Origin: a virus
DNA: 41,350 nucleotides
Reading direction: 5' to 3' (one strand)
Virus record (IMG/VR): IMGVR_UViG_3300033145_001228
Span: 1 to 41,350 of that record
Shown here: positions 1 to 41,350 of the stretch, in pieces
Layout: each line of letters opens with the position of its first letter
Numbering within the stretch: the stretch's first letter is position 1
Notes under the pieces: generated by a model
Told to the model about the DNA's origin: nothing
What the model saw: the letters and a program-made list of their open reading frames with translations, nothing else
The model's database searches: none
Position numbers and translations under genes: made by a program

Positions 1-114
1 CATATAGTGCTTCTAAGATGAACCTCTGTCGTGGCAGGACTAGCTGGGTAATTGTATATTCCAAGTTTGTAAATCCCAGCAAAACCTGCGCCGGCTTTTG
101 CGTCATCACCAATC
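1..114. repeat. Terminal direct repeat, copy 1 (identical to 41237-41350)
   Basis: Direct comparison: catatagtgcttctaagatgaacc...cgtcatcaccaatc is present at both ends of the window. Confidence 0.95.
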
Positions 115-659
115 CCTGACATAACCCAATCACCGTCGTCATCACGAACATACATCATAAATGCTGTTTGAAAAAACAATACCCTTATTGTCCACCAGCT
201 AACATTGTCAAAAGCATAGTCAAATTGTTTAACCCAAGCGTTAGTAGAATCCCACAGCCATACGCTATCTTCTGAAATCATTATTTGGAAAAAACAAGTT
301 CCGTTAAAAAGAGCTATATAAAAGCAGTCATAATTATTAGAATTACCGTCAAACCCGCCTGCTAATTTATCAAACTTAACTTCTATCTGCCCTGTAGAAA
401 GCCCACGAGTTAATCCCCAATGTTGCCTTATACTATAACTATTAGCACCACCACTATTACCAACCTCTACATGCCATTGACCAGATGGGGATTCCTCGTC
501 AGTTACAACGGTTCCTGCTGTTATTGGGCCTAAATCATACCAATCACCACCATCCCAATCCTGTCCACCCAAAGCACTTATACTATCTTGTCGGATATGC
601 TGGTCTGTTTGTAAGATGCCTGTTATATTTACTTCTGCGTCTATTATTTTTTTAGCCAT
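1..659 (-). CDS. Tandem paralog A (function unknown; beta-rich jelly-roll is a guess), 5' part. The ORF runs off the left edge and finishes at 41209 across the circular junction (228 aa in total).
   Basis: ATG at 659, 3 nt after the stop of 663-1364. Translation MAKKIIDAEVNITGILQTDQH..., open to nt 1. Because 1-114 = 41237-41350, the frame continues to TAA at 41209-41211. Aligns end to end with 663-1364 and 40518-41207. Confidence 0.8.
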   Translation of the reverse strand, partial: MAKKIIDAEVNITGILQTDQHIRQDSISALGGQDWDGGDWYDLGPITAGTVVTDEESPSGQWHVEVGNSGGANSYSIRQHWGLTRGLSTGQIEVKFDKLAGGFDGNSNNYDCFYIALFNGTCFFQIMISEDSVWLWDSTNAWVKQFDYAFDNVSWWTIRVLFFQTAFMMYVRDDDGDWVMSGIGDDAKAGAGFAGIYKLGIYNYPASPATTEVHLRSTI

Positions 660-662
660 AGT

Positions 663-1364
663 TTATGTTGGATAAATTGCGCCAGATTGTGTTACACAAT
701 ATTTAACATGCGCTTCTGTTTCTGTCGGTGAAGGTGGATAATTATATACCCCCAACTTATAAATACCACTAAATGAAGAACTTAGTCTTGCATCATCACC
801 ACTACCAGCTAAAACCCAAGCACCGCCATTATCTTTAACCCACATAGTAAATGAATTTCTGTAAAAAATTACTCTAATAGTCCACCAGCTTGTATTATTA
901 AACGCATAAGCAAATTGTTGGACACTTGCTAAAACTGAACTTGTATCGTTATACCATACACTATCTTTACTTATAAAAATAACGTGAAAAGAAACGCCAT
1001 TAAAAAGTTGTATTGTAAAACAATCGAGGCTGGCGTTACTACCAACATATGCAGTTCCTAGTTGGTCAAACTTTACCTCTACCTGCATGGTAGCTGTTGG
1101 TATTTCAGGATTTGCTAATCCCCACAGATGTCTAAGCACAAAACTATCAGCACCACCAGCATTTCCTGCCTTACAATGCCATTGATCTGCGGGGCTTTCT
1201 TCATCGGTGAAAGTATTTGCAGTTGCCAAGCTCCAATCATCATAAATTTCTCCGCCATCTTGGTCTGAACCATCTATTCCGCTAGGATAATCTTGGATTA
1301 AATAATCATCAGTTTGTATTATGCCTGTTATGTCCGTGTCTGAATTTATTTCTTTTTTTCCCAT
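663..1364 (-). CDS. Tandem paralog B (233 aa, function unknown, candidate receptor-binding/decoration protein)
   Basis: Shares these blocks with both neighbours: I-x-GI[IL]QTD, EESPxxQxH, VKFDxL, [YL]DCFxI, DSVW, NxSW[WY]TIR, GDDA, T[TE]E[AV]H. No signal peptide. Confidence 0.8.
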   Translation of the reverse strand: MGKKEINSDTDITGIIQTDDYLIQDYPSGIDGSDQDGGEIYDDWSLATANTFTDEESPADQWHCKAGNAGGADSFVLRHLWGLANPEIPTATMQVEVKFDQLGTAYVGSNASLDCFTIQLFNGVSFHVIFISKDSVWYNDTSSVLASVQQFAYAFNNTSWWTIRVIFYRNSFTMWVKDNGGAWVLAGSGDDARLSSSFSGIYKLGVYNYPPSPTETEAHVKYCVTQSGAIYPT

Positions 1365-1373
1365 AATTTCATA

Positions 1374-2921
1374 TTAAGGTGTATACTTTTCCACCTCTAC
1401 TCCTTGAACCCAAATACTTAAACTGTCATCCACATTGGCTACAATATATGTATCAGAACCGTCGTCAGCGTTTAGAATTAATTTCTGGCCTTCATCTAAT
1501 AATATATCTACTTGAAAAGATTGGTCAGAAGAAAAATCGTTATCTGTTCCAACAACCGCTATAGTATCACTCACGTCGGGGATAGTTAATGTTCTTGTGT
1601 TCCCTGTTGTAATACCGCTTGCTTGAAAATCTACAATTTTAGTAATATCAGTTTCGTCAAATATTGTAAATTGATTGTCTGCAAAATTTGTTACAGTATT
1701 GGAACTTAAACTCCCCCCGCCTAATATACCAGCACGCAAGTCTTTTGTTGCTTCGACTGTCCATGTACCGCCACTTGCCACACTATGCTTAAATGTTATT
1801 CTTGCAACGAATATTCCTGTTGTACTGTCTTTCAGAAATTCTCTAGGGCCTGACAAGACATCGTAATTTTGAGAATCAGCAATAGCTGTAGATAAATTAT
1901 TATAACTTCCAGTGGGGAGATTCATAACCAACGGCGTATACTCACCTGTCTTGTTGGCAATTACACCGAATATAATATTAAAATATTTACCAGACATAGA
2001 ATCTCCATCTGCATCTGTAAGCTGAGTGTTCAGATTCGTTATATCGTCATATGGAGTCGTGTTATGGTTTACGACGTGCATAACATCTGTATCAGACATG
2101 TCTTTTGCTGGAACAGAATGGAGATGAGCTTGATAGGAAAATCCCGACGTAGTTTTAATATAAACATCATCAGGCGTGCCGACGTTTGTAACAATATCAA
2201 TAAAATTATCGCTTCCGTTACCGTCTATGCCTTTGAAATAGCCAGTGTGCATCCTGATGACTTCTGCCATGTGAAGCATATGCCCCATATTATTTGTACC
2301 TGCTAAATGGTCGTTCCAGTTCTGATTAATTAATGCACCTCGATTAGCAATATTTACAAAAGTTGCACTCTGAACAAAGAAGAATCCTACTTTGATGTGC
2401 TCTGTCGTGGGCCAAGCACTTGTTGATTTCGTAAGAACTTTTGTTGATTGAGGAATATATATCCAGTTTGCTTGCGGGGCTATATCACTTCCTGCGGTTA
2501 ATTCAATAGTGCAAATCGGAGTACAATCCAGCGGAGTATCAAAATCAGAGAATTGCATGATTAAATCACCGCCACCATTTGATTGCTCAAGAGTCATGTC
2601 AATAGTTGCACCATCGCTAGTTACAAAAGCGTCGAAGGTTTCTTTAAACGAACCATTGACAAATGTCCTCTGCAAGTATCTATTATCATGGTCTGTATTG
2701 GTTCCGGCTGTGTCCGGCATATCAGTAGCCGTTGAATGGACCGGCTGGATCCTTGTCCATAATCCGGTTGAAGAAAAGAATTGCAGCATATCCTCATCAG
2801 CTGCATTTATCGTTTCATCAAAATCACCTATTGAAGAGGTTGACCCAAATATATCAGCGCGGGCCAAAGGACAAAATAAAAACATAATCAAAATTGTAAT
2901 TATAAATTTATTTATCTTCAT
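1374..2921 (-). CDS. Fibre-like protein with Sec-type signal peptide (515 aa)
   Basis: N-terminus MKINKFIITILIMFLFCPLARA|D. The C-terminal part (NFADNQFTIFDETDITKIVDFQASGITTGNTRTLTIPDVSDTIAV) resembles motifs common in phage fibre proteins. Family assignment is from memory only. Confidence 0.55.
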   Translation of the reverse strand: MKINKFIITILIMFLFCPLARADIFGSTSSIGDFDETINAADEDMLQFFSSTGLWTRIQPVHSTATDMPDTAGTNTDHDNRYLQRTFVNGSFKETFDAFVTSDGATIDMTLEQSNGGGDLIMQFSDFDTPLDCTPICTIELTAGSDIAPQANWIYIPQSTKVLTKSTSAWPTTEHIKVGFFFVQSATFVNIANRGALINQNWNDHLAGTNNMGHMLHMAEVIRMHTGYFKGIDGNGSDNFIDIVTNVGTPDDVYIKTTSGFSYQAHLHSVPAKDMSDTDVMHVVNHNTTPYDDITNLNTQLTDADGDSMSGKYFNIIFGVIANKTGEYTPLVMNLPTGSYNNLSTAIADSQNYDVLSGPREFLKDSTTGIFVARITFKHSVASGGTWTVEATKDLRAGILGGGSLSSNTVTNFADNQFTIFDETDITKIVDFQASGITTGNTRTLTIPDVSDTIAVVGTDNDFSSDQSFQVDILLDEGQKLILNADDGSDTYIVANVDDSLSIWVQGVEVEKYTP

Positions 2922-3024
2922 TTTCTTTTCCGCAATACGGACACTTGTCTAAGTGTGAGCCATGAAGTTCTTTACATTGATCACAACAAATAATCACTGG
3001 ATCGTCTGTTACTTTGGTTTTCAA
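2908..3024 (-). CDS. Possible 38-aa zinc-ribbon micro-protein (TTG start)
   Basis: Open frame ..VIICCDQCKELHGSHLDKCPYCGKENEDK between two large genes. Its end overlaps the ATG of 1374-2921. Non-ATG start and no clear SD. Confidence 0.3.
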   Translation of the reverse strand: MKTKVTDDPVIICCDQCKELHGSHLDKCPYCGKENEDK

Positions 3025-3026
3025 TT

Positions 3027-4160
3027 TTAAAACCCATATCCTACTGTTACTGAGCCGCCACCGCCTGATTGTGTGTCGGTTTGATCTGCGCCCATGTTTG
3101 TATTATAGTCCCCAGTTAATCCGAAATTAGCTCCTGCACCAAAAATACCAACACCTTCTGCTGCTGTACTATCAGGTAGAGTGAAATCCCCACTTCCAGG
3201 GTTTGTTAATGTGATGTCTGAATCAATATCGTTTTGCCCTTCCGTTACATTTGAGTTACTTGAAGCGTCACCATCCCAAGAATTATAATCATATAAGTTG
3301 CTAGTGTATTCTGCTGTAAATGATACTGGCGTGGTACATTCATCAAAGAGATTATTTAAAAAGGTAGCATTGTTTCTAGTATTGCCATCAACGCAAGTGG
3401 TAGAATTATAAAACGTGTTGCCAATAATAGTTTCATTTGCGCTTGTTAGAAGAAGTCCTGTTGTGCAAGTATCCACAATATTTCCGATGAATGTGCCAAA
3501 TTGAGACATTTCTGCACATTGAACTGAATCATGCAAATAATTATTAATCCATGTTGCCCCCCAATTTCCGGTAGTAGTTATGTTTCCGTTATCGTCAGAA
3601 ATAATCTCACATCCAACAATATGTAATCCGTTTTCTGAGAAATGAACAGCTTGTGAAGAAGCGTTGGTCGAGCTATGGTCTATTCTAAGATTATACAGAA
3701 TTGAATCTACATCCATAGATACCCCATAGAATGCTCCTGTTTCAATATTTAGATTTGCAACTAGAAAATGGTCGTGAGGAGTTATCCTATAATCATTAGC
3801 TCCTGTTTGGAACAATGGCCTGTCCGAGCCATATGACCAATCAGCAGTTGTTGGCGGCTCTGCTGACGTTCCTGTTTTTACACCAATTAAGGCGCAAGGA
3901 AGTGCCGCAGTGCAGTTTCCTGTTGAAGCTAAACCACTTGTTATTGTATAAGTTCCATCTTCAAAGAAATATCTATCCCCTGCCTCTTGGCTACCTTCAA
4001 AGTCTGCTTCAAATTCTGAATAACTAAATGCAGAAGCCCAAGCCAAACCATCTTTCCCTGCGGCCCCTGCTACCGTTACGTAATAATCAGTTGCTGCACC
4101 CCAAGACATAGAGGGTATAAATATAATTAAGACAATTAATAATATACTTTTCTTATTCAA
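3027..4160 (-). CDS. Right-handed parallel beta-helix (pectate-lyase-like) protein with signal peptide; probable polysaccharide depolymerase
   Basis: Signal-like N-terminus MNKKSILLIVLIIFIPSMSWGAA. YYVTVAGAAGKDGLAWASAF start typical of beta-helix enzymes. Periodic motifs NLRIDHSS, IVGCEIISDD, INNYLHDS, FIGNIVDTC, IIGNTFYNS, FLNNLFDEC. Ends ..SVTVGYGF. Confidence 0.6.
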   Translation of the reverse strand: MNKKSILLIVLIIFIPSMSWGAATDYYVTVAGAAGKDGLAWASAFSYSEFEADFEGSQEAGDRYFFEDGTYTITSGLASTGNCTAALPCALIGVKTGTSAEPPTTADWSYGSDRPLFQTGANDYRITPHDHFLVANLNIETGAFYGVSMDVDSILYNLRIDHSSTNASSQAVHFSENGLHIVGCEIISDDNGNITTTGNWGATWINNYLHDSVQCAEMSQFGTFIGNIVDTCTTGLLLTSANETIIGNTFYNSTTCVDGNTRNNATFLNNLFDECTTPVSFTAEYTSNLYDYNSWDGDASSNSNVTEGQNDIDSDITLTNPGSGDFTLPDSTAAEGVGIFGAGANFGLTGDYNTNMGADQTDTQSGGGGSVTVGYGF

Positions 4161-4509
4161 TCACAGCCTCCAACCCCTCGTCTGTTATGAACTTTTCGAG
4201 CTGTTTGACTCTCGCATCAAGTTCTTCATAATAATTCAACTCAACAATTTCTTTTTCTGGTAGATAAATACTCTTATCAAAGGTATTGCTACCGTCAAGT
4301 AAACAGTTTATAACATTGCTTCTTATAAACATATTATTAATTACATTAGGTAGAGATGTATTCTCTTCCTCGCATATCATGTTCACCATAAAGAACATAT
4401 TTCCATTTGAGGCATAGTCAGCTTTAGGTTTTATGTTTTGTCTGCTGATAGTCGCTGCCAAGCAAACCCCACACATCATAAAAAATATAATCAAAGTCTT
4501 TCTTATCAT
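4153..4509 (-). CDS. Hypothetical secreted/anchored protein (118 aa)
   Basis: N-terminus MIRKTLIIFFMMCGVCLAA. Start/stop overlaps with neighbouring genes. Confidence 0.5.
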   Translation of the reverse strand: MIRKTLIIFFMMCGVCLAATISRQNIKPKADYASNGNMFFMVNMICEEENTSLPNVINNMFIRSNVINCLLDGSNTFDKSIYLPEKEIVELNYYEELDARVKQLEKFITDEGLEAVIE

Positions 4510-4512
4510 GTT

Positions 4513-4749
4513 CTATTTCTCCGAAAAATAAATGCTGCTGCCAGGCGGCAAGGCAAAACCTACATTATTTTCCCATTCAATATATTCCATAGCGTTAGCC
4601 CAAGAGGAACCACTTTTATCTCCCACACCTACATAGGCAACATATATTTCTTTTGGCTTTTTAATACTTCTAGTTTTCTCCAATGCTATTCCACCGAGAA
4701 GAAAAACCGTCAAACATAAAACTAATAAAACGCTTATTCTCTTAATCAA
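4513..4749 (-). CDS. 78-aa truncated paralog of the N-terminus of the beta-helix protein (remnant of a depolymerase cassette?)
   Basis: EIYVAYVGVGDKSGSSWANAMEYIEWE...PGSSIYFSEK aligns with DYYVTVAGAAGKDGLAWASAFSYSEFE...AGDRYFFEDG of 3027-4160. Has its own hydrophobic N-terminus and stops where the helix repeats would begin. Confidence 0.5.
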   Translation of the reverse strand: MIKRISVLLVLCLTVFLLGGIALEKTRSIKKPKEIYVAYVGVGDKSGSSWANAMEYIEWENNVGFALPPGSSIYFSEK

Positions 4750-4793
4750 TTTGTCCTCCTTTATAAAATTTTCAAAAAGTTTCTCATATTCTC

Positions 4794-5903
4794 CTAATCG
4801 TTATAACCATAAAATGATAAAGTACATTTAGTTACCGTTGCCGAGGATTCTATCTCGATACAAACTTGATCCCCCGCATCCCAGTCTGTTGTCATAGAAG
4901 TTAAAGAAGTATCGCTGGCAGAAACATCAGCAGATAGCGTTGGCTTCTCCGTTCCGGCTATGGAGTCACCATTTACTAATGGAGTGTCATTCCAAGTGTT
5001 TTTCCAAACATCTAATACTATACTTCCCGACTTATCACAATCAAAATACCATGCCGTAATCTTTTTATTGTTTGGTATTCTACTAGTACAAACAACCGGA
5101 TCAGTAATGCTTGCATCTATAGCAGTATCGCCATTCGTAATTACAAAATTGTGCATTATTGTCGCTTGATTGCTTAGGGCTGTTGATAACGCGGCAAAGG
5201 TGGTAAGGGCTGGCTCTTTATTATTAAACGTATCCCAATCTGTGTCGTTAAGATGTCCTGTCGTATCGGTATCTGCTACAACCGCTAAATGCGTAGCAAT
5301 AGCACTATTGATCTCTGTCGTGGCATCCGTACAGTTCTCTACTGCCCCTGCCGCATCAACCCCTAAAGGATATGAACCAGCCCCGCAATTTCCACCATTG
5401 GCTGCCAAAGCTGATGCCGTAGCACTCCTTAAATTTGCAACCTCTGTCACAGAGGCTACTACCAATGGCGGAGTTCCTGTTGCAACATCACTAGCAAAGG
5501 ACAAAGCCGTAATAATAAATGCCCCAACATCCCAACCAGCGGTCAATGGAACTGTACCATCGGCCAATAAATCTCCTGCCCCTGCCGCCGGACAATCTGT
5601 GCCATCTTCTAAGCATATTCCTTGAGTGTTTAGAGTTGTATCAACATGAAGATCACAGGAAGATGTTGAGCACTCAGTTGATGCAGTTCCAGGACTGGCC
5701 GCTTTAAACGCGTTACCTCCCTTACACACAAAAAGAGCCCCATCCGTATCAGAATCCGTATCCCAAAACTCATCACCAACAACACAAGTGGCCGGAACTG
5801 TTGTACCGGAAGGAGCCCGCAGAGGTCTACCGAATCCAAACTGAGCCTCTGCTACATGACCAACAAACAAGAACAAAATTAATAGAATTATTATCTTTTT
5901 CAT
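4794..5903 (-). CDS. Fibre-like protein with Sec-type signal peptide (369 aa)
   Basis: MKKIIILLILFLFVGHVAEA|Q. Internal LLADGTVPLTAGWDVGAFIITA and HLNDTDWDTFNNK motifs resemble phage fibre proteins (recognition from memory). Confidence 0.55.
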   Translation of the reverse strand: MKKIIILLILFLFVGHVAEAQFGFGRPLRAPSGTTVPATCVVGDEFWDTDSDTDGALFVCKGGNAFKAASPGTASTECSTSSCDLHVDTTLNTQGICLEDGTDCPAAGAGDLLADGTVPLTAGWDVGAFIITALSFASDVATGTPPLVVASVTEVANLRSATASALAANGGNCGAGSYPLGVDAAGAVENCTDATTEINSAIATHLAVVADTDTTGHLNDTDWDTFNNKEPALTTFAALSTALSNQATIMHNFVITNGDTAIDASITDPVVCTSRIPNNKKITAWYFDCDKSGSIVLDVWKNTWNDTPLVNGDSIAGTEKPTLSADVSASDTSLTSMTTDWDAGDQVCIEIESSATVTKCTLSFYGYND

Positions 5904-6259
5904 TATTGAACCGTTAATATTTTAATGTTAGCTGTTGCTCCTGAATTATTTGTTATAAAAATATTTATTATCTCTAATCCCATATCTCGCGGAATTTGAA
6001 GCTGGGCCTCAACATCCTTTAGAGTAATAACTGAATTACCAGTGTCATTAAACCTGATTGTAATGGTCTTGTCGCTTCTGATAAGACAGGCATGAGCCTT
6101 CTTCACGCTTGCAAAGGCATCCGCTTCATTATCGGAAACATCATAATTACTTTGACCATTATTAACCGTAAACTCAGCAGAATCATAGTTGTCATAAAAT
6201 TGCTGAGCCGTCAGCTTAGGAAGCTTTGTTGAATCATGAGCCTTCTTTTCTTTTCCCAT
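5903..6259 (-). CDS. Small beta-rich protein, paralog of 7154-7495 (118 aa)
   Basis: YDSAEFTVNNGQSNYDV...ITIRFND...FITNNSGATANIKILTV aligns with the 7154-7495 product. One-nt stop/start overlaps on both sides. Confidence 0.6.
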   Translation of the reverse strand: MGKEKKAHDSTKLPKLTAQQFYDNYDSAEFTVNNGQSNYDVSDNEADAFASVKKAHACLIRSDKTITIRFNDTGNSVITLKDVEAQLQIPRDMGLEIINIFITNNSGATANIKILTVQ

Positions 6260-7152
6260 TATTGACCTCTTCTCAGCTTAGTTTCCAGTGCTTTAAGTTC
6301 ACCTTGTTTAATCTCCAATTCATTCTGAAGATTCTTAAGATTCTTATCTTTAGCGTCGAGGTTAGCACGAACACCTTTTAATGATTCTTCTTTTCCTACA
6401 AGCTCTTTTTCAAACTTATCAAGCTTCTCAACCTTTTTATTGTAAGCCGCTTCTTTAGAATCAAGCTCTTTATCCCTTTCATCTAAAGCCATCTTTTCTT
6501 TCTTAAGATTGATCTTCGTTTGCTCAATTTCTGCATTGGCATCATTAATCCCTTCTGTTGCCTTTTCAAGATCAGCCCTTTCTTTCCCAATGCCTTCAGT
6601 CATATAACAAACATCCTCTTCCTTACTCTGCAATTCTTCTTCTTTTACAGAAAGATCTGTACTGAGGATATTTAGCCGGTTCTTTTCTTTTTCATTCTCA
6701 GCTTTTTGATCAATACACTTCTCATTATCCAGACTATATTGTTCCTGGTTAGAAATTAACTGATTCTGGTTTGACTTAAGATCATTTAAGTCTTTCCGGT
6801 ATTGTTTAAGCTTAGAAGATAGATCCGCATTAGCTTCATCAATACGTTTATTCTCTGCATCGGCAACGCGGGTAAATTCCTTATGATCCTTCTCAGCTTT
6901 AATTTTATAATCAGCAATAACCTTTCCCTGCTCCTCCTCTATTGCCTTAATCTTCTCGCTGGCCTTATCAATTTCAGCACTTACTGCAAAGAGCTCGTTA
7001 TTCTTCTGCGTAATTTCTCTTTCAAGATTGTCAGTATCAACAAACAGATCCTTATTATCTTCAAAGAAAGCGCCTACCTCATCAATAAGTTTAACAATTT
7101 GATCCTTAATGTTGACAAGCTTTTGATACTTCTTTAGGAAGTCTCCAATCAT
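6259..7152 (-). CDS. Long coiled-coil protein (297 aa, K/E/N-rich)
   Basis: Continuous heptad-like charged sequence with no hydrophobic core motifs. Tightly coupled to its neighbours. Confidence 0.6.
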   Translation of the reverse strand: MIGDFLKKYQKLVNIKDQIVKLIDEVGAFFEDNKDLFVDTDNLEREITQKNNELFAVSAEIDKASEKIKAIEEEQGKVIADYKIKAEKDHKEFTRVADAENKRIDEANADLSSKLKQYRKDLNDLKSNQNQLISNQEQYSLDNEKCIDQKAENEKEKNRLNILSTDLSVKEEELQSKEEDVCYMTEGIGKERADLEKATEGINDANAEIEQTKINLKKEKMALDERDKELDSKEAAYNKKVEKLDKFEKELVGKEESLKGVRANLDAKDKNLKNLQNELEIKQGELKALETKLRRGQ

Positions 7153-7153
7153 G

Positions 7154-7495
7154 TCAGTCTCCTTTTCTAACAGCTATTATTTTAATCGAAGCTGTACTGC
7201 CTGAGTTATTTGTTATGAACATATCCGTTATTTCCATAAGATCATCAAGCTCAAATGGTCTTGTTCTAGGAATGGTAACACCGCTGTTATTTGAGTTATT
7301 GAACTTGATTGTTATCTCCTCTGTTGTCCGGATATTTATTGTCGTATAAATCTTAAGCGAAACAAAAGCATTTGATTCATTGGCGCGCACATCATAATCA
7401 GACTGTCCGGTTGCAAGTGTAAACTCAATCGAATCGTACAGCCTCCCTAATGGCGGCTTGACCTTAAGTGAATCAAACGGACTATTTCCCCCCAC
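7154..7495 (-). CDS. Small beta-rich protein, paralog of 5903-6259 (about 113 aa, GTG start)
   Basis: YDSIEFTLATGQSDYDV...ITIKFNN...FITNNSGSTASIKIIAV. GTG at 7495 with AAAGG upstream. The longer track ORF (to 7720) runs through the preceding gene in another frame. Confidence 0.5.
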   Translation of the reverse strand: MGGNSPFDSLKVKPPLGRLYDSIEFTLATGQSDYDVRANESNAFVSLKIYTTINIRTTEEITIKFNNSNNSGVTIPRTRPFELDDLMEITDMFITNNSGSTASIKIIAVRKGD

Positions 7496-7883
7496 TTTTC
7501 TTACCTTTCTTCTTTTTTCTCTTTGCCGGTTTTTCTGTCTTATCCGCTTCAATGCCATGAGCATTGGCAGCATTTTCATGATCCTCTGATGAGGCCCCAT
7601 GATTATCATCAACCGAATCATCTCGCTCAGGTCCACTATCAGACGGAGATTCAAATTCTTTGGAAACATCTTCGCTCTTAGTTTCCGTAGCTGTTTTAAC
7701 TTCAGCAGGAAGAACCTCACAAATCATATTCCAATCTCTATCTCTCTGACCAAACAACCAATTAATAGCCTCAGCCGGATATTCCTTGATAGGAGTTTTC
7801 TTTGTGAATGTATACCGCTTACCGTTAAAATCCCAGGGAATCATATCCTCTGTGCCTCTGTACCTAATCCTTAATGTATCCAT
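7482..7883 (-). CDS. Hypothetical protein with acidic middle and KRKKKKGKK tail (133 aa)
   Basis: ATG at 7883 preceded by AAGGAGAAGATGAA. The track ORF start at 7943 lies inside the upstream membrane-protein gene. Confidence 0.55.
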   Translation of the reverse strand: MDTLRIRYRGTEDMIPWDFNGKRYTFTKKTPIKEYPAEAINWLFGQRDRDWNMICEVLPAEVKTATETKSEDVSKEFESPSDSGPERDDSVDDNHGASSEDHENAANAHGIEADKTEKPAKRKKKKGKKSGGK

Positions 7884-8917
7884 TTCATCTTCTCCTTTTT
7901 TGTTATTAAATAAAAACCAATTACAGCCATAATTGTTGGCCACATACGCGGAATTTCAAACGGATATTCCACAACCATAAGAACCATCAGCGCAATCATA
8001 GCAATCGTTTCATGATCAAACCGGATATTCTTAATAAAATCTCTCATAAACCATCCAATAAATAAGAATCCTGGCAAACCAACCGCAAATATAAATTGAA
8101 TCAAAGAGCTAAAAACATTATCCGCATAAACAGCTCCTTTTATAAATTGACTTGAAACAAAGGGAAATATACCTATGCCATATCCCTGTTGCGGACTATT
8201 AAAGATCATCATGATAGTTGGCTCCCACACTAACCATCTAATGTTCAAAGATTGAACAATCTGATCTTTAAACAATAAAAAACCAGAAATTCCGGTAATC
8301 ACAAGAAATATTCCGGATCCTATGTGTGAGGCGCGCTTAATTCTTAGAAAAATCATGAAAATCAGCAAAAACAATATCGTAACTTCTTTTAATGACAAGC
8401 AAACAACTACATATAATAAAGCCAGTAGAGGGTTAACTTTAATTGCAAAAGGTAGTGTTAAAGTGAGATATGTTGCCAGCCTGGGCCCTGAGCCCATCAT
8501 TCCACCTATTTCACCATAGCAAGGTAGATTAAAAATAGGGTTATATCCAATATTTTGAAGCGCCAATACAAAAATATTAACCAACCCACCCCATACCATG
8601 TATTTTAAAAAAACGTCGCTCCTAGAGGCATATAAAGCGATTATCCGGATTCCAATAAGAGATAAACATATCTTCAATGTTGCTGAGGTAATAGCACCAT
8701 CAAAGTTATGCCAAAACAATTGGAGTATTAAGAAAATAAGAAATATCCCCATAACCGGACAATTATAATGCCTCTTCGGTTTATCAATGAACGATGCGCC
8801 AACCAACGCCATTACAGCACAATAAAAGAATAAAACATTGAATCTTTCAAGATCAAACCCAGTTGTATAACAAATAGGGGATAACAGTAATATTGCCTTT
8901 AAGACTATATCAACCAT
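7871..8917 (-). CDS. Polytopic membrane protein of the O-antigen ligase / Wzy_C (PilO/PglL-type) family
   Basis: About 10 hydrophobic segments. RIKRASHIGSG and QQGYGIGIFPF resemble the Arg-containing loop and GxGxGxF motif of O-antigen ligase-like proteins. Confidence 0.6.
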   Translation of the reverse strand: MVDIVLKAILLLSPICYTTGFDLERFNVLFFYCAVMALVGASFIDKPKRHYNCPVMGIFLIFLILQLFWHNFDGAITSATLKICLSLIGIRIIALYASRSDVFLKYMVWGGLVNIFVLALQNIGYNPIFNLPCYGEIGGMMGSGPRLATYLTLTLPFAIKVNPLLALLYVVVCLSLKEVTILFLLIFMIFLRIKRASHIGSGIFLVITGISGFLLFKDQIVQSLNIRWLVWEPTIMMIFNSPQQGYGIGIFPFVSSQFIKGAVYADNVFSSLIQFIFAVGLPGFLFIGWFMRDFIKNIRFDHETIAMIALMVLMVVEYPFEIPRMWPTIMAVIGFYLITKKEKMKWIH

Positions 8918-8956
8918 TATCCCCTATATCCTCCTTCTATCTCGCGTTTCTATAAT

Positions 8957-9460
8957 TTAGAAGTCATACGTTACAGTTGCAAATACTTCCGTATCTATAC
9001 CAACAACAAATATACCTGTAGAAAATTGAGCTCCACCAGGAATATTAATATGATACGTTTCACCTGTTACAGCTATACTGACCTCGAATTTCGGAGTTCC
9101 AGTAGCACTTAAGGCATCATAAACTAGAACATAGTCAGCTGCGGATGTTGTAAGTCCACTAACCGTAATACTTGTTAGCCTTGCCGCACCTGTATGAACA
9201 AGCTTTCCCGCAGACATCTCTGAACCAACAATAGATGTTACAGTCTTTGGATATTCAAAAACGCTTGCCGAACCACGATTGTCAATCTCTAAAACCTTAC
9301 CACTCCGAGCGCCACCGATCGCAGTTGTTTGAGAAAACCCTTGATCGGATCCAGCAGTCCTGATATTCCTTCCGGTTGTTACTGTCGCATCACCGAAAAC
9401 AAAGGCCGGAACAGCCAACAACATTATAAGAAAAATAACAAAAATGAGCTTTTTATTCAT
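8957..9460 (-). CDS. Secreted beta-rich protein directly after the capsid gene (167 aa); possible small outer-membrane barrel
   Basis: MNKKLIFVIFLIMLLAVPAFVFG|D. Alternating-hydrophobic strands. C-terminus ..VFATVTYDF has a terminal Y-x-F like an OMP beta-signal. Confidence 0.45.
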   Translation of the reverse strand: MNKKLIFVIFLIMLLAVPAFVFGDATVTTGRNIRTAGSDQGFSQTTAIGGARSGKVLEIDNRGSASVFEYPKTVTSIVGSEMSAGKLVHTGAARLTSITVSGLTTSAADYVLVYDALSATGTPKFEVSIAVTGETYHINIPGGAQFSTGIFVVGIDTEVFATVTYDF

Positions 9461-9470
9461 ATCATTCTCC

Positions 9471-10796
9471 TTATATAGTTGATGGGTTAGCGGAGTAAAC
9501 TTTCATATTTATGATACCGGCTGCGCGACTAAGACGGCTGTCTTTTCGCAGAGCTTGACCATAATATGCCTCGATGCCTAAACCAATCCCCATACCATAA
9601 TCTTTCTTCTGGCCGATAGGACCTGGCTTATCACCTAATGCGCGACAAACTGATTGCGCGCCAAAACCAATTACAGTAGCAATATTTCGCTGTGTAACCA
9701 GCTTGTCAATAACATGAGATGCAGCTGTGGTACTTGAAACGCCTCTTGTCAACCCTGTGAAACTATTCTTGCCTTTACCGCTATAAGAAATAATTTCATC
9801 TTCAACCTGTAAGGATCCACTTGATGCAAAATAAATAGTGAAGTCCGGCTGAGTTGAAGTTGCTGTGGTTGCCCCACCAACAGACAAGGTTGTGGCCGTT
9901 GTCGTTAATGTTGCAAAAACAGTTGATTCAGGTCGAAGCGGTGTACCTTGAGGAATCGGAAGTAAAGAATAATAGGTATAAAGCACCATATTCTTAAACA
10001 CACCAATTGCTCCTTTGAATAGAGGATGATCACCGTCTCCGTCAAACCTCTTCAAAGCATTTTGTATCGATTGAACAAATACTGTATTCTGATTCAAGCG
10101 ATACTCTTCAACTTCACTGAAAACACAACCATAAATAGGAACCTTACGGCCGTTGTTAAGCTTTGCAACAATCGGCAAAGCTCCCTTACGCAACAATGCT
10201 AAACGCACAAGGTCCAACTCAGTTGGCCCAAACACATCACCATCGTCAGCATTTAATTCACCTACCGAGGATTTGCTATTAGCAAAGATTGTTTCATTGG
10301 TATCAGCTGTAATCAAGGTGAAGATGTCAGCATCCATCTTACGGCTCATCCAATCCTTCAGAAGAACCCCTGCTGATTTAACCTGGCTGAAGTTAGCTTG
10401 ACGATCTGCCTTCTTCGTGATACCAACTGCATGACGAACAAAATCTGCTGATACAGTGAATGTTCCCACTGACAGAGATTCCTCGTTTCCGAGTAACTGA
10501 TTTTCACCGGTAACACCAGTTCCCATCAGCTGTGAAATGACACTAAAACTTAATTGATCACCTTTTTGGCGTAATGGACCGGTCTTGTCGATAACAGGCA
10601 TCATTGTTCCTTCTGAACCTGTCAGCGCTCCCCAAAAGGAGTCTCTGTTGCCATCAGCAAATACTCCGTCAGCCCAAAACTCTGGAATGACATCATCAAT
10701 ATCAGCAACGCCGGTTACAACCAAACTATCAAGTGTGGATACACCTGATTGGCACATCAATATACTTCTAAACAGATATGCAATTTTTATGAACAT
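9471..10796 (-). CDS. Major capsid protein (HK97-fold family, DUF4043-like)
   Basis: Position directly after the scaffold gene. The block KGDQLSFSVISQLMGTGVTGENQLLGNEESL matches the conserved N-terminal region of this capsid family (from memory). 441 aa. Confidence 0.8.
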   Translation of the reverse strand: MFIKIAYLFRSILMCQSGVSTLDSLVVTGVADIDDVIPEFWADGVFADGNRDSFWGALTGSEGTMMPVIDKTGPLRQKGDQLSFSVISQLMGTGVTGENQLLGNEESLSVGTFTVSADFVRHAVGITKKADRQANFSQVKSAGVLLKDWMSRKMDADIFTLITADTNETIFANSKSSVGELNADDGDVFGPTELDLVRLALLRKGALPIVAKLNNGRKVPIYGCVFSEVEEYRLNQNTVFVQSIQNALKRFDGDGDHPLFKGAIGVFKNMVLYTYYSLLPIPQGTPLRPESTVFATLTTTATTLSVGGATTATSTQPDFTIYFASSGSLQVEDEIISYSGKGKNSFTGLTRGVSSTTAASHVIDKLVTQRNIATVIGFGAQSVCRALGDKPGPIGQKKDYGMGIGLGIEAYYGQALRKDSRLSRAAGIINMKVYSANPSTI

Positions 10797-10813
10797 ATTT
10801 TTCCCTTCATTAA

Positions 10814-11890
10814 TTAAATGTTTTTCTTGTCGTGTTCCTCCCGCTCCTCTTCAGAAAGTGCAAGATATTCTTGCTTTGTTAACTTACCGCCTTCTTTCTC
10901 TGACTTATCAGAAGATCCATCTACCGGACCAACAATCTTCTTTCCGGCCTTGCCCTGCTGATAACCTTCTTTCTTCGCGGAACCACTTCTTTTAAGAACA
11001 ATTTGAAGTTCAGCAGCCGCTTCTCTGGCTGATTTTAACTCTCCATAAGCATCTTTACCTTGATACTTTTGTTGCCAAATTTCAGTGGCACGATCATAAA
11101 AGGCCTGGTTGAATACTTTGTTTGCTGCCTTCTTACCCTTAGAAAAATCCTCTCGATTGCCAGGATCAAGCTCCGGATACATCTCATCCAAGATTCCGTT
11201 AGCAGTTTCTTGATCAGCAAGAAATTTAGTAACCGCAGCTTTATTCTTTAATGTTACCTGCTTAGTATTAAAGAAACCTTGATCAACGGCATCTTGAGCC
11301 AAAATTGAAAGAAGCTCAACAAACGTGTTCCCATCTTCTTCTTTGTCAAAGAAACTAGACAGTTTTTTCTTGTGCTCGTCGGTGAATTTCTTTTCGAAAG
11401 ATTTTGTTTCTTTCTCTTTCGATGGTTCTTTCTCAGTAAAGGTGATATTCCCATCTTCGTCTGTGCTTATCCCAATCCCTGACTTATCCAAAGCAGTACG
11501 TAAATTGGAAAGATTACCTTCCGTAGCACCCATCTTTCCAGCACGATTTTGATAAGCCTCCCACAGTTTATCAGGATCATCACCAAATTCACCGTATTTT
11601 CCATCAGCTTCAGGTTCTTCTTCCTTATCCTTTTCAGGGGAAGCTTCCTCTTCGCCTTTAGATTTATCTTTAGCGCCGGCCGATTCTTCTTTATCCTTTT
11701 CAGGAGATTCCTCGCCTTCGGCGTTAGGATCCTTTTCTTTTTCCTTACCCTCTTTTTCTTCCTTACCTTCTTCCTCTTCACCCTTTTCACCATCATCAGG
11801 GTAAACCGTCTGACCATCCTTAATTAATCCTCTCTCATCAGAGGTAATGTTGAATAGAAGGTTTAGAATTGGTTTTAAAAAATAAAACAT
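10814..11890 (-). CDS. Scaffolding-like protein (358 aa, E/K-rich low complexity plus helical C-terminus)
   Basis: Immediately upstream of the capsid gene. Strong SD (AAGGAGCAATAT-ATG). Extreme Glu/Lys content. Carries the shared N-terminal leader. Confidence 0.6.
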   Translation of the reverse strand: MFYFLKPILNLLFNITSDERGLIKDGQTVYPDDGEKGEEEEGKEEKEGKEKEKDPNAEGEESPEKDKEESAGAKDKSKGEEEASPEKDKEEEPEADGKYGEFGDDPDKLWEAYQNRAGKMGATEGNLSNLRTALDKSGIGISTDEDGNITFTEKEPSKEKETKSFEKKFTDEHKKKLSSFFDKEEDGNTFVELLSILAQDAVDQGFFNTKQVTLKNKAAVTKFLADQETANGILDEMYPELDPGNREDFSKGKKAANKVFNQAFYDRATEIWQQKYQGKDAYGELKSAREAAAELQIVLKRSGSAKKEGYQQGKAGKKIVGPVDGSSDKSEKEGGKLTKQEYLALSEEEREEHDKKNI

Positions 11891-11959
11891 ATATTGCTCC
11901 TTCTTAATGACGGCCTCTGGCCGGTACTCTTACCGGATTCCTGGTTGTCGTCTTGATTA

Positions 11960-12015
11960 CGAGCAAAACCAACAGAAAAGGACAGATCTGACTGATGCAT
12001 CAGAATCTGTCCTTT
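11960..12015 (-). terminator. Intrinsic terminator-like hairpin between the accessory head genes and the scaffold gene
   Basis: 11-bp stem aaaggacagat/atctgtccttt (11977-11987 / 12005-12015) with an inner palindrome ctgatgcatcag. On the minus strand it is followed by TTCTGTTGGTTTTGC. Confidence 0.5.
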
Positions 12016-12045
12016 AAAGCAATGTTGGTATCTACTAGTAGCGAA

Positions 12046-12236
12046 CTAATAGATAATTAAATTTTTGTAATACTTAAATTTATCTCTTAACCTAAAATAT
12101 TTATGCAAAGAAGAATGGCACTTCCTGCATAATACAGTCAAAATAATCCTTTCGCTTTATGTCGCTGTCCACTTCTTTTACATCTTACACATTTATCAAA
12201 TTTGAATAACCATCTTTTTGTAAGCATTTTTGGCAT
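12046..12236 (-). pseudogene. Possible frameshifted small zinc-ribbon gene
   Basis: The ORF MPKMLTKRWLFKFDKCVRCKRSGQRHKAKGLF stops at TGA (12138-12140) right after a T4 run. The -1 frame continues LTVLCRKCHSSLHKYFRLRDKFKYYKNLIIY. Joined, the two give a CxxC-x18-CxxC ribbon. Confidence 0.3.
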
Positions 12237-12253
12237 CACATAACCCTATCAAT

Positions 12254-12487
12254 TTAACCTAAAAACTTAACTAACGACTTAACGTATTTACAAGATGCTT
12301 CAATCATTCCTTTGGTATATCTATCAGTTTTAACTCTACAAATTTCCGGTCGCTCATAATAAATCGAACACAAATTATCATCATTCAAATGTTTACAAGT
12401 TCCATCACCGCGATCCAGGTCCTTAGAAACTAACCTAACGTATCGACAACAGTCTCCGCACTTTTCGCATTCCCATTTCATACCCAT
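12254..12487 (-). CDS. CxxCxxCC (YkgJ/UPF0153, formerly FliB-named) putative Zn/Fe-binding protein
   Basis: CEKCGDCCRYV ... CKHLNDDNLCSIYYERPEICR matches the family signature. The second ATG (12481) forms an ATGA overlap with the stop of the A24 peptidase gene. Confidence 0.7.
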   Translation of the reverse strand: MGMKWECEKCGDCCRYVRLVSKDLDRGDGTCKHLNDDNLCSIYYERPEICRVKTDRYTKGMIEASCKYVKSLVKFLG

Positions 12488-12861
12488 ATAAAAAATAAAC
12501 TCGGTATCAAAACAAATGGCGTAAACGGTCTAGGTTTAAATAAGAACGTATTCCTATGATAGTATATATTAAGAGCAAATGCAAACAATAAAATTAAAAA
12601 AGAATAATTCCCCATGAAAGCACCTACCATTGCCATCAGTTTTACATCCCCTCCGCAAAACGCACCTTTAGAAAAGATCAGAGCTCCAATCAAAAACATC
12701 AACAAAGCATAATCCCAATTACCAGTAAAATATATCCCAACCGCAATAGCCGGCAACACAATCACATTAGGAATAATCAATCTCTTAATATCACAAACTG
12801 TCAGAACAAACATAATTAATATAAATATCAGCGTCGGAAAAGACAAGTTAAGCTCTCCCAA
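12478..12861 (-). CDS. Minimal A24-family (prepilin peptidase / TadV / FlaK-like) membrane aspartyl protease, 127 aa
   Basis: Both catalytic-Asp motifs are present: VCDIKRLIIPN (first Asp) and CGGDVKLMAMVGAFMG (GxGDxKL). About 4 hydrophobic helices. No methyltransferase domain. Confidence 0.75.
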   Translation of the reverse strand: MGELNLSFPTLIFILIMFVLTVCDIKRLIIPNVIVLPAIAVGIYFTGNWDYALLMFLIGALIFSKGAFCGGDVKLMAMVGAFMGNYSFLILLFAFALNIYYHRNTFLFKPRPFTPFVLIPSLFFIWV

Positions 12862-13045
12862 GTCTTTGATTCTTCTTCAGCTTTTTGGCAAATTCAGGAT
12901 TTTCTCTAACGGCAGTAGCAACTCTTTCAAAGTTTTCTCTTGCCTGAGCAGACTTAAATTGCCTTATCGCGCCTGATCGTAATCGCAACCTGTTACCAGA
13001 GAGCTTAACCATACGGCCCTTTAGTTCCTTTGCCTCCCTTGCCAC
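12848..13045 (-). CDS. Small basic hypothetical protein (65 aa)
   Basis: Open frame coupled to its neighbours. R/K-rich helical sequence. Confidence 0.5.
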   Translation of the reverse strand: MAREAKELKGRMVKLSGNRLRLRSGAIRQFKSAQARENFERVATAVRENPEFAKKLKKNQRLGRA

Positions 13046-13065
13046 CTCTTCCTTTTGGCTTATTT

Positions 13066-13410
13066 CTAAACATCAAGCAACCTTGTGCTTTCCGCATCAC
13101 GTTCTTCATCAGACGCTTTTTTAAATTCTTCTTTGGTCATTTTGTTTTTACCAAGTATTTTAATACTCTTAACTTGAAGAGACATTTCTTTTCTTTTACT
13201 ATCAGCAGATTCATTAACCTCTTTACTTTTAACGCGAAGAATTACCTCAGCACGCACATCTGTGTCAGGATTAAACTTAAACAGCTCCTCCGGCACATTT
13301 TTGTGAATACGAAAACTAGGAAACACTGTCTCATTTTCATGTTTCTTAGAATCAAACGGCTCCCCAAACTCTTCTTTTCTTTTAATCCCTAAATCAATAA
13401 ACTTTGCCAT
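13066..13410 (-). CDS. Hypothetical protein (114 aa)
   Basis: ORF with an SD-like GGGGGAATT upstream. Sits in the portal-scaffold interval. Confidence 0.55.
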   Translation of the reverse strand: MAKFIDLGIKRKEEFGEPFDSKKHENETVFPSFRIHKNVPEELFKFNPDTDVRAEVILRVKSKEVNESADSKRKEMSLQVKSIKILGKNKMTKEEFKKASDEERDAESTRLLDV

Positions 13411-13419
13411 AATTCCCCC

Positions 13420-14163
13420 TTAGTTATTGTGTATAATATTCAAAGCCTGAATCCGAACCATATCTTTAAAGAAATCAGTTGTTGTAAACTTAAACATCTC
13501 GCTACGGACCTTCCAGCGCTCTTTATTTGCCATCGAATCAATATCTCCATTAAACTTACGCTGAAACATTCCGGCACAAGTAAGCAATGTTATATTTGTG
13601 CCATGTTTATTTAACCAATACTCAAGTGCTGTAGTCCAGGCATCCGTCGCGTATATCCACCAATTACACTGGCAAACATAAATAAGCTGCTTACTCCAAA
13701 ACGGTGATTCATCATGATTCGTTACTTCCAACATATCAATATTAACACTCTCATTCGGCTTGTGAGGATGAATAATAAACATTCGGCGATCTAAAGCTGT
13801 ATCAATTAATACCTTATCCCACCCAGGATTAACAACCCGCATATCATCCGCTACTGCACCAATGATCTTAGAGCTATCAGAAACAAAAGGCATTAAATCA
13901 GCGTAACCACAATGAAGATCCGCGTATCCTCTGCGGCGCGGGGTTACAATAAACTTAACTAAAAATTTATCTTTATCAGGCCAATCACGAAGCCAAATTT
14001 CTTCTTCAGAAAATCCTTGATCATCATCATCAAACTTAATCAAAACCTCAAAATTCTTTGGATCAACACATTTCGTGGCCAAATCATCTAACAAATTTTT
14101 TAGCCCATGATTCGCGTTACCTTCAATTCGGCTATTAATAAGTAAACTTATCTTAGGACCCAC
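13420..14163 (-). CDS. GT-A fold glycosyltransferase-like protein
   Basis: KISLLINSR...FEVLIKFDDDD resembles the N-terminal Rossmann strand plus acidic motif of family-2-type GTs, with a later AVADDMRV. GTG at 14163 lies 1 nt after the upstream TAA and 8 nt after GGAGGA. ATG alternatives at 14184 and 14244. Confidence 0.5.
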   Translation of the reverse strand: MGPKISLLINSRIEGNANHGLKNLLDDLATKCVDPKNFEVLIKFDDDDQGFSEEEIWLRDWPDKDKFLVKFIVTPRRRGYADLHCGYADLMPFVSDSSKIIGAVADDMRVVNPGWDKVLIDTALDRRMFIIHPHKPNESVNIDMLEVTNHDESPFWSKQLIYVCQCNWWIYATDAWTTALEYWLNKHGTNITLLTCAGMFQRKFNGDIDSMANKERWKVRSEMFKFTTTDFFKDMVRIQALNIIHNN

Positions 14164-14164
14164 G

Positions 14165-14485
14165 TTATGTATCCTCCGATACATCTTGCTTACTTGTTTT
14201 CTCTTCCTGTTCAATCTTCTTAATAAGATCATCCTCACTAGCAAAAATCTTAGCCGGTATCTTCTTAATGAATTGAGTGATTAAATATATTTCATGATCG
14301 ATCAGCTTCAGCTCATAGATCGTCTTTTCATCAGCCCTGTCCAAAGCTGTCAGAGCTTTATGCTTCATCTGAGCATCAACGTACTTATTAAGAATATCAA
14401 TGAACTCATGCCATCCGGAGTTAGGCGTTAGCGTAAGCCGGCGCATCTCCTCAGCACACCTAAGAAGCTCATCCCGCTTCTTCAT
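14165..14485 (-). CDS. Hypothetical helical protein (106 aa)
   Basis: ATG at 14485 preceded by AAGAAGGA, just after the portal stop. The track ORF start at 14542 overlaps the portal gene. Confidence 0.55.
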   Translation of the reverse strand: MKKRDELLRCAEEMRRLTLTPNSGWHEFIDILNKYVDAQMKHKALTALDRADEKTIYELKLIDHEIYLITQFIKKIPAKIFASEDDLIKKIEQEEKTSKQDVSEDT

Positions 14486-14501
14486 CGTGTCCTTCTTAAT
14501 C

Positions 14502-16520
14502 TTATTTGCTTGCTTCTTGTCCTTGTTCCCCAGCCCCAGCACGATTTACCTCCAATCCTTCTATTTGCTCAGAAGCGCGATCAATGATGCGCTCATTAGC
14601 TCTCTGTTTACTTTTAATTGAAGCCCGCTCCTCAATATTCTTCATTTCTGTAATAATTGCTTCTCGCGTAGGAATAAACTTCTGCCAATCCTTATGGCCT
14701 TTTGATAAAAGATTGTCTTTAAGAATCTCCCAAGTATGTAGCAAACTACCGGCAACCATTGGCTGAGGCAATAACCTATCCATAAGATCATCAGAAATAG
14801 CAACCTGAAGCTGTTTATTAGAGCTTAGGCTGGTTCCCTTCCAAACAAAATCAAACTGTCCGGCCAAATCGTCTTTCTTCCAATACCGCTCAACATCCTT
14901 ATCCTGAAACTGTTGCATATTCGCATCAGTCGGAAATACAATCTCACCATCATCCCCGCGAATACGGCGCTCCAAACCAGGCGGCATATCTTCATGATAA
15001 TAATCTACGGTCCACTTAGCAATCTTCCTAAGCAGAATATGAACCCGCTGGACAAAGTTGTCAAGGCCAATATTGCCCTCAGCAACCGTTAAATCAACCT
15101 CGCCCTTAGTCTTTTGCCCGCCCTGCTGCCTTGCTGTTCCTGTTTGGAAGATAGAGATATTTGATAATCTTTCAGCAAAATTCAACAATGAAGCCTCAAG
15201 ATCAATACTAATTGCTGCTACCTCACCAACATTTAAAACCCTAATATCACCAGCGTTTTGTTCCTCCCATATCGCGCCAGGAAACACTTCCGGCCGCTCC
15301 CAATCCTCACCAGTGAGAGTTTTCTTCTTAACGAAGATCTTCTGCATAGCAATGTTGGCATTATTCATAATCGTGTTGTGAAGAGTATTTATCTCCCGCT
15401 GAGTATTCCAAAGCTTCTGACAAAGCGACCGACCCCAAAAATGCTCAGTCTCTTCATACATACCGCGAATATACACCCGCTCAGGAAACGGATTCCGATC
15501 ATGATACCAGTGGCTTATTGAAAGCAGCTCCTTAGCCTTAAAATCAATCTGACAGAATACTTCCTGCTCAATAGCATCCTTGTCCTCAAAATCAATTTCT
15601 TTCTGTGAATTGAATGGAAGTCGGCCATACCAATTGTAACAGGGCCTTAGAATGGCTCTGTGAGCAACAACTTTGTTGAATCCCTCAACATTCTTCTCCA
15701 TGTTGTTGTTTTCAACAGATTTCACACTATCTTCAATAAATCTGCCCTGCTTTGCCTTCATCCTCATATCATTGATCGTAAGCCAAAACCTATTACCTTC
15801 CCAATGCGGTCGCTTTGCGCGCTTCGCATTTCCGGCCCATACATAATCACGAAAATTAATATACTCTAGCTGAGGACCGTCTATAAGCTTCACATCCTCA
15901 GTAACAAACACATCCCGCTTACCGGAAGGTGTAAATCCATCAGATATGAGCCCTAAACTCTTATCCATAGCCTCTGGATCATCCGGAAGAATGTCAGCTG
16001 ATTCTCCGGTTTTATCTTTTGTAAAAGTATTTGCCTCTTCAATCGTAAAGCGCCGATCAAATTCCTGTGTAATATCATACCTTAAAACAGCAAACGGAAG
16101 TTTAATCATCTGCTTTATAAAGTAATTTGTATTCTCAAACAAAAGAATAACCTCACGCATGATCCCATCAACAAAATCCGTTACACCATCTGCCTTGTCC
16201 ACATCAGCCGCTTCCTCACCAACTGCCTGAAGATATGGCTCCTGGCTGAATAAAATCCTCATGGCGCGCGCGTGGATAGCATCAACCATCCATTCTGTCA
16301 TAGGAATGAAATAATCAGCTGCATTGTACCAGGGATAATCAGCTGTTGCTCCTGAATCCATATATTTAGTTATTTGAGCATATTGGCGCTCACATCGGCG
16401 GGCCATCTTGTAGACTATTTGATTTTGTGTGCGGGATACTGTTATTTCCTTTTCAATCACCTGAGCTATTATCTTAGATTTGGCTCGATCAATTTTGATC
16501 TCAAATTTCTTTTCACGCAT
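14502..16520 (-). CDS. Portal protein
   Basis: 672 aa. Downstream of TerL and upstream of scaffold/capsid. N-terminal region (..YPWYNAADYFIPMTEW..) resembles podovirus head-tail connector proteins. Confidence 0.75.
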   Translation of the reverse strand: MREKKFEIKIDRAKSKIIAQVIEKEITVSRTQNQIVYKMARRCERQYAQITKYMDSGATADYPWYNAADYFIPMTEWMVDAIHARAMRILFSQEPYLQAVGEEAADVDKADGVTDFVDGIMREVILLFENTNYFIKQMIKLPFAVLRYDITQEFDRRFTIEEANTFTKDKTGESADILPDDPEAMDKSLGLISDGFTPSGKRDVFVTEDVKLIDGPQLEYINFRDYVWAGNAKRAKRPHWEGNRFWLTINDMRMKAKQGRFIEDSVKSVENNNMEKNVEGFNKVVAHRAILRPCYNWYGRLPFNSQKEIDFEDKDAIEQEVFCQIDFKAKELLSISHWYHDRNPFPERVYIRGMYEETEHFWGRSLCQKLWNTQREINTLHNTIMNNANIAMQKIFVKKKTLTGEDWERPEVFPGAIWEEQNAGDIRVLNVGEVAAISIDLEASLLNFAERLSNISIFQTGTARQQGGQKTKGEVDLTVAEGNIGLDNFVQRVHILLRKIAKWTVDYYHEDMPPGLERRIRGDDGEIVFPTDANMQQFQDKDVERYWKKDDLAGQFDFVWKGTSLSSNKQLQVAISDDLMDRLLPQPMVAGSLLHTWEILKDNLLSKGHKDWQKFIPTREAIITEMKNIEERASIKSKQRANERIIDRASEQIEGLEVNRAGAGEQGQEASK

Positions 16521-16595
16521 AAATTAGCCTTTGGTTAGGTTAAAAGTAGGCTCTGCCCCCACTTGCCAGCTTGCGTACTGGGAATTTCCTTTAAT

Positions 16596-16880
16596 TTATT
16601 TTCCGAACAAACTCATAATTGAGTTTATTATACTGAATCCTTTAATGTTAACAACCCCCATTGCATAGGCACTTGCTTTCGCGGTGTCAGAATTATCAAG
16701 ATTAAAAGCCCCTATCTCTGCACCAAGATCAATATGCTTAGATGTAAAAACAATATCATCAGATTTGACCTTGATACCTAAATCCATTTCATCCAACATT
16801 TCAATATTGTATGCAAACGCGGGTGAAACTACTGCAAACATCAACAACATTACTACTGCGATTACAATTACTTTCTTCAT
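16596..16880 (-). CDS. Small secreted protein between TerL and portal (94 aa)
   Basis: MKKVIVIAVVMLLMFAVVSPAFA|Y Sec-type signal. SD AGGAGG upstream. Confidence 0.55.
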   Translation of the reverse strand: MKKVIVIAVVMLLMFAVVSPAFAYNIEMLDEMDLGIKVKSDDIVFTSKHIDLGAEIGAFNLDNSDTAKASAYAMGVVNIKGFSIINSIMSLFGK

Positions 16881-16996
16881 TTTTTTCCTCCTGTTTGGTT
16901 AGTTTAAACAAAATAAAAATCTTAAAAACACAATATGACGAACAAAATATTTATCATGTTCTAAAATTGTTCCATCTGGAAAGTTAATCTTTCTCA

Positions 16997-18325
16997 TTAC
17001 ATATTATCCATCGATCCAGGCTTCTTCTTTTCTCCTCGCTGTCCAGTAGACTTCAGCGGCGAAAATCTATTAACTGCAACATACTCTAACGCGTTCATAG
17101 GATGTTCATAAAATCCATCCTTAAAAGGAATATCAAATTTATAGGTTGATTGTTGCCCTTCTTTTTTGACAGGATAATGATACCCTCCTAAAAAGCCATC
17201 ATTAATTATTCTACAACTAGGGTCTACTACGATTAATGGTAATCCACTCTGCAATGTATTTATCTTACTCTCAATAATCTCTTTACGCAAGCGATATTCT
17301 GAAACTTTAGTATGGATGAAAATTTTCTTTTGCTGTAGTATTTGATGTGATGTTTGTTCTGACTTATCATTAACCTGATGAAATGCCGGATCTCCGAAAT
17401 ATCTAATGTTGGCATTAGGAAAATTCTCATTTAAAAAAGGAACAACCTGAAGCTCCGCAAACCTCTCAGTTGTAATGTCCGTTCCCATGAGCTCACGCAA
17501 AATCTTCCAATACGGCCCATCGATCTGAGTTACCACAAAAGCTTGATGATGGTAGCCAGGATCCCAACCACAATCAATCGGAAGCTGAGGATTCCAACTG
17601 CATTTACGCTTGTGAACCATCTCTATGTAGCCCTCATAGTACGGCTTACCATCCGGCGTGAAGCCATATTGCCCTTCCAGGTACTTTTTACGCCAGGATG
17701 GGGGTAAATGCTCTAAAGATTCTATGTAATCAGGCGGTAAATGCTCTTTATTCTCATAAGTCGAGGCATGAAAGGTAGCATGGCCAGGGTTGTTTTCAAG
17801 CTCAAATACCCTATAAATCCAGTGATCCTCATTAGGCGGGTTTGATACAAGCCACCCGCAGCGCCTATCTGAGAGGGTTGAGGATAAGCGGCCCTTGAGA
17901 TATTCAAACATAGTCTCTTCAATCTCTTCAGCCTCATCAATAAAAAACCAAGACAAATTCAAAGATCCGAGCTTTTTACCATTCTTCAGATGCCGGTAAA
18001 GGATTGTTGAGCCATTCCTGAGCATAATCCTATGTTCGGTCCGGTGATGTTCTTTTACAAAATCTTCAGGAATAACTTCGTCAAGGAGTGTTTTAATCGT
18101 GGTATCACGCAAGTCAACATAATCCTTGCGGAATATAACGCCGGTACAGCCAGGATAGGCAAGGCATTGTTTAAATACTTCAATACAGCCGGCATAAGTC
18201 TTACCCGCGCGCCATGCACCTATGTATAATCTGTACTTTGCTTCCGATAAATGAAAGTCTGATTGCTTTGGAAGAGGTTCGTAATCAATATCTAATGCCA
18301 AATTATTCTCTTGAGTTTCTGGCAA
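16997..18325 (-). CDS. terL: Terminase large subunit
   Basis: Walker A GAWRAGKT, Walker B WFFIDEAEE, C-terminal nuclease region with GWDPGYHH. 442 aa. Confidence 0.9.
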   Translation of the reverse strand: MPETQENNLALDIDYEPLPKQSDFHLSEAKYRLYIGAWRAGKTYAGCIEVFKQCLAYPGCTGVIFRKDYVDLRDTTIKTLLDEVIPEDFVKEHHRTEHRIMLRNGSTILYRHLKNGKKLGSLNLSWFFIDEAEEIEETMFEYLKGRLSSTLSDRRCGWLVSNPPNEDHWIYRVFELENNPGHATFHASTYENKEHLPPDYIESLEHLPPSWRKKYLEGQYGFTPDGKPYYEGYIEMVHKRKCSWNPQLPIDCGWDPGYHHQAFVVTQIDGPYWKILRELMGTDITTERFAELQVVPFLNENFPNANIRYFGDPAFHQVNDKSEQTSHQILQQKKIFIHTKVSEYRLRKEIIESKINTLQSGLPLIVVDPSCRIINDGFLGGYHYPVKKEGQQSTYKFDIPFKDGFYEHPMNALEYVAVNRFSPLKSTGQRGEKKKPGSMDNM

Positions 18326-18803
18326 CTGATTCCATCTCCTGTTTTGTCATGAACATTGCAGCATTTTTAATATTAACCTGAATCGCGGTAACACCATCAT
18401 TCTTACTATCTTCATCACCGCCATAATCACCATAAAGCTTCAAGCTTAATTCAACAGCTTTCCCAATTGCAGCATTATCCGGAACAAAATCTAGTAATAC
18501 TGAATCAACTTTTTTTGCATCAAGAAGATAACTTAATCTTTTATAAACTCTGGACCGAGTTATCTTAGCTCTGGCCAAACTTCCGTTAATTTGCTCTTGA
18601 ACAAAGTTCTTTACCTCCGGCTTACCTAATCTTTGACAAACTGCTTGACGAGTAATGCCTAATCTCTTAGCAACTTCATTGCCATTCAAATCAGTTTCTA
18701 TGTAAAGTCTAGTTAAGTGCTTATCCTGATCTTTTACTTCTTTTAAAGGCTTCTCCTTAGCTTTCTTTTTTGGTTTAGATTTTTTAGTTTTCTTTTTTAT
18801 CAT
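18303..18803 (-). CDS. terS: Terminase small subunit candidate (HTH protein)
   Basis: Lys-rich N-terminus, then the HTH NGNEVAKRLGITRQAVCQRL. Overlaps the TerL start by 23 nt. Confidence 0.65.
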   Translation of the reverse strand: MIKKKTKKSKPKKKAKEKPLKEVKDQDKHLTRLYIETDLNGNEVAKRLGITRQAVCQRLGKPEVKNFVQEQINGSLARAKITRSRVYKRLSYLLDAKKVDSVLLDFVPDNAAIGKAVELSLKLYGDYGGDEDSKNDGVTAIQVNIKNAAMFMTKQEMESVARNSRE

Positions 18804-18845
18804 AATAAAAATGCCGGACCAAGATCATGACGATCCGGATCCGGC
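18804..18845 (-). terminator. GC-rich hairpin plus U-run immediately before the terS ATG
   Basis: On the minus strand, GCCGGAtCCGGATCgtcatGATCttggTCCGGC is followed by ATTTTTATT and then ATG. There is no SD for terS. Confidence 0.45.
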
Positions 18846-18878
18846 TGTAAGAGAGGAGAAAAAACGAGTAACACTTTT

Positions 18879-18907
18879 ATAGTAAAGTAAAAATATGATT
18901 TTGTCAA
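18879..18907 (-). promoter_or_regulatory. Sigma70-type promoter (late block)
   Basis: On the minus strand: TTGACA - 17 nt - TACTAT. Confidence 0.6.
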
Positions 18908-19191
18908 ACATTTTCCTTTTCAAATAATTTAATAAGCGCACCAATGCAATTCTCAACATCTACTTCTTCCAGCGGGGCGTTTAATTGAGTAATCAAAATA
19001 TACTCTATCTGGTGTCTTTCCGGCATTTCCGCCCTAGCCTTTATAATCTCTTGTTTGAGATAGGGGTCAAGGGCTTTAGCTAATTCCTCAGTAGATATAT
19101 CAGATTCATACCAAACCATTAAATCTCTATGGATGTCTTTCCCATTATCAAGCAATATTCGTTCAATCTCCGGCTTCTTAATGTCTTTCAT
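18904..19191 (-). CDS. Hypothetical protein (95 aa)
   Basis: ORF with GGAGG upstream; acidic, helical. Confidence 0.6.
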   Translation of the reverse strand: MKDIKKPEIERILLDNGKDIHRDLMVWYESDISTEELAKALDPYLKQEIIKARAEMPERHQIEYILITQLNAPLEEVDVENCIGALIKLFEKENV

Positions 19192-19239
19192 AGAACCTCC
19201 AATAAAGACCTTAGTAGGTCTGAGTTAAACCGTTTAGGT

Positions 19240-19500
19240 CTAGCCATCGCCATAGCCATAGCCAGAGCAATCGCCAGAGCCAGAGCCAGAGCCAGAGCCA
19301 TAGCCATAGCCAGAGCCATAGCCAGAGCCAGAGCCATCGCCAGAGCCATCGCCATAGCCATAGCCATCGCCATAGCCATAGCCAGAGCCATCGCCAGAGC
19401 CAGAGCCAGAGCCATCGCCAGAGCCAGAGCCAGAGCCATAGCCATAGCCAGAGCCATAGCCAGAGCCAGAGAGCTTGCCTATCATGTCTATTTTTTCCAT
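19240..19500 (-). CDS. Gly/Ser/Tyr/Asp repeat peptide (86 aa)
   Basis: MEKIDMIGKLSGSGYGSGYGYGSGSGSGDG... The ATG at 19500 is preceded by AAAGGAGTTAAACA. The other two frames open over the repeat have no comparable start context. Confidence 0.6.
   Translation of the reverse strand: MEKIDMIGKLSGSGYGSGYGYGSGSGSGDGSGSGSGDGSGYGYGDGYGYGDGSGDGSGSGYGSGYGYGSGSGSGSGDCSGYGYGDG
19243..19470. repeat. Tandem hexanucleotide repeat, about 38 units of GCC-A[GT][AC] on the plus strand
   Basis: Uninterrupted run of gccata/gccaga/gccatc units. Open in three frames. Confidence 0.9.
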
Positions 19501-19844
19501 TGTTTAACTCCTTTTATACTATCCATGGCCTTTTTAGTGCATGATATTATTTCAACAGCTTCAGTTAAATAAATTTCTGTAACTTCACACGGAAATTTAC
19601 AGTTTTCAGGTTTGCTTACGCCATCCATCGCTAACTGTGATAGAGAAGCCGCACCATCCCAATACCAAAGTCTACGAGCATTTTTTAGAAAAACTTCCTT
19701 ACCTTTCCTTTCAACCAGTTCCCCTGCGTGAACTCCTGCTGAGTAGGTTCTCACGATAACGTAATTCTTTTCAACTTCTTTTGATGTTGAATCTTTCCTT
19801 ACATACTCGACTTCATCAATCTTGATTGTTTCTGGTTTGCTCAT
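19488..19844 (-). CDS. Conserved-looking hypothetical protein (118 aa)
   Basis: ORF with AGGAGGAG upstream. The motif VIVRTYSAGVHAGEL...ARRLWYWDGAASLSQLA resembles a widespread phage protein family of unknown function (recollection only). Confidence 0.65.
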   Translation of the reverse strand: MSKPETIKIDEVEYVRKDSTSKEVEKNYVIVRTYSAGVHAGELVERKGKEVFLKNARRLWYWDGAASLSQLAMDGVSKPENCKFPCEVTEIYLTEAVEIISCTKKAMDSIKGVKQWKK

Positions 19845-19882
19845 TTCTCCTCCTTTTGGTTAGTTTTGTTTATAATATACTT

Positions 19883-20158
19883 TCATAGACCTAGCTCCTC
19901 TTTCATTTTTCTAATCGCTTGGTTGTAGCCGATTTCCATTGACCTAGCCTGTATATCTGCCAATTCTTTGTCAGCATGGGTTATTTTCCCAAGAAACCAC
20001 TCTTTGCTCTTCTCCTTCAGCATACGTTCCTTAATCCAAGAGAGGATGGCGGAGGATAAAAACCTAGCTTTAGAATGATTTACAACTCCAAAATTAACAC
20101 TCAATTCTTTACTCTTTGAAGGATTCATTAATACCTCTTCTAATGTCTTTTTTGTCAT
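19883..20158 (-). CDS. Hypothetical protein (91 aa)
   Basis: ORF; ATGA overlap with the upstream micro-ORF. Confidence 0.6.
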   Translation of the reverse strand: MTKKTLEEVLMNPSKSKELSVNFGVVNHSKARFLSSAILSWIKERMLKEKSKEWFLGKITHADKELADIQARSMEIGYNQAIRKMKEELGL

Positions 20159-20313
20159 AGGTTTGGACTCCAGTATTCCGCAGTTTTAACCAGAAACAAC
20201 ATACTAGCAACAGCCCATCCAAGTTCTCCAAGAATGCAAGATAGTATTAACGCACATAGACAGGCTATCGGAGAAAGCACTTTACTAATATTGTCTAATG
20301 TCTGTTCTTTCAT
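20155..20313 (-). CDS. 52-aa single-pass membrane micro-protein
   Basis: GAGAGGAGAACG-ATG. MKEQTLDNISKVLSPIACLCALILSCILGELGWAVASMLFLVKTAEYWSPNL. Confidence 0.45.
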   Translation of the reverse strand: MKEQTLDNISKVLSPIACLCALILSCILGELGWAVASMLFLVKTAEYWSPNL

Positions 20314-20407
20314 CGTTCTCCTCTCTAAGTTTTATCACAACCCTATACGTACTAAAAAACCAAATACACACCACTGATATTATAAACACTCCCCAAGCGA
20401 TAATCAT
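20282..20407 (-). CDS. 41-aa membrane micro-protein, paralog of 22981-23085
   Basis: MIIAWGVFIISVVCIWFFSTYRVV...; ATGA overlap with the stop of 20404-20661. Confidence 0.35.
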
Positions 20408-20661
20408 GGTTTTAATAGCCTCCATCTGTAGGGAGTCTTTTTTCTTTCATTGTGGTCTTTGCCATAGTGCATAACAGTTTTATGCTCTCCGATGTATTTA
20501 TTGTGATTAATAACAATAAGCTCAACGTAGTGCATTCTCTCTTGAAGTTCGTCTATTCGCTTAGGCTCACTTATTCTGTCGCTCTCCGTACCTACAAAGT
20601 GCATAGCAAAAATAATCACTGAGCAAATTATGAGAAATACAAATAGTTTATCTTTTTTCAT
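20404..20661 (-). CDS. Hypothetical N-terminally anchored protein (85 aa)
   Basis: MKKDKLFVFLIICSVIIFAMHFVG; 4-nt overlap with the upstream gene. Confidence 0.6.
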   Translation of the reverse strand: MKKDKLFVFLIICSVIIFAMHFVGTESDRISEPKRIDELQERMHYVELIVINHNKYIGEHKTVMHYGKDHNERKKTPYRWRLLKP

Positions 20662-20921
20662 TTCTTAGTCTCCAATGTAATTTTTCTAGTTTCATAATTT
20701 ATCTGAAGAAACAATCCATCTTTAGTAATTTCAGCCAGCGTTGGAAGATGATATGTTTCAATAATCGAATCCCAATTCTTATCTCTCATTAAAATTGCTT
20801 GTGTCTCTAAATTCTGCAAGGTTAAACGCTGAGAAGTTATTGATGACATCTGAGCCTCAATAGCTTTAAAAACATCAACAAACTTCTGATCAACTGTTGC
20901 TAATTGATGATCACATGTCAT
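20658..20921 (-). CDS. Hypothetical protein (87 aa)
   Basis: ORF coupled by overlaps on both sides. Confidence 0.6.
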   Translation of the reverse strand: MTCDHQLATVDQKFVDVFKAIEAQMSSITSQRLTLQNLETQAILMRDKNWDSIIETYHLPTLAEITKDGLFLQINYETRKITLETKK

Positions 20922-23026
20922 TTTAATCCAGCCTTTTTTATCATATTCAGATTATGCCGCGCATCCTCCAATCTTGGATTAATAGAAAGAGCTTTATTTA
21001 AGAATAAAGTAGCCGTTTGATAGCGCTTCTGGATCAACTCAAACGATCCTAAATTACACCATCCAACATCATAGCGCGGAAAATTATTCACAAGATTAAT
21101 GGTAATAATATAAGACTCCTCAAGCCGGCCAGTATTCCGGAGAACCTGACAAAGCTTATCACCACCATCTAAGAATATTAGATCCCGCTTATTAACATTC
21201 ATATTTGACATAAATTCTCGATAATATTGTTCGGCCTTCTGAATATCTTCCTGATGTTTGGATTCTTTTGATATTTCAAACCAGGCATCAGCAAGCTTCT
21301 TAACAAGAAGAATCCGAAGCTCTTGAATATCAACCGCCATATTATTAATAACAACTTCATCTTGAGCATAAATTGGAGCAAGCATCTCAACAACCTTCAA
21401 ATAATCCTCTTCCCGATAATACAGCTCAGCTAAGTTTATAGCTGATCCAATACTCTGTGTCTCATCATAAGCCTTATGAAATGACTGCTTGGCCGCCATT
21501 ATCTGACCATTCTTTTGGCAACATAACCCACGTAAAATCCACATCTTGTCAGTAAGAGGATCTGGTTTCTCAGGATCAGGAGGAAATTTCTCAAAACATT
21601 TATCAATATACTTAATAGCCTTAATATTATTCTTATGCCCGCCCTGTATCATAAGAGAATTAACAATAGCAAAGTAATTAAGCGAGTGCGGATCCCCTTC
21701 CATGTCAGCATGAGCAAGCTTCAAGTTGCGGAGGTTCTTCCTCTTCACATCTTTCCACATACGATTTCCAAGATGATGACAAACAATATTGGACCGGCTA
21801 ACCTTAGCGCCGGCCTCAAGCATTGAAAATGTAACATCTTCATGCAGCTTATTGCGGAAATAAAAACCTTTCCCATTCTTAAATAGCCGATTATGAAGAA
21901 GGATCTCTTTCGTGCCTTTCTCTGTGTAGCTGTGAACCTCACATTTAAAGGCATCCGCTTCCGGATTCCGCATAATATAATCTTTAAGTATAAAAGGGTT
22001 ATCAATAAAATCATCTGTGTCATGCCATAAAATATAATCTTTGGTTGCCATTTCTAAAGACTTATTTCTCATTTCACTGAAATCAGTGAAATGAATGTAC
22101 TGCCATCCTATAGAATTTTCACCATTTTTAATCATATAATTATGGCAAAACTTTACAAACTTTTTACCAAAATTAAAAGACCTATGATTTTTATAATTAA
22201 AAACAATCTTAACCTCATCAACCCACCCATCAAAGCTTGACAATGCCCTCTTCAATACCTCCGGCTTCTCAGAATCAGCTACAATCATGCACACAGAAAT
22301 AGTAGCCTTACAATCCCTCAGCAACACCTTCATAATCTTAGAAACATCATTCTTAGCTGAATCCTTAACCCACCGCTTAAGCGCCGCGCCATCCCGATCG
22401 TACATACTCTGGCTATTTGTATATTCATAAATCTTATCCTTCTCAACCTTTTCATTCATAAAATGATTATGCTCAATAACAACCTCCGGCAAATAATATA
22501 GCCGGTTAATACCTCTACCGATCGTATACCACACATTATCACCGCAAAGATGTGTGAGCGAAGGCATCTGAAGATAGCCAACCGCGCGGACAATATCACC
22601 TGATATAACAGAAGTGGTACACATATTCTGACCCTGAATCTTATCATCACCGAAAGCTATCCCGCTACCAGTATTCTTCTTGATCACATCCATCAACTTC
22701 AGATCCCAATTCTTTGTGTGAAAGATAAAATCATCATTGCAAGGCATGTAATAATCCATATCCGGAAAGGATTCTGTTGCTATTCCGTTGAATATTTCCG
22801 TAATTGTCTTTTGCTTACCTATCATATATGGATACGGCTTGATATGCTGACGATACCTCTGCAACTCAGGATCATTATCATCAAGATAAAAAAGGACAGT
22901 TGTGTCGCGTGAAGCTGTTTTCTCAAAAGACTGAATAAACTTCTTCAACATCTTTGGCCGGCCGCGTGTAGGCACAATTACTAATAATTTCTTTCCTTCA
23001 ATTTGTTCAGTGTTTTTAGAATCCAT
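20918..23026 (-). CDS. Two GT-A glycosyltransferase domains fused to C-terminal TPR repeats (702 aa)
   Basis: Domain 1: LLVIVPTRGRP...FYLDDNDPE. Domain 2: ISVCMIVADSEKPEVLKRALSS...ILWHDTDDF. The C-terminal third has TPR-like repeats (AINLAELYYREEDYLKVVEML, NLGSFELIQKRYQTATLFLNKALSINP). Confidence 0.7.
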   Translation of the reverse strand: MDSKNTEQIEGKKLLVIVPTRGRPKMLKKFIQSFEKTASRDTTVLFYLDDNDPELQRYRQHIKPYPYMIGKQKTITEIFNGIATESFPDMDYYMPCNDDFIFHTKNWDLKLMDVIKKNTGSGIAFGDDKIQGQNMCTTSVISGDIVRAVGYLQMPSLTHLCGDNVWYTIGRGINRLYYLPEVVIEHNHFMNEKVEKDKIYEYTNSQSMYDRDGAALKRWVKDSAKNDVSKIMKVLLRDCKATISVCMIVADSEKPEVLKRALSSFDGWVDEVKIVFNYKNHRSFNFGKKFVKFCHNYMIKNGENSIGWQYIHFTDFSEMRNKSLEMATKDYILWHDTDDFIDNPFILKDYIMRNPEADAFKCEVHSYTEKGTKEILLHNRLFKNGKGFYFRNKLHEDVTFSMLEAGAKVSRSNIVCHHLGNRMWKDVKRKNLRNLKLAHADMEGDPHSLNYFAIVNSLMIQGGHKNNIKAIKYIDKCFEKFPPDPEKPDPLTDKMWILRGLCCQKNGQIMAAKQSFHKAYDETQSIGSAINLAELYYREEDYLKVVEMLAPIYAQDEVVINNMAVDIQELRILLVKKLADAWFEISKESKHQEDIQKAEQYYREFMSNMNVNKRDLIFLDGGDKLCQVLRNTGRLEESYIITINLVNNFPRYDVGWCNLGSFELIQKRYQTATLFLNKALSINPRLEDARHNLNMIKKAGLK

Positions 23027-23085
23027 TTAGGTCCTTTCAAGATAAAAAACATTGATATTATAAATACAACCCACACAATAATCAT
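22981..23085 (-). CDS. 34-aa membrane micro-protein, paralog of 20282-20407
   Basis: MIIVWVVFIISMFFILKG... The first 33 nt are nearly the same as at 20407. Overlaps the start of the GT gene in another frame. Confidence 0.3.
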   Translation of the reverse strand: MIIVWVVFIISMFFILKGPKWILKTLNKLKERNY

Positions 23086-23235
23086 CTAATCTTCCCCATT
23101 CATCCCCTTTTCATAATCCTCTACCTTCCTCTGCGCCCTGTTACATTGAATATGCGTCATTATAGCAGCTATAACAATAGACAAAACTAATGCTACAAAG
23201 AACCAATCTTTCATATCAAACCACCAGTCTTTCAT
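23086..23235 (-). CDS. 49-aa single-pass membrane micro-protein
   Basis: GAAAGGAGAATC-ATG. MKDWWFDMKDWFFVALVLSIVIAAIMTHIQ... Confidence 0.5.
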   Translation of the reverse strand: MKDWWFDMKDWFFVALVLSIVIAAIMTHIQCNRAQRKVEDYEKGMNGED

Positions 23236-23303
23236 GATTCTCCTTTCAAATCCTCTAAGGCGTGCTGAGGTGACTACATTCCTTTCGATTTGTAATCCAC
23301 GCC

Positions 23304-23441
23304 TTAGATTTTTATCCCAAACGGTTCAGTAATAATTTTATCAATAATCCTAACATCTTTCAGATCGCAGTGAAACATCTTGCAGAGCTCCTTAACCTTC
23401 TCAACCTCTTCCTGAGTTAGAACCTCTGACGCTTTAACCAT
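23304..23441 (-). CDS. 45-aa hypothetical micro-protein
   Basis: MVKASEVLTQEEVEKVKELCKMFHCDL... The ATG overlaps the stop region of 23434-23871. Confidence 0.4.
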   Translation of the reverse strand: MVKASEVLTQEEVEKVKELCKMFHCDLKDVRIIDKIITEPFGIKI

Positions 23442-23871
23442 CCCATTCTACCTGTTTCCCACCTGGCGCACCTGGCTCATTAAATTTATATTTAGCAAAA
23501 TTCAACATTAAAGCTTTATACGGCCTGTAGCTGCCGGTAATAACGCGCCTAAACTGCGCCATTCTATCTTCAAGCGCGCGCCTTCGGCCAAACTCTTCTT
23601 TAGGCTCATCCTTATAAACCTCCCAAAGCCATAAAAAACAATCCCGATTATGCAGTTCAGCTTTCCATTTTACCTCATAATAATCCTTCACCGCATCATT
23701 ATCATAATATAACTCAGCTGTTTTCATCTGTTCGATCTTAGATAGAGCATGAAATTCTCTAACCTCTTGTGGCTCAGTAGGTATTGACTTAGGGCTATCA
23801 TTTACAATAGATTCAAATAAGGTTATTTTATCTCTTGATAAACTTTCTGAGGCTGGGGGGGATATTGTCAT
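23434..23871 (-). CDS. Hypothetical protein (145 aa) ending ..GGKQVEWDG
   Basis: ORF; overlaps the upstream replication gene by 44 nt. Confidence 0.6.
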   Translation of the reverse strand: MTISPPASESLSRDKITLFESIVNDSPKSIPTEPQEVREFHALSKIEQMKTAELYYDNDAVKDYYEVKWKAELHNRDCFLWLWEVYKDEPKEEFGRRRALEDRMAQFRRVITGSYRPYKALMLNFAKYKFNEPGAPGGKQVEWDG

Positions 23872-24490
23872 GTTCTTCCTTTTCGTTTAAATAGTTTTCA
23901 AAGTTGGTTGCATTAAATAAAGTGCTGGGCCGCAAATAATCCATCATCTTAGGATCTTTAAGCCACTTCCCGCACTTACAATCAATAACCCTCTTAAAGT
24001 CCTCAATCGACCGGCCTTCATTAAACCGCGCCGCAATCAAATTAAGAATTGGTTTAGTGTTTATGGAAAAAGATTTTCTTGTTTTTAGGTTTAAATACCT
24101 AATTGGTTCCGTAAGGTCGGGCTTGCCCGACAATATATCTTCTCTACTCTTCTCTACTCTACTCTTCTCTACTCTAGGTAACGGCTTCGGTTCATCTTCC
24201 GTTACGGTATCTAAAAAGTTGTGTAACATTTGTAACGTCAATGATATAGGTCGTTTTTTAAGATCAAACCCCTTACTTCTCCAATATCTCTCAGTATTAG
24301 GTAAAGGCTTCCTTGCTTGAAGCTCTAAAAGTATCATTGAAACGAATCTCCATTTATCAACCTCAGAGTCAATAAGCTCAAACTCCGGATCCCCTTGAAC
24401 CATGCTAATAAAGATCTTTCCCCATTGCATAGTCCGGTCTTTATACCCTGGATGATGCTGCTCTAAGCTTCTAACATGGATATATTCCAT
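23828..24490 (-). CDS. Replication initiation-type protein with a conserved phage C-terminus (Phg_2220_C / DnaD-like)
   Basis: The C-terminal KCGKWLKDPKMMDYLRPSTLFNATNFENYLNE matches that domain signature. Contains an internal RVEKS-RVEKS duplication. Confidence 0.65.
   Translation of the reverse strand: MEYIHVRSLEQHHPGYKDRTMQWGKIFISMVQGDPEFELIDSEVDKWRFVSMILLELQARKPLPNTERYWRSKGFDLKKRPISLTLQMLHNFLDTVTEDEPKPLPRVEKSRVEKSREDILSGKPDLTEPIRYLNLKTRKSFSINTKPILNLIAARFNEGRSIEDFKRVIDCKCGKWLKDPKMMDYLRPSTLFNATNFENYLNEKEEHDNIPPSLRKFIKR
24139..24173. repeat. Short tandem repeat inside the replication gene: CTTCTCTACT x3 with an extra CTACT
   Basis: Read directly; encodes RVEKSRVEKSRE on the minus strand. 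Confidence 0.8.
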
Positions 24491-24651
24491 TATTTAACCC
24501 CCATAAGATTGTTACCTTTTCCTCCACCTTCCCAAGAAGTCTCCCCTCCTGGCATATAATAAATCCACCGGCCAAAATCATACACCCGCCAAAGCTTATT
24601 TCCTTCAGAATCAATAGAAACAACTTGAGCCCTTTTTTTTTCTTCAAAACT

Positions 24652-24906
24652 TTATTGTTTTAACTTTGGGAAAAAAGGTATAAACATCGAGCTAAGAAAT
24701 CCAATCAAAATAATAACTAACATTATTTCAGGTAAAGTAAATCCTACTTTCCTCTTCAACTGGCATCCTAAATAATCCAATACTCCCCATGTCTTAATTC
24801 CAACAATTGTGTTTTGTGGAGGCGTTACAAGCCTTCCAAAAATCTTAAATCCTCGGTTCGTTAAATAGGCCGCTGCTTCATCCTCATGGTTAAATCTTTT
24901 TTTCAT
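24652..24906 (-). CDS. Pilin-like mini-protein carrying a class III (prepilin) signal motif
   Basis: ..QLKRKVG|FTLPEIMLVIILIGFLSSMFIPFFPKLKQ has basic residues, Gly at -1, Phe at +1, Glu at +5 and then a hydrophobic helix. SD AAGGAG lies before the ATG at 24906. An internal TTG (giving MKRKVG|FTLPE) is an alternative start. Confidence 0.55.
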   Translation of the reverse strand: MKKRFNHEDEAAAYLTNRGFKIFGRLVTPPQNTIVGIKTWGVLDYLGCQLKRKVGFTLPEIMLVIILIGFLSSMFIPFFPKLKQ

Positions 24907-24918
24907 CTTCTACTCCTT

Positions 24919-24988
24919 AAATAAAAAGCGGGCAGGGAGAGAGGCTAACCATCCTCGCTAGAGGAACCTCTCTTTAATCCCCACCCAC
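24919..24988 (-). terminator. Long stem-loop plus U-run abutting the SD of the pilin-like gene
   Basis: On the minus strand, GUGGGUGGGG..AGAGAGG..CCUC-UAGC-GAGG..CCUCUCU-CCCUGCCCGC is followed by UUUUUAUUU. Confidence 0.5.
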
Positions 24989-25023
24989 AAAAAAAGATCA
25001 TTATCCTCGTCGGAAAATGATCT
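24989..25023 (-). terminator. Intrinsic terminator
   Basis: 8-bp stem agatcatt/aatgatct with a 13-nt loop, followed on the minus strand by a T6 run. Confidence 0.6.
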
Positions 25024-25076
25024 AATTGTTTTTTTATGTTTTTCATAATGGTTACTTATCCTCTAGCGTATGAATT

Positions 25077-25105
25077 ATTATGCGCTTCAATTTTTAATTT
25101 GTCAA
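25077..25105 (-). promoter_or_regulatory. Sigma70-type promoter
   Basis: On the minus strand: TTGACA - 17 nt - CATAAT, starting 8 nt after the stop of 25113-25490. Confidence 0.55.
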
Positions 25106-25112
25106 GCGCTAA

Positions 25113-25490
25113 TTATGGATAATACTGATCCTGCTTAATTGTTCCCATCCCTTTGCATCTCGGACAAGTCATACAAACCTCATATTTCTTCATCGGCTCT
25201 GTCCGGCCGGTCCACTTCCAACGGTTCACCCTTTGTTGAGAATGATGGCAATGAACAATATCATATTCTGTTAAAAACCCCATCCTCTTCAATTCACTTA
25301 TACGGCGCGGATCATACTTCTCTAAAGACTTTGACCCAAACTCGGAATTAACTAAAAAATTAACCTCAATCCTGGTTAGTGGCCGGTTCTCGCGCATAAA
25401 GATATACAAGAACATTGCTTGCCTCTTCCCAACATACCCACTCTTCTTAATACTATCATACATCATTGCAGAACATACGTCTACTGTCAT
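25113..25490 (-). CDS. Winged-helix-like DNA-binding protein with C-terminal CxxC...CxxC zinc ribbon (125 aa); candidate transcription regulator
   Basis: RISELKRMGFLTEYD is wHTH-like, and CMTCPRCKGMG is a ribbon. Located directly upstream of the promoter/terminator unit. Confidence 0.5.
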   Translation of the reverse strand: MTVDVCSAMMYDSIKKSGYVGKRQAMFLYIFMRENRPLTRIEVNFLVNSEFGSKSLEKYDPRRISELKRMGFLTEYDIVHCHHSQQRVNRWKWTGRTEPMKKYEVCMTCPRCKGMGTIKQDQYYP

Positions 25491-25499
25491 AATCTCCTC

Positions 25500-25745
25500 C
25501 TATTTCCGGTTAACCTCTGCAAGAAATTCAACTATATCCTTTAAAGAATCCGGAGTGAGAACAGTGTTAGATGTTGGATAATAAACATATTGATCTGTCT
25601 TTTTCTCAAACTTGATTATCCCTAAAGAATAGCCTCTTGCCTTGTAAATACACCTGTAAATTTTTATCCAGTGATGCTCACTCGCAAGATCAAACGTAAC
25701 ACGCTTTGCTACCTTGACTGTTCTAATGAATGGAAGTGTTACCAT
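25500..25745 (-). CDS. Hypothetical protein (81 aa)
   Basis: ORF in the early block. Confidence 0.6.
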   Translation of the reverse strand: MVTLPFIRTVKVAKRVTFDLASEHHWIKIYRCIYKARGYSLGIIKFEKKTDQYVYYPTSNTVLTPDSLKDIVEFLAEVNRK

Positions 25746-25749
25746 GATT

Positions 25750-26577
25750 TTATACCTTTACAAAATTGGGTTTTTTAAGAGATGGCGTTTTACCATAAAT
25801 TATTCTTTTGAATAATAGTGGTTTGGATTGTATACAATGTTTTTGCATTAAAGAACTTACTTCTCTTTTATCAGCAATAAATGTCACCGAAAAAACAGAA
25901 TAATCATGAAGTTGCTCAATAGCAGCCTCTAAATTTATTCCTGTTTTTAATAATACTGATAAACTGTTTAAATCCTCCATCATCATATCTGTTTCTTGAG
26001 CATACTTAAAAAGAGCATCACAATCTTTATCAGAAAGACCATGATGTTTTTTAATTGTTAAAAGCTTGTTTGCTAATTGAGGAGGGATTGTTCCCCTTTT
26101 ACGACCGCCCCCTTTACCAACAAATCTAACTTTTTCCCTATGCTTTTCCGGTAAAGCTTGATAAGTTCTCATTATTTGAGAAATTTTCAGAGCAGGAATA
26201 CCTAATCTTACTGATATTTCTTTTTGAGTCAACCCTAACTTCTCCAACTGTTCCATACTACGACCAAGCTCGTTAAAAGAAGGATCTTCCCTTTGGATAT
26301 TCTCAGTAAGACTTAATATGTGAAAATGCTGATTATCAACATCACTTAAAACCTCAGCAGATATTGTTTGCCATCCTAATTTTTTAGCAGCTAAGAATCG
26401 GCGCTGTCCATAAACAATCTGATATTTCTTCTTTTTTCCCTCTGAAACACCAATCGCTTGTTGCAATCCATTTTGTTTCAAACTAATCATTAACTCATCA
26501 ATTCTTGTGTCGGCAATATTTGTCCTATGATTTTCAAGAATTTCAATATCGTTAATATCAATTTCTTTTATCTTCAT
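25750..26577 (-). CDS. ParB-like nuclease-domain protein with HTH
   Basis: GLQQAIGV...YQIVYGQRRFLAAKKLGW is the ParB N-terminal box, followed by the HTH QKEISVRLGIPALKISQI. Confidence 0.85.
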   Translation of the reverse strand: MKIKEIDINDIEILENHRTNIADTRIDELMISLKQNGLQQAIGVSEGKKKKYQIVYGQRRFLAAKKLGWQTISAEVLSDVDNQHFHILSLTENIQREDPSFNELGRSMEQLEKLGLTQKEISVRLGIPALKISQIMRTYQALPEKHREKVRFVGKGGGRKRGTIPPQLANKLLTIKKHHGLSDKDCDALFKYAQETDMMMEDLNSLSVLLKTGINLEAAIEQLHDYSVFSVTFIADKREVSSLMQKHCIQSKPLLFKRIIYGKTPSLKKPNFVKV

Positions 26578-26578
26578 A

Positions 26579-27013
26579 TCAAACTCCTAAATAAATACTG
26601 GTTTTCTTCTTAAGCCAATCCAGGCCTTCAAACATATTAAGTCCGGTAGGCATTATAATAGCCATATAACCACGCACAATAAGCGCTTGCTGCCACTCTT
26701 TCTGTTCATCTGATACCACCCCTGTCTTTGATTTTAATTCAATGGCAAGGCCATAATAGCCACCCCTGGGCTCATAGATGAATATATCCGGAAAGCCCTT
26801 TTTATACCCCATTGCCTTCATCTTGCCGGCTGTGGCCTTATGTGAAAAAGACTTACCGGAAGCGCAATAAACAATCTCCATCTTATTGAGCCAGTTAGCA
26901 AACCTTACCTGAAGAATCATTTCTTCTTGGGATTGCGGCTTACGCGGCTTACCTCTTCTTTTTAAAACATCACTCAATTTCAACATCTGACGCTTTTGGC
27001 TCGGTTTTTTCAT
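26579..27013 (-). CDS. VRR-NUC domain nuclease
   Basis: GFPDIFIYEP...GLAIELKSKTGVVSDEQKEWQ matches the PD-(D/E)xK VRR-NUC signature. Confidence 0.8.
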   Translation of the reverse strand: MKKPSQKRQMLKLSDVLKRRGKPRKPQSQEEMILQVRFANWLNKMEIVYCASGKSFSHKATAGKMKAMGYKKGFPDIFIYEPRGGYYGLAIELKSKTGVVSDEQKEWQQALIVRGYMAIIMPTGLNMFEGLDWLKKKTSIYLGV

Positions 27014-27267
27014 AATGTCCTTATCGATATTGTCTCATCAGCTTGTTTAGTTGTAATTGAAATTGTCCGGCCTTCATAGACAAAAGACTTTCGATTATGA
27101 GCCTTTAACAGCTCAATCATATCACCTTCGCAGCCCTTATAATGCTTCTTAGACGCAGCTATCCGATCCCGCGCATCAGTTAATACATGGGCTTGTTTTC
27201 CTATTTCATCTTCGATGTTGAATGATTCATCCATTTCCGATAGTTCCTGTTGTTTTTGTCCTGTCAT
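27010..27267 (-). CDS. Hypothetical protein (85 aa)
   Basis: ORF; 4-nt overlap with the VRR-NUC gene. Confidence 0.6.
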   Translation of the reverse strand: MTGQKQQELSEMDESFNIEDEIGKQAHVLTDARDRIAASKKHYKGCEGDMIELLKAHNRKSFVYEGRTISITTKQADETISIRTL

Positions 27268-27333
27268 GATTTCTTCTCCTTTTGAGGCAGCGGGAAGGCT
27301 CCCCTGAACCCTCCCTATTGGCTGCCATTGTAT

Positions 27334-27900
27334 TTATTCTAAATCCTTATCCCATTCAACCTCTTTGCCTTCTGTTGTTTGCTGTGAAGTAACATCATCT
27401 TCCTTTGGAACCAGCTTTAAAGAATCCCAAATAACATTTTGGTACTCCTTATCTGTAGTTTCACTCTTCTTATTGGATACCTGGAACCGAACCTCTTTTC
27501 CTTCCAACGCTTCAATGATCTGTGAAGGCGTAGGATTTTCATTGGTATATCCAAAAACCTCTAACACTTTTGGAAGATGTGCTTTCTGGCCCATCGATGC
27601 ACCTAATGAAAGCCATGATTTGCGCGGATCCCCATTAGGTAAATCATAGGCTTTCATAATGAAGGTAATGTTAAACTCTCTTCTGGCAATCTTCTCTCCA
27701 TCATCGTCGAGAATATCTTCCTTATTACTGTTCTGCAAATACTGAATGTAGCCTTTACGGTAAACATACCGGTATTCTACCTTATCAATCATTGCATCCA
27801 GCCATTCTCTCTCAGGAAAGAACTCTAGCGGAGGAGCTTCATTTCTTTGCATTGGTTTCTCCATTTCACCTTGCGGTATTGGTTCTCGTTCATCTGCCAT
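27334..27900 (-). CDS. Hypothetical early protein (188 aa) with an acidic tail ..GKEVEWDKDLE; possible ssDNA-binding role
   Basis: ORF with AGGAGAAAAAACA upstream. The function is a guess from its position and tail. Confidence 0.55.
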   Translation of the reverse strand: MADEREPIPQGEMEKPMQRNEAPPLEFFPEREWLDAMIDKVEYRYVYRKGYIQYLQNSNKEDILDDDGEKIARREFNITFIMKAYDLPNGDPRKSWLSLGASMGQKAHLPKVLEVFGYTNENPTPSQIIEALEGKEVRFQVSNKKSETTDKEYQNVIWDSLKLVPKEDDVTSQQTTEGKEVEWDKDLE

Positions 27901-27926
27901 TGTTTTTTCTCCTTTTCTGTTGGTTG

Positions 27927-28079
27927 TTAAACAAGTTCATCGGCATAATCGCCGAATATTATTTGTCTATGTAATCCTGCTGCCTTTTGAGATTCTTTGC
28001 GTACTTTGTCTTTTTTCCGTTCCTGAAACCTTATATTACATTGCCTTGCCCTTTCCCTTTTTATTTCTTCCGGTGTCAT
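27927..28079 (-). CDS. 50-aa basic micro-protein
   Basis: ATG at 28079 preceded by AAGAAAGGAATCAATT. MTPEEIKRERARQCNIRFQERKKDK... The upstream part of the track ORF is in-frame read-through of the previous gene region. Confidence 0.5.
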   Translation of the reverse strand: MTPEEIKRERARQCNIRFQERKKDKVRKESQKAAGLHRQIIFGDYADELV

Positions 28080-28093
28080 AATTGATTCCTTTC

Positions 28094-28267
28094 TTAAAAT
28101 GATATTTGAATAAATTCTCCGAAAGCCATTCCCAATAAAAAGATAATAACTAACCCAATAATACAGCCAAAGACAACCCAAGCTGATTCTTGTTGTTTCC
28201 TATATAATTGTTTATCAACCCATTTTCCCACTCTCATCACCTTCATGAAATCTTGATTAATTTCCAT
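28094..28267 (-). CDS. 57-aa single-pass membrane micro-protein
   Basis: AAGGAGAAACGGAA-ATG. MEINQDFMKVMRVGKWVDKQLYRKQQESAWVVFGCIIGLVIIFLLGMAFGEFIQISF. Confidence 0.5.
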   Translation of the reverse strand: MEINQDFMKVMRVGKWVDKQLYRKQQESAWVVFGCIIGLVIIFLLGMAFGEFIQISF

Positions 28268-28279
28268 TTCCGTTTCTCC

Positions 28280-28381
28280 TTATTTCTTTTTGTTCCATTT
28301 GTAAGACTTGCATGATGGACACGCTTTAGGTTTTTTCCGTCGAGCTTCCCATGTATGGCCACATTGATTACATTCCTTCAT
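28280..28381 (-). CDS. 33-aa zinc-ribbon micro-protein; first gene after the early promoter
   Basis: AAAGGAGGCTGGGAT-ATG. MKECNQCGHTWEARRKKPKACPSCKSYKWNKKK (CxxC-x16-CxxC). Confidence 0.5.
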   Translation of the reverse strand: MKECNQCGHTWEARRKKPKACPSCKSYKWNKKK

Positions 28382-28406
28382 ATCCCAGCCTCCTTTCATT
28401 AATTGA

Positions 28407-28435
28407 ATATTATCATATTCAGAGTTTTTTGTCAA
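28407..28435 (-). promoter_or_regulatory. Near-consensus sigma70 promoter with extended -10 (early block)
   Basis: On the minus strand: TTGACA - 17 nt (ending TGA) - TAATAT, about 30 nt after the stop of the 1483-aa gene. Confidence 0.7.
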
Positions 28436-28464
28436 GGGGGTATTTTAAAATAATTCTGGAAGGA

Positions 28465-31400
28465 TTAAAGTCCGGAGATTCCGCCAAACTTAATCTTTGA
28501 TTTTCGTTTCTTGGGAGAGAGCTTTCCAAACGGTTCACCTTTTAAAACTCTTCTTGTGAACACAACCGGAAAGCCGGTAAGCTTCCCTATTACATCTGCG
28601 GCCGCCTTTGCCTTTGAAGAGGTTTTCTTAGCCGATCCTACTTTTACAGCATCTTCCACTAATTGATCAAGCGGTGTACCGGATTGAAGGAATCCGGATT
28701 GCATTGATTGAACAAAGCTGCTGAATATGATAAAGGTTCCTGTTAATTGGCCTAATGTATCCCAAAAAAACTCTTTCTTATCAGGAGTCCTTCTTCTTGA
28801 TATAAAGCCTATAGCAAAAGCCGGAGCCAACCAGAGCATAATATTACCCTGAATGAACTTATTTATACTCATTTTACCCTTACCTGTCTTTTGATACAAC
28901 TCAAAGATCAGGTTAAAGTTCTGGTTAAGCTGATTCTTAAATATAGTATAAAGCTTCTGGATCTCAGAGCCCCTAAATACCCCTGGTAGATTAATGATGG
29001 ATCCCTGCGGCTGCGTGCGCCTGATTACCTTGTCAGCCCACTTAACAGCATCCGCTTCAGTCTTTCCTAAGCTGATTTGGTCAAAGTACGCGCCAATCCA
29101 TAAAGATGTAACTGTGGCCCTGTCAGCGGCTAATATAGGGATCATGACAAACTCCCGCCCGCGCTGAACCTTTCCTGTTTTTAGAAGCGCCGTTTTACCT
29201 CTGCGGGCCTGTATTTCCCTCAGCTCCCGCTCCTGCCGGAAGCTTCTGTTCTTCATAAATACTGACTTATTTTTAGAGAATTCAATCCATTTAATAGGAT
29301 TGCCTATAAACTTGACTGTGCCGCGCATAGCCGCGCGCTTCCCCATGAACTCAGCCCCTTGAAAATAAGACACCGGCTGCTTCATCATAGTAACAAAGTT
29401 TAATCCTAATACAGCTGTGGCATAATTTGTCCGGATAAACCTTGATATTTGGTCAATAGCTTGCATAGGAGCCTTATCACCGTTAAAAGCCACATCCTTA
29501 ATCCACTTATCAAGTTCAAAATAGTACCGCTTTCCAAAGTTTTCTTCAACCGCGCGCTTAAACTTCTTATTCGTAACAAACTTATTTACATCCCGCACAG
29601 ACTTAGCAAAAGCCTTATAATGCTCGATCTTCTGCCAGTTACGGAAAATAGTACCAATAAATGAAAAATCAGAAAAAGCCTTAGTTGAATGAACCCTACT
29701 TTTGGTAAAGCCCTTAACAACCCCTGCCCTGCGAACCGCTGCACGCTGTAATATATCCAGTTGAAGCTCTTTTTGGTAGCTTATATCCTCAAGCCGGTCA
29801 ATAGGAAAGTAATTCTCTTCTTTGGGAAGGTTTACCCCTTCAAGATCCCTGTGAATATCATTAAGCTTCTGATATTGATCTTCATCATAGAATTTAATAA
29901 TATCCCGCGCCATACTCTTCTCTTCATCAGTCAAAAACCTCTCAACCTCAATAAGATCATCCTGTGTTATGCCGCTGCCAATCAAGTGAGACATATTGCC
30001 GGCATTAAAACTATTAGCATATATAAATAAAGCTTGATCCTTTGTCATATTCTTGAACCGGCCAACAGTAAACTTCTTACCAAGCGTCTTATTAACATCC
30101 ATTGGTTTTAAGATCTTCTGTATCTTCTCAAGAGTCCTGGCCTGTTCTCTGAGCTTATCACCTTCAGCGGCTAATGACGGATCCCATATTGCCTGTGTAT
30201 TAATGCCTTCCTCGAAACCATCTAAGCCATTAACCATAACCTCCGGCCGTAAGTGCATAGCAATATAAGACTTAAGCCCTTCAAGACTCTTGTCAGCAAT
30301 ATTAGGATTATCCTCTAAAGTTCTTATGATAGCTGACTTCTCGGTGATCCCTTTGCCTTTAGTGATAGTATTGATCATATCATCTAAAGCAGCTTCAAAA
30401 TTATGGTTCTTAATATCGGTGAAAATCCGGTTCTTTGTACGGCCAAGATGTACTAAGCGCGCAATAACCTCATCAATATCCCTTAATTCCTGCAATGTAA
30501 TATCATTAAGCGTTACCTTCTCAAGAAGATCCAGGCTTTCCTGTGGGATATTAATCTCAACTCCCTGCTCCTCCTGTTGCTGAATAAAGATCTTCATACT
30601 CTCTCTGCGGGCTAAAGTCTTTTGTGTGCGGCGGCCAAAGTCAAAGCCGCTCTTAATCTCCTCAATCTTTTCTTTGTATTCAATCGGAAGGTTCTGAGTC
30701 GGAAGCTTATTAATCCTCTTTACAATACCGGATATTTCTTCTCGTACAGCCCTGCGCTCTCTCTCCCTGGCTTTAACGCTTCTTGTTTGAATCTTCTGAA
30801 CCTCAACACCTGTTACCTTACCAAAAACAAACGCTTTCCTTGAGATCTGCTGTTCCTTACGCAAAACCTCCGCAAGCGCCGCATCCGCGCTAATCAGATC
30901 AGATACTTTTAATTGTGCTGTAGATGCCCGAACAATCTGCTTAACTTTACCGGCCGGAACTTGTCTTTGTGAAATCTGTTGAATAATAGCCTGAACTTTA
31001 ACAATGGCTTTCTGATTCTTACGGATTCGGCTTAAGATATTCCTGAGCTGTGCCTTATCAGCCTTGTCAATAGGTTGCCGCGCCTCTTCAATAATAGCCT
31101 GTCTTAATTCCTCGCCATCTGCAAACTCATGACCAAATTGCTTCAGGCGCTCAACCGCCTCATCTAAAGGAACCTTGCCTTTTAATGATTTAGGAATAGC
31201 AGCTAATTCTTCCTTCAGTTTACCGGCTAATGTTGGCGCAATCCCGCCTATGTCCTTAACCGCTACAAGCAAATTAACCTCCGGAGTCTTAGCAAGTTCA
31301 GATAATTCAATTGATAATTCAGACTTTTCCTTCTCTTCAAGCAGCTTAGAAGTATCCTCAATCTCTTTAACCGCTTCCTGAAGCTTCGCAGGAGCAATCA

Positions 31401-32916
31401 CAGCCGGCACTTCGCGGGGAACTCTACGGAGTTTACGTTCAAGATCCAGCTTCTTAACCGGAACTGCTGGCTTCTTAACTGGAACAACAAGCTTCTTAGG
31501 TTCAACCGGCTCTAACCCTTCTTCCTTAAACAGTTTAGGAACAACTTTAGAAGGCTTGACCTCTTTAGTAATTACCTCCTCTTTTTCCTCTGCTGCCAAA
31601 ACAACAAACTCCGGCTTAACCCTTGCAATCTCTTTCTTAAGATCTTCCGGTATTTTACCCTTCTCAATCTCTTTAAGCTGATCAGGCGTAACAGTAATTG
31701 ACTTCGTATCCTGTCCGGATGATTCTTTTGAAAACGTGCTTACTGTCTGAAACGTAGCACCTGGCAACATAAGCAATGGAAAGCCTTCAGCGCTTGCTTT
31801 AAGAACACCGCCCATGCGATCAAGAGCATCTTGAGAACTGGGCCCCTTATATTTCTCATCCTTAGACACTACCTCAATCACACCAGCTAAGGCTTCTCCA
31901 CTTAAAGTAACCGCTTCCTGAGCTACCTCCTGTGTAATCTCAACACCGGTTGCACCAGCCAAATCAAGACTAAGGGCCAATAATTTTCCTCTAATAGTAG
32001 GATTTTTAAGAATGGCATCCTGAATCTTTTTCTTAAAGAATATACTCCCGCCAGGAAGCCTCTTTGCTATGGTTCCAAGCTGTGAAGCTTCAATAAATCC
32101 ATTAGCCACGCCAACTGCTTCACTCACAGGTTTGGCCACTTTAGGATCAATACCAGATTGAATCATCTCAATAAAAGCATTGCCGCCTTCAATCTTGCGC
32201 GTAAAGTCCACCACTCCAAACGTAGCCCCTACACTAAATCCGGCTAATGTAGTAGCCGGAACAGCCGGAAGCGCACCACCGGCAGCCGCCGCCGCAGCTC
32301 CACCGATAGCGCCGGCAGTTCCTTTCTTCAAGCTTTCCTGAAATCCCTTAATCATAAATGGCAGAAATTCAGCCGTACCGCCAACCATACGCTTTGGAAG
32401 TCCAAGCCCTTCAAATTCCTCTGGAAGCTCCTTTTGTAAATTCTCAATCGACCTCAATCCTTCTTCGCTTTGTATTTCACCGCTCTTAATCTTTTCACCA
32501 ATCAATCCTTGCTCAACAACAAACTCACCTTTCTTAAATCTCTTTTTTGCAACCTCAGCAAAAGAAGGCTCTACTTTTTTTGGCTTCAATCCTTCCGTAA
32601 CACCGGCCCTTAATGTATCAGCTAAAATGGGCTTAGGAGCCGTTCTAAGGCCCTTAATTAAATTAGGCAGGGGTGAGATCGTTTCCGGTGAGATCGTTTG
32701 AAAATCTTGAGTTGTGCCAGAGGAAACAGGTGTTCTAGGGGCTCTCAGGAGCTTAGTCGGAGAGGGTTTTGGAAATAAATCCTCAACAATCCTATTTCCT
32801 GGTTGTTGAGGTATGGATAGAGGAGTCTTTATATCAGGCTGTTGCTCAGTAAAAAGATCCTGAACAACTCCTGCTCCAACTGCCGACGCATCAAATAGAT
32901 CTTTTATAACTGGCAT
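28465..32916 (-). CDS. Giant virion-associated protein (1483 aa): internal/ejection protein (T7 gp16-like position) or tape-measure-like
   Basis: Size; Gly-zipper hydrophobic region GTAGAIGGAAAAAAGGALPAVPATTLAGFSVGATFGVV; long charged helical middle; C-terminal hydrophobic segments. Last gene of the structural block. No catalytic domain recognised. Confidence 0.6.
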   Translation of the reverse strand: MPVIKDLFDASAVGAGVVQDLFTEQQPDIKTPLSIPQQPGNRIVEDLFPKPSPTKLLRAPRTPVSSGTTQDFQTISPETISPLPNLIKGLRTAPKPILADTLRAGVTEGLKPKKVEPSFAEVAKKRFKKGEFVVEQGLIGEKIKSGEIQSEEGLRSIENLQKELPEEFEGLGLPKRMVGGTAEFLPFMIKGFQESLKKGTAGAIGGAAAAAAGGALPAVPATTLAGFSVGATFGVVDFTRKIEGGNAFIEMIQSGIDPKVAKPVSEAVGVANGFIEASQLGTIAKRLPGGSIFFKKKIQDAILKNPTIRGKLLALSLDLAGATGVEITQEVAQEAVTLSGEALAGVIEVVSKDEKYKGPSSQDALDRMGGVLKASAEGFPLLMLPGATFQTVSTFSKESSGQDTKSITVTPDQLKEIEKGKIPEDLKKEIARVKPEFVVLAAEEKEEVITKEVKPSKVVPKLFKEEGLEPVEPKKLVVPVKKPAVPVKKLDLERKLRRVPREVPAVIAPAKLQEAVKEIEDTSKLLEEKEKSELSIELSELAKTPEVNLLVAVKDIGGIAPTLAGKLKEELAAIPKSLKGKVPLDEAVERLKQFGHEFADGEELRQAIIEEARQPIDKADKAQLRNILSRIRKNQKAIVKVQAIIQQISQRQVPAGKVKQIVRASTAQLKVSDLISADAALAEVLRKEQQISRKAFVFGKVTGVEVQKIQTRSVKARERERRAVREEISGIVKRINKLPTQNLPIEYKEKIEEIKSGFDFGRRTQKTLARRESMKIFIQQQEEQGVEINIPQESLDLLEKVTLNDITLQELRDIDEVIARLVHLGRTKNRIFTDIKNHNFEAALDDMINTITKGKGITEKSAIIRTLEDNPNIADKSLEGLKSYIAMHLRPEVMVNGLDGFEEGINTQAIWDPSLAAEGDKLREQARTLEKIQKILKPMDVNKTLGKKFTVGRFKNMTKDQALFIYANSFNAGNMSHLIGSGITQDDLIEVERFLTDEEKSMARDIIKFYDEDQYQKLNDIHRDLEGVNLPKEENYFPIDRLEDISYQKELQLDILQRAAVRRAGVVKGFTKSRVHSTKAFSDFSFIGTIFRNWQKIEHYKAFAKSVRDVNKFVTNKKFKRAVEENFGKRYYFELDKWIKDVAFNGDKAPMQAIDQISRFIRTNYATAVLGLNFVTMMKQPVSYFQGAEFMGKRAAMRGTVKFIGNPIKWIEFSKNKSVFMKNRSFRQERELREIQARRGKTALLKTGKVQRGREFVMIPILAADRATVTSLWIGAYFDQISLGKTEADAVKWADKVIRRTQPQGSIINLPGVFRGSEIQKLYTIFKNQLNQNFNLIFELYQKTGKGKMSINKFIQGNIMLWLAPAFAIGFISRRRTPDKKEFFWDTLGQLTGTFIIFSSFVQSMQSGFLQSGTPLDQLVEDAVKVGSAKKTSSKAKAAADVIGKLTGFPVVFTRRVLKGEPFGKLSPKKRKSKIKFGGISGL

Positions 32917-33575
32917 TATTTAATAAATTTCCTCGCTCTTAAAGCGGAGATAATTTCATCCCTTGTTTTGTCCGGAAAGGCTGCCAGATTCTCAGTAATC
33001 AAAGCTTCTTCATCAGAAGTGAAATCTTCAACCTTTCCTGTTTTATCAATAGTTGCATCTCCGGTAATCTTCTTTGTTATCTTAGTTTGTTTCTTGAGCT
33101 TGCGTGACTTTACCGATAAAGCCTTAGCTTGCCCCCTTATAGCTTCGGCTTCAGGCGTGAATTTAGTTTCTTTTCTGAATGGCGCGCCACCTGTTACCAA
33201 TGCTCTAAGAAAACCAAGAGGCCCCAGCGGTCCGGTTCCTACTTCTTCCTGTTCAGTTAATCCTTTAAACTTCTCAGTAGCCGCTGCTGTTTCAGGAGTT
33301 AAACCTAGAATATTCTGCGCTTGAATAGCCTCGCCTAATCCTACCGGCTCATCAGTTGTCGTAACAGTTTTGGTTGTTTGGTCCTTCTTAAGCCCTGCCT
33401 TAAATGTCTCAAACTCCTTCTTCTCAGCAAGATCAACACCTTTAGTCTGTTTAGCAATTAATAATTTAATAAGATCGGATGTTTGAAGGCCCCCTGTTTG
33501 CTGAGGTAATCGAGAGGGAAGATTCCTTAATACGCCTTTCTGATCAAATAATATTTTAAAGAATAACATAATCAT
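32916..33575 (-). CDS. Virion-module protein with shared N-terminal leader (219 aa); internal-protein candidate
   Basis: MIMLFFKILFDQKG leader. TAATG overlap with the giant gene. Confidence 0.55.
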   Translation of the reverse strand: MIMLFFKILFDQKGVLRNLPSRLPQQTGGLQTSDLIKLLIAKQTKGVDLAEKKEFETFKAGLKKDQTTKTVTTTDEPVGLGEAIQAQNILGLTPETAAATEKFKGLTEQEEVGTGPLGPLGFLRALVTGGAPFRKETKFTPEAEAIRGQAKALSVKSRKLKKQTKITKKITGDATIDKTGKVEDFTSDEEALITENLAAFPDKTRDEIISALRARKFIK

Positions 33576-33577
33576 AA

Positions 33578-34432
33578 TTAACCCCCCTCCTTCTTCTTAC
33601 CAAAACCTAACAGTTGAGATAATAGAGCAGTATCAACAGCTGATTGACCAACCCCCGATACACCTTGACCTAGCCTTTGAGTAAAACTAGGCTCAAAAAA
33701 TGTTTCTGCTGGTTGACCGGTTAAGAAACTGACAGCTTGGCCTGAAGCACCCTGTTCTTCAGCTATTTGTCTCTGAAGGTCTTGAAGAGAAAATGCTTGG
33801 CCTTGAGCTTGTCCAGCCCTTTGTGTCTGACCTAATCCAAGCGCCTGACCTATATTGGCTTGAGCGAATGTCTCTTGAAGGCCTAATGCTTGAAGCTGGC
33901 TTTGGATCTGCTGAACAGCTAAATCAGAAGCTAAGAGTTCACCAGAAATGCGCTGCTTCTCAGATAAATCAGACTGTGCTTGAAGTCCAGGGGTAGAGGA
34001 CACAAGTCCTAATCGATTAAACCTATTTTGAGTCGCTTCCCTTTCTTCCTCGAATAACTCTTTTTGTCGGGCTCGCTGTGCATCGAAGGCCCGCTTTGTT
34101 ATATCCGCTGTTATTCCTTCGGCTGTAATAGGTGCACCAAGTCTTGTACCAATTGCTTTCTCAGCTTGAGCTTCTATGCCTGGCTGTGCTTGAGTAAGCG
34201 CTGGATCCTGAGTAAAAGAAGTTCTTTGCCCTAAACGGCCTGTAAGAAACTGAGACGTTTCCCCGCGCTCTTTTGCAAAAGGATCAATAGTTGTTTTCTT
34301 ATCCTTTCCAAAAGCACCAACAATTCCACCTATTGTTTTAGCAACTAATCCACCGCCAGCAGCTAAGGCAATCGGATCAATTCCTCTTTCATCCTTTAGA
34401 ATATTCCTAAATAACCTAATCAGTCTTTTCAT
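33578..34432 (-). CDS. Gln/Gly/Ala-rich virion-module protein with shared leader and a hydrophobic segment (284 aa); internal-protein candidate
   Basis: MKRLIRLFRNILKDERG followed by IDPIALAAGGGLVAKTIGGIVGAFG. Confidence 0.55.
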   Translation of the reverse strand: MKRLIRLFRNILKDERGIDPIALAAGGGLVAKTIGGIVGAFGKDKKTTIDPFAKERGETSQFLTGRLGQRTSFTQDPALTQAQPGIEAQAEKAIGTRLGAPITAEGITADITKRAFDAQRARQKELFEEEREATQNRFNRLGLVSSTPGLQAQSDLSEKQRISGELLASDLAVQQIQSQLQALGLQETFAQANIGQALGLGQTQRAGQAQGQAFSLQDLQRQIAEEQGASGQAVSFLTGQPAETFFEPSFTQRLGQGVSGVGQSAVDTALLSQLLGFGKKKEGG

Positions 34433-34437
34433 CTTAT

Positions 34438-34758
34438 TTAACCCTCCTTTGATATTTTGTCTGTTAGTATGCGTATATTCCTGTTCAACTCAATTGTGAG
34501 TAATGGCATTTGAACATCAACACAATTCCAAAAAGATGTTTCTTCTCCGGCATCATTTGAACTTTTAAATTCCATAAAGAACATACAAAACTTTCCAACA
34601 CAGGGTTGCCCTAGAAGTCGAGGACAAGATCTATTTCCTTCAAGATTCTCTCCCATAATATCAAGAACAGCTCCTTTATTTTTTAAAACCCTGTCCTTTA
34701 AATTCTGAGCAGCCGACAATCCTTTTTCTTTCTTCTTGAAAATAATTAATGGATTCAT
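34438..34758 (-). CDS. Cys-rich hypothetical protein (106 aa)
   Basis: ORF in the tail/fibre block. Confidence 0.55.
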   Translation of the reverse strand: MNPLIIFKKKEKGLSAAQNLKDRVLKNKGAVLDIMGENLEGNRSCPRLLGQPCVGKFCMFFMEFKSSNDAGEETSFWNCVDVQMPLLTIELNRNIRILTDKISKEG

Positions 34759-34761
34759 ATT

Positions 34762-35496
34762 CTAATCTTTCTGAAATAATTTCAAGGTTACATAAGCCGG
34801 AATATTATCCACACTTGATATTGTATGTGTGTGGCCTGATCCACCGCCTGTTGATCCAGTTGTTAAAGTGTTATTATCAGTATCAGTATCAGATGATAAT
34901 GTTGGGGGCGAAGAACCTATTGCACCAGAGGATTTTTTACTTACAGTGTGAGTATGAGCCGGCATTTCTGAAATAGAAATCGTATGGCTTCCACTTGCCG
35001 CACCATGATCATGCGTATCCGATCCCGCTTCGCTAAGCGCAGTTGAATTTATCCGTATAAACTTATTACCATAAGTGCTCGACTTATCTGTAAAACCATC
35101 CGGTGTATCCGCAGATGAAGATAAAACAACATCCCCGCTTCTTCCCCATGTAAGACCTCCGGATGCGCGGTTAATCATTTCAGCAACTTTAGCTCTAAGA
35201 CCACCATCTTGATTCGTTTCAAGCCCAGGATTCGTTGCTGATAAATCAACCTGAAGTGTTCCGTCGGTATGCTGAGATAATCCAAAATCTGTCCTTACCA
35301 CTGATCCGGCAATCTGAACATTAGTTACAGAATCAGCAGCTAGATTTGTTGAAGTTAGAGCATTTACAACAGCCTCTATTTCGTCATAATTCGTGTTAAA
35401 ACCTGAAGCCGTAATAACTGTATTAGATGTCTTTCGTGTTATAGCAAGCGTATCTCCTCGCTGATCTAATAATATCCTTAAAAATAATCTTAACAT
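34762..35496 (-). CDS. Fibre protein with phage tail-collar / MdpB-like C-terminal domain, plus shared leader
   Basis: GSHTISISEMPAHTHTV ... GGGSGHTHTISSVDNIPAYVTLKLF matches the His-rich collar-domain pattern. N-terminus MLRLFLRILLDQRG. Confidence 0.6.
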   Translation of the reverse strand: MLRLFLRILLDQRGDTLAITRKTSNTVITASGFNTNYDEIEAVVNALTSTNLAADSVTNVQIAGSVVRTDFGLSQHTDGTLQVDLSATNPGLETNQDGGLRAKVAEMINRASGGLTWGRSGDVVLSSSADTPDGFTDKSSTYGNKFIRINSTALSEAGSDTHDHGAASGSHTISISEMPAHTHTVSKKSSGAIGSSPPTLSSDTDTDNNTLTTGSTGGGSGHTHTISSVDNIPAYVTLKLFQKD

Positions 35497-35505
35497 AATA
35501 CCTCC

Positions 35506-35745
35506 TTATTTTTTTCCAATTCGTTTATCTTTTTCTTTGGCAAGATCAATCCCACTAACAATAATTTCCTTCTCTGCATCAGAAATCTTTTGCGGCTGTT
35601 TGTCAGAATAATCTTGAACTAAAACATCAATTAATGTATTGGCTTTATTTTTAACGGCATCATCAACCCACTTCTGACGACCACCTGGCAATATATCAAA
35701 AACATCATGCTGAGTCTGTGTTAAGATTACTGTAATTTCCGGCAT
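35506..35745 (-). CDS. Hypothetical protein (79 aa)
   Basis: ORF with AAGGAGAAGATT upstream. Confidence 0.55.
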   Translation of the reverse strand: MPEITVILTQTQHDVFDILPGGRQKWVDDAVKNKANTLIDVLVQDYSDKQPQKISDAEKEIIVSGIDLAKEKDKRIGKK

Positions 35746-35758
35746 AATCTTCTCCTTT

Positions 35759-36571
35759 TTAAGTTGCTAAATATCCAGTAAATACTGTGGTTTGAATATC
35801 TGTTTGCACAGTTCCACCATTTTGAGTTACTTGAACCGTTACCGTATCATTCGCATCCATGTCAGCGAGAATCCCGATAACCATAGCCCATTGCCCTGAT
35901 ATATCTCCCGCAAATTGTCCAGGGTCAATGGTTATGATATATGTTCTGTTGCTTGTTACTAATGACAACTGATAACTGTCTGCGGCCGTATCTATATTTG
36001 CCAATAAGACATAAGCATTAAGATGATATTTTCCAGTAACCGGAGCTGTAAAAGCATTTGAATCAAAATTAGATCCAATATCATATACTTCAGTGGCAAG
36101 AACAACAGTTACCCCACCTGTCGCAATATTGTCTTGCGATCCTGAATTGATTACAGAAAATGCTGGCTGCGTCGGAAGAGTACGTTCACCATTTGCTGTT
36201 ATTATCCATCTATCCGTACCGGCCGTTTTCCCATAAAGAATATCATCATCAGAAGTACGTTCAGATTCAATTCCAGTATCTTGATCATCATCTTCTATTT
36301 TTGTCGGATCTGTGGCTACAACAGCTGATTGATCAATCCGAACCCAAGCAGTAGCGCCATCTGTATTCTGCCATGTTTCAAATCCACTACCGGTATCGTA
36401 AAGAACAACCTTACCTTTCCGGCCGCCTGTAACGCCGTTAGGCGCAACTGTAACAACGCCAATATCAACCTTATCTGCTATTTCACTTATAGCATCCATA
36501 AGCTTTTTGACATTCTCAGGCTTTGTCAGATCTTGTATGTCTAATCTAAAATTCACTTTTATCCTTTGCAA
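35759..36571 (-). CDS. Fibre/receptor-binding candidate with C1q/TNF-like C-terminal domain
   Basis: FTAPVTGKYHLNAYVLL ... DANDTVTVQV ... TVFTGYLAT parallels the C1q-domain hallmarks (F-x-A-P-x-x-G-x-Y, GD-x-V, S-x-F-[ST]-G-[FY]-L). Confidence 0.55.
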   Translation of the reverse strand: MQRIKVNFRLDIQDLTKPENVKKLMDAISEIADKVDIGVVTVAPNGVTGGRKGKVVLYDTGSGFETWQNTDGATAWVRIDQSAVVATDPTKIEDDDQDTGIESERTSDDDILYGKTAGTDRWIITANGERTLPTQPAFSVINSGSQDNIATGGVTVVLATEVYDIGSNFDSNAFTAPVTGKYHLNAYVLLANIDTAADSYQLSLVTSNRTYIITIDPGQFAGDISGQWAMVIGILADMDANDTVTVQVTQNGGTVQTDIQTTVFTGYLAT

Positions 36572-36854
36572 AAGCCTTTAATCTTAAATGGCAAGCACTA
36601 TTCACAAACCATGCGTGCTGTTTTAATATCTCCTGGCCCCAGGTAAATAGTTGGTCAGAAACAAGCTTCTCAACCCTATCCACATTAAGATGATTGAAAC
36701 AATCTGAACAGCAAGCAAAAGCAGCTTTAGTATCATCGTTAAACTGAACCCAAAATTCTCTATAATATTCATTCTGCTTTCCGTTCTTTTCAATGATCCT
36801 TTTTTCGCAAAATGGACATGGGCCAGGTTTTAGTAATGTATGATCAACTTTCAC
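36546..36854 (-). CDS. Cys-rich (CPFC...CCSDC) hypothetical protein (102 aa)
   Basis: ORF overlapping both neighbours. Confidence 0.55.
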   Translation of the reverse strand: MKVDHTLLKPGPCPFCEKRIIEKNGKQNEYYREFWVQFNDDTKAAFACCSDCFNHLNVDRVEKLVSDQLFTWGQEILKQHAWFVNSACHLRLKAFAKDKSEF

Positions 36855-38388
36855 GACTTCTTGAAACCCTCCTTAATGCTTTAGCCAAAAGCGCGTAATA
36901 TCTCACAAGCCATGCCTCATCTAATCCGGTTGTACCCATCGATACCTGGATAAGCTTCCCCTGTCTTGAAATTTCATGAGAAACCTCAGCATCAGATTCA
37001 ACGGCAAAACTATCCTCATCAAACTTAGCCACATCAAATAATGCAAATACTCCAACTCCTCCAAGCATATTCTGAGTTACAGTCTTTTCAGTAGCCGCAT
37101 TATTATCAATAACAAAATTTATATTAAGATTCCAATCTCCGGCATTATCATAAGAAAATTCGATCTTATTATATTTCTTCTCAATTGTCGGGTCTCCATG
37201 AGAAAGTCTTTTTGAGGAATAATTTGTATTGAAAGCCGCTCCGTCGTCGTTAGTTCCGGTATCATTTTTATAAACCTTTCCAACATACCCGCCATGATAT
37301 AACAAGTCCTGTCCGGCTGTATCAACCTCAGCAAAAGCATTAGCCGCGATAGAATAAATAAACCAGGGATATTGAAGCTTTCCAAACTTGTCTTGATATG
37401 GCCGGTTCCAATCCATAACAAGCGTTCTATCATTCGTTGTTTCTCCGGATGTTTTTGTAAATGAACACCAATACTGGCTGCGGTTATAAAGAAGTCCGGA
37501 CACAGCTTTATTCAGCCTTGATGTTACACCAGTTCTAATATAAGCCTTAATGTTATCTCCGACCGGAAAAACTGTATCTCCGATAGCCATATAAAAATTA
37601 AAGTCTTGAGCTAAGAATATAACCTGGCCGGAAGGCAACTCCTTCATGACTTGATGATTGACCGGACCAACATTAGTTGGAACCTTGTATATTTGAAATA
37701 ACGGATCCGACCCCCTGAACTGTACGCGATAAAGATGCGATCTTTTTCCAACAAGAAGATCATCTCCTTGCTTAGAAGCGCCGGTTAAAGCCTCTCCATC
37801 ATTATCAAAATTAAGAAAACTTGTGTACGGAGCAGAAGCATCACCCAAAGATCCATAATATAATAATCGAGGATCTGCTGTTGAATTAACCCAGGGATAC
37901 CTCTGCCATTCAATACAAAAACTTGCTGTAACGGAAGTTTCAAAGGTAGCTGCTGATCCGGTTCCATTCCATATTAAAGAATCATTATTTCCATTAACGG
38001 CTAAGACCTCATTTCCTAATGTTAGAAAGGCCCAGCGCACATTAACACCTTCAGTATATCCATCAAAAAGCTCTGTATAAGCATTGCTGGCAAACTTATA
38101 CAGCTTACCATCACTTCCGGCTCCCATAAAATGAGAAGTTCTTGTTCCGCTTGAAAACTCATTAAACTGAAAAAATCCTGTCCAGGCTACAGTTCCACCA
38201 ATTGATGCGCTTGTCAGAGCTGTAAATCCTTTTCTGGATCCCAATGAACCTTGAGGGTCTGAGAAGATATTAATGCTAGTCTCATCCCATTCACCGTCAG
38301 CTTTATTCTCATCAGAGTCTTTTGTATTGACTCCTAGAAAATTCTCCATAAATAAAAATGGTTGAAAGCGTCTACCTAGCATTACCAA
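36844..38388 (-). CDS. Large virion structural protein (514 aa); nozzle/tail-tubular-B-like by position
   Basis: Beta-rich and repetitive (GSDGKLYKF, NGNNDSLIWNG). Follows the adaptor-like gene. Function inferred from position only. Confidence 0.5.
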   Translation of the reverse strand: MVMLGRRFQPFLFMENFLGVNTKDSDENKADGEWDETSINIFSDPQGSLGSRKGFTALTSASIGGTVAWTGFFQFNEFSSGTRTSHFMGAGSDGKLYKFASNAYTELFDGYTEGVNVRWAFLTLGNEVLAVNGNNDSLIWNGTGSAATFETSVTASFCIEWQRYPWVNSTADPRLLYYGSLGDASAPYTSFLNFDNDGEALTGASKQGDDLLVGKRSHLYRVQFRGSDPLFQIYKVPTNVGPVNHQVMKELPSGQVIFLAQDFNFYMAIGDTVFPVGDNIKAYIRTGVTSRLNKAVSGLLYNRSQYWCSFTKTSGETTNDRTLVMDWNRPYQDKFGKLQYPWFIYSIAANAFAEVDTAGQDLLYHGGYVGKVYKNDTGTNDDGAAFNTNYSSKRLSHGDPTIEKKYNKIEFSYDNAGDWNLNINFVIDNNAATEKTVTQNMLGGVGVFALFDVAKFDEDSFAVESDAEVSHEISRQGKLIQVSMGTTGLDEAWLVRYYALLAKALRRVSRSRES

Positions 38389-39212
38389 ATATCTCCTGTA
38401 AAGTCGAATCGATCATGAAAATGTCCATCTAAGTGATTATCACTAAAATGGCCCTGATGTTGATAATCTTCGTATGGCCCATGCTGCGCGTGATTATCCG
38501 CAAAACCTCGCAATACTCTCACGCCTTTTTTCCTTAGCGGGCCCCTATTGACAGACAGCGCTCTATCAAGAATACCCATCCCTGGATTAGAAAGATCATG
38601 CCACTCCTGTTTCATCATGATCAAGCTCTCAGTATCACCTTGTTGCCTAAGCCTAGCCATTGAAACAAAGTGAGCAAAAGCACCGGAAAACTGTTTTGTA
38701 ATAAGGGTCTCAACACTTGAAGTTACATCCACCCATTGAAGTTCAATCTCCATAAAGACCGTATATGTTTTATCCGGCAACCTTCTAAACTGAATCTCCC
38801 AAAAATCACTCTCAGGCCTTGTTACAACAAATTCATGAGGAAGTCCGGAGTTCTCATTAGGATTAGTCCATTCATAAGCTCTTTGAACCGGAACCTCAGT
38901 TAAAGGATGCCGCGTTGTTCCATCTAATAAATAAGATTTTAAAACATTCTTGAAGGTAGCCGGCAATATGTCGCTTCCGGAATACTTAAATTTACTCGTT
39001 CCAATATTAAAAGAAATATCACTTCTTAAGAATTTCCAGTTTGTAAGATTGCAGAAGTCATGCCCGCGCTCATTGATAAGACGTTTAATCTTAACTGCCG
39101 CATCCGCGCTATCATCTCCTGTCATGTCGGCAACCATGCTAACGATACTGCCTTGTAAAATTCCTAAACCTCCGACCTCATCAAATAATATATCTCTTAA
39201 CAATTTAATCAT
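38382..39212 (-). CDS. Virion structural protein with shared leader (276 aa); adaptor-like by position
   Basis: MIKLLRDILFDEVGG leader. 7-nt overlap with the next structural gene. Confidence 0.5.
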   Translation of the reverse strand: MIKLLRDILFDEVGGLGILQGSIVSMVADMTGDDSADAAVKIKRLINERGHDFCNLTNWKFLRSDISFNIGTSKFKYSGSDILPATFKNVLKSYLLDGTTRHPLTEVPVQRAYEWTNPNENSGLPHEFVVTRPESDFWEIQFRRLPDKTYTVFMEIELQWVDVTSSVETLITKQFSGAFAHFVSMARLRQQGDTESLIMMKQEWHDLSNPGMGILDRALSVNRGPLRKKGVRVLRGFADNHAQHGPYEDYQHQGHFSDNHLDGHFHDRFDFTGDIW

Positions 39213-39221
39213 ATTGCCCCC

Positions 39222-39779
39222 TTAGTCTGCGGTCCAACGGCCGTATACTTCCATTCGTGGATGTTTTTTAAATAACTCGTTCAAATCTTTAGGTGATGGA
39301 TGCTTCCTTATTCCTCCAATAATATCATCAAGAAAATCTTTTTTTACCTGTTCCGAACAATACGGAGCCCAGGGATTATTTATAAACCTTAATCCTAATG
39401 CTTGTCCTAATACTCCAACATGATCATATCCTCTTTTCCACCAGGGTCTATCAAGCCTTCTTCTTATCCTGTCATATATCAGTTTTTCTTCTTCTTTAGT
39501 AAGATCTTTTATTTTCCAGAACTTTAACCGACTATTCGGAGTCATGTACCGGTTAAGAGAAATACCGGAAAATGTATTTCCTTGAGAAACAAATCCTCCT
39601 GGCCAGAGCATTGACATAACATGATTGTAATTTGCCTTTGTTCGCCACTTAATCAACCACTGAATAAATCCGGAGCTATGATCACTAAGTACAATCAGCG
39701 GCAAGTCCTCGCCCATTATCAATTTTGGCCTTATCACGCCTTCTATCTCCTTCCTTCCTACGTTCAGGAATTTGAACAT
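39222..39779 (-). CDS. Permuted papain-like (YaeF/YiiX, peptidase C92, NlpC/P60 superfamily) hydrolase; endolysin candidate
   Basis: ANYNHVMSM (His motif), RPWWKRGYDHVG and APYCSEQVKKDF (Cys motif) parallel E. coli YiiX (SDYSHTGML, GKPYDFSF, RQYCSEVVWKVY). The start is uncertain: ATG 39779, GTG 39737 after AGGAG, or ATG 39716. Confidence 0.7.
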   Translation of the reverse strand: MFKFLNVGRKEIEGVIRPKLIMGEDLPLIVLSDHSSGFIQWLIKWRTKANYNHVMSMLWPGGFVSQGNTFSGISLNRYMTPNSRLKFWKIKDLTKEEEKLIYDRIRRRLDRPWWKRGYDHVGVLGQALGLRFINNPWAPYCSEQVKKDFLDDIIGGIRKHPSPKDLNELFKKHPRMEVYGRWTAD

Positions 39780-39894
39780 TTAACTCTTTAAACATCTGAT
39801 CATACATAGCATCCTTATATTGATCATGTCTTTTGTAGCTTGCTTCTATAGCCTTAATTGTGTGCAAAACTATTTCAGCATCGTCTAAAGTCAT
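39685..39894 (-). CDS. Hypothetical protein (69 aa); its 3' end overlaps the hydrolase gene
   Basis: ATGA overlap with the stop of 39891-40136. The C-terminal third may be non-coding overlap. Confidence 0.4.
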   Translation of the reverse strand: MTLDDAEIVLHTIKAIEASYKRHDQYKDAMYDQMFKELNVQIPERRKEGDRRRDKAKIDNGRGLAADCT

Positions 39895-40136
39895 TTCAAT
39901 CCGATCTGTGATGCAATATAAAACAGCGCAATCATAATAACTAATTTATAAGCATAATTATAAAATCCTTCTCTGCTGCGTTTATATTTAGTAATCCAAG
40001 TTTCATGTTTTTCAACTTTTGCAACTACACCTTCCGGTTTATCGTATGTGCCTAAAAGAAGGCCTTCCATTCTTTTTTGAAAAGCTTCTATTTTCTCAAG
40101 CAGTTTAAATATCCTCGTTGTTTCATCAGGTGTCAT
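39891..40136 (-). CDS. Holin-like protein, C-terminal transmembrane helix (81 aa)
   Basis: ..YNYAYKLVIMIALFYIASQIGLK. Located upstream of the hydrolase. Confidence 0.45.
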   Translation of the reverse strand: MTPDETTRIFKLLEKIEAFQKRMEGLLLGTYDKPEGVVAKVEKHETWITKYKRSREGFYNYAYKLVIMIALFYIASQIGLK

Positions 40137-40285
40137 TTTCTACCTTTCAGCCACCACCCTAAAAGAATAGGAATAACAGCGATTAACAAAAGCCATAAAT
40201 AATTAGTTGACTCCGGTTCCGGTTGAGTTCTAGCAATAGCATCCGCTGTTGCTTCCACAAATCGAATTGATTGTTCTGCGCTCAT
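40133..40285 (-). CDS. 50-aa single-pass membrane micro-protein (holin/antiholin candidate)
   Basis: MSAEQSIRFVEATADAIARTQPEPESTNYLWLLLIAVIPILLGWWLKGRK. ATGA overlap with the next gene. Confidence 0.45.
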   Translation of the reverse strand: MSAEQSIRFVEATADAIARTQPEPESTNYLWLLLIAVIPILLGWWLKGRK

Positions 40286-40293
40286 TTGGCCCA

Positions 40294-40509
40294 TTATCGA
40301 TTTTCCAATACTTCAATTCTTTTGATTAAATCCTGAATCAACAATCCTTTAGCTTGCTCCGACGCTTCTCCCACATAAGCTTTCGTATTTTTATTTCGTT
40401 CTACTATTCTTCCATTATCCTCGATATTAATTTCAATATCTTCCTTTGTTATTCCTTCCATTGCCTCAGATAATTCTTCTGGTGTTTCTGGAAATATTGT
40501 GTCTGTCAT
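40294..40509 (-). CDS. Acidic hypothetical protein (71 aa)
   Basis: ORF after the paralog array. Confidence 0.55.
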   Translation of the reverse strand: MTDTIFPETPEELSEAMEGITKEDIEINIEDNGRIVERNKNTKAYVGEASEQAKGLLIQDLIKRIEVLENR

Positions 40510-40517
40510 AATCGCTC

Positions 40518-41207
40518 CTATTTTGGGAATAATGCCCCTGCTGATATTTTTATATATTCTACATGCGCCTCTGTGGTAGCTGGACTTACTGGAAAATTTA
40601 TCACTCCAATTCTTATATTGCCGTTACTTGCGATATTGGGGTCTGCGTCATCACCTGCTCCATTTCTAGCCCATGCCCCATCGTCGTCTCTCGAATACAT
40701 TATAAATTCATCTCCAAACCATACTATTCTTATTGTGTACCAACTTACGTTATCAAAAGTTGTACCGAATTGGCTAACAAAAGCATTGGTAGAATCATAG
40801 AGCCAGACGCTATCAGACGTTATCATCATATTATGTCTATATGTTCCATTGTAAGACTGTATCTGGAAACAATCGTAAGTATCAGAAGTTCCATTAAAAC
40901 CACCCGCTAAAGCATCAAACTTAACTTTTAGTTGAATAGTATAAGCATAAATATTTGTTAATTTATTAAAAGTTTTGGTTTTCTTAGCGTAACTATTAGC
41001 CCCTGCTCCATCGCCAGCCAAAAGATGAAGTTGTCCAGCAGGGCTTTCTTCTACTGTAGCTGTACCTGCTTTACTGTCATTCCAATCGGTTATATCCTCC
41101 CAATCTTCATCTTTAATATCTGCACGAATACTATCTTGCTGAATGTATTTGTCAGTCTGGATAATACCTTCTATGTCTACGTCTGAATTGTAAGTTTTTA
41201 TTCCCAT
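40518..41207 (-). CDS. Tandem paralog C (229 aa)
   Basis: Aligns end to end with paralogs A and B (GIIQTD, EESPAGQLH, VKFDAL, YDCFQIQ, DSVWLYD, NVSWYTIR, GDDA, TTEAHV). Confidence 0.8.
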   Translation of the reverse strand: MGIKTYNSDVDIEGIIQTDKYIQQDSIRADIKDEDWEDITDWNDSKAGTATVEESPAGQLHLLAGDGAGANSYAKKTKTFNKLTNIYAYTIQLKVKFDALAGGFNGTSDTYDCFQIQSYNGTYRHNMMITSDSVWLYDSTNAFVSQFGTTFDNVSWYTIRIVWFGDEFIMYSRDDDGAWARNGAGDDADPNIASNGNIRIGVINFPVSPATTEAHVEYIKISAGALFPK

Positions 41208-41208
41208 A

Positions 41209-41350
41209 TTATTCTGGATAAATTAAACCTGCTTGCCATATAGTGCTTCTAAGATGAACCTCTGTCGTGGCAGGACTAGCTGGGTAATTGTATATTCCAA
41301 GTTTGTAAATCCCAGCAAAACCTGCGCCGGCTTTTGCGTCATCACCAATC
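41209..41350 (-). CDS. 3' end of paralog A (the gene spanning the circular junction)
   Basis: ..VHLRSTIWQAGLIYPE, then TAA at 41209-41211, 1 nt before the ATG of paralog C. 41237-41350 duplicates 1-114. Confidence 0.8.
   Translation of the reverse strand, partial: IGDDAKAGAGFAGIYKLGIYNYPASPATTEVHLRSTIWQAGLIYPE
41237..41350. repeat. Terminal direct repeat, copy 2
   Basis: Identical to nt 1-114. Confidence 0.95.

What the first reader, a model, noticed from the sequence alone, without database searches (positions are those of the whole stretch)
1374..9460. About 8 kb late-operon block in which nearly every large protein starts with a Sec-type signal peptide
Within the structural operon, six proteins begin with a classic n-h-c signal peptide:
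- 8957-9460: AFVFG|D
- 4794-5903: AEA|Q
- 4513-4749
- 4153-4509
- 3027-4160
- 1374-2921: ARA|D

A seventh such protein lies between terL and portal (16596-16880, AFA|Y). Three of the proteins look like fibres or a beta-helix depolymerase, which tailed phages normally assemble in the cytoplasm without export signals.

Possible explanations:
- soluble enzymes and adhesins exported from the infected cell (capsule stripping, cell-cell adhesion, exclusion);
- uncleaved N-terminal anchors;
- an envelope-associated assembly step.

Together with the membrane-protein genes in this block, it is the main accessory region of the genome.
Basis: partly seen in the sequence, partly recalled or inferred. Interest (0 to 1): 0.65.

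Follow-up and report, generated by a model that had tools for sequence, protein, structure and literature searches.

The report
Exported-protein module in uncultured podophage
A complete, uncultured short-tailed phage genome has, in the middle of its virion-gene operon, a conserved block whose proteins carry classical secretion signals, which suggests that the phage sends sugar-binding or sugar-cutting proteins and fibre-like proteins out of the cytoplasm, something not described for tailed phages.

Summary
Seven proteins, six of them within 1374-9460, start with a canonical Sec/signal-peptidase-I signal: a basic start, an 11-16 residue hydrophobic core, a Pro/Gly break and an AxA-type site. 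Against a 4.9% background in other phage loci, six of twelve genes has P~1e-5.

The signals are under selection:
- All 13 homologues of the 167-aa protein keep one, while that segment diverges faster than the mature part.
- Every relative of this phage lineage has the same layout: capsid gene, small signal-peptide protein, usually a WaaL/Wzy-like membrane protein, a coiled-coil protein, then two to four large variable signal-peptide proteins.
- The beta-helix protein belongs to a family of at least 572 representatives. It exists both with the signal and as a form starting exactly at the mature end.

None of the proteins I queried has a relative in 50,697 isolated phages.

Best reading (0.5): a late-expressed export module that acts on envelope glycans. 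Rivals are fibres matured outside the cytoplasm and added at lysis, or membrane anchors.

In passing: a type-IV-leader-peptidase gene sits beside the scaffold and capsid genes, whose products share an N-terminal leader ending in Gly.

The parts
8957..9460 (-). SP167: small signal-peptide protein directly after the major capsid gene. The mature C-terminal ~100 aa form a jelly-roll beta-sandwich.
   Evidence: All 13 homologues carry an n-h-c signal with a conserved (F/L)A|D(A/T)T site. Pairwise identity is 29% in the signal region and 46% in the mature part. The AF2 model has pLDDT 80-87 in the C-terminal domain. Foldseek matches the STMV coat jelly roll, Ena3A and CBM6 weakly (E~1e-3), and many 90-125 aa uncharacterised Caudovirales proteins with TM-score (target-normalised) up to 0.81. 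The same position and signal occur in L071, L072, L074, L078-L081 and L084.
7871..8917 (-). Polytopic (about 9 TM) membrane protein of the Wzy_C / O-antigen-ligase (WaaL) superfamily. The canonical ligase His is replaced by Phe.
   Evidence: The window protein has no Pfam hit of its own, but 5 of 7 family members hit PF04932 (best E = 1.7e-7). The family profile hits the WaaL structure 7TPG at E = 3.7e-4. In the alignment, R227 is invariant, while the His of the H-x10-G motif is kept only in P0127. The gene is adjacent to the SP167 homologue in 6 of 8 relatives.
7482..7943 (-). Protein without a signal peptide. Its N-terminal ~85 aa are conserved in relatives; the window copy has an extra charged tail.
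   Evidence: Homologues of 84-144 aa sit at the same position in L071, L072, L074, L079 and L081. The true start is probably an internal Met (M21), because the first 73 nt overlap 7871-8917.
7154..7495 (-). ~113-aa beta-rich protein without a signal peptide; a paralogue of 5903-6259.
   Evidence: An in-frame GTG at 7495 overlaps the stop codon of the upstream gene. The protein is 64% identical to the separate 116-aa gene of L079 and 49% identical to that of L081.
6259..7152 (-). 297-aa coiled-coil protein without a signal peptide.
   Evidence: A 297-aa homologue (31% identity) lies at the same position in L071. Proteins of 263-289 aa occupy that position in L072, L078, L079 and L080 but show no BLAST similarity to it. 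There is no Pfam hit.
5903..6259 (-). 118-aa beta-rich protein without a signal peptide.
   Evidence: It is 74% identical to its L071 homologue. Homologues are also present in L078 and L080, and tandem paralogues in L072.
4794..5903 (-). SP369: signal-peptide protein that is modular, fibre-like and rich in cysteine.
   Evidence: The signal reads ...VAEA|Q. The signal peptide and first ~56 mature residues, including a conserved Cys pair, are 58-64% identical to a protein of at least 1021 aa with a signal peptide in L071. The C-terminal ~100 aa recur in L071, in L079 and on a signal-less protein in L052. The C-terminus hits phrog_10330 'virion structural protein' (E = 1e-5). It has 12 Cys, against 0 in the five largest proteins of the tail/internal gene block.
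4513..4749 (-). SP78: short protein with a hydrophobic N-terminus; a truncated paralogue of the N-terminal cap of the beta-helix protein.
   Evidence: BLAST clusters its mature part with 3027-4160 and with L001 12845-14269. A strong AAGGAGG motif precedes the TTG start. The hydrophobic core is 19 residues, so it may be an anchor rather than a cleaved signal.
4153..4509 (-). SP118: small signal-peptide protein of unknown function.
   Evidence: The signal reads MIRKTLIIFFMMCGVCLA|A. No family hit and no homologue in the fetched loci.
3027..4160 (-). SP377: signal-peptide protein with a right-handed parallel beta-helix of the carbohydrate-active type.
   Evidence: The family has 572 representatives at E <= 1e-3. 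Of the best 150, 72 carry a signal; most of the others start at the mature end ('MAAATMYVT...') and a few are longer. Relatives hit Pfam NosD, Beta_helix and DUF5123. The family profile hits a parallel beta-helix protein, alginate lyase, NosD and AlgG weakly in the PDB. The signal-less form is genuine: an in-frame stop lies 5 codons upstream and a ribosome-binding site is present.
1374..2921 (-). SP515: signal-peptide protein whose residues ~85-450 form a very widespread domain of metagenomic phages, of unknown fold and function.
   Evidence: The search returned 275 hits with E <= 1e-3, and the best 119 relatives are 41-57% identical. Invariant residues are E174, H175, N201, N203, D204, H214, R223 and H266. 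The AF2 core has pLDDT ~90 but no PDB fold match and no PDB sequence match. Only 10 of 120 and 12 of ~70 family members carry a signal.
16596..16880 (-). SP94: small signal-peptide protein between the terminase large subunit and portal genes.
   Evidence: The signal reads ...VSPAFA|Y and a strong AGGAGG motif precedes the start. No family hit. No homologue was found in the fetched loci, and L071, L078 and L080 have no gene between terL and portal.

Best explanation
What it is. The N-termini are real Sec-dependent signal peptides cleaved by signal peptidase I. The block is a late-expressed export module that is conserved in this phage lineage.

How it most likely works. While capsids assemble in the cytoplasm, the host Sec machinery moves a set of phage proteins across the cytoplasmic membrane:
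- a small jelly-roll protein;
- a carbohydrate-active-type beta-helix protein;
- modular, cysteine-rich, fibre-like proteins.
There they meet a phage-encoded WaaL/Wzy-like membrane protein. The most likely job is to bind, cut or re-model envelope glycans (O-antigen, capsule or wall polymers). That would destroy or mask the phage's own receptor, giving exclusion of later phages and less loss of progeny on debris, and would loosen the envelope for release.

Shown:
- the signal-peptide anatomy;
- conservation of the signals under sequence divergence;
- the conserved gene order;
- the beta-helix and WaaL-superfamily affinities;
- the existence of signal-bearing and signal-less versions of the same protein.

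Inferred: actual export and cleavage, the glycan target, and the biological purpose.

My confidence that the proteins are exported is about 0.85. My confidence in the envelope-glycan function is about 0.35. The overall confidence is 0.5.
For: - Canonical n-h-c anatomy, with hydrophobic cores of 11-16 residues. Cores that short fit a cleaved signal better than a stable membrane anchor (established knowledge) (sequences).
- All 13 SP167 homologues keep a signal and a conserved cleavage motif, while the signal segment is only 29% identical against 46% for the mature part.
- Every lineage member fetched has signal-peptide proteins at the same positions.
- Six of twelve genes in the block carry a signal against a 4.9% background, P = 1e-5.
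- The beta-helix family has no N-terminal virion-attachment domain in either form. It toggles between having a signal (72 of 150) and starting at the mature end. That fits a free enzyme better than a tail spike.
- SP369 and SP377 have 12 and 7 Cys, and a Cys pair is conserved in L071. The five largest proteins of the tail/internal gene block have none. That pattern is typical of extracytoplasmic proteins.
- The genome has other fibre candidates without signals: a protein with a C1q domain and three tandem paralogues.
- The WaaL/Wzy-superfamily membrane protein is adjacent, and a GT2-TPR glycosyltransferase is conserved in L078.
- In three relatives the block abuts holin-like and lipoprotein genes.
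- Prophages of P. gingivalis were reported to carry several signal-peptide proteins of unknown function, interpreted there as envelope modifiers (PMC10367356).
Against: - No trained signal-peptide predictor was run, and no experiment exists.
- The block lies inside the structural operon, between the capsid and tail genes, with no promoter or terminator signal above chance.
- SP369 has a conserved N-terminal mature segment and a C-terminal module that hits a PHROG annotated 'virion structural protein'. That module also occurs on a signal-less protein in another phage. This is the modular pattern of tail fibres.
- Most SP515-family members lack a signal and sit where tail fibres sit.
- SP167 occupies the position of the jelly-roll cement protein of phage BPP-1.
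- The WaaL-like protein lacks the catalytic His, so its enzymatic role is uncertain.
- No enzymatic domain was identified in SP167, SP369 or SP515. The SP515 core has no PDB fold match.
- The host and its envelope type are unknown.
Confidence: 0.5

Rival explanations
1. The large signal-peptide proteins, and perhaps SP167, are genuine virion parts (fibres, spikes or decoration). They fold and form disulfide bonds outside the cytoplasm and attach to cytoplasm-assembled particles only when lysis mixes the compartments.
For: - The block lies between the capsid and tail genes in one operon.
- SP369 has a conserved N-terminal mature segment, a variable middle and a shared C-terminal module that hits 'virion structural protein'.
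- The SP515 family sits at the tail-fibre position in many phages.
- In other uncultured phages, several of the largest proteins in the fetched part of the structural module carry signals: 1150 and 906 aa in L019, 1424 and 715 aa in L037.
- SP167 is a jelly roll at the position of the BPP-1 cement protein.
- Purified P22 tailspikes attach to spike-less heads in vitro (own knowledge), so late attachment is physically possible.
Against: - No tailed phage is known to do this.
- The genome has signal-less fibre candidates.
- The beta-helix family has no attachment domain and also occurs without a signal in a phage locus where no convincing signal-peptide protein was found.
- SP167 shows no sequence similarity to the BPP-1 cement protein, which has no signal.
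- Attachment after lysis would be inefficient through dilution.
Confidence: 0.17
2. The N-termini are uncleaved signal-anchors. The proteins stay tethered to the outer face of the cytoplasmic membrane and form an envelope-associated complex with the WaaL-like protein, serving superinfection exclusion, lysis control or a membrane assembly site.
For: - SP78 has a 19-residue core, and the 85-aa protein at 20404-20661 has an anchor-like N-terminus.
- A polytopic membrane protein is a conserved neighbour.
- The lineage also encodes a membrane-embedded A24 peptidase next to the scaffold and capsid genes, which hints at membrane-linked steps.
Against: - Five of the seven proteins have an 11-16 residue core, a Pro/Gly break and an AxA-type site. 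This is the anatomy of cleaved signals, not anchors (sequences).
- The cleavage motif (F/L)A|D(A/T)T is conserved in the SP167 family.
Confidence: 0.15
3. The proteins are ordinary virion components assembled in the cytoplasm. The hydrophobic N-termini are propeptides or assembly tags, not export signals.
For: - The block lies in the late operon.
- Other virion proteins of this phage do carry a removable-looking N-terminal leader.
- Major capsid proteins flagged as signal-bearing in P. gingivalis phages were judged likely to be cut by the phage prohead protease instead (PMC10367356).
Against: - That other leader is a different motif: amphipathic, ending D-E/Q-R/K-G, and not n-h-c.
- A positively charged start, a 11-16 residue hydrophobic core and an AxA site would be engaged by SRP/SecA in any bacterium (established knowledge).
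- The cysteine-rich composition argues against cytoplasmic folding.
Confidence: 0.07
4. The pattern is a chance run of hydrophobic N-termini or an artefact of wrong start codons.
For: Two starts are TTG. Two starts (4794 and 1374) lack a clear Shine-Dalgarno motif.
Against: - P = 1e-5 against the background.
- Shine-Dalgarno motifs support five of the seven starts, including both TTG starts.
- The signals are conserved in homologues from independent contigs.
Confidence: 0.01

Closest known systems
Signal-peptide proteins in Porphyromonas gingivalis prophages (Matrishin et al. 2023, PMC10367356)
   Same: These are tailed-phage genomes with several proteins of unknown function that carry Sec/SPI signals. 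The authors interpreted them as adapted to the host's general secretion system and able to modify the envelope. Loci L019, L036 and L037 found here also show predicted x|Q cleavage sites, as under the Bacteroidetes Q-rule (PMC5837995).
   Different: That paper reports five scattered genes in temperate phages. It does not describe a conserved block inside the structural operon, large fibre or beta-helix proteins, or a WaaL-like partner. The window's phage uses Shine-Dalgarno sites heavily and has mostly D or A at the first mature position, so it is probably not a Bacteroidota phage.
Sec-exported and signal-anchor-release phage endolysins (Oenococcus phage fOg44 Lys44; P1 Lyz, phage 21 R) - own knowledge; reviewed in PMC6116005
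   Same: These are late phage proteins that use the host Sec system through an N-terminal signal and act on the envelope before or at lysis.
   Different: Each phage has one such protein, with a muralytic domain. No muralytic domain was found in the window's block. The amidase-like domain of this phage is on a signal-less virion protein, 36844-38388.
Phage exclusion and receptor-masking envelope proteins (T5 Llp, phi80/N15 Cor, TP-J34 Ltp) and serotype-conversion modules with Wzy-type polymerases (Salmonella epsilon15, Pseudomonas D3) - own knowledge
   Same: These are phage-encoded exported or membrane proteins that change or mask the receptor. In epsilon15 the conversion genes lie next to the tailspike gene. 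The window has a Wzy_C/WaaL-superfamily protein beside fibre-like genes.
   Different: The known ones are small lipoproteins or single membrane proteins, mostly made by prophages or early in infection. Here there is no lipobox, the proteins are large (up to 515 aa; more than 1000 aa in relatives), they are expressed late, and no integrase was seen. The WaaL-like protein lacks the catalytic His. None of the block proteins tested has a tblastn match in 50,697 isolated phage records.
Tailspike depolymerases (P22 gp9, K1F endosialidase and others) - own knowledge
   Same: They share the right-handed parallel beta-helix of the carbohydrate-active type.
   Different: Tailspikes have an N-terminal particle-binding domain and no signal peptide. 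SP377 is a ~355-aa mature protein with a signal peptide and no extra N-terminal domain, and half of its family starts directly at the helix cap.
Jelly-roll cement protein Bbp16 of Bordetella phage BPP-1 (own knowledge for the fold; gene order)
   Same: It is a small protein encoded directly after the major capsid gene in a distantly related podophage. The window's 1483-aa protein matches BPP-1 Bbp10. Both have a jelly-roll class fold.
   Different: There is no sequence similarity (hhalign probability 0.1%). Bbp16 has no signal peptide. The BPP-1 structure was not among the top 50 Foldseek matches.
Coat proteins of filamentous phages (pIII, pVIII) - own knowledge; PMC4823517
   Same: They are virion proteins made with Sec signal peptides and assembled at the membrane.
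   Different: They belong to a different virus realm and morphology, and the virion is extruded through the envelope. The window encodes a terminase, a portal and a major capsid protein hitting tailed-phage capsid families, as tailed phages do.

Membership tests
Sec / signal peptidase I (type I) signal peptide | Positively charged n-region of 2-8 residues | tested here: met
   All seven proteins start M-x-K/R-K/R with net charge +2.
Sec / signal peptidase I (type I) signal peptide | Hydrophobic h-region of about 7-15 residues, shorter than a membrane-spanning helix | tested here: met
   Read from the sequences, the cores before the helix break are 11-16 residues in six of the seven proteins and 19 in 4513-4749. 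One search gives uncharged stretches of 15-21 residues.
Sec / signal peptidase I (type I) signal peptide | c-region with a helix breaker and small residues at -3 and -1 | tested here: met
   Sites are ARA|D, WGA|A, CLA|A, GIA|L, AEA|Q, VFG|D and AFA|Y. Five of the seven have Pro or Gly 4-7 residues upstream.
Sec / signal peptidase I (type I) signal peptide | Positive call by a trained predictor (SignalP / DeepTMHMM) | not testable with these tools
   No such predictor was available. A rule-based heuristic was used instead.
Sec / signal peptidase I (type I) signal peptide | Export and cleavage demonstrated | not testable with these tools
   This needs PhoA/Bla fusions or N-terminal proteomics.
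Lipoprotein (signal peptidase II) signal | Lipobox [LVI][ASTVI][GAS]C at the end of the h-region | tested here: not met
   None of the seven sequences has one (read). Relatives do have lipoproteins elsewhere (L074, L079, L080).
Tat signal | Twin-arginine motif in the n-region | tested here: not met
   There is no RR in any n-region.
Class III (type IV prepilin) signal cut by an A24 peptidase | Gly (or Ala) at -1 between the charged leader and the hydrophobic segment | tested here: not met
   The hydrophobic core follows K/R (or S/T/F) directly in the window's proteins and in all relatives, even though the phage encodes an A24 peptidase.
Right-handed parallel beta-helix, carbohydrate-active type (Pfam Beta_helix / NosD) - for 3027-4160 | Significant match to the family models | tested here: inconclusive
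   The window protein itself has no Pfam hit at E <= 0.01. Relatives at 30-50% identity hit NosD (best 2.6e-10) and Beta_helix (3.9e-9). The family profile hits PDB beta-helix proteins only weakly (best E = 0.002).
Phage tailspike / tail fibre - for 1374-2921, 3027-4160 and 4794-5903 | N-terminal particle-attachment domain and presence in the virion | not testable with these tools
   No attachment domain was recognised. The beta-helix family starts at the helix cap. The C-terminus of SP369 hits phrog_10330 'virion structural protein'. Presence in the virion needs proteomics.
Wzy_C / O-antigen ligase (WaaL) superfamily - for 7871-8917 | Match to PF04932 and polytopic topology | tested here: met
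   The protein has about 9 hydrophobic segments. Five of 7 family members hit PF04932, though the window protein itself does not. The family profile hits WaaL 7TPG at E = 3.7e-4.
Wzy_C / O-antigen ligase (WaaL) superfamily - for 7871-8917 | Catalytic His of the H-[NSQ]-x9-G-x-x-G loop (WaaL, PglL; own knowledge) | tested here: not met
   The position is Phe in the window protein and in five of its six relatives. His is kept only in P0127. The protein should therefore not be filed as an active ligase.
BPP-1-type jelly-roll cement protein - for 8957-9460 | Sequence or profile similarity to Bbp16 | tested here: not met
   hhalign gives a probability of 0.1%. Only the gene position and the general fold class agree.
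Peptidase A24 (type IV leader peptidase) - for 12478-12861, noticed in passing | Pfam match and both catalytic Asp motifs | tested here: met
   PF01478 matches at E = 1.8e-11. D24 in 'CDIKRLIIPN' and D72 in 'GGDVKL' are present, and both are kept in 7 of 7 lineage homologues.

The most novel reading that the evidence does not exclude
Virion morphogenesis in this lineage is coupled to the cell envelope in two ways.

(a) Fibre, spike or decoration proteins are exported by Sec, mature outside the cytoplasm (disulfide bonds, possibly glycan handling by the WaaL-like protein), and join cytoplasm-made particles only at lysis.

(b) The major capsid protein, the scaffold and several tail or internal proteins are made with a 14-22 residue amphipathic leader ending D-E/Q-R/K-G. 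The phage's own membrane-embedded A24 (prepilin-type) peptidase removes this leader. That would be a new class of virion maturation protease.
Probability: 0.15. Interest if true: 0.9.

Novelty: new variant of a known kind. Interest (0 to 1): 0.66.

Why it matters
Tailed phages are taken to build their particles in the cytoplasm, and the absence of signal peptides is even used as an argument that a fibre-like protein is of phage origin (PMC6199706).

This lineage breaks that rule. A conserved block in the late operon consists largely of signal-peptide proteins, and similar blocks occur in unrelated uncultured phages (L001, L019, L026, L037, L046). So some phages routinely place large carbohydrate-type and fibre-like proteins in the host envelope.

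If these proteins strip or mask receptors, this is a new, protein-rich form of exclusion and progeny protection, and a source of secreted glycan-active enzymes. If they end up on the virion, the assembly pathway of tailed phages needs an extracytoplasmic branch.

The beta-helix family offers a ready natural experiment, because the same protein exists with and without the signal.

Tried and rejected
Searches that found nothing
- A megablast of 25 kb against 50,697 isolated phages found nothing. tblastn of SP515, SP369, SP377, the A24 peptidase and the WaaL-like protein also found nothing.
- An exact-sequence look-up of two window proteins found no other contig.
- The SP515 core model has no PDB fold match (best E = 0.013, probability <= 0.33).
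- Sequence and profile searches of SP515 and SP369 against the PDB found nothing.
- Three literature searches for signal-peptide-tagged tail fibres or exported depolymerases in tailed phages found no direct report. A fourth listed only papers that give counts of 0-2 signal peptides per phage genome. A search for an A24 peptidase in capsid maturation also found nothing relevant.
- No promoter or terminator signal sets the block apart.

Ideas tested and dropped
- SP167 as a BPP-1 cement-protein homologue: rejected at the sequence level.
- The signal-peptide proteins as substrates of the phage A24 peptidase: rejected, because there is no Gly/Ala at -1.
- A programmed frameshift joining 7482-7943 to 7154-7720: rejected in favour of a GTG start at 7495, because relatives have two separate genes.
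- A Bacteroidota host for the window: considered because related loci show x|Q sites, and judged unlikely because 34 of 54 genes have Shine-Dalgarno motifs and only one of the seven sites has Q at +1. That Bacteroidota make little use of Shine-Dalgarno sites is from my own knowledge.
- Enrichment of the Bacteroidota O-glycosylation motif D(S/T)(A/I/L/V/M/T) in the signal-peptide proteins: slight and not convincing.

Host assignment
- It failed. There are no tRNA genes.
- The capsid profile found no prophage in 185,579 species genomes.
- The SP515 domain occurs in MAG contigs of Flavobacteriaceae and Ignavibacteriales, but that module is shared by many phage lineages.

Full report
**What the window is**

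- All genes lie on the - strand.
- The first 114 nt recur at the end of the window, so this is a complete, circularly assembled genome of about 41.2 kb.
- It encodes a terminase large subunit (16997-18325), a portal (14502-16520), a scaffold-like protein (10814-11890) and a major capsid protein (MCP, 9471-10796; Pfam Phage_capsid_3 and phrog_334 'major head protein').
- A 1483-aa protein resembles Bbp10 of the podophage BPP-1 (24% identity over 41%, E = 6e-36).
- It also encodes a virion protein with an amidase-like end and a protein with a C1q domain.
- Read round the circle, the order is: early genes, terminase, portal, A24 peptidase, scaffold, MCP, the block in question, three tandem paralogues (one spans the junction), then tail and internal proteins. 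The block therefore sits inside the structural operon. No promoter or terminator signal above chance sets it apart.
- No nucleotide match exists among 50,697 isolated phages, and the MCP matches isolates only at 23-27% identity.

**Checking the observation**

The seven ORFs are real, and each begins with a textbook signal peptide:
- M-x-K/R-K/R, net charge +2;
- a hydrophobic core, which by direct reading of the sequences is 11-16 residues up to the helix break (19 in the 78-aa ORF);
- a Pro or Gly break in five of the seven;
- a small-x-small site: ARA|D, WGA|A, CLA|A, GIA|L, AEA|Q, VFG|D, AFA|Y.

None has a lipobox, a twin arginine, or a Gly/Ala between the charged start and the core. Lipoprotein, Tat and prepilin-type signals are therefore excluded.

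Shine-Dalgarno motifs precede 34 of 54 genes. They support five of the seven starts, including both TTG starts.

A rule-based predictor that I wrote flags 9 of 56 genes in the window, and 6 of the 12 genes in 1374-9460. In 79 other phage loci it flags 73 of 1486 genes (4.9%). That gives P = 1e-5 for the block. I could not run SignalP.

**The signals are conserved**

The 167-aa protein (SP167, 8957-9460) has 12 homologues in the protein collection and one more in a fetched locus. All 13 sequences, the window's included, have a signal peptide and a conserved (F/L)A|D(A/T)T site. The signal segment is 29% identical on average and the mature part 46%. This is how functional signal peptides evolve.

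Relatives of the whole phage were recovered from independent metagenomes, with MCP identities of 53-88%: L071, L072/73, L074/75, L078-L082 and L084. Where their contigs reach far enough, they share this order:
1. A24 peptidase
2. scaffold
3. MCP
4. small signal-peptide protein
5. a WaaL/Wzy-like membrane protein (adjacent in 6 of 8)
6. a ~85-aa protein
7. one or two ~115-aa proteins
8. a coiled-coil protein
9. two to four large signal-peptide proteins
10. in L074, L079 and L080, holin-like and lipoprotein genes
11. in L072, L079 and L080, the homologue of 38382-39212

.

So part of the block is core to the lineage and only the large signal-peptide proteins vary. Similar signal-rich stretches occur in unrelated uncultured phages:
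- L001: 8 of 27 genes, with a different capsid family;
- L019: 5 of 12 genes;
- L026 and L046;
- L037, where proteins of 1424 and 715 aa carry signals

.

**What the proteins are**

*SP377 (3027-4160)* belongs to a family with 572 representatives.
- Of the best 150, 72 carry a signal peptide. Most of the others start exactly at the mature end ('MAAATMYVTVAGAG...') and a few are longer.
- One signal-less member has an in-frame stop five codons upstream and its own ribosome-binding site. It lies in a 47.7-kb phage contig whose fetched locus shows no convincing signal-peptide protein.
- Relatives hit Pfam NosD, Beta_helix and DUF5123. The family profile weakly matches a parallel beta-helix protein, alginate lyase, NosD and AlgG.
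- The protein is thus a carbohydrate-active-type beta-helix without any particle-attachment domain.

*The 78-aa ORF (4513-4749)* is a truncated copy of the N-terminal cap of SP377.

*SP515 (1374-2921)* carries a ~370-residue domain that is widespread in metagenomic phages.
- The search returned 275 hits with E <= 1e-3. Invariant residues are E174, H175, N201, N203, D204, H214, R223 and H266.
- Its core is modelled with confidence (pLDDT about 90) but has no PDB match.
- Only about 10-17% of family members have a signal peptide. The others sit where tail fibres sit.

*SP369 (4794-5903)* is modular.
- Its signal and first ~56 mature residues, including a Cys pair, are 58-64% identical to a protein of at least 1021 aa with a signal peptide in L071.
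- Its last ~100 residues recur in L071, in L079, and on a signal-less protein in L052. They hit a PHROG annotated 'virion structural protein'.
- It has 12 Cys and SP377 has 7. The five largest proteins of the tail/internal gene block, including the 1483-aa one, have none.

*SP167* has a C-terminal jelly roll. The fold resembles many small uncharacterised Caudovirales proteins. It shows no similarity to the BPP-1 cement protein encoded at the same position, which also lacks a signal.

*The 348-aa membrane protein (7871-8917)* belongs to the Wzy_C/WaaL superfamily. Five of 7 relatives hit PF04932, and the family profile hits WaaL 7TPG at E = 3.7e-4. However, the position of the ligase His holds Phe.

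**Interpretation**

The sequence anatomy, the conservation and the cysteine pattern make export across the cytoplasmic membrane very likely (about 0.85).

For what happens next, I favour an export module acting on envelope glycans. The reasons are:
- the beta-helix family behaves like a free enzyme, with or without a signal;
- the WaaL-like partner is adjacent, and a GT2-TPR glycosyltransferase is conserved in L078;
- the genome has signal-less fibre candidates;
- in relatives the block adjoins lysis-type genes.

The closest precedents are:
- Sec-exported endolysins;
- exclusion lipoproteins such as T5 Llp;
- serotype-conversion modules with Wzy-type polymerases (own knowledge);
- the report of several signal-peptide proteins of unknown function in P. 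gingivalis prophages (PMC10367356).

None of these is a block of large fibre-like and beta-helix proteins in a late operon.

The main rival is that these are true virion fibres which mature outside the cytoplasm and attach at lysis. That reading explains the operon position and the fibre-like modularity. It has no precedent among tailed phages, and I give it about 0.17. Uncleaved anchors (0.15) fit the 78-aa ORF but not the AxA sites.

**Host**

The host is unknown.
- There are no tRNA genes, and the capsid profile found no prophage in species genomes.
- Heavy Shine-Dalgarno use, with D or A (not Q) at most first mature positions, argues against Bacteroidota (Q-rule from PMC5837995).
- An overlapping pair in L074, a protein with an N-terminal hydrophobic segment followed by a small lipoprotein, looks like spanins. 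That suggests a host with an outer membrane.
- Relatives come from groundwater and sediment metagenomes.

**Side finding**

A 127-aa protein (12478-12861) is a type IV leader peptidase (PF01478, E = 1.8e-11).
- Both catalytic Asp motifs are present, and all seven lineage homologues keep them.
- The gene lies directly upstream of the scaffold gene in most relatives; in the window and L071 a small CxxC gene lies between them.
- The scaffold (7 of 7) and the MCP (8 of 9; one ends in Ala) begin with a 14-22 residue hydrophobic leader ending D-E/Q-R/K-G.
- A regular expression for this motif matches four further tail or internal proteins, and in each case only at residues 5-8.
- No canonical prohead protease was recognised.
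- The nearest analogy I know is the shared N-terminal leader of the capsid and scaffold proteins of S. aureus phage 80alpha, which the host protease Prp removes (own knowledge). A phage-encoded A24 peptidase in that role would be new. I found no literature on it.

**Verdict**

I rate this a new variant of a known kind, namely phage proteins exported by Sec. The mechanism is unresolved, and there is a realistic chance of something more unusual.

Noticed in passing
window 12478-12861 (-); homologues in L071, L074, L078, L079, L080, L082: A small (119-149 aa) type IV leader peptidase (Peptidase_A24) gene lies in the head module, directly or nearly directly upstream of the scaffold and capsid genes. 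Both catalytic Asp motifs are kept in 7 of 7 lineage members. It has no match in isolated phages.
   Followed up: partly
window N-termini of 9471-10796, 10814-11890, 32916-33575, 33578-34432, 34762-35496, 38382-39212; MCP and scaffold genes of L071-L084: The capsid protein, the scaffold and at least four tail or internal proteins start with a 14-22 residue hydrophobic/amphipathic leader ending D-(E/Q)-(R/K)-G. A regular expression for the motif matches only at residues 5-8 of four proteins in the whole proteome. The leader is conserved in relatives. These proteins are candidate substrates of the A24 peptidase, which would make it a possible new kind of virion maturation protease.
   Followed up: partly
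window 1-114 and 41237-41350; - strand ORF from about 655 across the junction: The first 114 nt are repeated at the end, so the genome is circular or terminally redundant and about 41,236 bp long. A third paralogue (about 226 aa) of 663-1364 and 40518-41207 spans the junction, giving three tandem signal-less paralogues of unknown fold.
   Followed up: partly
window 7154-7720 and 7482-7943 (-): The listed ORF 7154-7720 is over-extended. The real ~113-aa gene probably starts at GTG 7495, overlapping the TAG of the upstream gene, and is a paralogue of 5903-6259. Relatives have two separate genes here, so no frameshift is needed.
   Followed up: yes
window 4513-4749 (-): This 78-aa ORF is a truncated duplicate of the N-terminal cap of the beta-helix protein 3027-4160. 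It may be a decaying paralogue or a small anchored fragment.
   Followed up: partly
L019 5309-13919; L037 2978-15596; L036 4804-5226: In other uncultured phages, proteins of 140-1424 aa carry signal peptides whose predicted cleavage exposes Gln (x|Q), as under the Bacteroidetes Q-rule. This suggests that signal-tagged fibre-like proteins also occur in Bacteroidota phages.
   Followed up: partly
window 20918-23026 (-); L078 1090-3222: A 702-aa protein with a GT2 glycosyltransferase hit just below the Pfam cutoff plus TPR repeats lies in the early region, some 2 kb upstream of the small terminase-like gene. It is conserved (37% identity) in relative L078. It may be linked to the WaaL-like protein.
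   Followed up: no
window 28465-36571 (-): The five largest proteins of this tail/internal gene stretch (1483, 219, 284, 244 and 270 aa) contain no cysteine at all. Two small ORFs among them (34438-34758 and 36546-36854) contain 4 and 6, and SP369 has 12.
   Followed up: partly
window 19188-19500 (-): Two overlapping low-complexity ORFs, one of (ALAM)n repeats and one of (GSGY/GSGD)n repeats, are read from the same repetitive DNA. It is unclear which, if either, is expressed.
   Followed up: no
L071 1156-3555: The terminase large subunit of the close relative L071 is 799 aa against 442 aa in the window. It carries Hom_end/LAGLIDADG hits, which indicates an intein or homing-endonuclease insertion that the window lacks.
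   Followed up: no
window 12254-12487 (-); L071 6646-6924: A small CxxCxxCC zinc/iron-chelating-domain protein (PF03692) overlaps the end of the A24 peptidase gene. It is conserved next to that gene in L071.
   Followed up: no
L079 17073-18494; L080 18550-19980: The two relatives that lack the WaaL-like gene next to the SP167 homologue instead carry a 473-476 aa protein with 7-9 TM segments further downstream, just before the homologue of 38382-39212. It was not identified.
   Followed up: no

What the first reader, a model, noticed from the sequence alone, without database searches (positions are those of the whole stretch)
12254..12861. Phage-encoded minimal A24 (prepilin-peptidase-type) protease plus CxxCxxCC protein in the slot where a prohead protease normally sits
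A 127-aa polytopic protein carries both catalytic-Asp signatures of type IV prepilin / Tad / pre-archaellin peptidases: CDIKRLIIPN and GGDVKLMAMVGAFMG. Its stop overlaps (ATGA) a 77-aa protein with the CxxCxxCC ... C-x-IY-x-RP-x-x-CR signature (YkgJ/UPF0153, the family once named after the flagellin lysine methylase FliB).

The pair lies in a ~2.2 kb insertion between portal and scaffold/capsid, together with a GT-A-like gene. This is the position where HK97-type phages keep the maturation protease. I recognised no other head protease.

The scaffold and capsid genes immediately downstream both begin with the shared Gly-terminated leader (see the leader finding). A membrane aspartyl protease acting in virion maturation, or a phage bringing its own prepilin peptidase to reprogram host pili, would both be undescribed to my knowledge.
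Basis: partly seen in the sequence, partly recalled or inferred. Interest (0 to 1): 0.85.

Follow-up and report, generated by a model that had tools for sequence, protein, structure and literature searches.

The report
Phage leader peptidase for virion proteins
A whole lineage of uncultured ~41-kb tailed phages keeps a tiny membrane-embedded, pilin-peptidase-type protease gene just upstream of its scaffold and capsid genes, and up to six virion proteins per genome start with one shared short leader ending in glycine, so this enzyme is probably a new kind of phage maturation protease, though cleavage has not been shown.

Summary
ORF 12861..12478(-) is a minimal A24 (prepilin-peptidase-type) aspartyl protease: PF01478, 44.8 bits against a cut-off of 26.5. 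Both catalytic Asp residues are invariant in 81 homologs, and AlphaFold gives six helices at pLDDT 94. ORF 12487..12254(-) is a CxxCxxCC protein (PF03692).

The window is a complete ~41.2-kb podovirus-like genome, closed by a 114-nt terminal repeat.

The A24 gene is core, not an insertion. In 26 of 26 non-redundant related loci it lies directly upstream of scaffold and capsid. The CxxCxxCC gene occurs only in the closest relatives, and the 274-aa GT-like gene in none, so both are accessory.

A 12-22 aa amphipathic leader ending D-[Q/E]-[R]-[G/A] begins the scaffold and capsid in essentially all full-length lineage members read. In this genome it also begins four other virion proteins. Leaderless orthologs start exactly at the predicted cut. 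No other conserved protease exists.

Best explanation (about 0.6): the A24 enzyme removes this leader at the cytoplasmic face of the membrane. Cleavage is inferred, not demonstrated.

The canonical G|FTLPE mini-pilin passes TIGR02532 but is specific to this genome, so it is a secondary substrate at most.

Novelty: a new variant of known kinds. Interest is high.

The parts
12478..12861 (-). Minimal A24 (PilD-type catalytic core) aspartyl membrane peptidase. 127 aa from the TTG at 12861; the probable true start is the TTG at 12846 (122 aa). Catalytic D24 and D72 in 127-aa numbering.
   Evidence: PF01478 at 44.8 bits against a 26.5 cut-off. D24, G71, D72 and K74 are invariant in 81 sequences. AF2 gives pLDDT 94.3 with six helices. 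Start-codon and RBS analysis. Present upstream of the scaffold gene in 26 of 26 loci.
12254..12487 (-). CxxCxxCC / YkgJ-type Cys-cluster protein, 77 aa, translationally coupled to A24 by an ATGA overlap at its second Met. Accessory gene, not part of the conserved system.
   Evidence: PF03692 at 31.3 bits against a cut-off of 23. Found only in L001 and L002 among the relatives.
10814..11890 (-). Acidic scaffold-like protein, 358 aa. N-terminal leader MFYFLKPILNLLFNITSDERG|L is encoded at 11828-11890.
   Evidence: Orthologs in all loci carry a leader ending D-x-R-G. AAGGAG RBS upstream.
9471..10796 (-). Major capsid protein (PF13252, N4-gp56-type), 441 aa. Leader MFIKIAYLFRSILMCQSG|V is encoded at 10743-10796.
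   Evidence: The leader is present in essentially all full-length members among the 120 capsid clusters read, with G or A at -1 in every case where the WTTEM-type junction is readable.
38382..39212 (-). Virion-region protein o276, 276 aa. Leader MIKLLRDILFDEVG|G.
   Evidence: Leader profile 9.8 bits. Orthologs either have the leader or start M|GLGITRASL exactly at the predicted cut.
34762..35496 (-). Tail-fibre-like protein o244, 244 aa. Leader MLRLFLRILLDQRG|D.
   Evidence: Leader profile 20.1 bits, E=6e-5. Leader on 8 of 9 orthologs. The leaderless orthologs start at the cut, as in L042/L138 (M|AALSMTRK) and L047 (M|STLAITRK).
33578..34432 (-). Internal/ejection-type protein o284, 284 aa. 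Leader MKRLIRLFRNILKDERG|I, followed by a Gly/Ala-rich, moderately hydrophobic tract.
   Evidence: Leader profile 19.3 bits. About 32 of 43 family representatives carry the leader, as do 9 of 9 IMG/VR orthologs. Post-cut hydropathy.
32916..33575 (-). Protein o219, 219 aa, directly upstream of the 1483-aa giant virion protein. Leader MIMLFFKILFDQKG|V.
   Evidence: Leader profile 15.9 bits, E=1e-3.
24652..24906 (-). 84-aa protein with a canonical prepilin cleavage/methylation motif at residues 55-74 (KRKVG|FTLPEIMLVIILIGFLSSMF). Possible orthodox substrate, specific to this genome.
   Evidence: TIGR02532 at 19.3 bits against a cut-off of 16.3. Strong RBS at M1. No relatives in IMG/VR and no such motif in related loci.
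14165..14542 (-). o125, a conserved helical protein between portal and A24. Context gene, not a protease.
   Evidence: Present in nearly all loci. No invariant His, Ser or Cys.
14502..16520 (-). Portal protein. Upstream anchor of the head module.
   Evidence: phrog_332. Orthologs hit PF23899 SU10_portal.

Best explanation
The A24 gene encodes a dedicated leader peptidase for the phage's own virion proteins.

Inferred steps:
- The six-helix enzyme sits in the host cytoplasmic membrane with both catalytic Asp residues at the cytoplasmic face.
- The scaffold, the major capsid protein and, in this genome, four further virion proteins (o276, o244, o284, o219) are made with a 12-22 aa amphipathic N-terminal leader ending ...[I/L]-[L]-x-D-[Q/E]-[R]-[G/A].
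- The amphipathic helix brings the precursor to the membrane surface.
- The enzyme cuts after the Gly or Ala, as A24 peptidases do with prepilin leaders, and releases the mature protein for assembly.

Shown here:
- A24 family membership.
- Conservation of the catalytic residues.
- The invariant position of the gene directly upstream of the scaffold gene.
- The existence, conservation and modular boundary of the leader.
- The absence of any other conserved protease.

Not shown: that the leader is cleaved at all, that this enzyme does it, and that the leader binds membrane.
For: 1. True A24 enzyme. PF01478 is above its curated cut-off. D24, G71, D72 and K74 are invariant across 81 phage-type and cellular PilD-type sequences. 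Both Asp residues are intact in 26 of 26 loci. The AF2 model has six helices at pLDDT 94.3, with K/R clustered beside both Asp residues. The nearest cellular relatives are named prepilin peptidases.

2. Core gene. An A24 ORF lies directly upstream of the scaffold gene in 26 of 26 non-redundant loci with enough upstream sequence. This holds as A24 identity falls to 33% and capsid identity to 50%.

3. Leader. Over 110 leaders the mean length is 16.8 aa. Position -4 is D in 72%, -3 is Q/E in 69%, -2 is R in 45%, and -1 is G in 82% or A in 18%. A profile built from other genomes' leaders scores the capsid, the scaffold, o244, o284 and o219 as the top five of all six-frame ORFs in the window, each at or near its N-terminus. 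A Met-anchored re-scan places each hit at the initiator Met. All six leader-bearing ORFs have a Shine-Dalgarno site.

4. Modularity. Orthologs of o276, o244 and o284 that lack the leader begin at Met plus the residue predicted to follow the cut.

5. Fit to A24 rules. Class III leaders are N-terminal, 6-26 aa long, end in Gly, and are cut on the cytoplasmic side by a two-Asp polytopic peptidase that is often promiscuous (PMC4471445).

6. No rival protease. o125 has no conserved catalytic residue. o185 is absent from a leader-bearing relative. No other protease family was hit in the Pfam and PHROG scans.

7. Outgroups. Cultured podoviruses with related capsids have neither the A24 gene nor the leader.

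8. Precedents for short shared propeptides on phage structural proteins: 80alpha with Prp (PMC5744158), and T4 CTS with gp21, where proheads are membrane-attached until cleavage (PMC9026906).
Against: - There is no experimental or proteomic evidence that the leader is removed.
- Canonical A24 substrates have a hydrophilic leader followed by about 21 hydrophobic residues. Here the hydrophobic part lies before the cut, and most substrates are soluble after it. Mean KD for +1 to +21 is 0.13 for the capsid and -1.0 for the scaffold, against 2.2 for the mini-pilin.
- A polytopic enzyme cannot co-assemble inside a procapsid as classical prohead proteases do.
- Co-occurrence is universal within the lineage, so it cannot be separated from shared ancestry. 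No complete leaderless sister genome was recovered to test for joint loss.
- G and A at -1 coexist within single genomes, so no specificity covariation with the enzyme could be extracted.
- Foldseek found no similarity to any solved structure.
Confidence: 0.6

Rival explanations
1. Orthodox prepilin peptidase. [quoted passage not shown] This would alter host type IV filaments, for example for superinfection exclusion or receptor control. On this reading the virion-protein leader is either uncleaved (a targeting or folding signal) or cut by a host protease.
For: The 84-aa ORF 24906..24652 passes TIGR02532 (19.3 bits against 16.3) and has a strong RBS. The closest cellular relatives of the enzyme are PilD-type prepilin peptidases. 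Prepilin peptidases are promiscuous (PMC4471445). 80alpha shows that a host protease can trim capsid and scaffold leaders.
Against: The mini-pilin has no relative in IMG/VR. No prepilin-type motif occurs in about 1 Mb of six-frame translation from related genomes, including early regions. Yet the A24 gene is universal in the lineage. The window has no pilus assembly ATPase or platform gene in any Pfam scan. This reading does not explain the fixed position directly upstream of the scaffold gene, in the late head operon. It also does not explain why the only conserved N-terminal Gly-terminated leaders in these genomes are on virion proteins.
Confidence: 0.2
2. Lysis or other membrane role. The small polytopic protein acts as a holin-like or lysis-timing membrane protein, or as a non-catalytic membrane anchor for assembly, and its protease ancestry is incidental.
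For: It is a small protein with several TM helices. In L039 and L040 a phage lysozyme gene lies immediately upstream of it.
Against: Both catalytic Asp residues and the GGDxK motif are invariant over sequences as low as 26% identical and in 26 of 26 loci. That implies selection for catalysis. The window has a separate lysis-like cluster: two single-TM ORFs plus o185, at 39222-40294. The lysozyme neighbour is seen in one sub-lineage only, inside the variable accessory slot.
Confidence: 0.07
3. The leader is cleaved by a different, unrecognised phage protease, for example the papain-like-looking o185 or an unannotated ORF, and the A24 gene is an unrelated conserved accessory gene.
For: o185 hits phrog_1128 (E=1e-8) and shows an NHV...YCSEQV arrangement by eye. 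Many ORFs have no annotation.
Against: o185 has no Pfam, PDB or cultured-phage match. It is missing next to the o276 ortholog in L042/L138, although that genome keeps leader-bearing scaffold, capsid and o284. o125, the only other universally conserved ORF between portal and scaffold, has no conserved His, Ser or Cys. No known prohead protease family was hit anywhere.
Confidence: 0.08

Closest known systems
Type IV prepilin (leader) peptidases, MEROPS family A24: PilD/GspO, TadV/CpaA, archaeal FlaK/PibD
   Same: Homologous catalytic core (PF01478). It has the two essential Asp residues, one of them in a GGD(V)K motif. It is polytopic, and the predicted six helices match the six-TM core described for FlaK. 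The predicted cut removes a short N-terminal leader after a Gly (or Ala), often preceded by Arg or Lys, on the cytoplasmic side.
   Different: At 122-127 aa it has no PF06750 methyltransferase or Zn domain. It is phage-encoded and sits in a head operon with no pilus ATPase or platform genes. The predicted substrates are capsid, scaffold, ejection-type and fibre-like proteins. Their leader is hydrophobic and amphipathic, and most have no hydrophobic tract after the cut. There is a clear score gap to cellular enzymes: 66-192 bits within the phage group against about 58 bits.
Staphylococcus phage 80alpha capsid/scaffold processing by the host Cys protease Prp
   Same: Capsid and scaffold share a short N-terminal sequence (13-14 aa removed) that a single non-prohead-type protease cuts. 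The same motif also occurs on non-homologous structural proteins of other phages, including a tail protein (PMC5744158). That mirrors the leader on the fibre-like o244.
   Different: Prp is a soluble host cysteine protease whose cellular substrate is ribosomal protein L27, and it cuts F|A. Here the candidate enzyme is phage-encoded, membrane-embedded and aspartyl, and the site is [G/A]|x.
T4-type capsid targeting sequences (CTS) and prohead protease gp21; phiKZ gp175; SPN3US gp245
   Same: Several head proteins (shell, scaffold, internal and ejection proteins) carry short N-terminal propeptides with one shared cleavage motif. T4 proheads are membrane-attached until proteolysis (PMC9026906).
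   Different: gp21-type enzymes are soluble serine proteases that assemble inside the prohead and cut after L/I-x-E. The enzyme here cannot enter a prohead and belongs to an unrelated catalytic class.
HK97-type head modules (portal - protease - scaffold/capsid)
   Same: Gene order. The candidate protease occupies the position between portal and scaffold/capsid.
   Different: There is no homology to S78, S77, S49, S14 or S73 prohead proteases. The capsid is N4-gp56/PF13252-type and the portals of related loci are SU10-type. Cultured relatives with such capsids have no protease in that slot.

Membership tests
Peptidase family A24 (prepilin/leader peptidases) | Significant match to the family profile above the curated threshold | tested here: met
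   PF01478 at E=1.8e-11, 44.8 bits against 26.5, model positions 1-100 of 104. All 7 close homologs and about 45 phage-type clusters carry a PF01478 annotation.
Peptidase family A24 (prepilin/leader peptidases) | Two conserved catalytic Asp residues, the second in a GxGD-like motif | tested here: met
   D24 and G71-D72-x-K74 are invariant in an 81-sequence alignment with cellular PilD-type enzymes. Both are intact in 26 of 26 loci.
Peptidase family A24 (prepilin/leader peptidases) | Polytopic membrane protein with a six-TM catalytic core and a cytoplasm-facing active site | tested here: met
   AF2 gives pLDDT 94.3 and helices 8-27, 32-46, 49-64, 70-83, 86-101 and 114-125. K/R at 26, 27, 65 and 74 flank both Asp residues, which by the positive-inside rule places them on the cytoplasmic side. 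This is prediction only.
Peptidase family A24 (prepilin/leader peptidases) | Structural similarity to a solved A24 structure (FlaK) | tested here: inconclusive
   Foldseek against the PDB gave no hit with E<1 for either model. The PDB profile search gave none. Small all-helical membrane folds are poorly detected by this method.
Peptidase family A24 (prepilin/leader peptidases) | Substrates carry a class III signal peptide: hydrophilic leader, Gly at -1, then about 21 hydrophobic residues with Glu at +5 | tested here: not met
   This is met only by the genome-specific mini-pilin (TIGR02532). The lineage-wide leaders share the N-terminal position, the length and G/A at -1. However, they are amphipathic or hydrophobic, and a hydrophobic tract follows the cut only partly in the o284 family and not at all in capsid or scaffold.
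Peptidase family A24 (prepilin/leader peptidases) | Genomic association with type IV filament machinery (assembly ATPase, platform protein) | tested here: not met
   No such Pfam or PHROG family was found in any window ORF scanned. The gene sits in a head operon in all loci.
Peptidase family A24 (prepilin/leader peptidases) | Demonstrated endoproteolytic activity after the -1 Gly | not testable with these tools
   This needs co-expression and mass spectrometry.
Phage prohead (head maturation) proteases | Encoded in the head module between portal and scaffold/capsid | tested here: met
   The order portal - o125 - (variable) - A24 - scaffold - capsid holds in 26 of 26 loci.
Phage prohead (head maturation) proteases | Homology to a known prohead protease family (S78, S77, S49, S14, S73, S80 and related) | tested here: not met
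   PF01478 is the only significant family hit. There is no PHROG hit and no tblastn match in 50,697 phage records.
Phage prohead (head maturation) proteases | Several head proteins share one cleavage motif | tested here: met
   The leader ending D-[Q/E]-[R]-[G/A] is on the scaffold, the capsid, o284, o219, o276 and o244. This is at the sequence level only; cleavage is not shown.
Phage prohead (head maturation) proteases | The protease is incorporated into the procapsid and acts after shell assembly | not testable with these tools
   A six-TM membrane protein is unlikely to be encapsidated. If it acts, it must act before or at assembly, as proposed for Prp in 80alpha.
CxxCxxCC / YkgJ (PF03692) proteins | Profile match above threshold, with the CxxCxxCC motif | tested here: met
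   31.3 bits against 23, with motif CEKCGDCC. It is not conserved alongside A24, occurring only in L001 and L002.

The most novel reading that the evidence does not exclude
A widespread lineage of uncultured SU10/N4-capsid-type podoviruses uses a PilD-derived, six-helix intramembrane aspartyl protease as its virion maturation enzyme. Capsid, scaffold, ejection and fibre proteins would be made with an amphipathic membrane-targeting leader, gathered at the cytoplasmic membrane, and released by cleavage after Gly or Ala. This would be the first aspartyl and first membrane-embedded maturation protease described for a tailed phage. It would also be the first A24 enzyme whose main substrates are soluble non-pilin proteins.
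Probability: 0.5. Interest if true: 0.9.

Novelty: new variant of a known kind. Interest (0 to 1): 0.8.

Why it matters
If the inference holds, it matters in four ways.

1. It adds a new catalytic class, an intramembrane GxGD-type aspartyl protease, to the small set of enzymes known to mature tailed-phage virions.
2. It shows that an A24 peptidase can act on soluble cytoplasmic proteins through an 'inverted' leader. That widens what this family can be expected to cut in cells.
3. It implies that in this lineage head, ejection and fibre proteins pass through a membrane-bound step before assembly.
4. The leader is short, modular and portable. It is present or absent on orthologs, with a boundary exact to the residue. 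Together with a 122-aa enzyme, this gives a compact and directly testable tag-and-release system.

The system has been overlooked so far. The JGI gene call for the enzyme is probably truncated, and four literature searches found no description of it.

Tried and rejected
- **Structure comparison.** Foldseek of both AF2 models against the PDB gave nothing below E=1. The PDB profile search also gave nothing. Both are recorded as inconclusive, not as evidence against.
- **Cultured phages.** tblastn of the A24 protein against 50,697 phage records found no match.
- **Mini-pilin relatives.** None in IMG/VR.
- **Giant 1483-aa protein as an anchor.** No relatives found, and its N-terminus does not align with L042.
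- **Walking along a related contig by exact match.** This worked once. The second attempt returned the same stored block and wasted a scan.
- **Specificity covariation at -1.** L038 has Ala on both scaffold and capsid. L043, L044 and L045 mix Ala and Gly within one genome, so this test is unusable.
- **First regex for leaders.** It was too strict and missed known cases. A profile on Met-anchored N-termini replaced it.
- **o185 as an alternative protease.** It hits a PHROG labelled enoyl-CoA-hydratase-like but has no Pfam, PDB or phage match and is missing from a leader-bearing relative. More likely it is part of a lysis cluster with two single-TM ORFs.
- **o125 as a cryptic protease.** Rejected, because it has no invariant His, Ser or Cys.
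- **Joint-loss test.** Leaderless o284 homologs P0273 and P0275 lie on contigs of 5.8 and 1.5 kb with no head module, so the test could not be done.
- **Host assignment.** The capsid has no relatives in 185,579 species genomes. The A24 scan returned only cellular PilD-like genes at 51% identity or less over partial segments, about 33% for the near-full-length matches.
- **Promoter and terminator scan around the locus.** At chance level.
- **Rfam on the whole window.** No match.
Full report
**1. The observation**

The two ORFs are on the minus strand at the stated coordinates.

The 127-aa ORF 12861..12478 carries CDIKRLIIPN and GGDVKLMAMVGAFMG. It matches Pfam PF01478 (Peptidase_A24) over almost the whole model at E=1.8e-11, 44.8 bits against a gathering score of 26.5.

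The 77-aa ORF 12487..12254 has CEKCGDCC and matches PF03692 (CxxCxxCC) at 31.3 bits against 23.

The TGA stop of the first ORF overlaps the second Met codon of the next ORF (ATGA).

Start-codon analysis favours the TTG at 12846. It has a GGGAG site upstream and gives 122 aa, the length of the homologs. The internal ATG used in the public gene call (111 aa, P0001) has no RBS and would remove most of the first helix.

**2. What the window is**

Every ORF of 140 aa or more that is not nested inside a longer minus-strand ORF is on the minus strand. The contig ends are an exact 114-nt direct repeat, so this is a closed genome of about 41.2 kb.

It encodes, in order:
- a TerS-like HTH protein, then TerL;
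- a portal (phrog_332) whose orthologs in related loci match SU10_portal;
- an acidic scaffold;
- a PF13252 'N4-gp56-type' capsid;
- tail and fibre genes;
- a 1483-aa virion protein;
- replication-associated genes (ParB, VRR-NUC, Phg_2220_C).

The nearest cultured capsids are podoviruses at 22-27% identity. The portal's only matches are uncultured viruses at 21%. No host could be inferred.

**3. The enzyme**

Only seven close homologs came out of a single-sequence search of 5.8 billion proteins. A profile search found about 45 phage-type clusters of 102-148 aa at 66-192 bits. After a gap come cellular enzymes of about 255 aa with PF01478 + PF06750, named prepilin peptidases by their sources, at about 58 bits and 30-35% identity.

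The phage protein is therefore the bare catalytic core of a PilD-type enzyme, without the domain thought to carry out methylation.

In an 81-sequence alignment of both groups, D24, P37, G71, D72, K74 and P115 are invariant.

With that alignment AlphaFold gives pLDDT 94.3 and pTM 0.88, with six helices. Basic residues lie next to both Asp residues. This fits a cytoplasm-facing active site, as described for the family (PMC4471445).

Foldseek and PDB sequence searches found no solved relative. I treat this as inconclusive.

**4. Conservation of the locus**

Searches of IMG/VR, JGI, ENA, Logan and NCBI contigs, seeded with the enzyme and with the capsid, returned dozens of loci. Several come from contigs of 40-43 kb.

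The gene order is constant: TerL - portal - o125 - (variable small ORFs) - A24 - scaffold - capsid - a Sec-signal protein (sp167) - a polytopic membrane protein (mem348).

Of 26 non-redundant loci with more than 700 nt upstream of the scaffold gene, all 26 have an A24 ORF there, with both Asp residues intact.

The CxxCxxCC gene occurs only in the two closest loci, where a 59-aa ORF separates it from A24. The 274-aa GT-like gene occurs in none.

The slot between o125 and A24 is a variable accessory site. In L039 it holds a lysozyme.

So A24 is core, and the 'pair' and the 'insertion' are not.

**5. The leader**

In all loci the scaffold and the capsid begin with a short hydrophobic or amphipathic segment ending in Gly.

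Among the 120 capsid clusters read, essentially all full-length members have the leader. Wherever the conserved W-T-T-E-M junction is readable, the residue before it is Gly or, less often, Ala.

Statistics over 110 leaders:
- mean length 16.8 aa (range 12-22);
- hydrophobic moment 0.46, against 0.31 for shuffled sequences;
- -7/-6 = I/L; -4 = D (72%); -3 = Q/E (69%); -2 = R (45%); -1 = G (82%) or A (18%).

A profile built only from other genomes' scaffold and capsid leaders was run over all six-frame ORFs of the window. Its five best hits are the capsid, the scaffold and three further proteins, each near the start of its ORF. A Met-anchored re-scan places each hit at the initiator Met and scores them as follows:

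| Protein | Leader | Profile score |
|---|---|---|
| o244 | MLRLFLRILLDQRG\|D | 20.1 bits |
| o284 | MKRLIRLFRNILKDERG\|I | 19.3 bits |
| o219 | MIMLFFKILFDQKG\|V | 15.9 bits |
| o276 | MIKLLRDILFDEVG\|G | 9.8 bits |

o244 is tail-fibre-like. o284 and o219 sit just upstream of the giant virion protein. All six leader-bearing ORFs have a good Shine-Dalgarno site.

**6. The leader is a separable module with a boundary exact to the residue**

- About 32 of 43 representatives of the o284 family, clustered at 50% identity or less, start with the leader. Leaderless members start M|DPVILAML... and M|DPLTIGAL..., against ...G|IDPIALAA... in the window.
- In nine related IMG/VR genomes, o284 orthologs have the leader in 9 of 9 and o244 orthologs in 8 of 9.
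- o276 orthologs have it in 3 of 8. The rest read M|GLGITRASL against ...DEFG|GLGITRASL.
- After normal removal of the initiator Met, leaderless orthologs would therefore have exactly the N-terminus predicted for the cleaved form.
- Cultured outgroup podoviruses have neither the leader nor the A24 gene.

**7. Mechanism proposed**

The family rule is that a polytopic two-Asp peptidase removes an N-terminal leader of 6-26 aa ending in Gly, on the cytoplasmic side. Such enzymes often show relaxed specificity (PMC4471445).

The phage leaders fit in position, length, the small -1 residue and the frequent basic -2 residue. The enzyme's predicted active site faces the compartment where these proteins are made.

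I therefore propose that the amphipathic leader docks the precursors on the inner face of the membrane, and that the A24 enzyme releases them by cutting after G/A.

This resembles two known systems:
- **80alpha.** One protease trims 13-14 residues from both capsid and scaffold, and the same motif occurs on a tail protein of another phage (PMC5744158).
- **T4.** Short targeting propeptides on several head proteins are removed by gp21, and proheads leave the membrane on maturation (PMC9026906).

The differences are real. The hydrophobic element precedes the cut instead of following it. Only the o284 family has a moderately hydrophobic Gly/Ala-rich tract after the cut (mean KD 0.74, against 0.13 for capsid, -1.0 for scaffold and 2.2 for the mini-pilin). 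A six-helix membrane protein cannot work from inside a procapsid.

Cleavage itself is an inference.

**8. Rivals**

*(a) Orthodox prepilin peptidase.* The window does encode an 84-aa protein whose residues 55-74 (KRKVG|FTLPEIMLVIILIGFLSSMF) pass TIGR02532, and its first ATG has a strong RBS. However, it has no relative in IMG/VR. No such motif occurs in about 1 Mb of six-frame translation from related genomes, early regions included. No pilus machinery gene is present. It may be an extra substrate in this genome, but it cannot explain a gene that is universal in the lineage.

*(b) Lysis or holin role.* The invariant catalytic residues argue against this, as does a separate lysis-like cluster.

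*(c) Another phage protease.* o185 is not conserved. o125 has no conserved catalytic residue. No known prohead protease family is detectable.

*(d) A host protease, as in 80alpha.* This cannot be excluded. It is the main reason confidence stops at about 0.6.

**9. Novelty**

Four literature searches found no description of an A24 peptidase in a phage head module or as a maturation protease.

The gene is a new, minimal, virus-borne member of family A24. The inferred system combines two known ideas: leader removal after Gly by an A24 enzyme, and shared propeptides on phage structural proteins. To my knowledge that combination has not been described. I therefore rate it a new variant of known kinds, with high interest, and it can be tested directly by co-expression and mass spectrometry.

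Noticed in passing
window 24652-24906 (-): An 84-aa ORF with a canonical prepilin cleavage/methylation motif at its C-terminal end (KRKVG|FTLPE plus a TM helix; TIGR02532 passed). It is preceded by an unusual 54-residue N-terminal extension, and the mature part would be only 29 aa. No relatives were found in IMG/VR or in related genomes.
   Followed up: partly
window 1-114 and 41237-41350: An exact 114-nt direct repeat at the two contig ends, so the contig is a closed (circular or terminally redundant) genome of about 41.2 kb. A 219-aa ORF runs across the junction (about 1-659, minus strand).
   Followed up: partly
window 7871-9460 (-), and 20918-23026 (-): The capsid gene is always followed by a protein with a classical Sec signal peptide (sp167) and a polytopic membrane protein (mem348). 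Three of nine mem348 orthologs reach Pfam Wzy_C (O-antigen ligase family, best E=2e-4). A 702-aa GT2+TPR protein is also conserved in the lineage. Together these look like a conserved surface-glycan or protein-glycosylation module inside the structural region.
   Followed up: partly
window 16596-16880, 8957-9460, 4794-5903, 3027-4160, 1374-2921 (all -): Five late-region ORFs start with typical Sec-type signal peptides, for example MKKVIVIAVVMLLMFAVVSPAFA|Y and MKKIIILLILFLFVGHVAEA|Q. This is unusual for proteins encoded among the structural genes of a tailed phage.
   Followed up: no
window 19193-19504: A tandem array with a period of 12 nt (occasionally 18 nt), found as 17 overlapping copies of a 108-nt unit. 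One minus-strand frame encodes a Gly-Ser-Tyr-Asp low-complexity protein (MEKIDMIGKLSGSGYGSGYGYGSGSG...).
   Followed up: no
window 39222-40509 (-): A probable lysis cluster. Two small single-TM ORFs (40294..40133 and 40136..39891) sit upstream of o185. o185 hits phrog_1128 (E=1e-8) and shows an NHV...YCSEQV arrangement reminiscent of permuted papain-like amidases. It has no Pfam or PDB support.
   Followed up: partly
window 663-1364, 40518-41207 and about 1-659 (all -): Three paralogous ORFs share an N-terminal motif (M-x-K-K-x-I-x-x-D-x-D/N-I-x-G-I-I/L-Q-T-D-x-Y/H-I-x-Q-D) and then diverge. They may be alternative receptor-binding or fibre proteins.
   Followed up: no
P0006, P0007; loci L003, L017, L019, L020, L046: A subgroup of the phage A24 proteins (140-148 aa) has an insertion of about 17 aa just before the catalytic GGD. 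It carries C-P-x-C-G...H(...H) and may be a small zinc-binding loop on the cytoplasmic face.
   Followed up: no
L039 and L040 (relatives with 50% capsid identity): A phage lysozyme gene lies immediately upstream of the A24 gene, in the variable slot. The same contigs carry an Acb2/Tad1-hairpin (anti-CBASS/Thoeris sponge) domain protein.
   Followed up: no
window 11891-12253: A 364-nt stretch with no convincing ORF lies between the CxxCxxCC gene and the scaffold gene. In most relatives A24 and the scaffold gene are less than 100 nt apart. The promoter and terminator scan was at chance level, and Rfam found nothing.
   Followed up: partly
window 33578-34432 (-) and its family (P0242-P0284): After the predicted cut, the o284 family has a Gly/Ala-rich, moderately hydrophobic tract of about 22 residues, for example IAPLALGAIAMGAGGLMSALGG. 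It resembles a glycine-zipper membrane segment of ejection proteins. This is the only lineage-wide substrate class that approaches a canonical class III signal-peptide layout.
   Followed up: partly

What the first reader, a model, noticed from the sequence alone, without database searches (positions are those of the whole stretch)
24490..24906. Prepilin-motif mini-gene with an in-frame stop followed by a 53-codon open extension
The 84-aa ORF ends ..QLKRKVG|FTLPEIMLVIILIGFLSSMFIPFFPKLKQ. That is a textbook type IV prepilin cleavage site (Gly -1, Phe +1, Glu +5, hydrophobic alpha1-N helix). There is no globular pilin domain, and the site is preceded either by an unusual 54-aa soluble N-terminal part or, from an internal TTG, by the classic short leader MKRKVG.

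The 161-nt gap after its TAA (24652-24654) is open in the same frame for 53 codons (SFEEKKRAQVVSIDSEGNKLWRVYDFGRWIYYMPGGETSWEGGGKGNNLMGVK). It ends in a TAATG overlap with the next gene, and an A9 run lies right after the stop.

Possible readings:
(a) a pilin-like gene split by a nonsense mutation;
(b) programmed TAA readthrough giving short and long forms;
(c) a deliberate headless pilin that poisons or caps host type IV pili (superinfection exclusion), or that acts as a decoy substrate for the phage A24 peptidase.
Basis: partly seen in the sequence, partly recalled or inferred. Interest (0 to 1): 0.75.

Follow-up and report, generated by a model that had tools for sequence, protein, structure and literature searches.

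The report
Phage mini-pilin gene broken by stop
The short pilin-like gene and the open stretch after it are one small phage gene, intact in 15 relatives. Here a single TAA stop interrupts it, most likely an ordinary nonsense mutation, not a designed two-form or headless gene.

Summary
A minus-strand ORF (24906..24652, 84 aa) carries a prepilin-type motif (KRKVG|FTLPE plus a hydrophobic helix). It ends at TAA, and the same frame stays open for 53 codons up to a TAATG overlap with the next gene.

The 53 codons are a real coding domain. Fifteen homologues, all from phage-like metagenome contigs, are single uninterrupted ORFs of 85-109 aa. Each has an N-terminal membrane anchor followed by this domain (Q-I-I-S-V-D-x-x-G-N-K-L-W-R-V-Y-D...Y-I-Y-Y-M-P-K-G-E-T-S-W...G-K...M-G-V-K). 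The anchor is a prepilin-type signal in about nine members including the window, a plain transmembrane helix in five, and lipoprotein-like in two.

The window copy keeps every conserved residue and a coding-type codon pattern. Its stop lies in the variable linker, where the closest homologue has CAG (Gln).

Nothing points to recoding:
- TAA is the main stop codon in this genome (38 of 63).
- No tRNA gene is present.
- No RNA structure stands out at the stop.
- No homologue has a stop there.

Best reading: a recently nonsense-interrupted copy, or a strain variant, of a rare uncharacterised phage mini-pilin gene. Programmed readthrough, a selected headless pilin and an assembly error remain possible but are less likely. 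The phage does encode an A24 peptidase.

The parts
24652..24906 (-). Called 84-aa ORF: N-terminal 49-aa extension, prepilin-like leader and cleavage motif, hydrophobic helix, then a premature TAA
   Evidence: It equals P0001, the only gene called here in the source contig.
24913..24918 (-). Shine-Dalgarno AAGGAG, 6 nt before the ATG at 24906
   Evidence: sequence read directly
24760..24906 (-). N-terminal 49 codons that no homologue has. Codon usage fits this frame. No detectable relatives and no confident fold.
   Evidence: In-frame codon score 8.4, against off-frame scores of -12.6 and -17.6. All homologues start 3-11 residues before the cleavage-site Gly. The single-sequence AF2 model is low-confidence.
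24757..24759 (-). In-frame TTG preceded by AGGA-N6. This alternative start would give the short basic leader MKRKVG, like the homologues.
   Evidence: start-codon use is inferred, not shown
24673..24744 (-). Class III (prepilin-type) signal: Gly-1 | Phe+1 ... Glu+5, then a hydrophobic alpha1-N-like helix
   Evidence: Pfam N_methyl 18.6 bits, below the 21.2 cut-off. The PDB sequence search hits Geopilin PilA-N, PilA, MshA and GspG over this stretch only. It is the only such motif in the window.
24652..24654 (-). In-frame TAA in the variable linker between anchor and beta-domain. It aligns with CAG (Gln) in the closest homologue, P0030.
24493..24651 (-). The 53-codon 'extension': the conserved C-terminal beta-domain of the family, with no start codon of its own before a late GTG
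   Evidence: 46-55% overall identity to the eight closest homologues (39% to P0032), and about 70% within this domain. All invariant and near-invariant columns are kept. pN 0.20-0.29 against pS 0.62-0.83. Codon score 13.6 in frame.
24633..24641 (-). A9 run, part of GAA GAA AAA AAA AGG, which encodes the Glu/Lys/Arg-rich linker also seen in homologues
   Evidence: It lies downstream of the stop, so slippage here cannot bypass the TAA.
24488..24492 (-). TAATG: the stop of the extension frame overlaps the start of the 220-aa replication-protein gene
25077..25105 (-). Near-consensus sigma-70-type promoter (TTGACA-17-CATAAT) upstream of the gene
   Evidence: 11 of 12 matches
24927..24988 (-). Long stable hairpin followed by UUUUUAUUU, just before the SD of the gene. 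It looks like a terminator or attenuator.
   Evidence: -40.4 kcal/mol for the whole 104-nt stretch folded, 24907..25010; z = -3.6
12478..12861 (-). Phage-encoded A24 (prepilin-type) aspartic peptidase, a possible processing enzyme for the motif
   Evidence: PF01478, 44.8 bits against a cut-off of 26.5. It is conserved in the head module of related phage contigs.

Best explanation
The 84-aa ORF and the 53-codon 'extension' are one gene. It belongs to a rare, uncharacterised family of phage-borne mini-pilins of about 90 aa. Each member has a short basic leader, a prepilin-type cleavage site and an alpha1-N-like transmembrane helix. A Glu/Lys/Arg-rich linker follows, then a beta-sheet domain of about 45 aa that would sit on the outer face of the cytoplasmic membrane or in a type IV filament.

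In this contig a single TAA, most simply CAA to TAA, interrupts the linker. Ribosomes therefore terminate after the helix. Only an anchor-only product is made in quantity: 84 aa from the ATG, or 35 aa from the internal TTG. The beta-domain is not expressed beyond background readthrough.

The domain is still intact, so either the mutation is recent or it is a variant within the sampled population.

Inferred function of the intact family: an early or accessory (moron-type) envelope protein, processed by a prepilin peptidase (the host's, or the phage's own A24 enzyme). It would mask or modify a surface or pilus receptor, giving superinfection exclusion.

Shown: the homology, the single-gene architecture in relatives, the position of the stop, and the absence of recoding signals. 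Inferred: how recent the mutation is, processing, topology and function.
For: - Two homologues with one continuous ORF came from the first search. More came from the profile search of 1.84 billion representatives, from metagenome loci and from a second profile search. That makes 15 intact members against one interrupted (alignment A5).
- The window keeps all invariant and near-invariant columns.
- pN is far below pS for the extension against every homologue.
- Codon usage of the extension fits frame 0: 13.6, against 16.3 +/- 5.9 for in-frame genes and -16.4 +/- 7.6 off-frame.
- The closest homologue reads CCA CAG AGT where the window reads CAA TAA AGT.
- TAA ends 38 of 63 genes, and there is no tRNA.
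- There is no notable RNA fold at the stop.
- Both shifted frames hit stops within 10 codons (sequence), so frameshifting cannot rescue the gene.
- No other gene in the window looks disrupted.
- Pilin-like anchor: N_methyl passes the cut-off in two members, and PDB profile hits are only to type IV pilins and GspG.
- The AF2 model of P0003 shows helix 3-43 plus four strands.
- Family members sit among small early-type genes in phage-like contigs.
Against: - The extension shows no decay at all. The hypermutable A9 run is in frame and the TAATG coupling to the next gene is preserved. This would also be expected if the domain were still translated.
- No close relative of this phage was found, so whether the stop is conserved or polymorphic could not be tested.
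- This copy uniquely has an extra 49-codon N-terminal part with coding-type codon usage. That suggests the gene has been evolving along its own path.
- The function is entirely inferred. The anchor type varies within the family (prepilin-type, plain TM, lipoprotein-like), so pilus incorporation may not be the point.
Confidence: 0.65

Rival explanations
1. Programmed or leaky TAA readthrough (or a CAA-to-CAA ribosome hop over 30 nt) gives two products from one gene: an abundant anchor-only form and a minor full-length mini-pilin.
For: - The downstream domain is perfectly preserved and in frame, including the A9 run and the TAATG overlap.
- The stop lies in a tolerant linker.
- The base after the stop is A. 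From my own knowledge, this is a weaker UAA context in E. coli than U or G.
- A CAA codon precedes the stop, and the next in-frame CAA is the conserved Gln of K-A-Q-I-I-S. A hop would restore ...KLKQ|VVSID.
Against: - None of the 15 homologues has a stop.
- TAA is the commonest terminator in this genome (38 of 63).
- There is no suppressor tRNA.
- There is no significant structure around the stop (z = -0.82). The 7-bp hairpin that encloses the stop in its loop is A-U rich and weak.
- From general knowledge, UAA is the least leaky stop in bacteria.
- A matching CAA within 30 nt is expected by chance fairly often.
Confidence: 0.08
2. The truncation is selected. The phage benefits from a headless pilin, consisting of leader plus alpha1-N helix only. 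It would enter or jam the host's type IV filament machinery, or occupy the prepilin peptidase. The result would be blocked pilus-dependent superinfection.
For: - The truncated product keeps the complete cleavage motif and polymerisation helix.
- The phage carries its own A24 peptidase.
- Truncated 60-residue PilA-like proteins occur in six Pseudomonas phages and have been proposed to act this way (PMC12952977). My tblastn and PHROG hits to Pseudomonas phages Ab06 and Ab11 and to phrog_10597 cover the same kind of protein.
- This copy also has a unique N-terminal addition.
Against: - If the short form had been the selected state for long, the 159 nt after the stop should have decayed. Instead every conserved residue is kept.
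- No relative shares the truncation.
- The family's conserved part is the beta-domain, not the anchor. The anchor is replaced by a plain TM helix or a lipoprotein-like signal in seven members.
Confidence: 0.12
3. The stop is not in the real genome. It is a consensus or assembly error, or a minority allele fixed by the assembler, and the phage makes the full-length protein.
For: - This is a single metagenome contig with one member sequence.
- The domain is intact.
- A one-base change from CAA would be enough.
Against: - Substitution errors in assembled consensus are rare (general knowledge).
- The rest of the contig shows tidy gene overlaps and no other broken gene.
- This cannot be tested without reads.
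Confidence: 0.12

Closest known systems
Phage-encoded type IV pilus components: P-FimU, P-PilA and the truncated 60-residue P-PilA of Pseudomonas phages (Sztanko et al., Cell Rep 2026, PMC12952977)
   Same: - A phage gene with a prepilin-type N-terminus.
- Small size and accessory-gene context.
- The proposed role is superinfection exclusion, by entering or disturbing the pilus.
- The truncated P-PilA family is anchor-only, like the product left by the stop here.
- Weak sequence matches over the helix to Pseudomonas phages Ab06 and Ab11 and to phrog_10597 and phrog_3433.
   Different: - The head domain here is a roughly 45-aa beta-domain with no similarity to FimU or PilA heads, and no PDB fold match.
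- Host unknown.
- No experimental data.
- The truncation here is unique to one copy, not a family trait.
Type IV pilins and pseudopilins (class III signal peptide proteins; Pfam N_methyl PF07963)
   Same: - Gly-1, hydrophobic +1, Glu+5 and a hydrophobic alpha1-N helix.
- The helix-plus-beta-sheet 'lollipop' layout predicted for homologue P0003.
- Profile hits to PilA-N, PilA, MshA and GspG.
   Different: - Only about 90 aa in all.
- The window copy is below the Pfam cut-off and has Pro at +4.
- A 54-aa leader if the ATG is used.
- Seven of the 16 family members lack the motif altogether.
Geobacter PilA-N / PilA-C split pilin (PDB Geopilin domain 1 entries)
   Same: - Best PDB sequence match for the anchor (E = 1.5e-4 for the profile).
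- From my own knowledge, this is a natural case of a pilin divided into a helix-only part and a separate head part.
   Different: In Geobacter the head part is a separate gene with its own start and export signal. Here the downstream part has no start codon or signal, so it cannot be made on its own.
Small membrane-anchored or lipoprotein superinfection-exclusion proteins of phages (Cor, Llp, Ltp, Sie2009 type)
   Same: - A tiny anchor plus a small extracytoplasmic domain, encoded among early or accessory genes.
- Two family members have a lipoprotein-like signal. One of them (P0014) weakly matches the Cor PHROG over its signal peptide.
   Different: No homology of the beta-domain to any of them. 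This is a resemblance of design only.
Pfam DUF4884 (PF16225)
   Same: Sub-threshold matches of the beta-domain in P0014 (21.9 bits), P0010 (18.2) and P0003 (12.1).
   Different: All are below the 30-bit cut-off. The window copy gives no match.

Membership tests
Type IV pilin-like proteins (class III signal peptide) | Gly (or Ala/Ser) at -1, hydrophobic residue at +1, Glu at +5 | tested here: met
   KRKVG|FTLPE. The motif is also present in P0003, P0004, P0005, P0028, P0029, P0030, P0031 and the L006 ORF.
Type IV pilin-like proteins (class III signal peptide) | Hydrophobic alpha1-N stretch of about 20 residues directly after the motif | tested here: met
   IMLVIILIGFLSSMFIPFF; 14 of the 16 residues after Glu+5 are hydrophobic. 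PDB hits fall on pilin N-termini only.
Type IV pilin-like proteins (class III signal peptide) | Pfam N_methyl (PF07963) at or above the gathering score | tested here: not met
   The window scores 18.6 bits against 21.2. Homologues P0004 (23.8) and the L006 ORF (32.9) pass.
Type IV pilin-like proteins (class III signal peptide) | Short, basic leader peptide (about 5-30 residues) | tested here: inconclusive
   From the ATG with the strong SD the leader is 55 residues (Met1-Gly55). From the internal TTG (AGGA-N6-TTG) it is MKRKVG, like the homologues. Start use cannot be decided from sequence.
Type IV pilin-like proteins (class III signal peptide) | Globular head: beta-sheet packed on the C-terminal half of alpha1 | tested here: inconclusive
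   AF2 of homologue P0003 gives helix 3-43 plus four strands, with a mean pLDDT of only 68. There is no significant PDB fold match. In the window the head is cut off by the TAA.
Type IV pilin-like proteins (class III signal peptide) | Cleavage and N-methylation by a prepilin peptidase; assembly into a filament | not testable with these tools
   An A24 peptidase gene is present in the same phage. No link between the two genes is shown, and they do not co-occur in the held fragments of other contigs.
Programmed stop-codon readthrough genes | The stop is conserved among relatives, with a conserved coding extension | tested here: not met
   The extension is conserved, but 0 of 15 relatives has a stop at or near this position.
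Programmed stop-codon readthrough genes | A stimulatory context: leaky stop type, downstream RNA structure, or a suppressor tRNA | tested here: not met
   The stop is TAA. Fold z = -0.82. No tRNA gene. TAA is the commonest terminator.
Truncated phage PilA-like ('headless') proteins (PMC12952977; phrog_10597) | The family-wide ORF ends shortly after the alpha1 helix | tested here: not met
   Only the window copy ends there. All relatives continue into the beta-domain. The phrog_10597 match is weak (E = 1e-3, or 9.5e-5 with the extension added).

The most novel reading that the evidence does not exclude
The TAA is a functional leaky stop (or hop site). From one gene the phage would make a fixed ratio of two forms: an anchor-only 'headless' pilin and a full-length mini-pilin. 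Both would be processed by the phage's own A24 peptidase, to cap or poison the host's type IV filaments during infection. This would be the first programmed UAA recoding event in a tailed phage accessory gene, and a phage-encoded peptidase-substrate pair.
Probability: 0.06. Interest if true: 0.75.

Novelty: new member of a known kind. Interest (0 to 1): 0.3.

Why it matters
The stop itself is probably an ordinary nonsense mutation in an accessory gene, which matters little.

What is worth keeping is the family it reveals. It is a very rare set: 16 members found across searches of 5.8 billion protein clusters and 1.84 billion representatives. The members are roughly 90-aa phage proteins that join a prepilin-type, plain or lipoprotein anchor to a conserved beta-domain of unknown fold.

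They add to the recently described idea that phages encode pilus components to shut out competing phages. In this phage the gene also sits alongside a phage-borne A24 peptidase that is conserved in the head module. That pairing could be tested directly.

Tried and rejected
- **DNA search against isolated phages.** blastn of the region found no match.
- **IMG/VR and GTDB genomes.** Scans for the domain found nothing.
- **Synteny through the downstream replication gene.** The one relative found (L008) has an HNH-type gene upstream instead of a mini-pilin. The gene is therefore not syntenic, and no close relative of this phage could be found to test conservation of the stop.
- **Exact look-up of the 220-aa neighbour.** Not on record.
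- **Frameshift rescue.** Both shifted frames hit stops between the T6 run and the A9 run (sequence). The A9 run is downstream of the stop. Rejected.
- **Alternative genetic code or suppressor tRNA.** Rejected.
- **Overlapping +1-frame ORF 24647..24471 (58 aa).** It is also open in homologues but is only 40-47% identical, against about 70% in the main frame. It is a shadow of the main frame.
- **Suspected second broken gene at 7154..7943.** This resolves into two genes with a GTG start.
- **Fold search of the P0003 model against PDB.** Nothing significant.
- **Single-sequence AF2 of the 84-aa product.** Low confidence and uninformative for the N-terminal part.
- **My first impression that the N-terminal part resembles YraN or Hjc-type nucleases.** No Pfam or PDB support.
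- **Rfam.** Only a sub-threshold IS605-orfB-I hit upstream: 24.6 bits against a 94.2 gathering score.
- **dN/dS to date the mutation.** Synonymous sites are saturated, so only 'pN far below pS' can be said.

Full report
**1. The observation**

All genes in the window lie on the minus strand. The same frame then stays open for 53 codons (24651..24493). A second TAA (24492..24490) shares its last base with the ATG of the next gene.

That next gene encodes a 220-aa Phg_2220_C / DnaD-like replication protein. An A9 run lies at 24641..24633. The motif KRKVG|FTLPE followed by a hydrophobic stretch is the only class-III-like signal in the six-frame translation of the whole window.

Pfam N_methyl scores 18.6 bits, just under the 21.2 cut-off. 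The motif is therefore good but not 'textbook'. Same-frame open neighbours are common here, so openness by itself means little.

**2. What the extension is**

A search with the fused sequence found two proteins besides the window's own ORF. These are P0002 (92 aa) and P0003 (94 aa).
- Both are single ORFs with an N-terminal hydrophobic helix followed by the window's 'extension'.
- The shared sequence reads ...RKAQIISVDxEGNKLWRVYD..YIYYMPKGETSW..GK...MGVK.

Further members came from three sources:
- A profile search of 1.84 billion representatives.
- A metagenome scan.
- A second profile search.

The family now has 16 members (alignment A5). All 15 relatives are uninterrupted ORFs of 85-109 aa. 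They lie in phage-like contigs full of small genes, next to genes such as DNA ligase, a RuvB-like ATPase, an integrase, MazG and SMC-like ATPases.

Evidence that the extension has evolved as coding sequence:
- The window copy keeps every invariant and near-invariant column.
- Non-synonymous differences are far fewer than synonymous ones against every relative: pN 0.20-0.29 against pS 0.62-0.83.
- Its codon usage fits frame 0. The score is 13.6, against 16.3 +/- 5.9 for in-frame pieces of the phage's long genes and -16.4 +/- 7.6 off-frame.

The extension is therefore the C-terminal domain of the same gene, not a chance open stretch.

**3. The anchor**

- About nine members including the window have a prepilin-type N-terminus: MNKRG|FHIFE, MKNKG|FSILE, MNKG|FTLIE, KYKG|FSLLE and others. 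Two of them pass the Pfam N_methyl cut-off.
- Five members have an ordinary transmembrane helix, and two have a lipoprotein-like signal.
- A profile of the family matches solved structures only over its first 37 positions. Those matches are only to type IV pilins and GspG, and the best is Geobacter PilA-N.
- AlphaFold2 on P0003 with a shallow alignment gives a long helix (residues 3-43) followed by four beta-strands, with mean pLDDT 68. This is a miniature pilin layout.
- No significant PDB fold match was found.
- The beta-domain has only sub-threshold similarity to Pfam DUF4884.

**4. The stop**

It lies in the variable Glu/Lys/Arg-rich linker between helix and beta-domain. The closest relative, P0030, reads CCA CAG AGT ATA GAA where the window reads CAA TAA AGT TTT GAA. 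A single C-to-T change in a Gln codon would create it.

Nothing points to recoding:
- TAA terminates 38 of 63 genes.
- No tRNA gene is present.
- The RNA around the stop folds no better than shuffled sequence (z = -0.82).
- Both shifted frames meet stops before the A9 run, so slippage cannot bypass the TAA.
- No relative has a stop.

A CAA-to-CAA hop of 30 nt would restore ...KLKQ|VVSID. This is noted as a curiosity, but such a codon match is expected by chance fairly often.

The rest of the contig shows no other broken gene.

**5. Interpretation**

The simplest account is a nonsense mutation in an accessory gene. It is either recent or a variant in the sampled population, because the 159 nt downstream show no decay.

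What cannot be excluded:
- A consensus error.
- Low-level functional readthrough.
- A truncation that is itself useful.

The last option has a precedent. Sztanko et al. (PMC12952977) showed that prophage FimU-like minor pilins enter the pilus and block pilus-tip phages. They also noted a family of 60-residue truncated PilA-like proteins in six Pseudomonas phages. My weak tblastn and PHROG matches over the helix fall on proteins of that kind. In this family, however, the conserved part is the beta-domain, and only this one copy is truncated.

**6. Peculiarities of this copy**

- It has 49 extra codons upstream of the leader, starting at an ATG with a strong AAGGAG. Their codon usage fits the frame. 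They have no relatives and no confident fold.
- An internal TTG with AGGA-N6 would give the short leader MKRKVG seen in relatives. Which start is used is unknown.
- Upstream lie a near-consensus promoter (25105..25077) and a long hairpin followed by a U-run (24988..24927), directly before the ribosome-binding site.

**7. The peptidase**

ORF 12861..12478 is a Peptidase_A24 domain protein. Its relatives occupy the same place, between portal and capsid genes, in other phage contigs. It has no PHROG and no match in isolated phages.

It is a possible processing enzyme for the mini-pilin. However, the two genes do not co-occur in the fragments I hold, so a functional pair is only a hypothesis.

**8. 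Verdict**

The finding is a broken copy of a new, rare member of the known class of phage-encoded pilin-like proteins. Interest is modest. The family and the head-module A24 peptidase are more interesting than the stop.

Noticed in passing
window 12478..12861 (-); L010 784-1152; L012 7428-7874: A small A24 (prepilin-type) aspartic peptidase is conserved inside the head module of this phage lineage. The gene order is portal ... A24, a 59-aa ORF, a CxxCxxCC protein, a 350-aa protein, then the Phage_capsid_3 capsid gene. It has no PHROG family and no tblastn match in 50,697 isolated phage genomes. A polytopic membrane protease at the place where a prohead protease usually sits is odd.
   Followed up: partly
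window 16596..16880, 8957..9460, 4794..5903, 4513..4749, 4153..4509, 3027..4160, 1374..2921 (all -): Many ORFs downstream of the capsid gene, where tail and fibre genes are expected, begin with Sec-type signal peptides (for example MKKIIILLILFLFVGHVAEAQ). A 348-aa polytopic membrane protein lies among them at 7871..8917. This is unusual for virion proteins of a tailed phage.
   Followed up: no
window 19241..19468 (ORF 19188..19457, -): A hexanucleotide tandem repeat (TAGCCA x 38, 84% matches) encodes an (M/L)A dipeptide repeat protein, MALAMAMALALALAM...
   Followed up: partly
window 24927..25105 (-): A near-consensus sigma-70-type promoter (TTGACA-17-CATAAT) is followed by a 33-aa ORF (25046..24945). 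A long hairpin with a U-run comes next (z = -3.6 for the 104-nt stretch 24907..25010 that contains it), ending just before the SD of the mini-pilin gene. This could be an attenuator or a terminator of the upstream unit. Rfam gives only a sub-threshold IS605-orfB-I hit: 24.6 bits against 94.2.
   Followed up: partly
window 663..1364 and 40518..41207 (-): Paralogous genes of about 230 aa sit near the two ends of the contig. Both begin MGxK...SD.DI.GIIQTD.Y.
   Followed up: no
window 5903..6259 and 7154..7493 (-): Two paralogous small genes have the shared ending ...ITNNSG(A/S)TA(N/S)IKI... The second probably starts at a GTG that overlaps the end of the preceding Lys-rich ORF (7482..7943).
   Followed up: partly
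window 24471..24647 (-); L001 1353-1478; L007 475-615; L006 759-881: The +1 frame over the beta-domain is open in the window and in several homologues, at 40-47% identity. This is most likely a shadow of the conserved main frame.
   Followed up: yes
window 20918..23026 (-); L006 883-1191: A 702-aa protein with two glycosyltransferase-like regions and C-terminal TPR repeats lies about 1.5 kb downstream of the mini-pilin gene. In L006 a GT2-like ORF directly follows the mini-pilin homologue.
   Followed up: no

What the first reader, a model, noticed from the sequence alone, without database searches (positions are those of the whole stretch)
32875..35496. Portable N-terminal leader (...[IL]-L-x-D-[EQ]-[RKV]-G) on at least six unrelated virion-module proteins
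N-termini read from the sequence:
- 34432: MKRLIRLFRNILKDERG
- 33575: MIMLFFKILFDQKG
- 35496: MLRLFLRILLDQRG
- 39212: MIKLLRDILFDEVGG
- scaffold-like, 11890: MFYFLKPILNLLFNITSDERG
- major capsid, 10796: MFIKIAYLFRSILMCQSG

Weaker versions occur on the 1483-aa protein (32916: MPVIKDLFDASAVG) and at 38388 (..FLFMENFLG). Downstream of the motif these proteins share no similarity, so the leader behaves as a module rather than as evidence of paralogy.

Precedents for common leaders on head proteins exist. In staphylococcal phage 80alpha, capsid and scaffold leaders are removed by the host protease Prp, and T4 uses capsid-targeting sequences. This motif, and its spread over capsid, scaffold, fibre, adaptor-like and internal proteins, is not one I recognise.

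The invariant Gly preceded by Arg/Lys is the -1/-2 pattern of class III signal peptides, which are cut by A24 peptidases, and this genome encodes one. In 33578-34432 the Gly is even followed by a hydrophobic stretch (IDPIALAAGGGLVAKTIGGIVGAF). Cleavage and the responsible enzyme are inference; the A24 protein and the C92 papain-like protein at 39222-39779 are both candidates.
Basis: partly seen in the sequence, partly recalled or inferred. Interest (0 to 1): 0.85.

Follow-up and report, generated by a model that had tools for sequence, protein, structure and literature searches.

The report
Pilin-type leaders on phage virion proteins
An uncultured phage family puts a short leader like that of bacterial Flp/Tad pilin precursors on its capsid, scaffold, fibre-like and other virion-module proteins, and encodes a miniature prepilin peptidase where a head-maturation protease would sit, which suggests a new way of processing virion proteins.

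Summary
Six unrelated minus-strand proteins start with a 14-21 aa amphipathic leader ending in D/C-[EQ]-x-G. These are the capsid, the scaffold-position protein, p276, fibre-like p244, Gly-zipper p284 and p219.

A matrix trained only on capsid leaders from other genomes ranks these N-termini top in the window's six-frame translation. There are no internal hits in 58 proteins.

The phage belongs to a large metagenomic family with an N4-gp56-type capsid and SU10-type portal. In 23/23 genomes a 111-148 aa A24 peptidase with both catalytic Asp motifs lies between the portal and the leader-bearing scaffold and capsid genes. Two cultured outgroup phages lack both. Leaderless p276 orthologues begin exactly after the motif Gly.

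New here: the leader closely matches Flp (Tad pilus) prepilin leaders, e.g. MNKLFKRFLRDESG|ATAIEYG. These are cut after Gly by small methylase-less A24 peptidases (TadV/CpaA).

Best reading (about 0.6): the phage A24 removes these leaders. Cleavage is inferred, not shown. All but p284 lack the hydrophobic helix of true prepilins. The "C92" candidate is rejected. I found no prior description.

The parts
39171..39212 (-). Leader of p276 (gene 38382..39212): MIKLLRDILFDEVG|GLGIL
   Evidence: PSSM 17.7 bits. Orthologues exist with the leader (L004, L020, P0231, P0234, P0236) and without it, the latter starting M|GLG.. or M|LGI...
35455..35496 (-). Leader of p244 (gene 34762..35496, fibre-like with HxH repeats): MLRLFLRILLDQRG|DTLAITRK
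   Evidence: PSSM 27.6 bits. The leader is present on 4/4 orthologues. A Gp10_C domain is recorded on the L009 orthologue.
34382..34432 (-). Leader of p284 (gene 33578..34432): MKRLIRLFRNILKDERG|IDPIALAAGGGLVAKTIGGIVGAF. This is the only carrier with a hydrophobic stretch after the Gly.
   Evidence: PSSM 24.7 bits. It is the top hit of the bacterial-Flp-trained matrix. The leader is present on 4/4 orthologues.
33534..33575 (-). Leader of p219 (gene 32916..33575): MIMLFFKILFDQKG|VLRNLP
   Evidence: PSSM 21.7 bits. No orthologue was detected in relatives, and the genes at this position there have no leader.
11828..11890 (-). Leader of the scaffold-position protein (gene 10814..11890): MFYFLKPILNLLFNITSDERG|LIKDG, followed by an acidic low-complexity linker
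   Evidence: PSSM 15.7 bits. The leader is on the orthologue in 23/23 genomes. No protease signature was found.
10743..10796 (-). Leader of the major capsid protein (gene 9471..10796, Pfam Phage_capsid_3 / N4-gp56 type): MFIKIAYLFRSILMCQSG|VSTLD
   Evidence: Pfam E=1.3e-16. The leader is conserved in more than 100 orthologues. G18 is at least 90% conserved. The AF2 model shows a helix at residues 2-13 followed by a disordered N-arm, at low confidence.
12478..12861 (-). Mini A24 (prepilin-type, GxGD aspartyl) peptidase, 127 aa from a TTG start. Catalytic D24 lies in TD....IPN and D72 in GGDVKL.
   Evidence: Pfam PF01478 at 44.8 bits against a 26.5 cut-off. Both motifs are present in 23/23 relatives, always between portal and scaffold. 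It aligns to a Flp-adjacent Ralstonia peptidase at both motifs. The model has 5 helices.
24652..24906 (-). 84-aa ORF ending in a textbook type IVa prepilin site, ...KRKVG|FTLPEIMLVIILIGFLSSMFIPFF. It is a possible canonical substrate of the phage or host peptidase. It is accessory, not part of the conserved system.
   Evidence: Pfam N_methyl E=0.0013, below the cut-off. Sequence read. Not found in the relatives' loci.

Best explanation
This phage family has taken over the leader-peptide and peptidase pair of the Tad/Flp (type IVc) pilus system, and uses it to process virion-module proteins.

The capsid protein, the scaffold-position protein and several other virion-module proteins are translated with a 14-21 aa N-terminal leader. 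This applies to fibre-like p244 and Gly-zipper p284, variably to p276, and here also to p219. The leader is a more hydrophobic version of the Flp prepilin leader (consensus K-[FL]-L-L-x-[IL]-L-x-D-[EQ]-R-G).

The phage-encoded mini-A24 peptidase is a TadV/CpaA-like enzyme that lacks a methylase domain. By the positive-inside rule, both of its Asp residues lie at the cytoplasmic face of the membrane. It cuts immediately after the motif Gly (or Ala) and releases the mature proteins for assembly.

The amphipathic, hydrophobic leader probably brings these otherwise soluble proteins to the membrane-embedded enzyme, standing in for the transmembrane helix that positions true prepilins.

Shown here: the leader, its modularity, its conservation, its similarity to Flp leaders, the conserved A24 gene with intact catalytic motifs, and their co-occurrence.
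Inferred: that cleavage happens, the exact bond, the enzyme, and the membrane step.
For: 1. The leader is real and strictly N-terminal.
2. It is conserved on capsid and scaffold orthologues in every relative, and on p244 and p284 in 4/4 relatives.
3. An A24 gene with both Asp motifs lies between portal and scaffold in 23/23 unique genomes, despite 26-45% identity. Outgroup phages POI1126 and KLEP18-1 have the same portal / acidic scaffold-position gene / capsid layout but neither leader nor A24.
4. No other protease was detected among the window ORFs scanned by Pfam, PHROGs or NCBIfam.
5. Genuine annotated Flp pilins read MNKLFKRFLRDESG|ATAIEYG, MKHAILQFLRDEQG|ATAIEYG and so on. The phage-trained matrix peaks exactly at their cleavage Gly in 5/5. 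A matrix built from those 5 bacterial leaders ranks the p284 and p244 leaders first and second of about 12,700 positions, in register.
6. Leaderless p276 orthologues start M-G-L-G or M-L-G-I. After Met removal they would have the N-terminus that cleavage after the motif Gly would create.
7. Position -1 is G or A, as the prepilin rule requires. TadV-type enzymes lack the methylase domain and cut on the cytoplasmic side (PMC10191384). The Caulobacter Tad prepilin loses 14 residues (PMC11067988).
Against: - There is no direct evidence of cleavage.
- Five of six carriers lack the roughly 20-residue hydrophobic helix that defines class III signal peptides and positions prepilins for the peptidase (PMC10191384). 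Here the hydrophobic part lies on the opposite side of the scissile bond.
- Pfam Flp_Fap does not match the N-termini, and a 14-column HMM of Flp leaders is not significant.
- The reciprocal matrix scores (13.1, 11.9) do not exceed shuffle maxima.
- Foldseek found no PDB match for the A24 model, and a profile search against PDB sequences found nothing.
- The genome also encodes a canonical prepilin-like ORF (24652..24906) that could be the A24's own substrate.
- In phage 80alpha, cleavage of similar shared leaders is dispensable (PMC5744158), so the function of removal is open.
Confidence: 0.6

Rival explanations
1. The leaders are removed, but by a host enzyme such as the host's own CpaA/TadV or PilD, or an unrelated protease. 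This would parallel host Prp in phage 80alpha. The phage A24 would serve another purpose, such as processing the prepilin-like 84-aa ORF or p284, or interfering with host pili.
For: The 80alpha precedent, where the same leader also sits on non-homologous proteins in other staphylococcal phages (PMC5744158). Flp-like leaders would be recognised by a host Tad peptidase if the host has one. A canonical prepilin site exists at 24652..24906.
Against: The A24 is universal and syntenic with the leader-bearing head genes in 23/23 genomes, whereas the 84-aa ORF was seen only in the window. Leader and A24 are absent together in outgroups. Carrying a private peptidase is hard to explain if the host enzyme suffices.
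Confidence: 0.17
2. The leader is not removed. It acts as a permanent amphipathic helix, for example a membrane tether for assembly at the inner membrane, a chaperone or scaffold handle, or an inter-subunit clasp. The A24 gene would be unrelated to it.
For: The leader is strongly amphipathic and hydrophobic, with a hydrophobic fraction of 0.69 against 0.45 in Flp leaders. It is predicted to be helical. In 80alpha the scaffold leader is needed for assembly whereas its cleavage is not (PMC5744158).
Against: The most conserved part is the junction D-[EQ]-R-G/A rather than the helix. Functional orthologues of p276 do without it and start precisely at the junction. The same peptide on capsid, scaffold and fibre-like proteins is hard to fit to a single structural role. 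It matches a known cleaved leader.
Confidence: 0.15
3. The leader is a T4-like capsid-targeting sequence. It would load proteins into the prohead and be trimmed there by an unrecognised prohead protease.
For: Scaffold and capsid carry it. p284 and p219 lie just upstream of the 1483-aa protein, where internal or ejection proteins might be expected, though this is not established.
Against: No prohead-protease family was detected anywhere. The capsid protein itself and a fibre-like protein carry the leader. The large 1483-aa protein lacks it.
Confidence: 0.05
4. Chance resemblance, or mis-called start codons.
For: None beyond the short length of the motif.
Against: Statistics, Shine-Dalgarno sites directly upstream, and amino-acid conservation across orthologues at 50-60% identity.
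Confidence: 0.01

Closest known systems
Flp/Tad (type IVc) prepilins and their TadV/CpaA/FppA prepilin peptidases
   Same: The leader sequence, length and ending match: M..[LF]...F[LA][RK]DE.G| against the phage K[FL]LL.[IL]L.D[EQ]RG|. Position -1 is Gly or Ala. The peptidase is a small A24 enzyme without a methylase domain, carrying the two Asp motifs (PMC10191384, PMC11067988).
   Different: The substrates are not pilins. There is no ATAIEYG hydrophobic helix after the Gly, except for a Gly-zipper stretch in p284. The leader is more hydrophobic. No tad assembly genes are present. The peptidase is even smaller (111-148 aa) and sits in a phage head module. The carriers are capsid, scaffold and fibre-like proteins.
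Staphylococcal phage 80alpha capsid and scaffold leaders cut by host protease Prp
   Same: A short shared N-terminal leader sits on both capsid and scaffold, borrowed from a cellular protein's processing signal. The same motif is also seen on non-homologous virion proteins in related phages, and no classical prohead protease is involved (PMC5744158).
   Different: In 80alpha the enzyme is host-encoded, a soluble cysteine protease, and the signal mimics ribosomal protein L27 with cleavage at F|A. Here the enzyme is phage-encoded, a membrane aspartyl peptidase, and the signal mimics a pilin leader with cleavage after Gly.
T4 capsid-targeting sequences and gp21 (also phiKZ/SPN3US prohead proteases)
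   Same: One protease would process many virion proteins at a short consensus site, with N-terminal propeptides on several head proteins.
   Different: Those systems use soluble serine proteases inside the prohead, with sites ending in Glu that are often internal. Here no such protease is found and the motif is strictly N-terminal, ends in Gly, and also occurs on a fibre-like protein.
Sulfolobus bindosome sugar-binding proteins with class III signal peptides
   Same: Non-pilin proteins carry a prepilin-type signal processed by an A24 peptidase (PMC4471445).
   Different: Those keep the full class III signal, including the hydrophobic part, and are surface-exposed cellular proteins rather than virion components.

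Membership tests
Peptidase A24 (prepilin-type GxGD aspartyl peptidase): the 127-aa protein 12478..12861 | Match to the family profile above the curated threshold | tested here: met
   Pfam PF01478, E=1.8e-11, 44.8 bits against a 26.5 cut-off, profile positions 1-100 of 104. Orthologues are also flagged PF01478.
Peptidase A24 (prepilin-type GxGD aspartyl peptidase): the 127-aa protein 12478..12861 | Two conserved catalytic Asp residues (first Asp at the end of TM1; second in a G-x-G-D-type motif) | tested here: met
   D24 in TD....IPN and D72 in GGD[VI]KL are invariant in 23/23 genomes. Both align to TSDLRSRRVPN and GAGDVKF of a Flp-adjacent Ralstonia peptidase.
Peptidase A24 (prepilin-type GxGD aspartyl peptidase): the 127-aa protein 12478..12861 | Polytopic membrane fold like FlaK/PilD | tested here: inconclusive
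   The AF2 model has five helices, pLDDT 72. Foldseek against the PDB gave no hit with E<1. The profile search against PDB sequences gave none.
TadV/CpaA subtype of A24 | No N-terminal methyltransferase domain; small size | tested here: met
   The protein is 111-148 aa in all relatives and consists of the A24 domain only. TadV lacks the methylation domain (PMC10191384).
TadV/CpaA subtype of A24 | Encoded within a tad/cpa pilus locus next to Flp pilin genes | tested here: not met
   No tad, cpa or rcp genes were found in the window or relatives. The neighbours are portal, scaffold and capsid genes. Compare the Ralstonia locus with Flp, peptidase and CpaB.
Class III signal peptide / Flp prepilin: the leader-bearing proteins | Short N-terminal leader peptide ending in Gly or Ala | tested here: met
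   Leaders are 14-22 aa. Position -1 is G (68) or A (19) in 87 capsid orthologues, a set that was anchored on a [GA]W motif. G18 is at least 90% conserved in the independent alignment A2.
Class III signal peptide / Flp prepilin: the leader-bearing proteins | Leader sequence of the Flp type (..F[LA][RK][DN]E.G) | tested here: met
   The phage-trained matrix peaks at the cleavage Gly of 5/5 annotated Flp pilins, at up to 19.4 bits. The reciprocal matrix ranks p284 and p244 first and second, but its scores do not exceed shuffles. The HMM test was not significant.
Class III signal peptide / Flp prepilin: the leader-bearing proteins | About 20 hydrophobic residues after the Gly, with Glu at +5 (Flp motif G|xxxxEY) | tested here: not met
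   After the Gly the sequences are WTTEMAVTG (capsid), EE/acidic (scaffold), TLAITRK (p244), GLGIL (p276) and VLRNLP (p219). Only p284 has a hydrophobic Gly-rich stretch, and it has no E5/Y6. Pfam Flp_Fap gave no hit.
Class III signal peptide / Flp prepilin: the leader-bearing proteins | Cleavage by the peptidase after Gly(-1) | not testable with these tools
   The only evidence is indirect: the start positions of leaderless orthologues.
Canonical phage prohead-protease systems (S78/U35, S77, S80, S14/S49, S73) | A protease of one of these families encoded in the head module | tested here: not met
   No such Pfam, PHROG or NCBIfam hit for any window ORF scanned. The scaffold profile shows no protease relative.
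Prp / L27-type leaders (phage 80alpha) | L27-like N-terminal motif cleaved at F|A | tested here: not met
   The leaders end in D-[EQ]-R-G, not in ..FF|A (motif as described in PMC5744158).
   No Pfam hit at E<5 and no NCBIfam hit. There is only a PHROG 'enoyl-CoA hydratase-like' hit. The gene is present in one relative lineage only.

The most novel reading that the evidence does not exclude
A membrane-embedded aspartyl (GxGD, prepilin-type) peptidase serves as the general virion-protein maturation protease of a tailed-phage family. Capsid, scaffold, fibre-like and other virion-module proteins would be held at the inner membrane by a hydrophobic Flp-like leader and released by cleavage. This would be a new catalytic class and a new cellular location for phage maturation proteolysis. 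It would also be the first case of prepilin-leader processing acting on proteins that lack the pilin transmembrane helix.
Probability: 0.45. Interest if true: 0.9.

Novelty: new variant of a known kind. Interest (0 to 1): 0.8.

Why it matters
- All known phage maturation proteases are soluble serine, or host cysteine, enzymes that act in or on the prohead. A phage-encoded prepilin-type aspartyl peptidase acting on capsid, scaffold and fibre-like proteins would add a new enzyme class. It would also imply a membrane-linked step in the assembly of an otherwise ordinary podovirus-like particle.
- For pilus biology, it would show that the Flp leader alone, without the transmembrane helix, can be a sufficient and portable recognition tag for a minimal (about 120 aa) A24 enzyme. 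That would help define substrate recognition by this poorly understood protease family, and could give a compact tag-and-protease pair.
- The system is directly testable by co-expression.
- The family is common in metagenomes (more than 100 capsid clusters), so the mechanism would not be a one-off.

Tried and rejected
- **Near-identical DNA search in phage records:** no match.
- **Host identification:** a capsid-alignment scan of 185k representative genomes found no relatives. Cluster look-up gave only a metagenome accession. There are no tRNAs. The host remains unknown.
- **The 185-aa 'C92' candidate:** no family hit, and absent from most leader-bearing relatives. Rejected as the leader protease.
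- **'Leaderless' short capsid homologues** as a natural test: they turned out to be genes split by a LAGLIDADG endonuclease insertion, with the leader on an upstream exon.
- **Distant A24 loci** L050-L052: uninformative or truncated.
- **Cultured phages with a mini-A24:** none found by tblastn.
- **A24 model against the PDB** by Foldseek, and the profile against PDB sequences: no hits.
- **Scaffold-position protein** as a hidden protease: nothing found.
- **Pfam Flp_Fap** on N-terminal 50-mers, and a HMMER model of 5 Flp leaders: no significant hit. Short-motif methods lack power here.
- **Seventh leader** at 7152, and the two 'weak' leaders: rejected.
- **Literature searches** on prepilin peptidase, A24 or Flp combined with phage capsid, prohead or scaffold terms: nothing relevant. 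Tomich 2006 on TadV is not held.
- **Capsid AF2 model:** low confidence (pLDDT 57), used only for the leader helix.

Full report
**Setting**

All plausible genes of the 41,350-base window lie on the minus strand. The window is a whole metagenomic contig. It encodes:
- a large terminase (16997..18325);
- an SU10/T7-type portal (14502..16520);
- a major capsid protein of the Phage_capsid_3 / N4-gp56 type (9471..10796);
- an acidic scaffold-position protein directly upstream of the capsid gene (10814..11890);
- a replication/early block;
- a distal virion module at 28-39 kb, containing fibre-like proteins, a 514-aa structural protein with an amidase-like part, and a 1483-aa protein.

It has no close relative among 50,697 deposited phage genomes.

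Yes.

The tetrapeptide D[EQ][RKV]G occurs only six times in the whole six-frame translation, every time near the start of a minus-strand ORF.

To avoid circularity I trained a 12-column log-odds matrix on the leaders of 87 capsid orthologues from other genomes and scanned every position of the window in six frames. The best hits were the N-termini at:
- 35496 (27.6 bits)
- 34432 (24.7 bits)
- 33575 (21.7 bits)
- 39212 (17.7 bits)
- 11890 (15.7 bits)
- 10796 (12.6 bits)

The mean shuffle maximum was 12.5. One out-of-frame hit of 16.3 bits is probably chance.

Within the 58 gene products, all six hits of at least 12 bits end at residue 14-21 and none is internal, although only 6.7% of positions are N-terminal. 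Shuffled N-termini give 0.013 positive genes on average.

After removing the leader the six proteins show no meaningful similarity. Identical leader residues are encoded by different codons about half the time, so selection acts on the peptide rather than on a DNA repeat.

A seventh candidate that I noticed (7152, KLIDEVG) also fails, and that protein is a coiled coil.

**Conservation and modularity**

The capsid protein has more than 100 metagenomic homologues at 50-88% identity. Nearly all begin with the leader, followed by a conserved WTTEM.VTG.

The consensus from -12 to -1 is K/R, F/L, L/F, L/F, S/A, I/L, L/F, L/F/R, D (or N/C/S), Q/E, R, G (or A). This is an amphipathic helix followed by a conserved junction.

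Apparent leaderless capsid genes are in fact split by a LAGLIDADG endonuclease insertion, with the leader on the 5' exon.

In loci from relatives:
- the scaffold-position protein always carries the leader, e.g. MWKIFWSILFDERG|EDAPEGG;
- the p244 and p284 orthologues carry it in 4/4 genomes;
- p276 is polymorphic. Some orthologues have the leader (MNWLRQLLLDEQG|GLYINL, MFKLLLKLLKDELG|GLGI). Others start M-GLYINL, M-GLGI or M-LGIV, with no room upstream for a leader.

After the usual removal of Met before Gly, those leaderless proteins would have the very N-terminus that cleavage after the motif Gly would produce. This is the best indirect evidence that the leader is dispensable in the mature protein and that the boundary lies at that Gly.

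p219 carries the leader only in this genome.

**The enzyme candidate**

The 127-aa protein at 12478..12861 is a bona fide A24 family member (Pfam, 44.8 bits against a 26.5 cut-off, over the full model length).

In 23 of 23 unique genomes that cover the interval, a 111-148 aa orthologue lies between the portal and the leader-bearing scaffold gene. That is the place where many phages keep a prohead protease. Both catalytic motifs (TD....IPN and GGD[VI]KL) are intact even though overall identity is only 26-45%.

An AF2 model shows five helices. With Lys/Arg after TM1 and in the loop before the second motif, the positive-inside rule puts both Asp residues at the cytoplasmic face. This is my inference, and it agrees with the known topology of these enzymes (PMC10191384).

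Foldseek gave no PDB match, so the fold test is inconclusive.

No classical prohead protease was detected in any window ORF scanned, and the scaffold-position protein shows no protease signature.

The nearest cultured phages with this capsid type (Ochrobactrum phage POI1126, Paracoccus phage KLEP18-1) have the same portal / acidic scaffold-position gene / capsid order but neither leader nor A24. Leader and peptidase are thus present together and absent together.

**What the leader is**

The ending ..[FL][LI].D[EQ]RG reminded me of Flp (Tad pilus) prepilin leaders, so I tested this. A Caulobacter-like query retrieved 246 plasmid records. Annotated "Flp family type IVb pilin" genes from four genera read as follows:
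- MKHAILQFLRDEQG|ATAIEYG
- MKNLLARFARNESG|ATAIEYG
- MNKLFKRFLRDESG|ATAIEYG
- MSNLFARFLKDESG|ATAIEYG
- MTAFKFIKKFARDEDG|ATAIEYG

The phage-trained matrix has its maximum exactly at the known cleavage Gly in all five, at up to 19.4 bits.

Conversely, a matrix made from only these five bacterial leaders ranks the p284 and p244 leaders first and second among about 12,700 window positions, in the correct register, with p219 fifth. The absolute scores do not beat shuffles, however, and a HMMER model of 14 columns has no power.

Flp prepilins are matured by TadV/CpaA-type A24 peptidases, which lack the methylase domain. Prepilin leaders end in Gly or Ala and are cut right after it, on the cytoplasmic side (PMC10191384, PMC4471445). 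The Caulobacter Tad prepilin loses 14 residues (PMC11067988).

The phage peptidase aligns with a Flp-adjacent Ralstonia peptidase at both catalytic motifs.

**Where it departs from the known system**

True class III signals have about 20 hydrophobic residues, with Glu5, after the Gly. This helix inserts in the membrane and positions the bond for the peptidase (PMC10191384).

Five of the six phage proteins have nothing of the kind after the Gly. Only p284 has a Gly-zipper hydrophobic stretch, and Pfam Flp_Fap does not match any of them.

Instead the leader itself is much more hydrophobic than Flp leaders, with a hydrophobic fraction of 0.69 against 0.45. I propose that it provides the membrane affinity. 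That is inference.

There are no tad assembly genes. The carriers include a fibre-like protein with HxH repeats (p244; Gp10_C on an orthologue), so a pure head-targeting role is unlikely.

**Rivals**

- A host peptidase could do the cutting, as host Prp does for the 80alpha capsid and scaffold leaders. There the same motif also appears on non-homologous virion proteins of other phages, and cleavage is not essential (PMC5744158).
- The phage A24 could instead serve the 84-aa ORF at 24652..24906, which ends in a textbook type IVa prepilin site (KRKVG|FTLPEIMLV...). That ORF was found only in this genome, while the A24 is universal.
- The leader might not be cleaved at all. The conserved junction, the leaderless orthologues and the match to a known cleaved leader argue against this.

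**Novelty**

Nine searches of the held literature found no description of an A24 peptidase in a phage head module, or of Flp-type leaders on virion proteins. No cultured phage in the collection encodes such a mini-A24.

I rate this a new variant of known kinds: shared leaders on virion proteins, and prepilin leader/peptidase pairs. If cleavage by the A24 is confirmed, it may represent a new class of phage maturation protease.

My confidence that the A24 removes these leaders is about 0.6. My confidence that the leader is a real, conserved, Flp-like portable module is above 0.95.

Noticed in passing
window 24652..24906 (-): An 84-aa ORF in the early region ends in a textbook type IVa prepilin cleavage/methylation site (KRKVG|FTLPEIMLVIILIGFLSSMFIPFF). 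It is unusual in having 54 residues before the Gly and only the hydrophobic helix after it. It may act in pilus interference or superinfection exclusion, or be a canonical substrate of the phage A24. It was not seen in relatives.
   Followed up: partly
L005 9116-11131; L007 3224-5195; also L013 and L028 (relatives): The major capsid gene is split. A short 5' exon carries the leader, followed by a LAGLIDADG homing-endonuclease ORF and then the 373-378 aa remainder. This is probably a group I intron in the capsid gene of several family members.
   Followed up: partly
window 8957..9460, 4794..5903, 4513..4749, 4153..4509, 3027..4160, 1374..2921, 16596..16880 (-): Many ORFs downstream of the capsid gene, where tail genes would be expected, begin with Sec-type signal peptides. 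An example is MKINKFIITILIMFLFCPLARA|DIFGS, and the DIFGS after the predicted cleavage site recurs in relatives L001 and L004. This is odd for virion genes and remains unexplained.
   Followed up: no
window 7871..8917 and 20918..23026 (-): A polytopic membrane protein lies two genes after the capsid gene (Wzy_C on a relative's orthologue), and there is a 702-aa GT2 glycosyltransferase-TPR protein. Both are conserved across the family and suggest envelope or glycan modification.
   Followed up: no
window 19241..19468: There are 38 tandem copies of a hexanucleotide (TAGCCA, 84% matches). They create a spurious 'MALAMAMALAL...' ORF at 19188..19457.
   Followed up: partly
window 663..1364 and 40518..41207 (-): Paralogous about-230-aa proteins (MGKKEINSDTDITGIIQTDDY / MGIKTYNSDVDIEGIIQTDKY) lie at the two ends of the contig. 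Neither has a detectable homologue in the relatives' loci.
   Followed up: no
window 12254..12487 (-): A 77-aa CxxCxxCC (PF03692, putative Zn/Fe-chelating) protein lies immediately downstream of the A24 gene. It is present only in this genome. It recalls the Cys-rich zinc site of PilD-type peptidases, but any link is speculative.
   Followed up: no
window 13420..14244 (-): A roughly 750-bp stretch between two conserved small head-module genes holds an ORF of up to 274 aa that has no family hit and no counterpart in relatives. It is probably an insertion.
   Followed up: no
window 28465..32916 (-) and orthologues in L008-L011: The large protein after the leader-bearing genes varies from 482 to 1483 aa between relatives but keeps its own conserved N-terminus (M-[AP]-[IVL]-[RK]-..-D). 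This differs from the leader. It matches only PHROGs of unknown function that are built on very large proteins.
   Followed up: no
L050 5980-6745 (IMG/VR contig 3300020202_000241): A distant mini-A24 (33% identity), in a different and replication-type context, is followed directly by an ORF starting MKIFKFLILILNERG|EAEAE. This is a borderline leader match (12.7 bits), and the contig ends there.
   Followed up: partly
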